Shown: positions 1 through 44,436 of the stretch, in pieces | Layout: the number at the start of each line of letters is the position of its first letter | Position numbering within the stretch: the stretch's first letter is position 1 | Source: an uncultured Clostridia bacterium | GTDB lineage: Bacteria; Bacillota; Clostridia; Christensenellales; UBA1242 | NCBI GenBank assembly: GCA_905235485.1 | Contig: CAJOLY010000011.1 | Location: 1 to 44,436, forward strand | Direction of reading: 5' to 3' | DNA length: 44,436 bases | Program-made: the position numbers and the translations under genes | Notes under the pieces: model-generated | The model's input: the letters and a program-made list of their open reading frames with translations, nothing else | The model's database searches: none | Told to the model about the DNA's origin: nothing

Positions 1-82
1 TCTTATCAATATTTGTTTTGTCTTGTTCACCTATTCAGTTTTTATGGTTCTTTTTACTGCCCATTTTTTTGACAGCCTTGTT

Positions 83-111
83 AGTTTATCACATCATTCT
101 TCCATTGTCAA
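83..111 (-). promoter_or_regulatory. sigma70-like promoter firing leftwards out of the window
   Basis: On the minus strand: TTGACA (106-111), 17-nt spacer, TAAACT (83-88). The downstream gene cannot be assigned because the window ends. Confidence 0.3.
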
Positions 112-181
112 CAACTTTTTACTATCTTTTTTAAAAAAATTTTTTAAATAGTATAATAATAAAAGCAATAATAAAAAAGGC

Positions 182-706
182 TTATTTAAAAAGCCTAAAT
201 GAACGATATTTACACTCACCAAAAAGGCTAACAAGTTGATTGTTTATTTCTAAAAAAGTGTTTGTTGAACTAGTGAGAACAGGTGAAAGTTCAAATGTTT
301 CATCATCATCTTTAATTTTGATTAACAATTTTAATATATCTCCTGTTGTGTTTATTGCAATTTTAAGATTATTACAAAACATATCTATGGGCATAGTTTC
401 ATTTTCTAAAGCAATTGTGCCTCCATCAAGAGTTTGTGATAGATTTTGAGTTTCTGTGGCAATATCATCAGAAATTTGATTTAACACAACAATCACATCT
501 GAATTTGTTGTTCTTGTTTTTAAATCATTAACCAAAACTCTTAAATATTCTATTTTGTTAAAAAGTGAATCTACATCAATTCTATCAATTTCACTCACCT
601 TTGTTTTTAAACTCAAAATATTGCTTTCCTTTGCTTTATATTCCTTTGCCATAACCTCGAAATTTTCAGGACTAAGAGCATAATCATCATAAACTTGCAT
701 TGCCAC
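182..706 (-). CDS. hypothetical protein, helical/coiled-coil-like, no recognisable family
   Basis: A 174-aa ORF, the only long frame here. The antisense ORF at 240-449 is low complexity. Confidence 0.55.
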   Translation of the reverse strand: MAMQVYDDYALSPENFEVMAKEYKAKESNILSLKTKVSEIDRIDVDSLFNKIEYLRVLVNDLKTRTTNSDVIVVLNQISDDIATETQNLSQTLDGGTIALENETMPIDMFCNNLKIAINTTGDILKLLIKIKDDDETFELSPVLTSSTNTFLEINNQLVSLFGECKYRSFRLFK

Positions 707-1079
707 CTCGAGAATATATATTCACAAAAAAAATATTTTGCTACAAATTATTAAATTATATATTTGCTGTTTTAAAAATACATATAATGCTCTTTGCTGT
801 TTTTAATTTTTTTCAATTTATTGATATGTAGAATTTTAAATAAATTAAAAAAATAACAAAAAAACAGCCAAAAAGCTGCAATTTCGTCATTTTTTATAGT
901 TTTAAATCCATATCAAGTTGCTGATTTTTTATTATCATCTTTGTAATTACAAATTCCTAATCAAAATATATACGAACAAATGTTGAGATTTTTCCTTAGT
1001 CAAGATATTCTGATGGATTAAAATAACATTTGATATCTAGCGATAGTATTGAAAACGAAAAAATCTATTCGAGCAACAC

Positions 1080-1673
1080 TTATATTTCTCGCCTATCTTG
1101 AAGTGCTCTTGAAAGTGTAACTTCATCTGCATATTCAATGTCACTGCCCATGGAAATTCCTTGAGCAAGACGAGTAACTTTTATGCCAAGAGGCTTAAGT
1201 AGTCTAGCTATATACATACTTGTGGCTTCACCTTCAACATCACTATTTGTTGCCATAATGATTTCCTTGACATTGCCATTATTCACTCTTTCCAAAAGTT
1301 CTTTTATTCTAATATCATCAGGACCTTTTCCTTGCAAAGGGTTTAAAACTCCATGCAAAACATGATATGTTCCATTATAATTTCTAACCCTTTCCATAAC
1401 AACAACATCTTTTGGCTCTTTAACAACACAAATTGTTTCACTGCTTCTCGATGCACAGATTGAACAAACATCATCTTCGCTCCAATTTCCACAAATTTTG
1501 CAAAATTTTATATTTTGCTTTGCTTGAAGCAAATTGTTTGCAAATTCCTTAACATCATTTTCGTTCATATTTATCACAGCATAGGCATATCTTTCAGCTG
1601 TTTTTTGTCCCACAGCTGGAAGCTTTGTAAAACTGTTTACAAGCCTATCCATACTTTCTATACTATTTTTCAT
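1080..1673 (-). CDS. recR: recombination protein RecR
   Basis: Zinc finger CKICGNWSEDDVCSIC, Toprim-like 'VKEIIMATNSDVEGEATSMY', and the conserved dnaX-ybaB-recR gene order. Confidence 0.95.
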   Translation of the reverse strand: MKNSIESMDRLVNSFTKLPAVGQKTAERYAYAVINMNENDVKEFANNLLQAKQNIKFCKICGNWSEDDVCSICASRSSETICVVKEPKDVVVMERVRNYNGTYHVLHGVLNPLQGKGPDDIRIKELLERVNNGNVKEIIMATNSDVEGEATSMYIARLLKPLGIKVTRLAQGISMGSDIEYADEVTLSRALQDRREI

Positions 1674-1728
1674 TTAAATCCCTTTCCGTGCATTATATTA
1701 AAAATCTTTTAGCATTAAAGAATCCCAA

Positions 1729-2058
1729 TTAAAATCCCATGCCGTTTGGAAGATTTGGCATATTATCTTTTTTTGCCGTTGTTACTTTTTCAACACAACT
1801 ATTTACAGCACTTGTAACAAGGTCAGCAAGCATTTCAGGATCTTCTGGATCAATAACTTCTTTTTTTATATTGATTGACAAAAGCTCATACTTTCCATTC
1901 ATAGAAGCTTCAACCATTCCACCACCAACAGAACTTGTGAATGTTGATTCTTCAATTTCCTTTTCTTTTTGAGCCATTTCCTCTTGCATTTTTTGTGCTT
2001 GTTTTAAAAGGTTTTGCATATTTCCACCACCAAAACCACCTCTAAAATTGTTATACAT
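1729..2058 (-). CDS. ybaB: YbaB/EbfC family nucleoid-associated protein
   Basis: 109 aa; 'NMQNLLKQAQKMQEEM...GGGMV' is typical of YbaB, and the gene sits between dnaX and recR. Confidence 0.9.
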   Translation of the reverse strand: MYNNFRGGFGGGNMQNLLKQAQKMQEEMAQKEKEIEESTFTSSVGGGMVEASMNGKYELLSINIKKEVIDPEDPEMLADLVTSAVNSCVEKVTTAKKDNMPNLPNGMGF

Positions 2059-2115
2059 ATAAATTCTCCTTTTTTAATTTATTTTTTAAATAGTAATTTT
2101 ACGTGTTTTAAAAAA

Positions 2116-3729
2116 CTAGTCTTCAATCTTTAACTTTCCATCAAGTAAATTTGAAAGTTCATTTTCAATTTCCTTTTGCTTGTCAACCAAAATTGTTGCT
2201 TCAAAATTTGTTATGTTATGTTTTGTTAAAAATTCCAAAATAAAATTTCTGTGACTTTCAATCATTTCTTTTGCATCGGAATTTACGCAACAAAACACAA
2301 ATTTACCATTTTGAATATCAACGCCTTTTATATCATTTAATCCGGCAAGAAGTAGCATTTCGCCAGAATTTCTAGTGTAACCAATAAACTCACCAAAAAT
2401 TTGCTTTGCAAAATTTGATTGAATTGGTTGTTCACTTGAACTATTCTTTTCTTGATCTTCAGTAAATGGATTTTTATCACCAATCAATGAATTTTGAACT
2501 GGTGTGTTTGATAAATTGTTTTCAATTTTATGCTCTGATTTTTGTGCATCAATATTATTCTTTAATGAATTATTTTGAAATATTGTTCCGCTTTCAAGTT
2601 TTGCAAGCCTATCTTTAAGAATTTGGAGCTCCAAGTTTTCATCATAAAACAATGACAAAAGCAAAGTTTCTGTGAAAACTTTTTGGTTGCTAGCAAATCG
2701 CACTTGCGTCATTCCGTCACAAAGCTTTTTGAGTATGTCGAGCAAAAATTTTTCATTACAGTCATTCGCTATATTTAGATAATTTTCCTTTATGTTACTT
2801 GGAACATCCAAATCAAAATCTTTTGTAAGTTTAAGTGTGAGCGTATTTCTAAAAAATTCACATAGGTCAGTTACTACAACATTTAAATTTTTGCCATCTT
2901 TGTAAAGATTATCAATAATTCTTAACACCTCACCACCATTTTTTTGTGTGATTGCTTTTGAAATTTGATAAATAATATTATCATCGGCAAGTCCTAAGCA
3001 TTCAATAACTGATGAATAGGTTACATTGTTTTCAGCATACGCTTTGCACATTTCTGCAACGCTTAGTGTGTCTCTCACACTGCCATTGCCAGCTTTTGCA
3101 ATGAGTTTTAACGCATCAGTCTCATACTTTGTTCCAACTTTTTGAAAAATGTTTTCAAGCAAAGTGGCAAGTGCATCAATTGTGACAAGTTTAAAATCAA
3201 AACGCATACACCTAGATAAAATTGTTGCAGGCAGCTTTTCGGGTTCTGTTGTTGCCAATATAAAAATTATATGAGATGGGGGCTCTTCCAAAGTTTTCAG
3301 TAGTGCATTGAAAGCGCTATCTGTGAGCATATGAACCTCATCTATGATGTAAACTTTATATTTGCCAATGGTTGGAAGATATCCAACCTTTTCTCTCAAA
3401 TCTCGTATTTCATCAACTCGATTGTTGCTTGCAGCATCAATTTCAATAATATCCAAATTTCCGTTGCTATCAATTTTTTTGCACACTTCACATTCGCCAC
3501 AAGGTGAACCATTTTTTGGGCTTAAGCAATTCACTGCTTTTGCAAAAATTTTTGCAGAACTTGTTTTTCCTGTTCCTCTTGTGCCACAAAAAAGATAAGC
3601 ATGGCTTACAGAATTTGTTTGAATTTGATGTTTCAATGTTTTAACAATATGGTCCTGTCCCACAACTTCATCAAAGGTTTTTGGCCTAAATTCTCTATAT
3701 AATGCTAAATGTGACATATCCTCTCCCAT
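2116..3729 (-). CDS. dnaX: DNA polymerase III subunit gamma/tau
   Basis: Walker A GTRGTGKTS, 'YIIDEVHML', zinc module CGECEVC and sensor 'SRC'. The true start may be the ATG at 3717, preceded by GGGAGAGG. Confidence 0.95.
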   Translation of the reverse strand: MGEDMSHLALYREFRPKTFDEVVGQDHIVKTLKHQIQTNSVSHAYLFCGTRGTGKTSSAKIFAKAVNCLSPKNGSPCGECEVCKKIDSNGNLDIIEIDAASNNRVDEIRDLREKVGYLPTIGKYKVYIIDEVHMLTDSAFNALLKTLEEPPSHIIFILATTEPEKLPATILSRCMRFDFKLVTIDALATLLENIFQKVGTKYETDALKLIAKAGNGSVRDTLSVAEMCKAYAENNVTYSSVIECLGLADDNIIYQISKAITQKNGGEVLRIIDNLYKDGKNLNVVVTDLCEFFRNTLTLKLTKDFDLDVPSNIKENYLNIANDCNEKFLLDILKKLCDGMTQVRFASNQKVFTETLLLSLFYDENLELQILKDRLAKLESGTIFQNNSLKNNIDAQKSEHKIENNLSNTPVQNSLIGDKNPFTEDQEKNSSSEQPIQSNFAKQIFGEFIGYTRNSGEMLLLAGLNDIKGVDIQNGKFVFCCVNSDAKEMIESHRNFILEFLTKHNITNFEATILVDKQKEIENELSNLLDGKLKIED

Positions 3730-3789
3730 TTATGAATAATTTATATCCTATATTTACAAAATATAATAATTTTTAAAATTATAGCAAAT

Positions 3790-4365
3790 TTAATAATTTG
3801 TGTCATCTAAAAGATGAGTAAGTTTTCCGCGAATTCTGAAAAGTGCATTATCAACACTTTTTTTTGAAACATTATATTCTTTTGCGATGTCAACATATGA
3901 TAGCCCTCCCAAGTACTTTTTGAGAACCTCATATTCAAAATCACTAAGCTTTGTTTTGATTTCCTTATTCATATATTCATACTTTTCTTTTGAAATTGCT
4001 TTTTCTTCTGGATTTTCCTTTTCACTAGGTGGCTCCATATAATCCAGCATTTCATCATCAAAAAGTTCATTAAACACACTACTTTTGATTGTGAATTGTT
4101 TTTTTACAGCAGTTTGCATTCTCCTTTTTATGCACAAGCTTGCAAATGTTTTGAAGCTTGCATTTTTGCTTTCATCATATGTTTGGATTGCTTTGTATAA
4201 TCCAATCATACCTTCTTGAACAAGGTCGTCAATCTCACCACCCACCAAAAAATATTGTCTGGCAATTTTGCTGACAAGTGGTTTATATGAATTTAGCAAA
4301 GTTTCAACTGCAAGTTCACTTTTTTTTGCTGAATTTAATAATTCTTGTTCTTCAATAATATTCAT
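3790..4365 (-). CDS. sigH: sigma-70 family sigma factor, SigH-like
   Basis: Region 2 'DDLVQEGMIGLYKAIQTYD' and region 4 HTH 'LSYVDIAKEYNVSKKSVDNALFRIRGKL'. It follows mrnC-rlmB as in the Bacillus sigH locus. Confidence 0.75.
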   Translation of the reverse strand: MNIIEEQELLNSAKKSELAVETLLNSYKPLVSKIARQYFLVGGEIDDLVQEGMIGLYKAIQTYDESKNASFKTFASLCIKRRMQTAVKKQFTIKSSVFNELFDDEMLDYMEPPSEKENPEEKAISKEKYEYMNKEIKTKLSDFEYEVLKKYLGGLSYVDIAKEYNVSKKSVDNALFRIRGKLTHLLDDTNY

Positions 4366-4455
4366 TTTTTTGTCTTTATGCTTTTTAATAAAATTTAAAT
4401 TTTTTATTCAAATCATTAGATTTTAATATTTTTGTGATTTTTTACTAGTTTATAA

Positions 4456-5178
4456 TTATATTTCTCTCTGTCTAACTGCTTCATATATTGCAAGAGCACC
4501 TGCAACTGATGCATTGAGCGAATTAACCTTGCCTTTCATTGGCAAACTTAAAATTTCGTCGCATAATTTTTTTGCAAGATTACTCATTCCAAAACCTTCG
4601 CTACCCACAACAAGTGCCATTGGCATTGTGAGATCTGTTTGATAAATTGTATTACCATTTGCTTCAAGCCCAAAAACCCACACGCCAAGTTCTTTTAATT
4701 TTCTTATGGCATCATTTAAATTGGTCACACAAGCAATTTTAATATTAAAACATGCTCCAGTGCTAACTTTTATCACTGTGTCATTTACTTGGCATGCTCT
4801 GTTTTTGGGAATGATTATTCCGTGCACACCTGCACATTCTGCTGTTCTTATCAAACTACCCAAATTATGAGGATCTGCAATGCCATCACATAAAAGGATA
4901 AAAGGATTTTGATTTCTCTCCTTTGCAACATACAAAATCTCATCAATACTTGAATATTGATATCCGTTAATAACAGCTATAACACCTTGATGATTTTTGA
5001 CCGTACTTTCCCTGTCAAGTGCTTCTTTTGGCAAAAACTGAAGTTTAATATGCTTTTTATTTGCAAGTCCAATAATTTCGCTAAGTTGATTTTGAGCAGT
5101 TTTTTCAATCAAAATTTTGTCTATTTGCGTGTTTGAACGAAATAACTCAACAACAGCGTTTTTTCCTTCTACCTTCAT
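4456..5178 (-). CDS. rlmB: SpoU/TrmH-family 23S rRNA 2'-O-methyltransferase (RlmB-like)
   Basis: Motifs 'HNLGSLIRTAECAG', 'LVVGSEGFGMS', 'SLNASVAGALAIYE'. Start chosen at ATG 5176-5178: GGAG lies upstream and it forms an ATGA overlap with the mrnC stop. The track start at 5205 is probably too long. Confidence 0.85.
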   Translation of the reverse strand: MKVEGKNAVVELFRSNTQIDKILIEKTAQNQLSEIIGLANKKHIKLQFLPKEALDRESTVKNHQGVIAVINGYQYSSIDEILYVAKERNQNPFILLCDGIADPHNLGSLIRTAECAGVHGIIIPKNRACQVNDTVIKVSTGACFNIKIACVTNLNDAIRKLKELGVWVFGLEANGNTIYQTDLTMPMALVVGSEGFGMSNLAKKLCDEILSLPMKGKVNSLNASVAGALAIYEAVRQREI

Positions 5179-5609
5179 AAATCTTTCTCCATTTGAGCTT
5201 TGCACAATTCAAGAATTTCAAAAAGTCTTTCATTTTGATTAGTCAAATACAAATACCCTAGAAGTGCTTCAAAAGATGTGCTTTTTTTATATTCTTCCAA
5301 ATTACTATTTTTTGCAATATTGTTTGTTTTGGCGTTTCTAGCCGTTAAACAAATTGTATGTTCTTCTTCCGTTAAATTATCTTCCAACATTTCAAGTAAC
5401 TTTTTTTGATAACTTGCCCTAACAAAAGAACTAGCCTTTGTGTGTAAAACCCCCGCCTTTGCTGAACTTATTTCTGCAAGGTGCGTCCTAACAAACAAAC
5501 TAAAAATAGCATCCCCCACAAAAGCAAAAACAAGTGAATTCCTATTTTTACTTTCATTAGGCGACAAAGATTCTTTGTTGCTATCTATATATTTATAAAA
5601 TTTTTCCAA
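5175..5609 (-). CDS. mrnC: Mini-ribonuclease 3
   Basis: 'FAFVGDAIFSLFVRTHL' and 'FEALLGYLYL' RNase III-like signatures, about 140 aa, upstream of rlmB. Confidence 0.85.
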   Translation of the reverse strand: MEKFYKYIDSNKESLSPNESKNRNSLVFAFVGDAIFSLFVRTHLAEISSAKAGVLHTKASSFVRASYQKKLLEMLEDNLTEEEHTICLTARNAKTNNIAKNSNLEEYKKSTSFEALLGYLYLTNQNERLFEILELCKAQMEKDL

Positions 5610-5717
5610 AAAAAATCTCCTATGATAATTATATCACAAGAAATCAATTTTTGAAAGAATATTAAATGATTTATTTTTTAATGCCTAAAAAATAATTGAA
5701 TCAAATGTTTGTTAGCA

Positions 5718-6494
5718 CTAAAACCAGCCGAAAACAAATTGATTAAAGACCAGAATTATTGATAACAAGGCAAGATACACGCCAAACCATGCAAATTTGG
5801 CTTTCTTGATAACTTTAAGCATAAATTTTATGGCAATATAGCCTGAAATTGCACTTGACACAAAACCTGCAAGTAAAACAGCAAAAGAAACATTAAAACT
5901 TGATACTCCCACATCAAAAATTTCAAAAATCAGACTGCCCAATATGGCAGGAATACTCATCAAAAAGCTAAATTCCGCACTTTCATTCCTTCTAACTCCT
6001 TGAACAAGTGCAGATGTGATTGTGCTTCCACTTCTACTCACTCCTGGAAATATTGCTAAGCCTTGAAAAACGCCCATAATTACTGCTCCACCGCGAGTGA
6101 GCGATTTGTATTGATAGTTATTTTTGCAAGAGTAATGAGCTATAAACATAATTATTGCTGTAACAAAAAAACCAACAAACAAAAACTCACCACCAAAAGA
6201 ATTTTTAAAGATATCCTTAAATAGCACAGCAATTACAACCGTTGGAATTGTTGCAAAAACAAGCTTTTGTGCTTTTTCGGAAAATGGATGCTTAATAAGA
6301 TCCCATATGCTTTTGTGATAAATAATAACCACTGCAAGAAGTGTACCTAGATGCAATACAATATCAAAAAGTAAACAATCAACCTCAACTCCAAAGATTT
6401 TTTGAAATAATACCAAATGTCCACTGCTGCTCACTGGCAAAAATTCAGTTAGTCCTTGAATTATTCCTAAAAAAATTGCAATCCAAATTATCAT
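5718..6494 (-). CDS. uppP: undecaprenyl-diphosphate phosphatase (BacA/UppP)
   Basis: 'LTEFLPVSSSGHL' and 'PGVSRSGSTI' motifs, polytopic membrane protein. The ATG at 6492-6494 has GGTGA upstream; the track start at 6515 is a TTG. Confidence 0.9.
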   Translation of the reverse strand: MIIWIAIFLGIIQGLTEFLPVSSSGHLVLFQKIFGVEVDCLLFDIVLHLGTLLAVVIIYHKSIWDLIKHPFSEKAQKLVFATIPTVVIAVLFKDIFKNSFGGEFLFVGFFVTAIIMFIAHYSCKNNYQYKSLTRGGAVIMGVFQGLAIFPGVSRSGSTITSALVQGVRRNESAEFSFLMSIPAILGSLIFEIFDVGVSSFNVSFAVLLAGFVSSAISGYIAIKFMLKVIKKAKFAWFGVYLALLSIILVFNQFVFGWF

Positions 6495-6688
6495 ATTTTC
6501 ACCTACAAAATACAATATGCTGAATTTTGTAGATTTATGGCAAAATTTACTTAAATTGAATTGCTTATTATTTATAGTTAAGTAAAAATAAAGTAATCTG
6601 TAATTTATAAAATGTAATAAAAATAAATTCTTTACTTGAAGTCTAGCAAATAAAAAACAATTATCACTTTTTTGTAATAATTGTTTTT

Positions 6689-7567
6689 TTATAATGTTTT
6701 ATCAAATTCAAAGTCGCTAGTTTTCTGCTTTTCACCAAGCGCAAAAAGCAATTTTTGATTTGTTTCAATCATCTTTTGAATTTTGTTTGCCTTGGTTTGA
6801 TATTCATTCACCAAATTTTTGAATTGTTTTTGACCGTTTTCCAAAATGCTTGACAAAAAGATTTGTTGATTTTGAATTTCATATTGCAAAACTTTATGCA
6901 AAACTTTTTTGTTGACTTTTGTCATTTCTGCGTTTAAGTTTGGATACTGATTTTCAAACTTGACAAGATTCTGTGAAATTTTGCTGTCAGAAAACTTTAT
7001 TGATGGAAAAATTGATTTTTGAATAAGTCCATTTTTTGCTTGTGCAATAAAGTTTTTGTCAACTTCTTGCAAACTTTCAAAAAAGTAACTTTCACTATTT
7101 ATTGGCTTTTCCTTGACGCCCAACATAACAACATTTTTGTTGTCAATCAAAATTTTGAGTTCATCAATGGTATAGCACTTTTTTATATCAATTTTTGAAT
7201 TATCAACAATAACATTATAGACAAGTCCTATTTTTTGCTCAGTCATTGAATTTGTTTGCGGATTAAGGATATATTTTGAATAATAGTAAGGTGAATTTAA
7301 TAATGAATTTATGTATTTTTTGTTTGTAATTTTTGTGAATATGTTTTTTGAAATGATATCAACAACATCCAAATTTTTGCTTGGAGCAATTCCATACATT
7401 TCAAAACCACGAGAATTAAGAATATCGCTTACTTTTTTTGTTCCATAATTTGCCAAAAAGTTGTAAAAAAACTTGGTATCTTGACTTTTTGAAAGGCTAT
7501 TCAAAACCTTCAACAAGCTTAAAATATCATTTTGTTCATATGCAACAATTTGACTATTTTTGCCCAT
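6689..7567 (-). CDS. hypothetical protein
   Basis: A 292-aa Lys/Asn-rich ORF with no motif I can place. Confidence 0.5.
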   Translation of the reverse strand: MGKNSQIVAYEQNDILSLLKVLNSLSKSQDTKFFYNFLANYGTKKVSDILNSRGFEMYGIAPSKNLDVVDIISKNIFTKITNKKYINSLLNSPYYYSKYILNPQTNSMTEQKIGLVYNVIVDNSKIDIKKCYTIDELKILIDNKNVVMLGVKEKPINSESYFFESLQEVDKNFIAQAKNGLIQKSIFPSIKFSDSKISQNLVKFENQYPNLNAEMTKVNKKVLHKVLQYEIQNQQIFLSSILENGQKQFKNLVNEYQTKANKIQKMIETNQKLLFALGEKQKTSDFEFDKTL

Positions 7568-7751
7568 AATTCTCCTTTGCCAACGTCATTATACATTATA
7601 TCGCACCCAATGTCAAGAAGCTATAATATATTTATTATTAAATAAAAGTATATGTGAGTCTATCACCATTTGTGAAATTAAAAAATTATTGTTAATTTAA
7701 CAATTCATTTGATAAGTAAAATTTATATACTTAAATTTTGATATTATACTT

Positions 7752-8246
7752 TTATTTTTTATCTTTTTTATATGGCATCAAGTTTTCACTAAAGCTTTTT
7801 TTATAAACTGGTATTTTAAATCTTTCTAGACATATTTTTATGATATCAACAACCCAAACAATCAGTGCCACACCCATGAATACAGTCATAAACTCAAATG
7901 TGATTTGTACTGCATTTTGAACAAATGTGTTCATAATTGACAAAGTTATGCCTAAAATTAAAACCATTCCAGTTACTACACATTGATAAAATCCTTGCCA
8001 AAATTTTCCAACATAAAAATCGTGAACACCAAAAAGTCCTAAAAATATTGCAAAAAGAAGTAACTTTTTTTTGCTCACATCTGCTGGAATGCTTGTTGTG
8101 TAAAGAATATCATCTTTATAAATTGTTTTTTTTATTTCTTTTGCTTCCTTGTTGCTTGCACCATCAAGTTCAGTCATATCAAACCCACAATATAGGCATT
8201 TCTTTTTATCTTTACTTAATTTTCCATAACATTTTGGACAAAGCAT
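7752..8246 (-). CDS. zinc-ribbon plus TM2-domain membrane protein
   Basis: N-terminal CPKC...CLYCG zinc ribbon, then TM2-like 'FLGLFGVHDFYVGKFWQG' with two further hydrophobic spans. Confidence 0.7.
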   Translation of the reverse strand: MLCPKCYGKLSKDKKKCLYCGFDMTELDGASNKEAKEIKKTIYKDDILYTTSIPADVSKKKLLLFAIFLGLFGVHDFYVGKFWQGFYQCVVTGMVLILGITLSIMNTFVQNAVQITFEFMTVFMGVALIVWVVDIIKICLERFKIPVYKKSFSENLMPYKKDKK

Positions 8247-8337
8247 AAATAAACCTCTTGAATTTATTTTATCACAAATATTTACATTTGTATATATTTT
8301 TTATAATTTATCAAATAAATATGTACCTGTTAAACAA

Positions 8338-8361
8338 AATAAAAAAGTGGCCATGCCACTT
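8338..8361 (-). terminator. rho-independent terminator after gap
   Basis: 7-bp stem aagtggc/gccactt (8345-8361) followed on the minus strand by a T-run. Confidence 0.55.
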
Positions 8362-8376
8362 TAATACTTTCAAAAA

Positions 8377-9423
<1,047 letters not shown>

Positions 9424-9511
9424 TCAAAATAATCCATTTATTGTTTTTTTTGTATTTTTTTATGTTTTTTATTGTTTTTTTTAGAATTTTTAAGAAATAT
9501 TTAAAAATTAT

Positions 9512-10627
9512 TTATTTTAATGCCTCAGGATTTAATCCTTTAAGCTCTTCCAAAACAAAAATTCCATCTTTTCTAATTAAAATATCATCAAACCAAATTT
9601 CCCCACCGCCATATTCTTTTCTTTGGTTTAAAACCATATCCCAATGCACTGCACTTTGATTTCCATTGTATGCATCATTATAGCAACTGCCAGGAGTAAA
9701 ATGAATGCTTCCGCAAATTTTTTCATCAAACAAAATATCAAGCATTGGCTCCATAATATGTGGATTTAGTCCAAGTGAAAACTCTCCAACATATCTTGCT
9801 CCTTCATCAGTATCCAAAATTTTGTTTAAGGATAGGTTCCCGCCATTTGAACAGGTTGCATTGATGATTTTGCCCTCTTTGAATTCCAAACAAACATTGT
9901 CAAAGCGTTTGCCATCATAAAGGGTTGGAATGTTATAGGTGATTTTTCCATTCACACTATCTTTCACTGGTGCAGTGTAAATTTCACCGTCAGGTATATT
10001 CATTTCACCAGCACATTTAATTGCTTTTATTCCCTTTATGCTAAATGTAAGGTCTGTGTTTGGAGCTAGAATGTGAACTTTGTCAGTTTTTTCCATTAGC
10101 TTTTTTAGTGGAGTCATTGCATCATTCATTTTTTGATAGTTCAAATTGCAAACTTTGAAAAAATATTTTTCAAAAGCTTCACTACTCATATTTGCAAGTT
10201 GAGCAAAAGCTCCAGTAGGATATTTTAAAATCACCCATTTTGTTTTTGTAACTCGTATATCGTGATGAATGGGTTTGGAATAATACAGTGAATGTATTTG
10301 CATTTGTTTTTGTGGAACATCACTAGTTTCATAAACATTATCGCCACCTGAAATTCCAATGTAAGCATCCATATCTTCAAAGATTGGTTGCATATATTTT
10401 GTACAAAATTTGCTATGCTCCACGCTTGTCCCAAAAAGTAAAGATCTTTCCAGTGCGCTATCAGTCATATGCAAAAAAGGGTATGCTCCCAAAGCATAAA
10501 CCTCTTTTACAATTGCCTTAACCAAATTTTTTGCACAAGGTGGATATTCAATAAGGACTTTTTCCTTTTTTTGAATTTTACAACTATAATTTACCAAATT
10601 TTTTGCCAAAACAGTATTGTTATCCAT
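9512..10627 (-). CDS. M29-family aminopeptidase (AmpS/PepS/aminopeptidase T-like)
   Basis: 'MNIPDGEIYTAP' and 'GSIHFTPGS' are M29-like. Start set at ATG 10625-10627, with GGAGAG 7 nt upstream. Confidence 0.8.
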   Translation of the reverse strand: MDNNTVLAKNLVNYSCKIQKKEKVLIEYPPCAKNLVKAIVKEVYALGAYPFLHMTDSALERSLLFGTSVEHSKFCTKYMQPIFEDMDAYIGISGGDNVYETSDVPQKQMQIHSLYYSKPIHHDIRVTKTKWVILKYPTGAFAQLANMSSEAFEKYFFKVCNLNYQKMNDAMTPLKKLMEKTDKVHILAPNTDLTFSIKGIKAIKCAGEMNIPDGEIYTAPVKDSVNGKITYNIPTLYDGKRFDNVCLEFKEGKIINATCSNGGNLSLNKILDTDEGARYVGEFSLGLNPHIMEPMLDILFDEKICGSIHFTPGSCYNDAYNGNQSAVHWDMVLNQRKEYGGGEIWFDDILIRKDGIFVLEELKGLNPEALK

Positions 10628-10678
10628 AAATTCTCTCCTCTGGATAATAATTGGCAAAAGTTGATTATTTATTCTTTT

Positions 10679-11509
10679 TTATTTCTTTTGGCTTTTTAAG
10701 TTTGTCATTCTATAAATTACATATCGATATAAATTAAATATTCCAAACAATCCAAACACAACAAGTAAGCCTGTTCCAACAATGAAAAACATACTTCTAT
10801 TTGCTTCTGTAATCAATTTGTTTGTTAATATAATAGCAGTCAAAAGTCCTCCAAAGAGTAAGGTTGAAACAATAAAGCCCCATAGTGAACCAGTTGACTT
10901 TTTTTGCCTACGTTTAACACTTAGTTTTGATTTTGTGTATATCACACTAACTCTAAAATCTACCCAGCAATCAAAGTTTCTAAGATAATAGTTTTTTTCA
11001 GGAAATTGTTTTATGAGTTCAACAACATTGCTTGCAAAGAGTTGAAAACTATTTTCTGCGCCAAATTTTTTGCTAAGACCTGCAAACCCTAAAAACATAT
11101 TGCCAATTTTTCTTCCAATTTCAGCAAAAAAATTACCTATTTTTTGCCAAAAATTAAAACTCTTTTTGTCACGTTTAACAAAAACTATTTGTGCTTTACT
11201 TTCCCATTCAACAAGTAATTTAAGTAAATAATCCTTATATTCAACGTTATTTAAATCTGCAACAATAACACAATTGCCACTTGCTTTTTCAAATCCATCC
11301 AAAACACAATCATCGTGACTTATATTTTTGTCTACTTTTGTATAGATAAACCTAGCATCTGTCATGAGATTTTCTGGCAAATCAATTGAGTGATAATAGA
11401 AAACCTCAAACTCATACTTATCCTTAAAAAATTCAATAAGACCTGTTACAGTCTCACTAATTCTGTTGACATTTTCAAAAACTGGTGAAATTATGCTGAC
11501 TTTTTTCAT
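10679..11509 (-). CDS. glycosyltransferase family 2-like protein with C-terminal TM segments
   Basis: 'VSIISPVFENVNRI' and 'ASGNCVIVADLN' resemble a GT2 N-terminal fold. Two C-terminal hydrophobic helices. ATG 11507-11509 lies after GGAGGTG. Confidence 0.5.
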   Translation of the reverse strand: MKKVSIISPVFENVNRISETVTGLIEFFKDKYEFEVFYYHSIDLPENLMTDARFIYTKVDKNISHDDCVLDGFEKASGNCVIVADLNNVEYKDYLLKLLVEWESKAQIVFVKRDKKSFNFWQKIGNFFAEIGRKIGNMFLGFAGLSKKFGAENSFQLFASNVVELIKQFPEKNYYLRNFDCWVDFRVSVIYTKSKLSVKRRQKKSTGSLWGFIVSTLLFGGLLTAIILTNKLITEANRSMFFIVGTGLLVVFGLFGIFNLYRYVIYRMTNLKSQKK

Positions 11510-11585
11510 TTTCACCTCCGTTACTTTTATTATAAGTTAAAATTAAAAATATTAAAAGCAAATAACAACATTTTTTCAAAATTAT

Positions 11586-11614
11586 TTAACATATTTTGTT
11601 TTTAAGTATATAAT
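11586..11614 (+). promoter_or_regulatory. sigma70-like promoter of fba, probably giving a leaderless mRNA
   Basis: TTAACA (11586-11591), 17 nt, TATAAT (11609-11614). The fba ATG is only 6 nt after the -10 and there is no SD. Confidence 0.45.
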
Positions 11615-11620
11615 TAACAT

Positions 11621-12559
11621 ATGGAATTAAAGAATGGAAATTATGTTTTGTCTAAGGCAAAAGAAAACAAATATGCTGTTGGAGCTTTCAATTTTTCAAA
11701 TTTTGAACAACTTAAAGCAATACTCGAAGCGTCAAACGAAATGGGTGCTGATGTTATTGTTCAAACAAGTCAAAGTGCAATAAAATATATGGGACTCGAT
11801 GTCATATATCCAATGGTTTATGCCCTTGCAAAAGATTTGGATATTGCAGTGTGTCTTAATTTGGACCACGGCAAAAGTTTTGAAATTGTAAAATCTTGCG
11901 TTGATGCTGGATACACAAATGTTATGATTGACGCCAGTGATTTGAATTTTGATGAAAATGTTGCCTTGACAAAAAAATGTGTAGAATATGCTCACTCTCA
12001 CAATGTCACAGTTGAAGCAGAACTTGGAAGTTTGAAAGGTATTGAAGATGAAATTTGTGCAAAGGAAAGCCTATTCACAAAGCCAGAAGATGCTAAAAGA
12101 TTTGTGGAACTCACAGGAGTTGACAGCCTGGCAATAAGCATTGGCACCAGTCATGGGGCATATAAATTTGAAGGTGAAAGCCATCTTGATATTGAAAGGC
12201 TAAAACAAATTCAAAAACTTGTTAACATTCAACTAGTACTCCACGGAGCTAGTGCTGTGAGCAATGAATTAAAACAAGCTTTCAAACAAAGTGGTGGTGA
12301 AATTGGCAATGCAAACGGAGTAAGCAGTCAAAATATCACACAAAGCATTGAAAATGGAATTTGCAAAGTTAATGTAGACACTGACCTTAGAATTGCATTC
12401 ACAACAGGTATACGCAACGCTCTTAAAGATGCAACTGTGTTTGACCCAAGAAAATATTTAACTTCTGGGATGGAAGAAATTAAAAATGAGATAAAAAGAA
12501 GAATTAAAATTTTGAATTGCAATAAAAACAAAGAAAATCAAAAAACAGGCCTTGTTTAG
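11621..12559 (+). CDS. fba: class II fructose-1,6-bisphosphate aldolase
   Basis: 'LNLDHGKSF', 'VEAELG', 'GTSHGAYKF', 'LVLHGASAV'. From recalled Bacillus FbaA, the N-terminus appears to align residue for residue ('KYAVGAFN'). Confidence 0.95.
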   Translation: MELKNGNYVLSKAKENKYAVGAFNFSNFEQLKAILEASNEMGADVIVQTSQSAIKYMGLDVIYPMVYALAKDLDIAVCLNLDHGKSFEIVKSCVDAGYTNVMIDASDLNFDENVALTKKCVEYAHSHNVTVEAELGSLKGIEDEICAKESLFTKPEDAKRFVELTGVDSLAISIGTSHGAYKFEGESHLDIERLKQIQKLVNIQLVLHGASAVSNELKQAFKQSGGEIGNANGVSSQNITQSIENGICKVNVDTDLRIAFTTGIRNALKDATVFDPRKYLTSGMEEIKNEIKRRIKILNCNKNKENQKTGLV

Positions 12560-12570
12560 CCTGTTTTTTT
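12543..12570 (+). terminator. rho-independent terminator of fba
   Basis: Stem aaacaggc/gcctgttt overlapping the stop codon, followed by T7. Confidence 0.7.
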
Positions 12571-13007
12571 GAAATAATTTATAAATTCCATACTAAATAA
12601 AATCTTTTTGGATCATATTCTTTTCCTCTTAATTTTTAAAAGGAGAATTAAATAACCTTTGTGGCTTCTTTGGTGGCGCCCTTAAAAATAAAAAAATCTA
12701 AACCAAACCAAAGTTCAATTTAGATTTAAAGTGGTGGAGCCACTGTCCCACAATTTAAAATTTCATTCAAACATGGACTGATATATTTGTTCACAACAAT
12801 ATAAGTTTGCCTTTTAAGTTTTTGATATTAAGAACTAATTGCTAATGATGTGATATAATAATGGATATGAATTATAAAAAAGAAAATGAGTGATTAATTT
12901 TACAAAAGGTATATGATAAAAGCATAATCATTGAGAACAGTGAAAACCCAGATACAGTAAAAAATAATCACAAAAATGAACAATATTAACTAAACTTTTA
13001 TTTTACG

Positions 13008-13038
13008 AAATGAAGGCAAAGTGATGTCTTCATTTTTA
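13008..13038 (+). terminator. orphan terminator-like hairpin in a non-coding gap
   Basis: Stem aaatgaag/cttcattt with a 12-nt loop, then a T-run. No ORF longer than 10 aa lies upstream. Confidence 0.35.
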
Positions 13039-13355
13039 TTGATTATATATAAAATATCTCTTTGTTTTGCTTTTTAGCATGATAAAAATATTAAATTTTG
13101 TTAGTAAAATTAAAGCAACCAAGTAAATATTAAAACATTCATAAATTTAATACAAAAACACAAGAAGTATGATATAATAAAAACGTTAGTAAAATAGATA
13201 TCATAAAAAATGATTTGTTGTAAAGATTGGTATCAAAATAACAAATGAATAAGAAATAATTGTTTTTTCATTAAATCATATATTAGATTGCAACATTATG
13301 TTATGATGGAAAAATTATAGTAACTTTAGAGTTTTAATATATAGGTAGGTTAATT

Positions 13356-13931
13356 ATGAGTAGAATTAGCAATACAATAATGATGTTAAAGATATTATCA
13401 TCTGGGAAAAAAATTACTGTCAACGAATTGGCTTATATGATTGAAGTAACTCCACGTATGATAAGGAAGTATAAAGATGACTTAGAAAAAGCAGGCATAT
13501 ATATTGAATCTAGCGTGGGTGCCAATGGTGGATATATATATAAAAATGAAGAAAAAATTGATTTTAATTTTTCTATTGTTGATTTGAAAATTCTTGAAGA
13601 CTTAAAATATCAATTGGAACAATATCGTTATTTTTCAAAAAAAAGATTGCTTGATTTGGAATCAATTATCGAAAAAATGCGAAGTGTCGTTATTATGCAA
13701 AAATACACGACAAGAAATGAAAACGATAAACATAAAAGTAATATTGATTTATTTGAACATGCCATAAATCAATCAAAGAATTTAAAGGTTATGTTAAATA
13801 GAAAAAAGGTTGTAACCATTAAGCCCTTACAACTTAATTTCTATAATGATATGGTATTTGTAACAGGTTATGTCATTGAATATCAGTCAATCAGAACTTA
13901 TTCATTATACGAAATCAAAAAAATTTTATAA
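13356..13931 (+). CDS. HTH (DeoR/HTH_11-type) transcriptional regulator with short C-terminal WYL-like domain
   Basis: N-terminus 'ILSSGKKITVNELAYMIEVTPRMIRKYKDDLEKAGIYIESSVGANGGY' matches the HTH_11 pattern. C-terminus 'VVTIKPLQLNFYNDMVFVTGYVIEYQSIRTYSLYEI' is WYL-like. SD AGGTAGG. Confidence 0.6.
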   Translation: MSRISNTIMMLKILSSGKKITVNELAYMIEVTPRMIRKYKDDLEKAGIYIESSVGANGGYIYKNEEKIDFNFSIVDLKILEDLKYQLEQYRYFSKKRLLDLESIIEKMRSVVIMQKYTTRNENDKHKSNIDLFEHAINQSKNLKVMLNRKKVVTIKPLQLNFYNDMVFVTGYVIEYQSIRTYSLYEIKKIL

Positions 13932-13957
13932 TAAGACCATATAGTTCCTTATTGCTA

Positions 13958-13966
13958 TGATATAAT
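13958..13966 (+). promoter_or_regulatory. extended -10 promoter (TGaTATAAT) ahead of the yhhQ-like gene
   Basis: Exact TGnTATAAT at 13958-13966, 22 nt upstream of the ATG at 13988 (SD AAAGGAG). Confidence 0.4.
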
Positions 13967-13987
13967 CATCGTGAAAGGAGAAAAGCT

Positions 13988-14698
13988 ATGAACATACTCT
14001 TTGCCGTTTTATACTTGGTCGTAACGTTTACTATAACTTTGCTTGCATACAAATTTTTTGGAAAAATAGGTTTATATATTTGGATATGTATTTCAATAAT
14101 TATTTCAAATATTCAATCTGTCAAGTTGATTGATATTTTTGGATTGACAACAGTTCTTGGAAATGTTGCATATTCTAATATTTATTTGGCAACTGATATA
14201 TTAAATGAAAAATATGGTAGCAAAAGTGCAAATAAAAGTGTTTTGTTTGGATTTTGCTCTATGGTGCTTTTTTCAGCTTTGATGCTCTTGGCTTTGTTGT
14301 TTATTCCAAATGTATATGATACTTCGCAGGAAAGTTTGCATAACATATTTATGATTGTGCCAAGAATAACTGCTGCAAGTTTGGCAGCATATTTGGCAAG
14401 TCAATTTTTGGATGTTTATATATTTAGTAAACTAAAACAAAAATATAATAAATTGTGGCTCAGTAATAACATAGGCACAATTGTCAGTCAAATTGTCGAT
14501 ACAATAATTTTTGTTACAATCGCATATATAGGGACAATGCCAATCAAAGAACTATTTATAACAATGGGCACAATATATGCATTGAAAGTTATTATTGCTT
14601 TGGCAGATACGGGATTTATATACATTTCAAAAAAAATTACGCCAAAAGAAATTGAAAACATAGTCGAAACTAAAAAAGAAGAAATAGAGGATATATAA
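13988..14698 (+). CDS. yhhQ: queuosine-precursor (7-deazapurine base) transporter, YhhQ/VUT family
   Basis: 'ATDILNEKYGSKSANKSVLFGF' and 'ASLAAYLASQFLDVYIFSKLK...NIGTIVSQIVDTIIFVTIAYIG' match the YhhQ (DUF165) signatures. About 6 TM helices. Confidence 0.85.
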   Translation: MNILFAVLYLVVTFTITLLAYKFFGKIGLYIWICISIIISNIQSVKLIDIFGLTTVLGNVAYSNIYLATDILNEKYGSKSANKSVLFGFCSMVLFSALMLLALLFIPNVYDTSQESLHNIFMIVPRITAASLAAYLASQFLDVYIFSKLKQKYNKLWLSNNIGTIVSQIVDTIIFVTIAYIGTMPIKELFITMGTIYALKVIIALADTGFIYISKKITPKEIENIVETKKEEIEDI

Positions 14699-14700
14699 TT

Positions 14701-15609
14701 ATGGATATTATTTATGAAGGCAAAGAATCAGAAGTTGTTATTCCTTATTTTGGACAACAATCCAGATTTTTTAAATTTTTTTATGACGTTATTTCCAAAT
14801 ACATAAAAAAAGGCGATATCTATGCAGAAACTAATTCTGGTTCAAATGGAAATGCTTATATGTTTGCTAAAAATGGTTATCGAGTAATAATAAACGACAA
14901 AGGTGAATATAGCAACTGCATTGCCAATGCAATTTTGTCTGATGACGACAAAGTATTAAGCACCCGCGATGACATTGCGACATTTCTCAAAGAATACTCT
15001 CATTCATATTTGGACCGTGCAAGTGTATTTGCAGCACTAATGGATGAATTGGGTTATAACTACAATATACCACAAAAATTTGATGAAAAGACCTTGCAAA
15101 CTATAAAAAAATATAAATCACATCTTTCACAATTAAATAAAAAGAATATAAGAGCTTACAAAATTTTTAATGATGACTTGTTTGATTATTTAAAAAAACT
15201 AGAAGAAGAAAATATTGTTGTTGATGCAATGTTTATGGATTTTGCTTGGCCATGGCGAGATGGTAGCAAAACTGAGGAATATGAAACGTCAGCAAATATT
15301 TTAACAAATGTTTTTGCTGATGGATATAACAAAGTCGATATTTGGGACAAAACCAATGTGATTGAAAATGTTTTAAAAGCCGTAAGACAAGCACAAAAAG
15401 TATCAAAATATGTTTTTTTATCTAACCAAAGTTCTAATTTTCCAACACCAGAATTGCTTGAAGTCGCATTATTAAAAAATGGAATTCAATACATTGAAAG
15501 ACATACCATGCTAACTAATGCGACAAATGAAGATAATCTAAATAAATGTGATTTTTTTAGAGAATATCTTTATGTGATAGAAGGAGGTAATTTAAAAAAT
15601 GAATTATGA
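14701..15609 (+). CDS. D12-class (Dam-like) methyltransferase-fold protein with atypical catalytic motif
   Basis: Collinear with recalled E. coli Dam blocks. 'PYFGQQSR' matches KWAGGKYP. 'KKGDIYAETNSGSNG' matches PKGECLVEPFVGAGS. 'IINDKGEYSNCIANAI' matches ILADINSDLISLYNIV. 'LGYNYN' matches YGYNG. 'VDAMFMDFAWPW' matches VVYCDPPYAPL. 'VFLSNQSS' matches VLISNHDT. DPPY is replaced by DFAW. Confidence 0.5.
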   Translation: MDIIYEGKESEVVIPYFGQQSRFFKFFYDVISKYIKKGDIYAETNSGSNGNAYMFAKNGYRVIINDKGEYSNCIANAILSDDDKVLSTRDDIATFLKEYSHSYLDRASVFAALMDELGYNYNIPQKFDEKTLQTIKKYKSHLSQLNKKNIRAYKIFNDDLFDYLKKLEEENIVVDAMFMDFAWPWRDGSKTEEYETSANILTNVFADGYNKVDIWDKTNVIENVLKAVRQAQKVSKYVFLSNQSSNFPTPELLEVALLKNGIQYIERHTMLTNATNEDNLNKCDFFREYLYVIEGGNLKNEL

Positions 15610-16087
15610 CAAAAAAATATTGACGTGGGATGATGTCTATAAGAACATTCAAAATCTAGTCAATGAAATTAATAATGACAAAATTAAAATTGACCTATTA
15701 TTACCAGTAATCAAGGGTGGATTTATTCCAGCAATGTTTATTGCAAAACACATTGGAATTGACAAATTTTCATTCATTCAGGCCAGAAGGTCTAAATCAA
15801 ATTTGTCAAATTGTGATTTTGGTGATGCCAAATTTTTGGGATTGCTGAATAAGGATGCAATTAAAGGTGTAAATGTTTTGATTGTTGAAGATATTGTTTA
15901 TACAGGTGATACTTTAAAACTTGTATTAAATGAAATAAAAAAATATAGCCCAAAAAATATATATATTTGTTCAATGTATAGCTTTTATACTAGCAATGAC
16001 CTTGGTCATATATACAAAGGTAATTCTAATCCTAATGAAGTCAATTGGATTGTATTTCCATGGGATTATGAACATCCATATAAATAG
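15599..16087 (+). CDS. purine phosphoribosyltransferase, Gpt (xanthine-guanine PRT)-like
   Basis: 'ILTWDDV', 'VIKGGFIPAMFIAKHIGI', PRPP loop 'VLIVEDIVYTGDTL' and 'NWIVFPWD' parallel recalled E. coli Gpt blocks. SD GAAGGAGG. Overlaps the previous gene by 11 nt. Confidence 0.8.
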   Translation: MNYDKKILTWDDVYKNIQNLVNEINNDKIKIDLLLPVIKGGFIPAMFIAKHIGIDKFSFIQARRSKSNLSNCDFGDAKFLGLLNKDAIKGVNVLIVEDIVYTGDTLKLVLNEIKKYSPKNIYICSMYSFYTSNDLGHIYKGNSNPNEVNWIVFPWDYEHPYK

Positions 16088-16098
16088 GAGAAAAATGT

Positions 16099-16938
16099 AT
16101 GGTAAATGGTTTTAGATTTATTATTGGAAACGGATGCAATTATAATTGTTTTTATTGCCATCATGAAGGAGTATTTGAAACAAAACCTGATGAAAATTTT
16201 CAAAATAAGATCGATATTATTAAATCTTATTGTGACAAGCACAAAGTTTATTATCTATCAATAACTGGTGGTGAACCATTCTTATATTGGGAGAAAGTTA
16301 AATATATTCTTGATAGATTTAATTCAAAACAATTTTCATTTTCAATCAATACCAACGCAACACTTTTGAAAAACTATATTGATATTTTAGATACTTATAA
16401 ATGTAAAATTGAATTACATATAAATGTTTCTTCACTTAACGAAAATACGCATGCAAAAATTTCTGGTAGTAATAAATTTGAACAAATGATAAATACTTTA
16501 GAAAGTTTGAAAAAACATAATTTAAAAATTTGTCTCAATACTATTCTTTTGAAAGGAATAAATCAGAATGAGGTATTGCAATTTTTAGAGTATTGTGATA
16601 AACTTAATTATACATTGAGGTTATTGCAATTTTTGCCGAATAACATTTATCAAAAATCTTTGGTCATAAGTGAAAAAGATTTGCCACAGATTTTGCCAAA
16701 TGTTGAAGTAGGAGAAATAAGCTCATATGGAATTTTCAAGTGTAAATATCAAAATTATCACTTTGAGTTTGTGAAAAATTTATGTTGTGATAAATTGTGT
16801 GAACGTTGTAAAGAAAATACATATATTCATTTTACACCAGAGTTAAACATTAAAAATTGCATGTTAAGTTCAGAAATTATTTATCCAGATTATACAAATT
16901 TAATCTCATTTGAAAAAATAATTAGGGGGATATCGTGA
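16099..16938 (+). CDS. radical SAM enzyme, MoaA-like (N-terminal CX3CX2C plus C-terminal Cys-rich auxiliary-cluster motif)
   Basis: 'GNGCNYNCFYCHHEG', 'SITGGEPFL' and C-terminal 'CCDKLCERCKENTYIHFTPELNIKNCML'. The C-terminal block parallels the MoaA 'CxxCnRlRLTadGkLkxCL' motif. Confidence 0.7.
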   Translation: MVNGFRFIIGNGCNYNCFYCHHEGVFETKPDENFQNKIDIIKSYCDKHKVYYLSITGGEPFLYWEKVKYILDRFNSKQFSFSINTNATLLKNYIDILDTYKCKIELHINVSSLNENTHAKISGSNKFEQMINTLESLKKHNLKICLNTILLKGINQNEVLQFLEYCDKLNYTLRLLQFLPNNIYQKSLVISEKDLPQILPNVEVGEISSYGIFKCKYQNYHFEFVKNLCCDKLCERCKENTYIHFTPELNIKNCMLSSEIIYPDYTNLISFEKIIRGIS

Positions 16939-17612
16939 ATATCGTTTTTGAAGGAATTGATGCTTCTGGGAAGACAACTATAATAAATAAATTGAAGGAA
17001 ATTTTTGACGCCAATAATGATAATAGTCAAATTATTGCGGATATTAAAGAACCAACACCACTTTTGCCAGTTTTTGAAAGTATGTTTAGCAGCAATTTTT
17101 TGGAATTAAATGAGAATTTTAAAACATCAATATATCAAACATTATTGTTTGCTTGTAGTCATTTTTATGTCCAAGAGAAAAATAAAAACAACAAACATAT
17201 AACAATTTATGATAGAGATATTTTTACTCTTTTGTCATATCAAAAAGAATTGTTAAGACAAGAATATCCAAACAACTATAATGATTTCTATAAGCCATTC
17301 AAAGAAATGTTAATGTTTGAAAATAAACAGATTGATATGTTAGTCTATGTGAGTATTCCGCTTGAAGAAAATATCCAAAGAAAAATAAATCGCGATGGAT
17401 TATTATTTTCTGAAGAAGAAAAAGAAAAACTGGCTATATTTAAAAAAAATATGGAAGCTGAAATTAAGTGTTATACCGAACAACACCCAAATACCATTGT
17501 TTTGAATTTGGATGGACGAGAAAATCCTTTAACAAATTGTAAAAAAATTATAGAATGCCTACAAGAAAACAAAATAAAAAAATCAGGAAATGATAATGAA
17601 GAAGTACTTTAA
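16935..17612 (+). CDS. thymidylate-kinase-family nucleoside monophosphate kinase
   Basis: P-loop 'FEGIDASGKTT', 'IYDRDIFTLLSYQ' (Tmk DR..S..AYQ block), LID-like 'QRKINRDG'. GTG start after AGGGGGA, with a 4-nt overlap with the rSAM gene. Confidence 0.75.
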   Translation: MNIVFEGIDASGKTTIINKLKEIFDANNDNSQIIADIKEPTPLLPVFESMFSSNFLELNENFKTSIYQTLLFACSHFYVQEKNKNNKHITIYDRDIFTLLSYQKELLRQEYPNNYNDFYKPFKEMLMFENKQIDMLVYVSIPLEENIQRKINRDGLLFSEEEKEKLAIFKKNMEAEIKCYTEQHPNTIVLNLDGRENPLTNCKKIIECLQENKIKKSGNDNEEVL

Positions 17613-18813
17613 TAATTTTCATCTATCTTTAAAAGAAAAACATAACATCATTAAAACTTACAAAAATGGTGATGTTAGTTGTTTTTTTAGTCCAACAATA
17701 GCAAAAGTTGAAAAATTATTTGCGGATTATGTCGATATGCCGTATGTAATTGCAACAACAAATTGTACTTCTGCTTTATATTTAGCATATAAATCACTGC
17801 AAATTACTGATAAAAATTCAAACATAATCATTCCAAACTTTACACACCCCTCAACAGCATTTGCTTTAAAAATGGCAAATATCAAAATGAAGCTTTGCGA
17901 TTGTAAACAGAATAGCTATAATTTAAATACAAAAATGCTTGAACGCCTTATTGACCAAAACACCAAAGCGGTTGTTTTTGTTCATATGCGTGGCTACATT
18001 CAAAACATTTTAGACGTTCAAAAAATCTGCAAAAAACATAATATTGTTTTAATTGAAGATGTCGCACAAGGACTTGGTATTGAAATTAATGGGAAAAAAG
18101 CTGGAAGTTTTGGTGAAATATCTTGTTTTAGTTTCAACGATTCGAAAACAATTCAATTAGGCGAAGGTGGAATGTGTTGTTTTAGGAATAAATCACAAGA
18201 AGAATATGCTAGAAAAATTATACATGAAGGTGAATACTCAATAGATACACAAAAAAGCACTACTATTTGTAATGGAAGTGCTTACAGCGTAATTTTTAAT
18301 AAATTTGATTATATCCCAGATGGCTTCAATTTTAGGCCATTTCCACCAATCTTCTCAATATTGGAGAATAGATTGAAAAATATAAACAAATTGAGAATTA
18401 AGAAAAATAAAATTAGAGATATTTATAAAAATAATATAGATAAAAATTTATTCAAATCATTTGATACATGTGAAAATGATTTACCAATATGCTTTCCAAT
18501 GTTGACAGATAATGTTGATGTAGTTAAAAATGTTTTGCTTAACTTTTATCACTCTGGCTATCCAATAGGCAAAATGGCTTATCCAACATTAAATAAAATA
18601 AAATCATTTGAGAACTGCTGTTTAAATTTTGATGACAATTTTGAAAATAGTGAAAATCTTTATGACAGATTGCTATTTTTGCCTTTGTCACAAAACATAA
18701 CAAAAAAAATGGCAACCAAACTTACAAGGTTTTTGAATAACTCGATTAAAAAATCCACCAAGGTATTGCCTGATGGTGAAATTGATAATTTTGACGGATT
18801 TTATTTATGGTAA
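17596..18813 (+). CDS. DegT/DnrJ/EryC1/StrS-family PLP-dependent aminotransferase
   Basis: PLP-lysine block 'SFNDSKTIQLGEGG', 'LIEDVAQGLG', 'ATTNCTSALYLA'. ATG 17596 is preferred (AGGA 7 nt upstream) over the track start at 17590. Confidence 0.8.
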   Translation: MKKYFNNFHLSLKEKHNIIKTYKNGDVSCFFSPTIAKVEKLFADYVDMPYVIATTNCTSALYLAYKSLQITDKNSNIIIPNFTHPSTAFALKMANIKMKLCDCKQNSYNLNTKMLERLIDQNTKAVVFVHMRGYIQNILDVQKICKKHNIVLIEDVAQGLGIEINGKKAGSFGEISCFSFNDSKTIQLGEGGMCCFRNKSQEEYARKIIHEGEYSIDTQKSTTICNGSAYSVIFNKFDYIPDGFNFRPFPPIFSILENRLKNINKLRIKKNKIRDIYKNNIDKNLFKSFDTCENDLPICFPMLTDNVDVVKNVLLNFYHSGYPIGKMAYPTLNKIKSFENCCLNFDDNFENSENLYDRLLFLPLSQNITKKMATKLTRFLNNSIKKSTKVLPDGEIDNFDGFYLW

Positions 18814-18866
18814 TTAGTTGACATTATATAAAAAAATTATTAGTATGATTATAGGAGGAGATATTT

Positions 18867-19418
18867 ATGAAAATAACATATGTTACAGGTAATAAATATA
18901 AAATTGAATTAGCGCAAAGAATTTTAGGACCATTAGGTGTAGAAGTTATTCAAAAGAAAATTTATTGTCCAGAAATTCAAAATGATGACATCGCTGAAGT
19001 GTCAAAATATTCTGCAAAATTTGCGGCAAATGAATTAAGTTGTCCAGTAATAAAAAACGATAGTGGATTAGTTATTGACGGACTTAAAGGTTTTCCTGGC
19101 CCATATACATCATACATAGAAGACACAATAACAGAAGATGGAATTCTTAAATTGATGCAAGACATAGAAGATAGAAACGCTCATTTTGTTGAAGTTATTT
19201 CCTATTGTGAACCAAACAAAGAACCCATTTCTTTTATTTCAAATACATATGGTTCAATTGCAAAAGAAAAAAGAGGAGAATTTGGTTGGAGCTTTGACAG
19301 GATATTTGTCCCAAAGAATGAAATTAGAACTTTAGCAGAAATGCCGGATGATGAAAGATGGAAATTTTGGACAGATGATGCATATATTCAATTAAAGGAC
19401 TATTTGGAAAAAATTTAG
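18867..19418 (+). CDS. Ham1/RdgB/ITPase-family non-canonical NTP pyrophosphatase
   Basis: 'YVTGNKYKIELA', 'NDSGLVIDGLKGFPGPYTS', 'FGWSFDRIFVP...TLAEM'. SD AGGAGGAG. Confidence 0.75.
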   Translation: MKITYVTGNKYKIELAQRILGPLGVEVIQKKIYCPEIQNDDIAEVSKYSAKFAANELSCPVIKNDSGLVIDGLKGFPGPYTSYIEDTITEDGILKLMQDIEDRNAHFVEVISYCEPNKEPISFISNTYGSIAKEKRGEFGWSFDRIFVPKNEIRTLAEMPDDERWKFWTDDAYIQLKDYLEKI

Positions 19419-19505
19419 TTTTTTAAAAATAATGAAATTATAAAATATGAAAAAGATTTATTGCATAGTTTTTAGCTATGCAATATTTTGTATTAAAATA
19501 TCAAT

Positions 19506-19759
19506 ATGAAAAAATTATATAGCAACTTTTTTTAATACTAGAACACAACGACAAGAAAAGCAAAACACGCAAAATTGAAAAACTTGAAAAGACATACATC
19601 AAAGGCAAGCGTAGTGTTAAACTTTACTATAACTCTGCTCACTTTAACGAATATGAAATTAATGATGACTATGACTGTGAATATGAAAAGGATGAAGTTA
19701 GTAAAGTTTTTAGAAAAACAATTCGCCAAGAAAAATTGTGGAAGTACTTTAAATATTAG
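19506..19759 (+). pseudogene. small ORF interrupted at a T7 homopolymer
   Basis: ATG 19506 reads MKKLYSNFF then a stop. A further 74 codons (LILEHNDKKSKTRKIEKLEK...QEKLWKYFKY) are open in the frame that one extra T would restore. Confidence 0.3.
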
Positions 19760-19855
19760 ATAATTTAGCGTTTTTTATTAGACAGTTAATTATAAAAATA
19801 TAATAAAAAAACCTAGCAACTACTGCTATGAACCCCAAAAGTTTGACAAAAAAAT

Positions 19856-20700
19856 TTAATATGAATGAGTTCGATATTGAATCGGGCTCATTTTTAGTTT
19901 TAAAACTATCCTTTCGTTATTGTAATAATATATATATATATATTCTTTCAGTTTGTCAATGAAAGTGTTAACACTTTCAAACTTTTCGCCGAGAAACATT
20001 TCTGTTTTTAGTCTTCCAAAGAAGTTTTCCATTATACTGTTATCTTAGCAATTTCCTTTTCTTGACATACTTTGTATTATGTTATGTTCTTTGAGTAATC
20101 GTTGATATTCTTTCATTTGATATTGCCAACCTTGGTCTGAGTGTAATATTGGTTTTGAGTTTGCTGGTAGAATATCAAAAAGATTGTTTAACATTTCTTT
20201 TGTCTGAGCAAAATTAGGACTTAAAGAGATTGAGTATGAAAGTATTTCATTGTTATACATATCTAGTATTGGTGAAAGATATACTTTGTCATCACAGACA
20301 TTAAATTCAGTAACATCAGTTGTGAGTTTTTGAAATGGCTTGACTGCTTTAAAATCTCTCGCAATGATATTTGGAGCGATTTTACCAACTTCACCTTGTA
20401 TGACTTGTATTTACTCTTTTTTTGTTTACCTTTAATGTTAAGTGATTTCATTAGTTTCAGAACTGTTTTATGATTGATTGTATATCCAAGTTTTCTTAAT
20501 TCTAACTCAATTCGTCTATATCCATATATACCTTTATTTTCAATATGTATTTGCTCAATTTTTTCTTTTATCTCAGCATATTTGTCTATTTTACTTTTAG
20601 ACAAATGGTAGTAGAAATTACTTCTAGGAATATCTGAAAGTTTAAGGAGTAAATCAAGCGGATATATTTGCCTTAACTCAGAAACAATTTTTACTTTCTC
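19856..20700 (-). pseudogene. IS3-family transposase OrfB (DDE), disrupted
   Basis: Three collinear fragments reassemble a typical OrfB: 'YGYRRI', 'LTTDVTEF', 'LHSDQGWQY', 'SMSRKGNC*DNSIMENFFG', 'YYYNNERI'. There is one frameshift near 20400 and an in-frame TAA where the family has a conserved codon (CYDN/CLDN). Confidence 0.85.
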
Positions 20701-21086
20701 TTTTTCTTTTGTTCTTCCGCACGAATTAAGGCATCTAATTTTTTTAAGTAATCATTCTCAGCTCTTAGATACAAATTTTCTTCCTTCAATCTTTGATATT
20801 CAGCAATCAAATCATCTTTAACTTCTTTGTTTATTTTTCTTTTTCTACCTTTGTTTGGATTATCCATTTTTTTTGTTCTTCCACGCCGTTCTCTGTAGAA
20901 ACCAGCTTCTCCTTCTTCTAAGAATATGCGTTCCCACAATTTGATTTTACTAGTATCATTGTATTCTTTGCCCGGTTCAGAGTTAAAAAATTTTCTGCAA
21001 GCTTCATTATATCCTAAATTGTTATTACGCATATCTAGTATACACGATATTTTGAACTCTGGACTATTTTTTTTATTTTTTCTCAT
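20691..21086 (-). CDS. IS3-family transposase OrfA (HTH plus leucine-zipper region)
   Basis: 131 aa with a basic/coiled C-terminus. An A-rich AAGAAAAAG run lies just before the stop, where the -1 frame continues into OrfB. Confidence 0.8.
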   Translation of the reverse strand: MRKNKKNSPEFKISCILDMRNNNLGYNEACRKFFNSEPGKEYNDTSKIKLWERIFLEEGEAGFYRERRGRTKKMDNPNKGRKRKINKEVKDDLIAEYQRLKEENLYLRAENDYLKKLDALIRAEEQKKKRK

Positions 21087-21180
21087 TAAAAATGCACCTC
21101 CAAAAGTGTCTAACTTTTGGGGTGCACTTCAAATGGTTGTGAAAACAAAAAAATAGTCCAGTGGACTATTTTTAATTTAC

Positions 21181-21263
21181 TGGTGGGGACGGTGGGACTT
21201 GAACCCACACTCTTGCGAACACGCCCCTTAAACGTGCGCGTCTGCCAGTTCCGCCACATCCCC
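21181..21263 (-). tRNA. tRNA-Leu, type II (long variable arm), anticodon reads AAG; CCA encoded
   Basis: Sense strand starts ggggatg-tg-gcggaactggcagacgc-g. The anticodon arm is cacgt-TTAAGGG-gcgtg. The rest is ttcgcaagagtg-tgggttcaagtcccac-cgtcccc-a-cca. The 7-nt loop has U33, anticodon A-A-G and G37. Confidence 0.8.
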
Positions 21264-21384
21264 GTTTATTAAGCAAATGTATTATATCAAACAAAAATCA
21301 AAAAAGCAATAATTTTTATTAAAATTTTTTAATTTTTTTAATTTTTTTTGGACATTTGTTACAAGATTAACATATAAATATTTA

Positions 21385-21413
21385 TTGACAATTTTTTGAT
21401 ATAAGAATAAAAT
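21385..21413 (+). promoter_or_regulatory. sigma70-like promoter of the ABC exporter operon
   Basis: TTGACA (21385-21390), 17 nt, TAAAAT (21408-21413). SD AGGAG lies before ATG 21443. Confidence 0.5.
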
Positions 21414-21442
21414 ATCACAGAAATGTTATTTAGGAGCTTTAT

Positions 21443-23212
21443 ATGATAAAAATTTTGAAATACTTAAAATCAAAAGAATGGATTTTTGTTGCTTTAAGTG
21501 CAGGGCTCATTGTTTTTGAAGTATTTTTGGAACTTAAACTGCCTGAATATATGACACAAATAACTACAATTATGACCACAAATGGCGAAATGAGTGAAAT
21601 TCTCAAAAATGGCGGGCTAATGCTTGCTTGTGCATTGGGAAGTGGACTTGTTGCTGTTGCTGTTGGTTTTTTGTCTGCAAAAATTGGGGCTGGTCTATCT
21701 CAAAGGCTAAGAAGCAAAATATATGGTCAGGTTGCGACATTTTCTCCAACCGAAATGCACAAATTTTCAACTGCTAGTTTAATCACAAGATCAACAAATG
21801 ACATATCACAAATTCAACAATCAGTTTCAATGGGACTTCAAATTATTTTTAAAGCACCAATCACGGCAATTTGGGCTATTGTTAAAATCACAACAAAAAG
21901 TTTTGAATGGTCTCTTGCAACTGCCATTGCTGTCGGGATTATTTTGATTGGTGTGATACTGATAACAACAATAGTTGTGCCAAAATTTAAAATAGTACAG
22001 AAACAAACAGATGATTTAAATCGTGTCACAACTGAAAATTTGAGCGGCATAAGAGTTATACGGGCTTTTAATGCAGAAAATTTTGTAGAAAATAAATTTA
22101 ACAACACCAACACTGCTCTCACAAAAACACATCTTTTCACAAGCTATGCACTTTCCTTTATGAATCCAATTATGAATATTGTTATGAACGGCCTATCACT
22201 TTCAATTTATGTTATTGGTGCGTTCCTAATCAATTCTGCTGTTGGACTTGAAAGAATAACATTATTTAGTGATATGACAGTTTTCTTTTCATATTCAATG
22301 CAGATCATAGCTTCATTTATGATGCTTGTAATGATATTTATGATTATGCCAAGAGCTCAAGTAAGTGCAAGACGTATTTTGGAAGTACTTGACACAAAAT
22401 CCAAAATTCAAGACGGCGAAGGTGCAAATCCAACCGAAATTGGCACAGTAAAATTTGAAGATGTAACTTTTGAATATGCTGATGCAAAAGAGCCAGTTAT
22501 CAAAAATATATCTTTTGAAGCAAAGCAAGGAGAAATGCTTGCAATAATTGGTGCCACTGGAAGTGGTAAATCTACAATAATCAAACTTATTCCAAGGCTA
22601 TATGATGCAACAAGTGGAAATGTTTTTGTGGATGGCGAAAATGTGAAAAACTATAAATTAAGTGAGCTATACAGCAAAATTGGATACATTTCTCAGCATT
22701 CTGTTCTCTTTTCTGGAACTATTGCAAGCAATGTCTCTATGGGAGAAAAAAATTCTCAAAAGGTGCAAATTGAAGATGTTAGAAATGCCATAAAAGAAGC
22801 TGAATCACAAGATTTTGTAGAAAATATGGAAAACACATACAACGCAAGCGTTTTACAAGGTGGTTCAAACCTATCGGGTGGGCAAAAACAAAGAATCGCC
22901 ATTGCAAGAGCACTTGCAAGAAAACCAGAAATTTTGATTTTTGATGACTCATTCTCTGCTCTTGACTATCAAACTGACAAAAATCTTAGAAACACATTGA
23001 AAGAAAATTTAAGTAATACAACTTGCATTATTGTTGCACAAAGAATTGGAACTATAAAAAACTGTGACAAAATTTTGGTCGTTGACAATGGTCAAATAGT
23101 TGGCGAAGGAACGCACAAAGAGTTGATGAAAACATGTGAAATTTACAAACAAATTGCTTTGTCACAACTTTCAAAGGAGGAACTAGAGAATGACTCAGAA
23201 CAAAACTCCTAA
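21443..23212 (+). CDS. ABC exporter half-transporter (TMD-NBD), subunit carrying the degenerate-site Walker B
   Basis: Six-TM N-terminal domain, Walker A 'GATGSGKST', signature 'LSGGQKQR', Walker B 'ILIFDDSFSALD' (Asp where the catalytic Glu normally sits). Confidence 0.9.
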   Translation: MIKILKYLKSKEWIFVALSAGLIVFEVFLELKLPEYMTQITTIMTTNGEMSEILKNGGLMLACALGSGLVAVAVGFLSAKIGAGLSQRLRSKIYGQVATFSPTEMHKFSTASLITRSTNDISQIQQSVSMGLQIIFKAPITAIWAIVKITTKSFEWSLATAIAVGIILIGVILITTIVVPKFKIVQKQTDDLNRVTTENLSGIRVIRAFNAENFVENKFNNTNTALTKTHLFTSYALSFMNPIMNIVMNGLSLSIYVIGAFLINSAVGLERITLFSDMTVFFSYSMQIIASFMMLVMIFMIMPRAQVSARRILEVLDTKSKIQDGEGANPTEIGTVKFEDVTFEYADAKEPVIKNISFEAKQGEMLAIIGATGSGKSTIIKLIPRLYDATSGNVFVDGENVKNYKLSELYSKIGYISQHSVLFSGTIASNVSMGEKNSQKVQIEDVRNAIKEAESQDFVENMENTYNASVLQGGSNLSGGQKQRIAIARALARKPEILIFDDSFSALDYQTDKNLRNTLKENLSNTTCIIVAQRIGTIKNCDKILVVDNGQIVGEGTHKELMKTCEIYKQIALSQLSKEELENDSEQNS

Positions 23213-25004
23213 AATGCATGGCCCTAGAGGAATAAGAGGGCCTCAAGAAAAAGCGAAAGACTTTAAAAAATCAATCAAAAATCTTATTCGATATAGCAAA
23301 AAATATTTGGGCTTAATTATCATTTCAGCAGTTCTTGCCATAACTTCATCAATTCTTGCAGTTATCGGTCCAAACAAACTAAAAGACCTAACAAACGAAA
23401 TTCAAATTGGCCTTGGCGGAACAATAAATTTGGACAATATTTTAAACATCATGTTTGTTTTGATTACAATATATCTTGTTAGTTCAACATGTATGGCCTT
23501 GCAAAACATTTTTATGGCAAAAGTTTCTCAAAGTGTATCAAAAAAACTAAGAACTGACATTGATAAAAAAATAAATCGTGTACCAATCAAATTTGTTGAC
23601 AAAACTGCTCACGGAGACCTTCTTTCAAAAGTAACAAATGATGTTGATACAATTTCGCAAGGACTAAATAACACTGTGGGAACGCTTGTGCATTCAGTTG
23701 CACTTGTGGTTGCAACCATACTTATGATGTTTATCACAAATCCCATTCTTGCAGTCACAACAATTGTTTGCTCACTTTTTGGTTTTGTTTTGATTGCAAT
23801 AATCATGAAAAAATCTCAAAAATATTTTGTAGCTCAACAAATTGGACTTGGTAAAATAAATGGGCACATTGAAGAAATATATTCTGGACATAATATTATA
23901 AAAGTTTATAATGCAACAAATGAAGAAACAGAAAAATTTGAAAAATTAAATTCAAATCTATATTCAAGTGCATTCAAATCACAATTTTTGGGTGGACTAA
24001 TGATGCCAATTATGATTTTTATTGGTAACTTTGGTTATGTTGCAGTTTGTGTTGTGGGGGCATTGCTTGTTTTAAGCGGAAAAACAGATATTGGAACAAT
24101 CATAGCATTTATCATGTATGCAAGAATTTTCACAAATCAACTCACTCAATCATCACAAGCTTTTGCATATTTGCAATCAACAGCAGCAGCAAGTGAAAGA
24201 GTTTTTGAGCTGTTTGATGAAACCGAAATGCTTGATGAAACTCAAAAAACTCAATATCTTTCGCCAAAAACAGTGAAAGGCAACGTTAAATTTGATCATA
24301 TTTCTTTTGGATATGAAAAAGATAAAACAATTATAAAAGATTTTTCAATCGACATAAAAGCTGGACAAAAAGTTGCAATTGTTGGAAAAACAGGTGCTGG
24401 AAAAACCACAATTGTTAACCTTTTGATGAAATTTTATGAACTTGATAGTGGCAATATTTACATTGACGGCATCAGCACAAATAATCTTACGCGAAACAAT
24501 ATTCATGACCTTTTTGGAATGGTTCTTCAGGATACTTGGCTTTTTGAGGGTACAATTAAAGATAACTTAAAATTCAACAATCCAAATATTACTGATGAAA
24601 GATTGGAGGAAGTTTGCACTGCTTGTGGCATAAATCACTTCATCAATTCTCTTCCAAATGGCATAAATACAGTTTTGAATAACAACACAGCCGTTTCTGC
24701 CGGGCAAAAACAACTACTTACAATTGCAAGAGCAATGGTTCAAAATAGTCCAATGATTATTTTGGACGAAGCAACAAGTAGCGTTGACACCAGAACTGAA
24801 ATTCTCATTCAAAATGCAATGGATAACCTATCTTCTGGCAGAACAAGTTTTGTTATTGCTCACAGACTCTCAACAATAAAAAATGCGGATATAATAATTG
24901 TTATGCAAAATGGTGAAATTGTGGAAACGGGAAACCACAAAACTTTACTTTCACAAAATGGAGCATATTCAAAACTTTACAATAGCCAGTTTGATGAACA
25001 ATAG
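23190..25004 (+). CDS. ABC exporter half-transporter (TMD-NBD), partner subunit
   Basis: Walker A 'GKTGAGKTT', non-canonical signature 'VSAGQKQ', canonical Walker B 'IILDEATSSVD'. 23-nt overlap with the upstream gene. Confidence 0.9.
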   Translation: MTQNKTPKMHGPRGIRGPQEKAKDFKKSIKNLIRYSKKYLGLIIISAVLAITSSILAVIGPNKLKDLTNEIQIGLGGTINLDNILNIMFVLITIYLVSSTCMALQNIFMAKVSQSVSKKLRTDIDKKINRVPIKFVDKTAHGDLLSKVTNDVDTISQGLNNTVGTLVHSVALVVATILMMFITNPILAVTTIVCSLFGFVLIAIIMKKSQKYFVAQQIGLGKINGHIEEIYSGHNIIKVYNATNEETEKFEKLNSNLYSSAFKSQFLGGLMMPIMIFIGNFGYVAVCVVGALLVLSGKTDIGTIIAFIMYARIFTNQLTQSSQAFAYLQSTAAASERVFELFDETEMLDETQKTQYLSPKTVKGNVKFDHISFGYEKDKTIIKDFSIDIKAGQKVAIVGKTGAGKTTIVNLLMKFYELDSGNIYIDGISTNNLTRNNIHDLFGMVLQDTWLFEGTIKDNLKFNNPNITDERLEEVCTACGINHFINSLPNGINTVLNNNTAVSAGQKQLLTIARAMVQNSPMIILDEATSSVDTRTEILIQNAMDNLSSGRTSFVIAHRLSTIKNADIIIVMQNGEIVETGNHKTLLSQNGAYSKLYNSQFDEQ

Positions 25005-25218
25005 ATAACAACAAAAGCGGACTTTGATTAGTCTGTTTTTGTTTGTAAACCAAATATTTAAATGACAAAATAATTCCCAAAATTGTTGCTCTCCTGCTTG
25101 ACAATGATATTTCACTTTGATATAATTGAGTTGCATTTGTGCATAAGGAATTTAGATTTATTTTTGTATAATATTAAATTTTAATATGGTAATGTACAAC
25201 TTAAAACTTAATAATTAT

Positions 25219-25308
25219 GGAGAGTTACCCAAGTGGTTAAGGGGGCACCCTGCTAAGGTGTTAGGTCGGGAAACTGGCGCAAGAGTTCAAATCTCTTACT
25301 CTCCGCCA
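25219..25308 (+). tRNA. tRNA-Ser(GCU), type II, CCA encoded
   Basis: ggagagt...anticodon loop CTGCTAA...long variable arm ggtcgggaaactggc...T-arm gagttcaaatctc...ctctccgcca. Confidence 0.9.
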
Positions 25309-25320
25309 ACGCCAAGAAAA

Positions 25321-25348
25321 ACTGATAAGAACACTCTTGTCAGTTTTT
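25321..25348 (+). terminator. terminator after tRNA-Ser
   Basis: 10-bp stem actgataaga/tcttgtcagt (one G-U pair), loop acac, then a T-run. Confidence 0.55.
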
Positions 25349-25368
25349 ATTAGATTTAAGGAGAATTT

Positions 25369-25841
25369 ATGATTCCTAAATTTATTAATATTACAGAAAA
25401 ACAACTTGTTTTATTTGATATGGATGGGGTTTTGGCTGAATATGTTGCTGCGAAGAAGTAAATATAATAAACGAAGTTCCTAACACATACTTAAACAAAA
25501 GACCAATAAAAAGCGTTATTAAAGTTGCCGAACAATTACATAAAATGCAAAACATAACAGTCGGCATTTTAAGCAGTTGCGACCACGCTAGCCAAGTTAT
25601 TGAAAAGAAAAAATGGTTACAAAAATATTTACCATATATAGATGATGACAACATTTATATAGTTGTTTGGGCAAATGAAAACTACACAAAGGAAACAAGA
25701 TGCAGAGCAAAGCTGGACCAAATACAAAAGATAAGTGGATACAATGATATTTTTTTAATTGAAGACACTCATAAAAATATATCAACTACAAATCAAACCA
25801 TTCAAAATTGTGCTCATCATGTAAGTGAAATATTAGATTAA
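25369..25841 (+). pseudogene. 5'(3')-deoxyribonucleotidase-like HAD phosphatase (NT5C/YorS-like), frameshifted
   Basis: SD AAGGAG then ATG 25369 gives 'LVLFDMDGVLAEYVAAKK*' (HAD motif I). The rest ('EEVNIINEVP...VGILSSC...LIEDTHKN') continues in another frame to 25841. Confidence 0.55.
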
Positions 25842-25856
25842 TTTTTGTGTTTTTAT

Positions 25857-25879
25857 GGAGAGTCGGGCTTTCCGCCAAC
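25857..25879 (+). other. collapsed pseudo-copy of tRNA-Ser ends (att-like scar)
   Basis: ttatggagagt (25853-25863) repeats 25215-25225. tcggg repeats 25266-25270. tccgccaac (25871-25879) repeats 25302-25310. Confidence 0.45.
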
Positions 25880-25884
25880 AACAG

Positions 25885-25910
25885 CCGCATTCTAATATGC
25901 GGTTTTTTTT
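25885..25910 (+). terminator. rho-independent terminator
   Basis: Stem ccgcat/atgcgg, 6-nt loop, T8. Confidence 0.6.
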
Positions 25911-26066
25911 GTTACAAAGGTGTTGCAGACGCAATTTTTATTAGCGCACATTCTTCTTGTTTCACTAATAACTAATTACAACCAAAAACAACTTTTCAGA
26001 TTTTTATTTTTTGATTTACATTTCAAAATTATTTTTTGCTATACTAAACAATATGGAGATATGTAA

Positions 26067-26752
26067 ATGAATAACAATGAACTATTGCAAACTCTAAATA
26101 GTTTGAAAGACAATAAATACAAAACTTTACTAGCAAACTTATACCGAATATCAATTCAAACGCTATTATAGGAGTAAGAACTCCCGATTTAAGAGCAATT
26201 GCTAAAGAAGTATTTGTAAGTGAATACAAGGAAGAATTTTTGGCGGAATTACCACATAAGTATTTTGAAGAAAACCTTCTTCATATGTTTGTAATTAGCT
26301 TGATTAAAGATTTTGACGAGTGCATTCAATATCTGGATAAATTTCTTTCATTTGTTGATTGTTGGCCAGTTACCGACCAAAGTACGCCCAAATCATTTAA
26401 AAGACATCATAACAAATTGTTGCCAAAAATTAAAGAATGGATTAAATCAGAGCACATATATACAGCTAGATTCGGAATTAGAATGTTAATGAATGAATTT
26501 TTAGATTATGATTTCAATGAAGAATATTTGGAAATGGTTGCCAATAAAAAAGGTGATGATTATTATTTAAAAATGATGATTTCTTGGTATTTTGCCACAG
26601 CACTTGCAAAGCAATTTGATAGTGCTATTATTTATTTAGAAAATAAGAAATTAGATCAATGGACGCATAACAAAACAATTCAAAAAGCAATAGAAAGTTT
26701 TAGAATAACCAAAGAACAAAAAATTTATTTGATATCATTAAAATGCATTTAA
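26067..26752 (+). pseudogene. DNA alkylation repair protein (AlkD-like HEAT-repeat family), frameshifted near codon 20
   Basis: ATG 26067 (GGAG 8 nt upstream) gives 'MNNNELLQTLNSLKDNKYK'. The family sequence 'NFTSKLIPNINSNAIIGVRTPDLRAIAKE...WTHNKTIQKAIESFRITKEQKIYL' continues in the +1 frame. The break falls in the A-rich tract near 26120. Confidence 0.7.
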
Positions 26753-26920
26753 TTTTTGAACGTAGTCACACCGCTCCACCAAAAGAGATTGTATTCTAAC
26801 TGGTATATGATCTTTTTTATAACTTTAAAAAAATTTGATTATTTGAGATAATGCAAAATAAAAAAAGAACTTTACTAAAACGAAAGTAAAATCCTTTTTT
26901 TAATTTGTGTAATATTTATA

Positions 26921-27634
26921 TTATTCTTGTTTTGGTTCTTCGTTATCTTTTTTTGCATTGAGAACTTTGAACAAAACAGCTGCAAGAACTGCACCAAGAA
27001 GTGGAGCTACTATAAATACCCAAACTTGAGAAAGAGCTGTTAAGCTTCCTTCATAAATAAGAGAAGCTAAAGCTGTTGCTATTGATCTTGCTGGATTTAC
27101 AGAAGTTCCTGTAATATTTATGCCAAGAAGATGAACAAGTGTCAATGTTAAACCAATAATGATACCTGCTTTTTTGCCTGCGCCATTATTTTTTGAGTCT
27201 GTAACATTCAAAATGACATAAGTGAAAATAGCAGTCAAGATTACTTCTGCAAAAATAGCAGAAATATAACCACTAACATCAGTAGCAGGAACTGCATTGC
27301 ATGCATTACCAAGCAATGTTATTCCGCCAAGTTTTGCAATACCGAATATAACAACGCCACCAACAAATCCACCAACAACTTGAGCACAAACATAAACAAA
27401 AAATTCTTTAAGTGTTATACGTTTTTGAAGCAAACATGCAAGTGAAACTGCTGGGTTGATATGGCAACCAGAAACTCTTCCAATTGAGTATGCCATTGCA
27501 ACAATAACAAGGCCAAATGTCAATGAAGTTGCAACAAGTGATCCACCAGTGAATGCAGCAACGCCACAAGCGGCAAATACAAGAACAAAAGTTCCAATAC
27601 ATTCTGCAAGACCTTTTTTAAATAATTCTTTCAT
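26921..27634 (-). CDS. MIP-family channel (aquaporin-like)
   Basis: Two NPA boxes, 'HINPAVS' and 'SVNPARS', six TM helices, 237 aa. Confidence 0.9.
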   Translation of the reverse strand: MKELFKKGLAECIGTFVLVFAACGVAAFTGGSLVATSLTFGLVIVAMAYSIGRVSGCHINPAVSLACLLQKRITLKEFFVYVCAQVVGGFVGGVVIFGIAKLGGITLLGNACNAVPATDVSGYISAIFAEVILTAIFTYVILNVTDSKNNGAGKKAGIIIGLTLTLVHLLGINITGTSVNPARSIATALASLIYEGSLTALSQVWVFIVAPLLGAVLAAVLFKVLNAKKDNEEPKQE

Positions 27635-27780
27635 TTTTTCCCTCCGTATTTTTTTAACAATTTTTGAATATAAAAATCAAATTGTCATTATTTTTATTAT
27701 AGTAAAAAATACATTTTTTGTAAAGCAAATATAAATAATATCATTAATAATTAAGATGAGTGATTTTATTTTTTACTAAC

Positions 27781-27823
27781 AAAAAACACATTAAGCAATT
27801 ACTTTTCCCTAATGTGTTTTTTT
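27781..27823. terminator. bidirectional terminator hairpin
   Basis: 11-bp stem aaaacacatta/taatgtgtttt flanked by an A-run and a T-run, directly downstream of the 610-aa gene. Confidence 0.5.
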
Positions 27824-27908
27824 AAATCATAGCCCACTTTGAGCAAATATACTCAAATTAATTATCTTTTTATTTCTTTAATAAGCAACCATAAATAGTG
27901 TAACATTT

Positions 27909-29741
27909 CTACACATATCTAACATTGATTGTTCCACTCTGTGCATAGGTAAGTCCGTCTGGGGTTTCCACGTTAAAAGTGCCACCAGCAGATGTCTGGT
28001 CAATAATTATAGTGACAGTAGGAGAATTGCCTCCCTGTGAACTAAATACTTGTTGACCATTACCACCAACAAAAGATACATTACCTTCAATAATCAAATG
28101 TATGTTGAGAGTATTCATTGCTACAATTCGGAAAAGACTGCACCAAGCACCTGCTTCAATGGTTATATCTTTCAGTTTAATATAAATATCGGCAGTTCCA
28201 ATATTCTGGTTGGTTTGATAAACATTGATGATATTATCACATCCGTAAATTTCTTGATTTTGAATCAAATAAGGATTATCAGCGGAACTGACAAACTCAG
28301 TAGGATTAGATAAACCACTTTCCCGCCTTGCATAACCATTCGCACTAATATAGATTTGGCCTTCATTTAAAGATATTTCTAGATCTTCGCTTTCCTCTTC
28401 ACCTTCGCCCTGGAATATATCAGTGTATTCTACACCATCAAAAATAACTGTTGCAACATATTGAAGCACTTGAGCACTACTGCTATCTATTGAAACTTCT
28501 GCGGTTAGCACCATTTGGTGACTTGAGTCATTCAAGCAAGTGAAAGTTGCCGTTGCTGATGGCATATCATTTCCATTTTGTGTCCATTCAAACATCGGCT
28601 CTCCATAATCGTGACCTATTGGTTCCAATTCTACAATTTGTTCATCACTAAATATCGCGTCTGCTTGTTCAACATAAATGCTTGCAGTATAAACGATGTT
28701 TCCTGCTTCTTCACAAGTTGCTGGTGTTTCATATTCTTGAACAAATGCTTCATAAGTCAAAGGTTCTCCACCATAAATATCTGAAAATGTAATGCTTGCC
28801 ATACTATAATCTTGATTCCAATTCCAAATACCATTTTCAAAGTCATATTCTGGTTCAGGAAAAATTGTTAATTGTTCAAAACAACAAACTTTTCCATCAA
28901 TAGATAGCGTAAACGTTATTGTATCTGGCTTTTCAATGTCAAAACTATATTCTTTTTCTTGTTTAACATCACTATTTCTAAACAAAATCTTTCCTGAACT
29001 GTCTGTTGCAGTGAATGTATAAAACTCATTTGATTTTGATTTTCTACAACTTACAAAAGCATAGATAGTATTTTCTTCGTTTGAAACTTCAACAAAACCT
29101 CTTTGAATATCTTCTGTTGCTGTGAAATATGATTTTTCTACAAAAATCTTTTCATCATTTTTAATTGTGATTGTATATTCTTTTCCAGGTTCTAAATCCT
29201 CAAAAGTTATATATACGCTGTCTTGGAATATTTCTTGTGATTGTGAGTATCCATCGCCTTCCAAAACAGCATAGTATGTTTTATTTTCAAAATCTTCTTG
29301 TTGAGCACCAATCATTTCTAGTTGGAACACTAAACTATTTGTTCCCGCCATTACAAGTGCAATGTTTATTGTAAGCATACTAACAAATGCCACGGCAACT
29401 ATAACTGCAGTTGCAACAGAAGAAACAACTCCGCCAATAACAGAACCCAAGCTGCTACTTATTGTAGAAGCAGTAGATGATGCTGTTGAAGCGGTTGTTG
29501 AAGTTGCAGAAGTTGAATTTAGTGAACTGTTGGCATCATTTGATGTTTTTTGATTTTTTGTTTCAACTTTTTTATCTAAATCAAATGTTTCATTCTCGTT
29601 AAAATTTTCGTCTTGAACTGAAAGTGAGTTTTCTTCAATATAATGTGGATTTTCGTTGCTATACTTTATTTTTCCGTCATTACTGCTTTTGATTATACCA
29701 TCTGCGTTAGTGATTTTATAATCATTTAATTCACTTCTCAT
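27909..29741 (-). CDS. membrane-anchored surface protein: N-terminal tail, Ser/Thr/Ala-rich tract, single TM, about 480-aa ectodomain
   Basis: 'SSLNSTSATSTTASTASSTASTISSSLGS' is followed by the hydrophobic 'VIGGVVSSVATAVIVAVAFVSMLTINIALVMAG'. No family recognised. Confidence 0.6.
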   Translation of the reverse strand: MRSELNDYKITNADGIIKSSNDGKIKYSNENPHYIEENSLSVQDENFNENETFDLDKKVETKNQKTSNDANSSLNSTSATSTTASTASSTASTISSSLGSVIGGVVSSVATAVIVAVAFVSMLTINIALVMAGTNSLVFQLEMIGAQQEDFENKTYYAVLEGDGYSQSQEIFQDSVYITFEDLEPGKEYTITIKNDEKIFVEKSYFTATEDIQRGFVEVSNEENTIYAFVSCRKSKSNEFYTFTATDSSGKILFRNSDVKQEKEYSFDIEKPDTITFTLSIDGKVCCFEQLTIFPEPEYDFENGIWNWNQDYSMASITFSDIYGGEPLTYEAFVQEYETPATCEEAGNIVYTASIYVEQADAIFSDEQIVELEPIGHDYGEPMFEWTQNGNDMPSATATFTCLNDSSHQMVLTAEVSIDSSSAQVLQYVATVIFDGVEYTDIFQGEGEEESEDLEISLNEGQIYISANGYARRESGLSNPTEFVSSADNPYLIQNQEIYGCDNIINVYQTNQNIGTADIYIKLKDITIEAGAWCSLFRIVAMNTLNIHLIIEGNVSFVGGNGQQVFSSQGGNSPTVTIIIDQTSAGGTFNVETPDGLTYAQSGTINVRYV

Positions 29742-29771
29742 ACTTATATCCTCATAAATAAATTATTGAAG

Positions 29772-30803
29772 TTAAACATTGTTTATATCCGCATCTGCAA
29801 TTCCTTTGCTAAGTTGTTTTTGTTCCTTAACAAATTCTGTAGCTGATGTCTTTTGTTTTTTTGTTGCATCTTCAAATTTTGTTGGTTGATTCAACACAAT
29901 TTGTGGGAATGGGATATTAATATTATTTTTATCAAAAAGCAATTTGAATTGTCTGTTCATATCTCTTTCAACTTGATATCTACATCCTTCATCACAATTT
30001 GCTGCAAATCTAATAACAACTGCTGAATCGCCAAGTTCTGCAACACCTTTATAAAAAGGTCCTTCCTTTATGTCAGGAATTGCTTCTTTTATTGCTTGTA
30101 AATTATCTTTTAATATAGCTTCAACCCTTTCAAGTGATTCGCCATATTCAATGCCAATATCGCAAACTGCAAGTGAAAGTTGATTTGTCATATTAACTAT
30201 ATTTTTAAGGTCTGCATTATTTATAATTTTAATATTTCCACCCGTATCAACAAGTTTTGTTGTACGAACACCAATTTCTTTTACTGTTCCACGGAATCCA
30301 TCTACAACAATAATGTCACCAATATCAAAGAGTTTTTCAAATATGATGAAAAATCCTGCAATTATGTCTGCAATCAGTGGCTGTGCACCAAGACCTACAA
30401 CCAATCCTAAAATTCCAATTCCTGCAAGGATTGTTGTTGTGTCCACACCCAGAGTTTTGAGAATGAAGAACACAAGCGCAATAATTGCTGCATATTTGAT
30501 AAGACTGCATACCAAATCAATTATTGCCTTGCCATGACTTACAAATTTTGCCACCTGTTTCAAAATTAATCGAGTTAACGAACTTACGCCCAAACAGAAA
30601 ATAGCGTAACTGAGTATTCTAAGAATAGCATTAAATTCTCCCGCAGTGCCAAAAAAGTTGATACTACGCCAGAATACACTAATTGGACTAAAAATAAATT
30701 TGCCAAAAATCATAAATATTGCATATGTAGCCAAAAGGACATACCCCGCAATTTTTACACATAGTCCTGTTGTTATTTTAATTTTTTTTGATTCTTTTTC
30801 CAT
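29772..30803 (-). CDS. MscS-family mechanosensitive channel
   Basis: TM3/beta-domain block 'LIADIIAGFFIIFEKLFDIGDIIVVDGFRGTVKEIGVRTTKLVDTGGNIKIINNADL'. Confidence 0.85.
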   Translation of the reverse strand: MEKESKKIKITTGLCVKIAGYVLLATYAIFMIFGKFIFSPISVFWRSINFFGTAGEFNAILRILSYAIFCLGVSSLTRLILKQVAKFVSHGKAIIDLVCSLIKYAAIIALVFFILKTLGVDTTTILAGIGILGLVVGLGAQPLIADIIAGFFIIFEKLFDIGDIIVVDGFRGTVKEIGVRTTKLVDTGGNIKIINNADLKNIVNMTNQLSLAVCDIGIEYGESLERVEAILKDNLQAIKEAIPDIKEGPFYKGVAELGDSAVVIRFAANCDEGCRYQVERDMNRQFKLLFDKNNINIPFPQIVLNQPTKFEDATKKQKTSATEFVKEQKQLSKGIADADINNV

Positions 30804-31067
30804 TTTTTTCTCCTATGTAATTTTATGTTAATCATCGTTTATTCATTTTATTAAATCTAATTTTATTTATAAAATTCCAATAGATGTAAAGAATAGTTTT
30901 ACGAATTTATAAAAATGCATATCGATTATTTTAACACATTACTACTATTATATTTATTATTGAAAGTTAAGTCAAGCAACCATACAACAATATAATCTTC
31001 AAATTAAAAAAAATAAAAAAGTAATTTTCATTTAAGGGTGGGTATTAAAAAATAAACTCGTAGGAGT

Positions 31068-32231
31068 TTATTTTTTGTTTGATCTATTTTCATAATATTC
31101 GTTAAAATTATGTTTTATTCCATCAAAATCTTTGTAGGCAACAATTTTGGCAAGGTTTACATTCTCTGTGCTTTTGAAAATACTTGACTCAATCTGCGGA
31201 TCCTCTTTTGAAAGTTTTGCAATAAGCTCTTTAACCTTTTTTCTTTTTGAACCTGTGTTAGAATCTGCAAGGCAAGCGTCACTTGTGCAAGTGTCGGTGA
31301 ATTTGCAAGCACATTGAATAAAGTGCAAATTATTGTAGTCTCTCCAATGTTTGATGTCTTTTTCTCTTATCAAATACATTGGCCTTATGAGCGAAATATT
31401 TTCAAAATTATCACTATGTAATTTTGGCATCATTGTTTCTATTTGGCCACCATATAGCATACTCATAAGGGTGGTTTCAATTACATCGTCAAAGTGATGG
31501 CCAAGTGCAATTTTGTTGCAACCAAGCTCTTTTGCTTTGCTGTATAGATATCCTCTACGCATACGTGCACAAACATAGCATGGATATTTTGGTATGGTGT
31601 AAACGCTTTCAAAAATATTTGTTTCAAAAATAGTTATCGGAATGTCTAACATTTTTGCATTGTTTTCTATTATCTCCCTATTTGCTTTGCTATAGCCTGG
31701 ATCCATTACAAGATATATAACTTCAAAAGGAATTTTGTTGTGCTTTTTTAGTTCTTGAAAGAGTTTTGCCATGAGCATTGAGTCCTTTCCACCAGAAATG
31801 CAAACAGCAATTTTATCATTGGGTTGAATCAAATCATAGACATTGATTGCTTTGCAAAATTTTGTAAAAATTGTGTCGTGAAATTTTTTTTGAAGACTTT
31901 TTTCAACATCTCGAGCTTTTTGAATGTTTTGAGTGTTGGCAATATTTTGATTTAGCCATTCAAGATATCCACCTTTTAAGTTATATGCCAAAAAGCCGTC
32001 ATCCTGCAGTTTTTCGGCCACAGGCAAGCTGAGAGTACCATTCAAACAGCAAATATACAATTCTTTTTTTGCAAGTTCAGGATGCTCATATATCTTTTCA
32101 AGTGACAAGTTTTTTGAGCCAGGAATATTCCCATATTCAAAACTTATGGCATCTCTGATGTCAATGATTTCATATGTGTCCCTATTTTTGTGGGCTAGTT
32201 GATCAAAAGTAATTTCTATATTCATACTCAA
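31068..32231 (-). CDS. ttcA: rhodanese domain fused to a TtcA-family PP-loop tRNA thiolation enzyme
   Basis: N-terminal rhodanese with active-site loop 'CCLNGTLS'. PP-loop 'CISGGKDS', 'CYVCARMRRG', 'GHHFDDVIET' and a C-terminal Cys cluster 'CACKFTDTCTSDAC'. Confidence 0.75.
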   Translation of the reverse strand: MSMNIEITFDQLAHKNRDTYEIIDIRDAISFEYGNIPGSKNLSLEKIYEHPELAKKELYICCLNGTLSLPVAEKLQDDGFLAYNLKGGYLEWLNQNIANTQNIQKARDVEKSLQKKFHDTIFTKFCKAINVYDLIQPNDKIAVCISGGKDSMLMAKLFQELKKHNKIPFEVIYLVMDPGYSKANREIIENNAKMLDIPITIFETNIFESVYTIPKYPCYVCARMRRGYLYSKAKELGCNKIALGHHFDDVIETTLMSMLYGGQIETMMPKLHSDNFENISLIRPMYLIREKDIKHWRDYNNLHFIQCACKFTDTCTSDACLADSNTGSKRKKVKELIAKLSKEDPQIESSIFKSTENVNLAKIVAYKDFDGIKHNFNEYYENRSNKK

Positions 32232-32363
32232 ATTATATCACAACAGATTTGGTTTGAAAAGTATAAATCCAAACTAGAATAGTTCAAAATATTATTTTTT
32301 TATATTGGGTTTTTTGCTGATAATAAACATTAAAAAACAACAAAAATTTTTGGAGCTATTTTT

Positions 32364-32420
32364 ATGATTTATCCAATTGGGTTCAGTTTTGCAACAACTC
32401 TCAATTTGTCAATGTGGTAA
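32364..32420 (+). CDS. possible 18-aa hydrophobic micro-ORF (MIYPIGFSFATTLNLSMW)
   Basis: GGAG lies 8 nt upstream of the ATG. A short hairpin and the 32451-32484 terminator follow. There is no other support. Confidence 0.2.
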   Translation: MIYPIGFSFATTLNLSMW

Positions 32421-32450
32421 ATTGATTTAAATCAAACATAATGTGCAATT

Positions 32451-32484
32451 AAAAATCACGAGCTGATACTCGTGATTTTTTTTT
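32451..32484. terminator. bidirectional terminator
   Basis: Stem atcacgag/ctcgtgat (32455-32476) with an A-run on one side and T8 on the other. Confidence 0.6.
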
Positions 32485-32638
32485 ATTGTTTTTCATAGTA
32501 ACTGCCTGAATGTTGAGTTGCAGGGAATCTGTCGCCTTTTTCAAGTCTAAGAGATCCGCCATTACGTCCATTTTTGTCATATGCAACATATGTGGTTGAT
32601 TCAGGAACAATTTCACCTGGTTTCCATCTGCTTGCCAT
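32483..32638 (-). CDS. YjzC-like small protein (51 aa); absent from the ORF track
   Basis: My translation is MASRWKPGEIVPESTTYVAYDKNGRNGGSLRLEKGDRFPATQHSGSYYEKQ. It shows the YjzC pattern 'KPGE..P..G.Y......G.......L..GD.FP.T'. GGAGG lies 8 nt upstream. Confidence 0.65.
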   Translation of the reverse strand: MASRWKPGEIVPESTTYVAYDKNGRNGGSLRLEKGDRFPATQHSGSYYEKQ

Positions 32639-32822
32639 ATTACTTACCTCCACGCTTTTATTTTGTGGAAATTGGCTTATTTTTATTCATAATGTTCAGC
32701 AATTTAATTTGCAAAATTTGGTTAGAAATATCTTATTTTTGTAAGAATATTCAAAAAAAATGTAAAAATTTATGCAAAATTTGGCAAAAAACTTAAAAAA
32801 ATGAGCAATTTTTGCTCATTTT

Positions 32823-35800
32823 TTAAAACTTGGGTCTGTTGAAAATAATTGCTTTTCGCTTGTTTGTTTTCTTTTTCTTTTTACGTATAACAATAAATAA
32901 TGTTGTAATCAATCCAACAGTTATCGCACTCGCAGCAATTATTATGATAAGTATATAATTATTTTCAACTTGGATGAATACTGCATAGAATTGTCTATCA
33001 CCAACTGAGCCTTTTCTTATCACAACATCTTTTTGTGGATCATCGCCTGCGTTTTCAATCCAACCATTGAATTGATATCTTTCTTTTTGAGGCTCTGGCA
33101 AAGTGAAGTCATCTGTGTTGATATCATATTCAATAATCTCTGTTTTGGTATCAATTTGCAAAACTATTTTGTAAGTTTCAATTTCAAAATTTGCAACGAG
33201 AATTCCATCGCCAACGATATTTGAAATTGTGGTTGTTAGTTCATTCTCTCTATTTATATAAAATGCATTGTTTTCATTTGTCCAACCAACAAAATTATAA
33301 CCTCTTTCTGCATTTGCTTCAAAATTATATGTGCTTAAATTTCCATATAAAACTTTAACATTATCTAATGAAGTTATTGAACCCATTTGATCATCATTTG
33401 CCTGAGCTGTTATTGAGAAAATTTGCGTAACAATCAAATTAACTGTTACATCACTATTTATACTTATAGTATTACCGTTAATACTTGTAATTTTGTTTGT
33501 GCTAATATTACTGGCATTCAAAACAAGATTATAGCTATATTGATTATCTTCAATTTCAGCATATAAAGAAATTGTTGTACCATAATCAAATGTGAAAGCC
33601 ACTGAGTTGTTATGTTCATTTAATGTGCCTGTTTGATCATTTGCATAAACACTGATTGAAGGTATGTTTGTTGCATTGTAAGTCACCGAAACAATATATT
33701 GATAAGTTTTCAAAATATTTCTATATTGAGCTGTATATGTAACATTACCTGTCACGGCACTTAAATTTGGACTCCAGTTTAAAAACTCATAGTTATATTG
33801 ACTATCACTTGCCCGCGTTGGGGTTTCCCTATCATATGTTGGAAAAACTCCATAATATTCTGTTGTTGTTGACAAACGTGAGTTATCATAGTCATTCCAA
33901 GTAACTTGATATGTGTTTCTTGTGTAATAATATTCAACGATTGTGCTACCATCAGCCTTAATTTGTACTGTTTGAGTGTTTGGCGATGTGAAACCTTCAT
34001 AGTTGTTTACACTAGGTGAAACATAATCATCAGTCGTTCCAGTCAATTCTTGTATATCATTAACAATCAAGGTGTATGATTCGCCATTAGTATCCATATG
34101 ATAGTGATAAACTTTATAGATTGTATTTGTACTAGGCAACCAATTTGCAACAAATTGTTTATCTCCATATGAGCCAACCAAAATCTTAAAGCTTTTCTCT
34201 GGAGTAGATCCATTTGAGCCTGTCCATCCATCAAAATCATAACCAATTTTTGTTGGATTTAACAAGGTGATTTCATCAGTAACGGTGTATTCTGTTGGAT
34301 TTGTGCCGTCGACTTCACCACCATTCAAATCATAAGTGATTGTGTATGTATTTTTTGTAACGATCGCTGAAATTATAACTTCTTCATTTGGCATAACAAA
34401 ACTTGTGTCTGATTCAGTTTCATCATTATTCCATTTTTCCCAAGTATAGCCATCCAAAACGATTGCTTTCAATGTTACAGTCTCACCATAGAATATATTT
34501 CCGCTTTGTGTGCTCTGTGATAAGTCAACACCTTCAACAGCATTTAATGTGAATTGATGCTTGTTTCGTGTGTATTCATATCTTACAATTGTTGTACCAT
34601 TTGGATCAATTGTTGTGGTTTGTGTGCTTGGAGCAGTGAAACCAATATATGTTTTTACATTTGGAGTTATCGTTCCATTTGAAACACCTGTAAGATTATC
34701 AGTGTCAATCAAAGTGAAACTTTCTCCATCCAAATTCATTTGATAATGCTCAACTTTATAAGGAGTGTCCCCTTTTTCTGTCCACTTTGCATAAAGTGTT
34801 ATTGAATTTTGACTAAGTGCCGGCATTTTTATCCATTGAATTTGACTGCCTGTGCCATTGTTATCAATTTCATCATCAAACCAACCTTCAAAGTTATATC
34901 CATTTCTTGAAAGTACTGGAAGTGATATTTCTTCATCAAAGTCTGCAACAAGGTCAGCACAATTTTCTCCGCCATTTGAGTCAAAAACAATCGTATAAGA
35001 ATTTATTTTCCAAACTGCATAAAATGTTATATCTTGTCCATTGAATCTTTCATATAAAGAATTTACATCATCTTTTGACAAGTTTTGTTCATCATCAAAT
35101 TCAATATTCCCATTTTCAGTTGTTGACCAACCGTCAAAGGTATAGCCTTCACGAGTGAATGTATTTGTTGGTATAGCAAAAGATTCATCATATGTGATAG
35201 TTAAGCTATCCATTATTCCTTCACCTTCATTTGCATCAAACAAAATATCAAATGAATTAGTTGAACTATTTGCAGTTATTATTATATCTTCACTTACTGA
35301 TGATGAATAACTTATTTTTGTATTCTTTGCAAAGTTGTTTTCAATTATTAAATTTGTTGAAGAAGTATTCCAACTTGTGAAAGTATAACCTTTATTCTCA
35401 ATAGCAAAAATTTCAACATTGTTCTCACTGTTTATAATCAAATATGATGATGCATCAGCAATTTTTGCTGATAATCCCGTCTGAGCAGTTATGTTAATAT
35501 TAGAAGCATATTGCTCATCACTTGAAGCTTCGTCACTACTTTCACAATTTGAGACATTACTGCTAATTGCTGTGACCTTGAATGTGTAAACACCAGCCCC
35601 AGATGTTTTTATTTCACTTGTAAAATCATATTGATATGGAGTATCTGCAACTTCTTTTGTAGTTCCCAAAATTTCGCCATCTTTGTAAAGTTGAATATTA
35701 TATGATATTTCAATTCCGTTTACTTCATTTGAAGGTATCCAGCTAACAACACCAACATTCCAGCTCAAATTTGCTGGTGTGGATAATTTTGCCTTTTCTA

Positions 35801-38336
35801 TTGAATAGTTTTCTGTCAGATTTGTAAGAACATAATTGCTTAATTTCTCTTGTCCGCCAGCAACGCTTGATATGCTTGCATTTGCAACATATTCACCAAC
35901 ATTGATTGTATCAACAACTGTGATCCCGTTTTGTGTGAAATTTATGCTTAAATTTATTGTTTCACCATAAATTGCATCAGCACTATTTGTTTGTGCTGTT
36001 GGGTTTTGTTGAGTACCATTGTAAGTATATGGTATGTTGTTTGTCCAAACAACTGCGACTTCTTTTGGTGATATTGTCCAGTCTATTTCAATATTATTTG
36101 TTGTGCCATCACTCCATTCATAGTTATCTTTATTTTTCAAACTTACAATAATGTTATATGTACCTGCATCTGTTTGCTCATTGTTTACAATATTCATTAT
36201 ATTTGCATCAAAGTTTTGAATATTTGCAATTTGTAATTCCCCGTTGTATGTGTATGTTCCACTAAGTGTTGGTTTTGTGAATGCACCTATTGTTATACTG
36301 AAATCACAAGTTGTATTTGTGAGTGTATAGTTATTTACATTCTCTTGTCCACTAGCAACACTTGATATGCTTGCTGTGGCTGTGTAATTTCCAATTTCCG
36401 TCTGTTCGCCAGTGACAATCAAATTGATTTTTTCTCCACCTTCACCATCAATTGGACTTATTACACTTGGTTTATGACTATTTCCGTCGTATATCCAACT
36501 TGTTGTAGTGTCCCAAACAACTGAAACTTCTTTTGGTGATATTGTCCAACTCAGTTCAATATCATCTGTTGAATTATCACTCCATTTATAATATTCTTCT
36601 TTCAAACTTACAACAATATTATATGTCCCTGCATCTGTTTGCTCATTGTTTACAATATTCATTATGTTTGCATCAAAGTTTTGTATGTTTGCAATTTGTA
36701 ATTCCCCGTTGTATGTGTAAGTTCCACTAAGTGTTGGTTTTGTCAATGCATTTGCTGTTATACTAAAATCGCAAGTTGTATTTGTGAGCAAATAGTTATT
36801 TTTATTTTGCCTGCCACCTACAACACTTGATATGCTTGCTGTGGCTGTGTAGTTTCCAACTTCTGTTTGCTCTTCTGCAACCTCAATATTTATTATTTCT
36901 CCTCTTTCGCCATCAAGTGGAGTTAATACACTAGGAATATGACTATTTCCGTCGTATTTCCAACTTGTTGTTGTGTCCCAAACAACTGAAACTTCTTTTG
37001 GTGATATTGTCCAATCTATTTCGATATTAACTGTTGTGCCATCACTCCATTCATAATTATCCGTGTCTTTTAATCTTACAACTATAGTATATGTTCCTGC
37101 ATTAGTTTGATCATTGTTTGAAATATACATTGTGTTTGAATCAAAGTTTTGTATGTTTGCTGATTGCAACCTGCCATTATAAACATAGGTTCCTGCTAGT
37201 GATATTTCATTGTTTATTGGTCTCTTCTGTACTGTTCCATTAGCTAAACCTGACCATACGATATCATCATATCCTTCTTTGCTTGCAGTAACTTCTAGAT
37301 ATATGTACTTTCCAACAAGACCTTGTCCAACAGTGTAAGTGTCTTCTGTTGCCCCATTTATAACTGTACCACTATTTGTTGAATTTGTATCGTTCGCAAA
37401 CCATTGATATGTAAGATCTGCATTATCTGTGTTTGTAACATTTGCTGTTAAGGTTTCGCCATATATATTTGTTCCAGAAATTGAAACTGAGCCTTGTAAC
37501 TCACTTTCAACCAAGTATATTGTCGTAGTATCTGAATAAACTTTAAAACCTAATGGTACAGTTATGTCAAAAATATCTAAGAGAGCAGAAATTTCTTGTT
37601 GGCCCTCATTTGATATAATTGGATTTGATTCAGCATAATTAAGTCCATCATCGACTGACACATTTATATTTTCATCTGTGATATTAGTTTCAACAAAAAT
37701 CTTTGCCTGTGCTGCTAAATTTATAGTAGTAATATCACAGCTTTCACCAATATAAACGCCTGACTCTTCTCCTGAAGCATTGATTGTTGTAACTTGGCCA
37801 GATGTGCCAATGAAATTGGAATTTGCGTTTAAATTTACTGTGGTTATTTCTCCTTTAGAAAAATTTACAACAGAATTATTATATCCTGTGTATTTAGTTA
37901 TTTTTCCACTTGTCATATTCAAAGATGAATTTTCGCCACCTATGTATTCATTTAAATTTATATTTGAAAAATTTATATTATTACCATTATTTGTAATTTT
38001 TCCTGTTAGTGAATATGCGTTTGTGCCTTTAGATAGAATCGTTATTTTATTTAATTTATTGTTAAATACACCATTTGTACCATCATTTGCAAGCAATGTT
38101 ATTACAAAACTGTTTTCTGTTCCACCAACGCTGTTTATATAAGATACTGCATCTGAAAACGATGCAAACGAAATTTTATCGCCAAAAGTAACTTCTGTGG
38201 TGTATGTAATAGCTTTAACATCATTTTTTGAACTATAATTAAATAGACAAAAACTTCCAAAAGTTGTCACAAACAAAAAAATGAAAAATATCAAAAAATA
38301 AAATTTTAATTTTTGAAAGTTAAAAATTTTTGCCAT
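32823..38336 (-). CDS. giant surface protein (1837 aa): N-terminal signal/anchor, MBG-type tandem modules, Listeria-Bacteroides-type repeats, C-terminal TM plus poly-Lys tail
   Basis: N-terminal hydrophobic 'FYFLIFFIFLFVTTFGSF'. Repeated 'GY.F.GW' units (REGYTFDGW, RNGYNFEGW, KIGYDFDGW, ERYQFNGW) each end in '..YA.W'. C-terminus is 'ILIIIIAASAITVGLITTLFIVIRKKKKK', with no LPXTG. Confidence 0.85.
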   Translation of the reverse strand: MAKIFNFQKLKFYFLIFFIFLFVTTFGSFCLFNYSSKNDVKAITYTTEVTFGDKISFASFSDAVSYINSVGGTENSFVITLLANDGTNGVFNNKLNKITILSKGTNAYSLTGKITNNGNNINFSNINLNEYIGGENSSLNMTSGKITKYTGYNNSVVNFSKGEITTVNLNANSNFIGTSGQVTTINASGEESGVYIGESCDITTINLAAQAKIFVETNITDENINVSVDDGLNYAESNPIISNEGQQEISALLDIFDITVPLGFKVYSDTTTIYLVESELQGSVSISGTNIYGETLTANVTNTDNADLTYQWFANDTNSTNSGTVINGATEDTYTVGQGLVGKYIYLEVTASKEGYDDIVWSGLANGTVQKRPINNEISLAGTYVYNGRLQSANIQNFDSNTMYISNNDQTNAGTYTIVVRLKDTDNYEWSDGTTVNIEIDWTISPKEVSVVWDTTTSWKYDGNSHIPSVLTPLDGERGEIINIEVAEEQTEVGNYTATASISSVVGGRQNKNNYLLTNTTCDFSITANALTKPTLSGTYTYNGELQIANIQNFDANIMNIVNNEQTDAGTYNIVVSLKEEYYKWSDNSTDDIELSWTISPKEVSVVWDTTTSWIYDGNSHKPSVISPIDGEGGEKINLIVTGEQTEIGNYTATASISSVASGQENVNNYTLTNTTCDFSITIGAFTKPTLSGTYTYNGELQIANIQNFDANIMNIVNNEQTDAGTYNIIVSLKNKDNYEWSDGTTNNIEIDWTISPKEVAVVWTNNIPYTYNGTQQNPTAQTNSADAIYGETINLSINFTQNGITVVDTINVGEYVANASISSVAGGQEKLSNYVLTNLTENYSIEKAKLSTPANLSWNVGVVSWIPSNEVNGIEISYNIQLYKDGEILGTTKEVADTPYQYDFTSEIKTSGAGVYTFKVTAISSNVSNCESSDEASSDEQYASNINITAQTGLSAKIADASSYLIINSENNVEIFAIENKGYTFTSWNTSSTNLIIENNFAKNTKISYSSSVSEDIIITANSSTNSFDILFDANEGEGIMDSLTITYDESFAIPTNTFTREGYTFDGWSTTENGNIEFDDEQNLSKDDVNSLYERFNGQDITFYAVWKINSYTIVFDSNGGENCADLVADFDEEISLPVLSRNGYNFEGWFDDEIDNNGTGSQIQWIKMPALSQNSITLYAKWTEKGDTPYKVEHYQMNLDGESFTLIDTDNLTGVSNGTITPNVKTYIGFTAPSTQTTTIDPNGTTIVRYEYTRNKHQFTLNAVEGVDLSQSTQSGNIFYGETVTLKAIVLDGYTWEKWNNDETESDTSFVMPNEEVIISAIVTKNTYTITYDLNGGEVDGTNPTEYTVTDEITLLNPTKIGYDFDGWTGSNGSTPEKSFKILVGSYGDKQFVANWLPSTNTIYKVYHYHMDTNGESYTLIVNDIQELTGTTDDYVSPSVNNYEGFTSPNTQTVQIKADGSTIVEYYYTRNTYQVTWNDYDNSRLSTTTEYYGVFPTYDRETPTRASDSQYNYEFLNWSPNLSAVTGNVTYTAQYRNILKTYQYIVSVTYNATNIPSISVYANDQTGTLNEHNNSVAFTFDYGTTISLYAEIEDNQYSYNLVLNASNISTNKITSINGNTISINSDVTVNLIVTQIFSITAQANDDQMGSITSLDNVKVLYGNLSTYNFEANAERGYNFVGWTNENNAFYINRENELTTTISNIVGDGILVANFEIETYKIVLQIDTKTEIIEYDINTDDFTLPEPQKERYQFNGWIENAGDDPQKDVVIRKGSVGDRQFYAVFIQVENNYILIIIIAASAITVGLITTLFIVIRKKKKKTNKRKAIIFNRPKF
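35800..37215 (-). repeat. three tandem copies of a ~465-bp (155-aa) coding module
   Basis: ctgcatctgtttgctcattgtttacaatattcatta recurs at 36164 and 36629 (period 465), with a diverged third copy near 37095. Peptide unit: 'LSGTYTYNGELQIANIQNFDANIMNIVNNEQTDAGTYNI...WTISPKEV.VVW...NYTATASISSV'. Confidence 0.85.
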
Positions 38337-38440
38337 ATGACCTCCATACTAGTAGCTATACTATTGTTAAATATGTAAATATATTTATTATTTATAGTTT
38401 ATTATATTTTTTTATTTTTATCAACTAATATAACACTTAA

Positions 38441-38475
38441 TATTAAATATTAAATATTAAATATTAAATATAAAC
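38441..38475. repeat. heptanucleotide tandem repeat (TATTAAA)x4 plus a degenerate fifth unit
   Basis: Four perfect copies at 38441-38468, then tataaac. The repeat lies in the divergent intergenic region about 105 nt upstream of the giant gene's ATG. Confidence 0.8.
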
Positions 38476-38641
38476 ATATAACACAAATACTATATTTGAC
38501 TTTACAATTTTATTAAAGCTATAAATATTTAACATATTATTTATTCAATTAAAAAATTAAATAGGTAAATAATTATATAAATTTTTACGATTTGACAGAT
38601 TTATATTTCAATGATACAATATATATAAAATTGAGGGGCTA

Positions 38642-39223
38642 ATGAACTTACATAATAGAATAAAAACTTTGTCAGCTGAGTTAAAAAATATTCAAGAAAA
38701 TGATGGCTTTGTTTGTGATGAAGAAGGTAGAGGAATTATAAATATTGGTGCAGAAAACTATGATGATATTTTTTCGCCATTTTGCTTTAAGGGTGGAGAC
38801 ACATTGTCACTAGAATTGATTGAATACTTGTGGGAAAAACAGGCAGTTGTTCCATTAGACTATGACTTGACATTAAGATTTAATGTAAAAAATGCTTCTG
38901 AAAGCAAACGAAAGGAAATTCAAACCGCAGTAAAAGAAAATTTTGAAAATGATATTCATGCTGCTGAACACAAATTGCATAGGCTCACTTTAATGTCGAT
39001 TTGGTTTATTCTTATTGGTGTTGTGTTAACCGCAATATATTTAGTTGCGTTAAATTATTTTCCTGTTGCAATAACATATATTTTAAATATTTTATCTTGG
39101 GTTTTTGTATGGGAAGGTGTTAGAGCAATGTCACTGGAGCGAAGAACTCTCAAAACGGATAAATTAAGGTCATTGAGACTTGCTGCAGCAAAAATTGAAG
39201 TAAAAGAATTTGAACCATACTAA
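38642..39223 (+). CDS. hypothetical membrane protein (two C-terminal TM helices)
   Basis: 193 aa with SD GAGGGG. Hydrophobic 'LMSIWFILIGVVLTAIYLVAL' and 'ITYILNILSWVFVWEGV'. Confidence 0.6.
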   Translation: MNLHNRIKTLSAELKNIQENDGFVCDEEGRGIINIGAENYDDIFSPFCFKGGDTLSLELIEYLWEKQAVVPLDYDLTLRFNVKNASESKRKEIQTAVKENFENDIHAAEHKLHRLTLMSIWFILIGVVLTAIYLVALNYFPVAITYILNILSWVFVWEGVRAMSLERRTLKTDKLRSLRLAAAKIEVKEFEPY

Positions 39224-39226
39224 TAA

Positions 39227-39253
39227 AAAAGTGGTTATTTCCCACTTTTTTTT
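39227..39253 (+). terminator. rho-independent terminator
   Basis: Stem aaaagtgg/ccactttt, 7-nt loop, extended T-run. Confidence 0.65.
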
Positions 39254-39256
39254 GAT

Positions 39257-39277
39257 TGGAGCAGATGAAGGGAGTCG
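39257..39277 (-). repeat. duplicate of the 3' terminal 21 nt of tRNA-Gly (att-like)
   Basis: tggagcagatgaagggagtcg versus tggagcaggtgaagggagtcg at 39455-39475: 20/21 identical, same orientation, 198 bp apart. Confidence 0.6.
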
Positions 39278-39416
39278 TCGTCACAACTCTCGCTTTTTTT
39301 CATATCTCGCTTCACTCGATATTTTAATCTTCGCTCGGTTGCTCCTCTCTTCAAAAATTTCGCTTCGCTGCTATTTTTGCAGTTCTTTGGGTTCGACTCC
39401 ATTTGCTTTTTATGTT

Positions 39417-39454
39417 AAAAAAAGAAAGTGATCATTTCACTTTCTTTGTTTTTT
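39417..39454. terminator. bidirectional terminator abutting the tRNA-Gly 3' end
   Basis: 11-bp stem aaagaaagtga/tcactttcttt flanked by A- and T-runs. Confidence 0.6.
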
Positions 39455-39528
39455 TGGAGCAGGTGAAGGGAGTCGAACCCTCCTCTAAAGCTTGGGAAGC
39501 TCCAATTCTACCGATAAACTACACCTGC
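39455..39528 (-). tRNA. tRNA-Gly(CCC), CCA encoded
   Basis: Sense strand gcaggtg...ggagc-TTCCCAA-gcttt...gagggttcgactccc...cacctgc-t-cca. Anticodon CCC in a 7-nt loop. Confidence 0.85.
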
Positions 39529-39631
39529 AAGTTTAGGCTATTTACCTAATTGTTTACACTATTAAACTTAATTTTTTATAACACTATAAGTTTAAGTTTT
39601 CATAAACTATATTTTGAGTTATTAACTATTC

Positions 39632-40087
39632 TCACTTTTTCACGGTGCTACCAAATCCACCCACACGTTCTGAAGTAATTTCGGCTTCGTTATCAACGGT
39701 TAAATATTTCATAAAAATTCCTTGACCTATCTTGTCACCAGCTTTGATTTCATATGGTGTGTCACCAAAATTATACAATCTAAAGCCCAAATTGCCATCG
39801 TTAGACACGTTTCCATAGTAATCACTATCAATCACTCCCAAAGTGTTTGCTAGCATAATTTGATGTTTTCCCATACCACTTGTGACGCACAAAAGTAGTA
39901 CTTCATCTGGTTCAAATTGTGCCTTTATATTTGTCCAAATCATTTCCATTGACTTTGGCTCAATAACAATGTCTATTGGTGAATATATGTCATAACCAGC
40001 ACTATTTTTTGTTGCTCTAACTGGCATTTTTGTTGGAATAACTCCATATTTTATTGCATTTTCTTTTACAATCTCAAATTTCCTCAT
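39632..40087 (-). CDS. dut: dUTP diphosphatase (trimeric dUTPase)
   Basis: 'SAGYDIYSP', 'GVIDSDY' and C-terminal motif V 'RVGGFGST'. Confidence 0.9.
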   Translation of the reverse strand: MRKFEIVKENAIKYGVIPTKMPVRATKNSAGYDIYSPIDIVIEPKSMEMIWTNIKAQFEPDEVLLLCVTSGMGKHQIMLANTLGVIDSDYYGNVSNDGNLGFRLYNFGDTPYEIKAGDKIGQGIFMKYLTVDNEAEITSERVGGFGSTVKK

Positions 40088-40211
40088 ACAATTATTATAT
40101 CACAATTAATCAAATATGTATATAAAATAAACTAGTTATTTAGTAAAGATTTCTTTTGTTTTATATGAGATATAAATAAAATATCATTTATATAATATAA
40201 AATTAAATTCA

Positions 40212-40240
40212 CAAAAAAAAGAAAGGTGAAAACCTTTCTT
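40212..40240 (-). terminator. terminator after the second giant surface gene
   Basis: 9-bp stem aagaaaggt/acctttctt with a GAAA loop and flanking A/T runs. Confidence 0.6.
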
Positions 40241-40245
40241 TTTTA

Positions 40246-43200
40246 TTAGCTTTTTTTGAGATATCCATATTGATTTTTGAAATCAATATACTCAAATTTT
40301 TTGTTATATTCAACTTTTGTTACTTGAATAATTGAATCGTTTTCATTTTCAACAGTTTGATCATTTGTTGTATCAACTGTGTCAATTTGATTTTCAATAT
40401 CTTCTTCAAAATAATATTGATCAAATTTACCTTGCTCATCAAGTTTTTCAATTTCAACTTGTTGAATATCATTTTTTGCTTCAAATACTTCTTCCACAAT
40501 TCTTTCACTAGCCAAAGATGTTACATAAGTGTTGCTTGCATTTGAATCATAGAATCCACCACCAAATGATGCTCCGGTCATTTTTGCAACAACCACTGTG
40601 ATTCCAATACTCAAATGGCTTTCATCAATTGTTACAGATGTTGAAGTTGAGCCATTAACTTTTGCTGTATGATTTATGCTTGCAAATGTTTGAACACTGT
40701 ATGTTCCAAATCCAAGACCAGAAATCTCATAAGTTTGACCATGAACCATTATAAATGTCCAAGTTCTTGTGCTAAGTGTGATGTTCACAAAGCCCATAGC
40801 GATACTTTCAGAACCAGTATAACTACTACTTATGGTAATAGTTCCCATATAAATTGTAAGGGTTCCAGTTTCATAGTGAATATCATAATTGCTTGTTCTT
40901 ACATCAGAATTATCTGTTTTGCTAACGATTACTGCTGCACTTGGAGTAATCACTGCACTTGGTATATTTAGTGCACTTGGAGTGAGAGTTATTGAATACA
41001 ACTCATCAAAGCTTGTCAATCCAACAACAGTAACTTGACTTGTGCCCGTTGCAATTGAATCTCCATAGTTTATAGTTTGAGGTTTTGCTGTTATAGTCAA
41101 TGTCTTTTGTTGTACAACAACCAAAAGGCTATTGTTTGCACTGCTTTCAAGAGCAACTCCACTTGCATTTGTGTCACCATGCAATGTAATTGTACAAGAA
41201 TATGTATATGATCCTGCATTTGTCGTTGCTGCGTGAGCGTATGTGCTAAGTGAACCACTTGCATCATCACCCCATTCATATGAGTAAACACTAACGCCAG
41301 CATCAAACGTACCAGAATAACTAGCTGTTATGGTGCTTGCCGTTCCATATGTGAGTGGTAAGTTTTCACTTGATGTCAAACTCACTGTTGGTGCAGAAAG
41401 AGTTGTTGCATCAAAACGAATTGTGCTTGTATCTGCTCCAACTGTGAAATTATTACCAATAATTGAACCCGCACCAGTAAGGGTGTACTCAACACCAGAG
41501 TATCCGTTTTTGTATGTTTTTGTGACTGAGCTAAGATTTACAACTGTGCCATAATCCAAAGTTTTTGTGATTGTTGTGTTTGTTCCAGTCCAACCATCCG
41601 CAACAATTTTGCTGATACCAGCCCCTGCTGTGAGAGTTATGGTGTATGAATTAATCTGCCATTGTGCATATAAGGTTATACTTCCATTTGCTGTTGATAC
41701 TAGGTTACTTACACTTGTTGTTGTTGTGCTCTTTGGCAATCCTGTATCGTTTGTTAATCCACTTATTGCATTTCCAGCACTATCAGCCCATCCATTGAAT
41801 GTGTATCCTGTTCTTGTCAATGTTGCTGTGAATGTGCCTGCTGAATCATATGTTCCAGTCAACTGACTATTTGCTGTTTTCACACTCAATCCACCAGTTG
41901 CTGATAGGCTTGAAATTGAACCACCTGTCCCAGCATTTAATGTGATTGTGTAGGTGTTTGCTGTCCAGTTTGCATAGAGTGTTACATTTGCATTTGCTGT
42001 GTAACTTATTGTGTAATCTGGTGTGGCTTTTATTGTTGATGAGTTTGCAACCCAACCATTTGGTGTGTAACCTGTTTTGGTTAATTCATTTGCTGTTATT
42101 GCTCTTGCTGTTCCATGAACTTTGTATATTGTGCTTGGAACTATTCCACTTGTATTGCCATTGCCGTTATATTCAATTGTATATATTTGCCATACATACA
42201 TATTCCATGTTTCATCTGTTGTGCCAACTGTCCATGTTGTTGAATATGTATTTTGTATTGCTTCGCTTGGTGTGTTTGCGTTGTTTATGTAGTAGTTCAA
42301 GTTAGCAGTCTTTTTGGTTATGGTTATTGTTACTGATGAACCATAGTTTGCTGTAAACTCTGCATATGTTGTGCCAGTTGTTGCAATATCTTTTGATGTT
42401 GTACCATCAGATACTGTCAAGCTGGTTGCTGTGTCAACTGTTGCACCTGCATAGTTCACTCTCAGTTTGTGTGAATCTATTTGCCACCCAGCTGTGAGTA
42501 TTGGATTTCCCACTTTACTATATGAATTTGACAATGTGGCACTTGCCACTGTTATTGTGGTTATTCCTGCATTTTGCTCTATTGTTGTGGTGTTTGCCAA
42601 TGTATAGCCTATTCTTGAACCTGTGATTTTGGTTATTGCTGTTGGACTACTTCCGTCACCAACATAATTTAGTGTTGTTGTTGAGTAGTACAATGTTGTG
42701 TCACCAATCTTTGCCCATACATTTGTTGTTCCATTCGAACTTACTGTGTAATCTGTGCTATGTGTAAATGTTACACTTGTTCCTGAATTTAAGTTGAGAC
42801 TAACTTTATAATAATTTGCTGCCCAAGTTGCAACAAGTGTTCCATCTCCTGAACTTGTATATGGGTCACTCAACACATATGCCAAAGTGCTTGCGCCTTT
42901 TGCTGGTGATACTGCAATTGTTGCTCCTGTGCCTGTGAATGATGTTAAGGTGTAGCCGTCATAGTTTGCTGTTATACCTGTTATTTCATATTTTGTTCCA
43001 CTTACATCTACATATAATTTATTACTATCATATAATCCATATATTTCAGTGAATGCGGTTGAACTTGTTCCGTTATATGAAATTGTGAATGTTCCACCAT
43101 TTTTTGTTAGAGCTATTCTATAATAATCTGCTTCCCACTTTGCCCAATATTCTTTGTTTCCATAACTACCAGTTGGTATTGAAGTTTGTTGTTCTCCTGT

Positions 43201-44436
43201 TAATCCAGAATTAAAGTACCATCCTGCAAATGTGTAGCCCTCTCTTGAAATTTCAGTGTCATTTGGCAAATATATGTCTAAACTTTCAACTGTAAACTCT
43301 GTTGGTGGTGCGTATGGACTTACCCAATCTCCACCATTTTTGTTAAATATGATTGTGTATGTTTTTGCAGTTGCATTTGCTGTGATTGTTACTGCTTTTG
43401 CTGGCATTGTGAATGCGTTGTTTGTTATTGTAACATCACTTGTCGACCAAGTTGGATTTTCATATCCATCATCTGGATCAGGTGTTATTGTTACACTTGA
43501 GTTATACTCAACTGTGTATGTTATGTTGCTTCCAGAAACTTGTCTGTTTGATACACCTGTTCCTTCTGCTGTGATATCATACATTCCAGTTCCTTTCACA
43601 AGTGTGAGCGTGTATGATTGTATTGTCCATTGTGCTGTGAGTGTACCATCTCCTGCGCCAAAAGTATATTTTTTGGTGCTTGAATTCCACGTTCCTGAAT
43701 CTGTGAGATCCCAACCATCAAATCTATATCCTACTCTTGTTGGATCCTCAATTGATTTTTGTGTGTTGTAGTCTTGTGTGAATTCGCTATTATTTGTTGT
43801 TCCACCCCAACTTCCACCATTTGGATCGATTGTAAGTTTGTGTGAATCTATTGTCCAGTTTGCCCAAAGCTCTACATCTCCCGTTGAGCCTTTTGCAATT
43901 TGTGTGATTGCACTGCCTGTGAAATCTTCATTGTCATACCATCCACCAAATGTGTAGCCTGTTTTTGCTATTGGATAACTTGATAATGTTATTGTTGATG
44001 TTGTTACATTGTATGTTGCTGGAGCTGCACTGCTTGACCAGTCTCCACCATTTTTATTGTATGTTATACTGTATGTTATCAAACTTGCATTTGCTGTGAT
44101 TGAAACATCTTTGGCTGGCATTGAGAATGCGTTGTTTGTTATTGTAACATCACTTGTTGTCCATGCTGGGTTTTGATATCCAGCAGATGGTGTTGCTGTT
44201 ATTGTTACGCTTGAGTTATACTCAACTGTGTATGTTATGTTGTTTCCGTCAACTTGTCTATTTGATACGCCTGTTCCACTTGCTGTAATATCGCTTATTC
44301 CTGTGCCTTTCACAAGGGTAACTGTGTATGAATCTATTGTCCATTGTGCTTTTAATGTTACTGTTCCATATTTGCCTGTTAAACTTGTTCCTGATTCATA
44401 TATGGTTGATGAATCCCAACTTCCTACTGTGCTTGT
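40246..44436 (-). CDS. giant surface protein, 5'-partial (continues beyond the window), with Listeria-Bacteroides-type repeats
   Basis: The frame stays open upstream of the track's Met at 44313 and reads '...GTVTLKAQWTIDSYTVTLVKGTG', the same junction seen internally as 'TLTAQWTIQSYTLTLVKGTG'. Repeated 'GYTF.GW...W.A.W' units. Confidence 0.85.
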   Translation of the reverse strand, partial: TSTVGSWDSSTIYESGTSLTGKYGTVTLKAQWTIDSYTVTLVKGTGISDITASGTGVSNRQVDGNNITYTVEYNSSVTITATPSAGYQNPAWTTSDVTITNNAFSMPAKDVSITANASLITYSITYNKNGGDWSSSAAPATYNVTTSTITLSSYPIAKTGYTFGGWYDNEDFTGSAITQIAKGSTGDVELWANWTIDSHKLTIDPNGGSWGGTTNNSEFTQDYNTQKSIEDPTRVGYRFDGWDLTDSGTWNSSTKKYTFGAGDGTLTAQWTIQSYTLTLVKGTGMYDITAEGTGVSNRQVSGSNITYTVEYNSSVTITPDPDDGYENPTWSTSDVTITNNAFTMPAKAVTITANATAKTYTIIFNKNGGDWVSPYAPPTEFTVESLDIYLPNDTEISREGYTFAGWYFNSGLTGEQQTSIPTGSYGNKEYWAKWEADYYRIALTKNGGTFTISYNGTSSTAFTEIYGLYDSNKLYVDVSGTKYEITGITANYDGYTLTSFTGTGATIAVSPAKGASTLAYVLSDPYTSSGDGTLVATWAANYYKVSLNLNSGTSVTFTHSTDYTVSSNGTTNVWAKIGDTTLYYSTTTLNYVGDGSSPTAITKITGSRIGYTLANTTTIEQNAGITTITVASATLSNSYSKVGNPILTAGWQIDSHKLRVNYAGATVDTATSLTVSDGTTSKDIATTGTTYAEFTANYGSSVTITITKKTANLNYYINNANTPSEAIQNTYSTTWTVGTTDETWNMYVWQIYTIEYNGNGNTSGIVPSTIYKVHGTARAITANELTKTGYTPNGWVANSSTIKATPDYTISYTANANVTLYANWTANTYTITLNAGTGGSISSLSATGGLSVKTANSQLTGTYDSAGTFTATLTRTGYTFNGWADSAGNAISGLTNDTGLPKSTTTTSVSNLVSTANGSITLYAQWQINSYTITLTAGAGISKIVADGWTGTNTTITKTLDYGTVVNLSSVTKTYKNGYSGVEYTLTGAGSIIGNNFTVGADTSTIRFDATTLSAPTVSLTSSENLPLTYGTASTITASYSGTFDAGVSVYSYEWGDDASGSLSTYAHAATTNAGSYTYSCTITLHGDTNASGVALESSANNSLLVVVQQKTLTITAKPQTINYGDSIATGTSQVTVVGLTSFDELYSITLTPSALNIPSAVITPSAAVIVSKTDNSDVRTSNYDIHYETGTLTIYMGTITISSSYTGSESIAMGFVNITLSTRTWTFIMVHGQTYEISGLGFGTYSVQTFASINHTAKVNGSTSTSVTIDESHLSIGITVVVAKMTGASFGGGFYDSNASNTYVTSLASERIVEEVFEAKNDIQQVEIEKLDEQGKFDQYYFEEDIENQIDTVDTTNDQTVENENDSIIQVTKVEYNKKFEYIDFKNQYGYLKKS
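42885..44436 (-). repeat. intragenic duplication with ~714-bp period
   Basis: cctttcacaag sits at 43592 and 44306. The flanking ~240 nt are highly similar (43380-43620 vs 44095-44335). Peptides: 'KGTGISDITASGTGVSNRQVDGNNITYTVEYNSSVTIT' and 'KGTGMYDITAEGTGVSNRQVSGSNITYTVEYNSSVTIT'. Confidence 0.8.

What the first reader, a model, noticed from the sequence alone, without database searches (positions are those of the whole stretch)
13356..19418. Eight-gene WYL-fronted operon that reads like a base-to-modified-nucleotide pathway (candidate undescribed system)
Seen in sequence: eight plus-strand ORFs, each with its own SD. Junctions are tight: +56, +2, -11, +11, -4, -17 and +53 nt. In order they encode an HTH-WYL regulator, a YhhQ/VUT base transporter and a Dam-like methyltransferase fold with DFAW instead of DPPY. 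Then come a Gpt-like purine phosphoribosyltransferase, a MoaA-like radical SAM enzyme and a Tmk-family kinase. A DegT-family PLP aminotransferase and a Ham1/RdgB NTP pyrophosphatase complete the set. The usual partners of each enzyme are missing from the window. There is no tgt/dpdA or queCDEF, no moaC/moaB/moeA, and no sugar nucleotidyltransferase, 4,6-dehydratase or glycosyltransferase. Established knowledge: YhhQ imports preQ0/preQ1. Purine-type PRTs load 7-deazapurine bases onto PRPP in toyocamycin and tubercidin biosynthesis. MoaA abstracts the ribose 3'-H of GTP and binds the purine on its C-terminal cluster. The puromycin aminonucleoside branch uses 3'-oxidation of ATP (Pur10), a DegT-family transaminase (Pur4), an NTP pyrophosphatase (Pur7) and N-methylation. 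Nucleotide kinases accompany prokaryotic viperins, and WYL regulators (BrxR/CapW type) gate defence operons. Inference: the operon imports a purine-like base, ribosylates and phosphorylates it, oxidises and transaminates the ribose, N-methylates it, and trims the NTP. The product could be an amino-deoxy, chain-terminator-like nucleotide. I do not recognise this gene combination as a named system. A role in phage defence, antibiosis or nucleic-acid modification is open.
Basis: partly seen in the sequence, partly recalled or inferred. Interest (0 to 1): 0.9.

Follow-up and report, generated by a model that had tools for sequence, protein, structure and literature searches.

The report
Undescribed 7-deazaguanine nucleotide-making operon
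This eight-gene operon, conserved in uncultured gut and rumen bacteria, appears to take up a queuosine-type base (a 7-deazaguanine), build it into a nucleotide and chemically remodel it; I found no description of such a pathway, and it may make a toxic or antiviral nucleotide.

Summary
Eight co-oriented, tightly packed ORFs lie at 13356-19418, with the predicted families. The same gene set recurs in at least 14 independent metagenomic or MAG loci from low-GC Bacillota. Three of these have exactly the window's gene order.

The invariant core is purine PRT, then a MoaA-like radical SAM enzyme, then a Tmk-like kinase, plus a special Ham1. An HTH-WYL regulator and a base-supply module are usually present. 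PRT and rSAM are fused in one locus.

The key new result concerns the base supply. In sister loci the YhhQ/Vut_1 importer is joined by QueC, or replaced outright by FolE-QueD-QueE-Gat-QueC. The base is therefore a 7-deazaguanine (preQ0-like).

ORF3 is a divergent Dam-like methyltransferase fold (DFAW motif). It is fused to the transporter in one locus. It also sits inside phage dpdA/queCDE operons, so it is tied to the base and not to a sugar amine.

DegT occurs only in the window's rSAM clade (5 of 5 loci against 0 of 9). ORF3 and DegT are therefore accessory modules.

No PADLOC, NCBIfam, phage or plasmid match names the system, and ten literature searches found no description.

Best reading: an inducible pathway to a modified, here probably amino-sugar, 7-deazaguanine nucleotide, with Ham1 as a safeguard. 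The biological role (antiviral, antibiotic or nucleic-acid modification) is unresolved.

The parts
13356..13931 (+). ORF1: HTH_11 + WYL transcription regulator (191 aa)
   Evidence: Pfam HTH_11 5.5e-8 and WYL 0.026. PADLOC WYL profile 3.4e-16 over residues 8-190. Orthologues at 33-41% identity lie next to the cluster in 11 of 14 loci.
13932..13987 (+). Intergenic spacer with a candidate internal promoter (TGnTATAAT ending at 13966) and the SD of ORF2; also the site of a weak preQ1-II-like hit
   Evidence: TATAAT at 13961. A TATAAT box at the same relative place in L088 and L097. The preQ1-II hit scores 22.9 bits against a gathering score of 47 and is not conserved.
13988..14698 (+). ORF2: YhhQ/Vut_1-family 7-deazaguanine (queuosine precursor) transporter
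   Evidence: Vut_1 3e-40; TIGR00697 178.6 bits (cut-off 51). Replaced by FolE-QueD-QueE-Gat-QueC in L095/L096.
14701..15609 (+). ORF3: divergent Dam-like SAM-methyltransferase-fold protein (motifs ETNSGS, ND, DFAWPWR, SNQSSN)
   Evidence: Model pLDDT 87. Foldseek finds only class I methyltransferases, TM 0.36-0.46. The family is small and unnamed. Fused to Vut_1 in P0127/L092. Lies inside phage dpdA/que operons.
15599..16087 (+). ORF4: purine-type (6-oxopurine-like) phosphoribosyltransferase
   Evidence: Pribosyltran 6.4e-19; HGPRT/XPRT models score below cut-off. Best PDB relatives are Sulfolobus GpT-2 and the Pyrococcus purine PRT. Fused to the rSAM in P0029/L004.
16099..16938 (+). ORF5: MoaA-like radical SAM enzyme of a new family (CX3CX2C plus four invariant C-terminal Cys)
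   Evidence: The family forms 38 clusters at E<1e-46; the next hits are MoaA at 1e-19. Fold TM to MoaA is 0.76; to viperins 0.52-0.67.
16935..17612 (+). ORF6: Tmk/dNK-family nucleotide kinase
   Evidence: Thymidylate_kin 1.6e-8, dNK 3.8e-7, TIGR00041 42 bits (cut-off 83). Always directly follows the rSAM gene.
17590..18813 (+). ORF7: DegT/DnrJ/EryC1-family PLP aminotransferase (accessory, clade-specific)
   Evidence: DegT 7.6e-58. The catalytic Lys aligns with perosamine synthetase. Present in 5 of 5 loci of the window's rSAM clade and 0 of 9 of the other clade (against 10, 11, 27, 29-31, 34, 35, 71).
18818..18846 (+). Promoter-like site (TTGACA-17-TAGTAT) in the gap before Ham1
   Evidence: Consensus scan, 10 of 12 matches; sequence shown. 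Consensus match only, with no test of function.
18867..19418 (+). ORF8: cluster-specific Ham1/ITPase-family NTP pyrophosphatase with a remodelled base pocket
   Evidence: Ham1p_like 2.8e-34; NF011396 181 bits (cut-off 203). Present in 14 of 14 loci at 54-77% identity. The SHR motif is replaced by a conserved RWKFW, and GFGYDP by GWS[YF]D[RK].
19459..19485 (+). Terminator-like hairpin closing the operon

Best explanation
The operon is a dedicated pathway that builds a chemically modified 7-deazaguanine nucleotide. I found no description of it.

Shown by comparative genomics: the base is a 7-deazaguanine. In the window it is imported by the YhhQ-family transporter (ORF2). In sister loci it is made on site by QueC, or by FolE-QueD-QueE-Gat-QueC.

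Inferred from family chemistry:
- ORF3, a Dam-like SAM-methyltransferase fold, modifies the base. An exocyclic N-methylation is the likeliest reaction.
- The purine PRT (ORF4) joins the base to PRPP and gives the 5'-monophosphate, as ToyH and TubE do.
- The MoaA-like radical SAM enzyme (ORF5) abstracts a ribose hydrogen. By analogy with MoaA this is H3'. It oxidises or dehydrates the sugar.
- In the window's clade the resulting keto-sugar is transaminated by DegT (ORF7) to an amino-deoxy sugar.
- The Tmk-like kinase (ORF6), with cellular Ndk, raises the product to the di- and triphosphate.
- The cluster-specific Ham1 (ORF8) hydrolyses the analogue triphosphate back to the monophosphate. It has its own promoter-like site here and is coupled to the regulator gene elsewhere. 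It would serve as a safeguard or for dosage control.
- The HTH-WYL protein (ORF1) keeps the biosynthetic genes under inducible control.

Most likely role: inducible production of a toxic, polymerase-directed nucleotide analogue used against phages or other invaders. This is viperin-like logic with a different base and a different radical enzyme.

How sure I am of each layer: about 0.85 that this is a dedicated pathway to a modified 7-deazaguanine nucleotide; about 0.4 that the window's product carries an amino sugar; about 0.35-0.4 that the role is antiviral or anti-invader.
For: Co-conservation:
- PRT-rSAM-kinase plus Ham1 occur in 14 of 14 loci, with overlapping or abutting genes.
- L097, L098 and L099 have the window's exact gene order.
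- PRT and rSAM are fused in P0029.

The base is a 7-deazaguanine:
- ORF2 passes the TIGR00697 cut-off.
- L089 has QueC in the operon.
- L095/L096 replace Vut_1 with Gat-QueC, QueD, QueE and FolE. QueC and QueE pass their equivalog cut-offs.
- ORF3-family genes sit inside phage queE-gatqueC-X-queD-folE-dpdA operons and in a phage carrying QueC and QueD.

The rSAM is nucleotide-directed:
- MoaA is the best match by sequence and by fold, and viperins come next.
- MoaA R17 and R192 are conserved as R6 and R174, while K69 and R71 are not.
- A second cluster motif is present, with four invariant Cys.

DegT is a true aminotransferase (Lys present), and its presence follows the rSAM clade strictly.

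Ham1 keeps its catalytic motifs but has lost the SHR base-recognition motif, which points to a new substrate. It also has separate transcription signals and overlaps the regulator gene in L004, L089 and L093.

Hints of a defence role:
- ORF1 matches a WYL regulator profile at 3.4e-16.
- Some loci sit beside GmrSD, OLD-TOPRIM/UvrD, SieB, TIR, DUF2357, integrases or IS elements. In the window, IS3 remnants and tRNA-Leu lie downstream.
- Accessory content is variable.

No named system matches, and nothing turned up in ten literature searches.
Against: - No biochemical step has been tested. The hydrogen abstracted, the phosphorylation state the rSAM uses and the product are all inferred.
- PRT-rSAM fusion and the fixed order PRT-rSAM-kinase could mean the rSAM acts on the monophosphate. 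Loss of MoaA's K69 and R71 fits that.
- Nine loci lack DegT, so the rSAM product must be functional without amination.
- Many loci sit among housekeeping genes: ackA/metG in L093, tig/murD/serS in L008, pgk/tpi/smpB in L088, and gap/fba in the window. The position next to ackA recurs in four loci. That looks like a stable lineage trait and not a defence island.
- No member was found in viral or plasmid collections.
- Ham1 could simply be a biosynthetic step, as Pur7 is in puromycin synthesis.
- WYL domains are not exclusive to defence.
Confidence: 0.5

Rival explanations
1. A biosynthetic gene cluster for a secreted 7-deazapurine nucleoside antibiotic, toyocamycin- or tubercidin-like, used in competition between gut or rumen microbes. 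Ham1, NUDIX, NT5C and the histidine phosphatase would trim the nucleotide to the exported nucleoside, and Vut_1 might serve in both directions.
For: The first steps are the same as in the toy and tub clusters: a preQ0 or CDG core plus a PF00156 PRT (bioRxiv 10.64898/2026.04.15.718813). L095 carries the full preQ0 core next to the PRT. Tailoring genes vary between loci: DegT, NodU-like carbamoyltransferase, methyltransferase, GNAT and phosphatases. This is typical of natural-product clusters. In puromycin synthesis a pyrophosphatase detoxifies the amino-NTP intermediate (my own knowledge).
Against: No dedicated exporter and no phosphatase lie in the window. One or two nucleotide kinases are conserved, which is unusual for pathways that end in a nucleoside. 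The hosts appear to have small genomes (a contig of up to 1.25 Mb). The regulator is of WYL type, not LuxR or SARP type.
Confidence: 0.2
2. A route that supplies modified 7-deazaguanine (deoxy)nucleotides for incorporation into the cell's own nucleic acid. This could be pre-replicative DNA modification or an RNA modification that does not use TGT. The rSAM would perform a 2'-deoxygenation or another sugar edit, and Ham1 would police the pool.
For: The accessory genes belong to 'deoxy' families: a second Tmk/dNK-like kinase and an NT5C 5'(3')-deoxyribonucleotidase. The ORF3 family is Dam-like and occurs in phage DNA-modification operons with DpdA. The locus is stable beside ackA in a whole lineage. 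NTP pyrophosphatases accompany other nucleotide-level DNA modification pathways, such as MazZ and DatZ in Z-genome phages (my own knowledge).
Against: No DpdA/TGT, polymerase or restriction partner is present in any of the 14 loci. A WYL-gated, patchily distributed operon with swappable tailoring genes fits a constitutive genome or tRNA modification poorly. Cui et al. 2023 (PMC10516641) conclude that all known 7-deazaguanine DNA modification is post-replicative and goes through DpdA.
Confidence: 0.15
3. Salvage or detoxification of environmental queuosine-related bases. Imported 7-deazaguanines would be converted to nucleotides and degraded or recycled, and no bioactive product would be made.
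For: YhhQ-family importers are salvage transporters. Ham1, NUDIX and NT5C are house-cleaning enzyme families.
Against: In L095/L096 the transporter is replaced by complete de novo synthesis of the base. That makes no sense for salvage or detoxification. A radical SAM enzyme, an aminotransferase and a carbamoyltransferase are anabolic tailoring enzymes.
Confidence: 0.07
4. Accidental adjacency of housekeeping genes (moaA, tmk, gpt, rdgB and a sugar aminotransferase).
For: Each protein belongs to a common housekeeping family.
Against: The cluster recurs in at least 14 loci with translational coupling and gene fusions. All enzymes score below their equivalog cut-offs: MoaA 101 vs 325, Tmk 42 vs 83, XPRT 48 vs 138, HGPRT 50 vs 150. 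The rSAM, ORF3 and Ham1 form distinct subfamilies.
Confidence: 0.01

Closest known systems
Toyocamycin/sangivamycin (toy) and tubercidin (tub) 7-deazapurine nucleoside gene clusters of Streptomyces
   Same: A 7-deazaguanine base (preQ0 or CDG), made by FolE/QueD/QueE(/QueC), is loaded onto PRPP by a PF00156 purine-type PRT. A pyrophosphatase or phosphatase trims the nucleotide. The L095-type sister locus has the same core next to the PRT.
   Different: None of the enzymes that convert guanine-type to adenine-type nucleotides is present (GMP reductase, adenylosuccinate synthetase and lyase, UbiD decarboxylase), and there is no HAD phosphatase. Instead the operon has a MoaA-like rSAM, a Tmk-like kinase, Ham1, a WYL regulator, a Dam-like methyltransferase fold, and DegT or a carbamoyltransferase. 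In the window the base is imported and not made. The hosts are uncultured low-GC Bacillota.
Prokaryotic viperins (pVips) with associated nucleotide kinases
   Same: A radical SAM enzyme of the NTP-acting MoaA/viperin structural neighbourhood (Foldseek TM 0.52-0.67 to viperins; pVip profile 2e-17) is paired with a nucleotide kinase. The proposed logic is also the same: make a polymerase-poisoning nucleotide.
   Different: The rSAM is not a viperin (NF038283 57 bits against a cut-off of 180). It is closer to MoaA and has a C-terminal second cluster motif. The substrate is a purpose-built 7-deazaguanine nucleotide, not CTP, UTP or GTP. PRT, Ham1, base supply and a regulator are added. Antiviral activity has not been shown.
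MoaA (GTP 3',8-cyclase) of molybdenum cofactor synthesis
   Same: It is the best match by sequence and by structure (1e-29; PDB 1tv7 at 1.4e-19; TM 0.76). The CX3CX2C motif, a C-terminal CX2CXnC cluster, and residues equivalent to R17 and R192 are all kept.
   Different: The score is far below the equivalog cut-off. Pfam finds no Mob_synth_C. K69, R71, R266 and R268 are not conserved. A fourth invariant Cys is present. No moaC, moaB or moeA lies nearby. The family is separate from MoaA, with a gap in E-value from 1e-46 to 1e-19.
Puromycin / 3'-amino-3'-deoxyadenosine aminonucleoside branch (Pur10, Pur4, Pur7, Pur5), and the BtrN/BtrS pair of butirosin synthesis
   Same: BtrN and BtrS are a precedent for a twitch-domain rSAM dehydrogenase feeding a DegT-type aminotransferase (my own knowledge). 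BtrS-type enzymes are among ORF7's best solved relatives (2c7t).
   Different: The oxidant would be an rSAM, not an NAD enzyme. The pyrophosphatase is a Ham1, not a Nudix. The base is 7-deazaguanine. There is no aminoacyl ligase. The methyltransferase-like ORF3 is tied to the base and not to the amine. None of this chemistry has been tested here.
Phage and bacterial Dpd-type 7-deazaguanine DNA modification (FolE/QueD/QueE/QueC or Gat-QueC plus DpdA)
   Same: The base-supply module is the same. L095's Gat-QueC is 43% identical to that of viral contigs L195/L196. The ORF3 family is shared, lying between gat-queC and queD and next to dpdA in L196.
   Different: No DpdA/TGT-like transglycosylase is present in the window or in any of the 14 loci. 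The base goes to a PRT, that is to a free nucleotide, and not into DNA by base exchange.
Ophion (OpnABC: rSAM + PHP + PRTase; bioRxiv 10.1101/2025.09.30.679545), and Kongming (KomB Ham1-like)
   Same: Ophion is the only validated defence system I found that pairs an rSAM with a PRTase. It is proposed to make transcription-halting nucleotides. The Ham1-like KomB of Kongming is a solved relative of ORF8 (1e-17).
   Different: Ophion has three genes, occurs in Gammaproteobacteria, and its PRTase is of the retron/ShosT clade (ORF4 hits that PADLOC profile only at 8e-4). It has a PHP domain and no kinase, Ham1, transporter or que genes. No Pseudomonas-type rSAM appeared among the listed ORF5 homologues. 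Kongming's KomA and KomC are absent.

Membership tests
Prokaryotic viperin (pVip) defence system | rSAM belongs to the viperin family (NCBIfam NF038283 cut-off 180 bits) | tested here: not met
   57.3 bits. MoaA is a better match by sequence and by fold.
Prokaryotic viperin (pVip) defence system | Product is a 3'-deoxy-3',4'-didehydro-NTP that protects against phage | not testable with these tools
   Needs enzymology and phage assays.
MoaA / molybdenum cofactor synthesis | Passes the MoaA equivalog model and carries Mob_synth_C | tested here: not met
   TIGR02668 101.5 vs 325; TIGR02666 82 vs 284; Pfam finds no PF06463.
MoaA / molybdenum cofactor synthesis | Genomic association with moaC/moaB/moeA/mog | tested here: not met
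   None in the annotated parts of the window or in any of the 14 loci.
Toyocamycin/tubercidin-type 7-deazapurine nucleoside cluster | 7-deazaguanine base supply plus a PF00156 PRT | tested here: met
   The window has a Vut_1 importer plus a PRT. L095 has FolE/QueD/QueE/Gat-QueC plus a PRT.
Toyocamycin/tubercidin-type 7-deazapurine nucleoside cluster | Guanine-to-adenine conversion enzymes (GMP reductase, AdSS/ASL or UbiD decarboxylase) and a HAD/Nudix phosphatase | tested here: not met
   Absent from the window and from all loci.
Dpd / phage 7-deazaguanine DNA modification | DpdA (TGT-like DNA transglycosylase) encoded with the que genes | tested here: not met
   No TGT-family hit in the operon or in sister loci. 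DpdA (phrog_887, 5.6e-94) is found only in the phage contig L196 that shares the ORF3 family.
Queuosine precursor salvage | YhhQ-family transporter | tested here: met
   TIGR00697 178.6 bits, above the cut-off of 51.
Queuosine precursor salvage | Linked tgt/queF/queA/queG, or regulation by a preQ1 riboswitch | tested here: not met
   No such genes in the loci. Only a sub-threshold preQ1-II hit, which is not conserved.
D12-class (Dam-like) N6-adenine DNA methyltransferase (for ORF3) | Pfam MethyltransfD12 match and a DPPY catalytic motif | tested here: not met
   No Pfam hit for ORF3, and only weak precomputed hits in a few homologues. The motif is DFAW. The fold is a class I methyltransferase, but TM is at most 0.46, including to Dam 2ore.
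Ophion defence system | Three genes: rSAM OpnA + PHP OpnB + retron/ShosT-clade PRTase OpnC | tested here: not met
   No PHP gene. The PRT is of purine-salvage type, with only an 8e-4 hit to the PADLOC retron PRTase profile.
WYL-regulated defence operons (BrxR/CapW type) | wHTH-WYL(-WCX) regulator upstream of a validated defence system | tested here: inconclusive
   An HTH+WYL regulator is present. At 191 aa it is shorter than BrxR or CapW, and the downstream operon is not a validated defence system.

The most novel reading that the evidence does not exclude
The operon is a new type of inducible chemical immunity. On infection, the WYL regulator releases synthesis of a 7-deazaguanine nucleoside triphosphate. 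A MoaA-like radical enzyme and DegT have converted its ribose to a 3'-amino (possibly 2',3'-dideoxy) sugar. The product is an obligate chain terminator that viral polymerases incorporate, while a co-evolved Ham1 keeps the host pool safe. This would be the first antiviral nucleotide made by a non-viperin radical SAM enzyme, and the first defensive use of free 7-deazaguanine nucleotides. As a by-product, the ORF3 family would be a new 7-deazaguanine-modifying enzyme shared with phage dpdA operons.
Probability: 0.2. Interest if true: 0.95.

Novelty: new variant of a known kind. Interest (0 to 1): 0.8.

Why it matters
Free 7-deazaguanine nucleotides are so far known only as intermediates of Streptomyces nucleoside antibiotics. 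Elsewhere 7-deazaguanines enter tRNA, DNA or proteins as bases. This work defines a conserved gene set that is common in metagenomes of uncultured low-GC Bacillota and commits such a base to a nucleotide, then remodels it.

The remodelling uses three enzyme families not previously described: a MoaA-like rSAM, a Dam-like 'DFAW' methyltransferase fold, and a Ham1 lacking the SHR motif.

Depending on its role, it could provide:
- a new natural nucleotide analogue, as a drug lead or polymerase probe;
- a new radical SAM sugar chemistry;
- a second example, besides viperin, of nucleotide-analogue immunity.

It also flags an unrecognised component of phage 7-deazaguanine DNA-modification operons.

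Tried and rejected
1. preQ1-II riboswitch before ORF2. The hit at 13906-13990 scores only 22.9 bits against a gathering score of 47. It is absent from orthologous loci, and the 'UAGUUCCUU' element is not conserved. I rejected it as probably chance.
2. Known defence systems. PADLOC gave only generic hits: WYL, pVip 2e-17, MTase_II, and P-loop matches.
3. Phage origin. There are no close homologues of the rSAM or of the window-type ORF3 in 50,697 phage records or in IMG/VR. The exceptions are one low-GC viral contig (L194) and the distant ORF3 relatives.
4. Plasmid carriage. Only true moaA genes were found in PLSDB.
5. Wide scans for the rSAM. Each returned only one full-length true member, L008 and L100 (the JGI scan also gave a 22-residue fragment, L162). 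No statistical test for defence-island enrichment was therefore possible.
6. Naming the organism. Cluster look-ups gave no names. The GAPDH search gave only uncultured relatives, and the nearest named were 'Clostridiales bacterium' MAGs at 73-78% identity. L008 is labelled 'Bacilli bacterium'.
7. ORF3 by sequence against the PDB: no hit.
8. Kinase against the PDB: no hit.
9. Whether the four C-terminal Cys of the rSAM form one cluster could not be checked, because model coordinates cannot be inspected.
10. The idea that ORF3 methylates the DegT-made amine was rejected from co-occurrence and fusion data.
11. Literature. Ten searches and five papers were read in part. None describes the gene set, including the 2026 genome-mining preprints on 7-deazapurine clusters and on the QueC family.

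Full report
OBSERVATION

Junctions are +56, +2, -11, +11, -4, -23 and +53. The sixth is -17 from the second ATG at 17596. Recognisable SD motifs lie before seven starts, and ORF7's is weak. A terminator-like hairpin at 19459-19485 follows the last gene. The operon has 27.5% G+C against 30.9% for the window.

The operon lies between housekeeping genes and mobile-element debris. Upstream are recR, dnaX, a sigma factor, an rRNA methylase, uppP, gap, pepS and fba. Downstream are IS3-family remnants at 20045-21086, then tRNA-Leu and ABC transporters.

Profile searches confirm seven of the eight family calls outright:
- HTH_11 plus WYL. WYL is only 0.026 in Pfam, but a PADLOC WYL-regulator profile scores 3.4e-16 over the whole protein.
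- Vut_1, the queuosine-precursor transporter (TIGR00697, 178.6 bits against a cut-off of 51).
- A purine-type PRT.
- A MoaA-like radical SAM enzyme in which Pfam finds no Mob_synth_C.
- A Tmk/dNK-like kinase.
- A DegT aminotransferase.
- Ham1.

ORF3 has no Pfam hit. Its AlphaFold model (pLDDT 87) has a class I SAM-methyltransferase fold with only distant structural relatives at TM 0.36-0.46: NNMT, PNMT, the cap N2-guanine methyltransferase TGS1, RlmO and Dam. Its invariant motifs ETNSGS, ND and D180-F-A-W correspond to methyltransferase motifs I, II and IV.

IS IT A SYSTEM?

Yes. The rSAM defines a sharply separated family. There are 38 clusters at E<1e-46 and 36-71% identity, all unnamed. The next hits are genuine MoaA at about 1e-19.

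I read the DNA around 13 family members and around ORF3 homologues. The same genes are clustered every time.

Two architectures appear.
- Type A, the window's: HTH-WYL, Vut_1, (ORF3), PRT, rSAM, kinase, DegT, Ham1. L097, L098 and L099 have exactly the window's order, at 53-56% rSAM identity. L088 lacks ORF3. L006 has only PRT, rSAM, kinase, DegT and Ham1, next to an integrase.
- Type B: (NUDIX), Ham1, HTH-WYL, PRT, rSAM, kinase, base supply, (ORF3), then sometimes a NodU-like carbamoyltransferase, a second Tmk-like kinase, an NT5C deoxyribonucleotidase, a histidine phosphatase or a GNAT. The loci are L001, L004, L008, L089, L090, L092, L093, L095 and L100.

Counts over the 14 loci:
- PRT-rSAM-kinase: 14 of 14, always in that order and usually overlapping.
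- Ham1: 14 of 14. It is the best conserved protein, at 54-77% identity.
- Regulator: 11 of 14.
- Base-supply module: 13 of 14.
- ORF3: 10 of 14, plus a remnant in L004.
- DegT: 5 of 5 in type A and 0 of 9 in type B.

Two gene fusions support functional coupling. PRT is fused to the rSAM in P0029/L004. Vut_1 is fused to ORF3 in P0127/L092.

At least a dozen further rSAM clusters share an identical longest-contig length with an ORF3 homologue, which suggests co-location.

All loci have 26-30% G+C. The named records are MAGs labelled 'Bacilli bacterium' (L008 from the water-deer reticulum; P0181). The window's GAPDH has only uncultured relatives. One ORF3 cluster alone, P0239, is indexed in 132 blocks of the assembly collection.

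WHAT IS THE BASE?

This is the main new result. In L089 a QueC gene sits in the operon between ORF3 and Vut_1; it scores 167 bits against the TIGR00364 cut-off of 150. In L095/L096 the transporter is absent. In its place stand Gat-QueC, QueD (PTPS), QueE and GTP cyclohydrolase I. QueE scores 262.7 bits against the TIGR03963 cut-off of 260.1, and Gat-QueC scores 164.5 bits against TIGR00364. An importer of queuosine precursors and the complete de novo route to preQ0-type bases are thus interchangeable modules. The substrate of the PRT is a 7-deazaguanine: preQ0 or a close derivative, possibly the G+ base where Gat-QueC is used.

ORF3 gives independent support. Its family is small, with 84 representatives at 50% identity among 1.8 billion proteins. 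Distant members at 32% identity keep all the motifs and lie in phage genomes.
- In IMG/VR contigs L195 and L196 (55% G+C) the gene is embedded, with overlapping stop and start codons, in the order queE, gat-queC, ORF3-like, queD, folE, dpdA (phrog_887, 5.6e-94), followed by DNA-polymerase genes.
- In L192 (49.5% G+C; terminase and portal genes present) it accompanies QueC and QueD.

ORF3 is therefore a 7-deazaguanine-pathway protein. It is not the methylase of a DegT-made sugar amine.

THE OTHER ENZYMES

The rSAM model (pLDDT 90) superposes best on MoaA (TM 0.76, E 3e-13) and next on viperins (TM 0.52-0.67). These are the two known rSAM types that act on the ribose of nucleoside triphosphates.

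In the HMMER alignment to S. aureus MoaA, R17 and R192 are conserved as the invariant R6 and R174, and T102/N104 correspond to the invariant N84/N86. K69 and R71 are not conserved. R17, R266 and R268 are the residues mutated in PDB entry 2fb2.

The C-terminal region keeps a CX2CX16C motif like MoaA's CX2CX13C. It has a fourth invariant Cys (C229), and residues other than MoaA's R266 and R268 follow the CX2C. From my own knowledge, MoaA's three-Cys cluster binds the guanine, whereas the fully ligated cluster of the twitch-domain dehydrogenase BtrN serves electron transfer. A four-Cys cluster would fit an oxidising or dehydrating role, but I could not inspect the model's geometry.

ORF7 has the Schiff-base lysine (SFNDSK aligned with FSFFGNK of perosamine synthetase). 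Among its best solved relatives is the 2-deoxy-scyllo-inosose aminotransferase that partners BtrN.

ORF8 keeps the Ham1 catalytic motifs. From my own knowledge, those motifs contact the purine base, so a changed substrate is likely.

Ham1 also appears to be transcribed apart from the biosynthetic genes. In the window a TTGACA-17-TAGTAT site fills the 53-nt gap before it. In type B loci Ham1 overlaps the regulator gene and is separated from the PRT by about 60 nt.

MECHANISM (best reading)

Shown: a dedicated, co-inherited gene set that commits a 7-deazaguanine to a PRT.

Inferred from family chemistry:
1. The base is imported.
2. ORF3 optionally modifies it. Its D-x-x-aromatic motif is that of exocyclic-amine methylases.
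3. The PRT phosphoribosylates it to the 5'-monophosphate, as ToyH and TubE do.
4. The rSAM remodels the sugar by radical chemistry.
5. In type A loci DegT transaminates the resulting carbonyl.
6. The Tmk-like kinase phosphorylates the product.
7. Ham1 hydrolyses the analogue triphosphate.

One chemically economical version runs as follows. H3' is abstracted, as in MoaA. The 2'-OH is lost, as in ribonucleotide reductases and by analogy with viperin's dehydration. This gives a 3'-keto-2'-deoxy nucleotide, which DegT converts to a 3'-amino-2',3'-dideoxy nucleotide. That version would also explain the 'deoxy'-family accessories of type B loci (a dNK/Tmk-like second kinase and NT5C). It is speculation.

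The order of the rSAM and kinase steps is open. The PRT-rSAM fusion and the loss of two of MoaA's triphosphate ligands favour a monophosphate substrate.

BIOLOGICAL ROLE

I rank inducible production of a toxic or antiviral nucleotide first, at about 0.35-0.4 on its own.

Reasons for:
- From my own knowledge, every characterised WYL regulator (PafBC, DriD, BrxR, CapW) responds to DNA damage or infection.
- The 'antidote' Ham1 is universally retained and separately expressed.
- The pairing of an rSAM with a kinase mirrors pVips.
- Accessory content is fluid.
- Some loci adjoin GmrSD and DUF4417 (L004), OLD-TOPRIM/UvrD and IS21 (L001), an integrase, SieB and TIR (L006), DUF2357 (L089), or IS and tRNA genes (the window).

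Reasons against:
- Many loci sit among housekeeping genes.
- The position next to ackA recurs in L001, L090, L093 and L095, which looks like vertical inheritance.
- I could not compute an enrichment statistic.

The rivals are a secreted 7-deazapurine nucleoside antibiotic (0.2), supply of modified (deoxy)nucleotides for the cell's own nucleic acids (0.15), salvage or detoxification (0.07, contradicted by the de novo variant), and chance adjacency (refuted).

COMPARISON AND NOVELTY

The first two steps match the toy and tub clusters (composition taken). Everything downstream differs. The system fails the tested membership criteria for pVip, MoaA/Moco, Dpd, queuosine salvage and Ophion (see the table). 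Ophion (rSAM + PHP + PRTase) is the nearest validated defence concept, but it has different composition, PRTase clade and taxa.

PADLOC, PHROGs and NCBIfam give no specific name. Phage, plasmid and viral collections lack the family. Ten full-text searches found no description. This includes the 2026 preprints that mined about 2 million genomes for 7-deazapurine clusters and surveyed the QueC family. Those searches cannot see subscription-only papers.

I rate it a new variant of a known kind, namely 7-deazapurine nucleotide and nucleoside biosynthesis. It has three enzyme subfamilies I found no description of and a realistic chance of being something categorically new.

The gene identities, the 'undescribed conserved system' and the base-to-nucleotide logic are right and are now sharpened to 7-deazaguanine. 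The fixed seven-gene core and the role given to the methyltransferase are not supported. The sugar amination, the chain-terminator idea and the defence role remain untested inferences.

Noticed in passing
L196:9989-10813 (also L195:7507-8331; L192:8001-8969): Distant ORF3-family genes (32% identity, all motifs kept) lie inside metagenomic phage 7-deazaguanine operons. The order in L196 is queE, gat-queC, ORF3-like, queD, folE, dpdA, then a DNA polymerase processivity factor and DNA polymerase. I found no description of such a component of phage dpd clusters. It has no match in 50,697 deposited phage genomes.
   Followed up: partly
window 13906-13990: A sub-threshold preQ1-II riboswitch hit (22.9 bits against a gathering score of 47) ends exactly at the start codon of the YhhQ-type transporter and includes its SD. 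It is not conserved in the orthologous loci L088, L097 and L098, so it is probably chance.
   Followed up: yes
window 12560-13355: About 800 bp upstream of the operon has no ORF of 60 aa or more. It holds a terminator-like hairpin at 13007-13036, an 11-nt direct repeat GTTAGTAAAAT at 13100 and 13185, and several AT-rich inverted repeats. No Rfam family matches. It could hold the regulator's operator, a small RNA, or a decayed gene.
   Followed up: partly
window 20045-21263: Three short minus-strand ORFs look like a broken IS3-family transposase (one has an HTH_21 hit). tRNA-Leu(AAG) at 21181-21263 follows directly. This fits an insertion hot spot beside the operon.
   Followed up: partly
L004:10001-11338 (P0029) and L092:5146-6723 (P0127): Natural gene fusions: PRT fused to the rSAM (445 aa), and the Vut_1 transporter fused to ORF3 (525 aa). 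L004 also keeps an 88-aa remnant of ORF3.
   Followed up: yes
window 18867-19418 and all 14 loci: The cluster's Ham1 proteins form a subfamily in which the canonical C-terminal SHR motif is replaced by a conserved RWKFW, and GFGYDP by GWS[YF]D[RK]. The catalytic motifs are kept.
   Followed up: partly
L001, L090, L093/L094, L095/L096: In four type B loci the cluster lies directly downstream of acetate kinase, with one unannotated ORF of 157-257 aa between them. L095 and L096 carry the identical cluster but different downstream DNA: an integrase/Mob element in L095 only.
   Followed up: no
L097:5892-6254 / L098:6890-7252: A rubredoxin gene directly follows Ham1 in two type A loci. It could be an electron donor for the radical SAM enzyme.
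   Followed up: no
L194:9980-10885: An IMG/VR 'viral' contig of 30.6% G+C carries a window-type ORF3 homologue (53% identity) at its very end. None of the other cluster genes lies in the 10 kb upstream. It is either a phage-borne copy or a misclassified bacterial contig.
   Followed up: no
window 32823-38336 and 40246-44313 (minus strand): Two very large ORFs (1837 and 1355 aa) are threonine/serine/asparagine-rich. The 1837-aa ORF starts with a hydrophobic, signal-like N-terminus, so these are probably surface proteins. They were not scanned against profile libraries.
   Followed up: no
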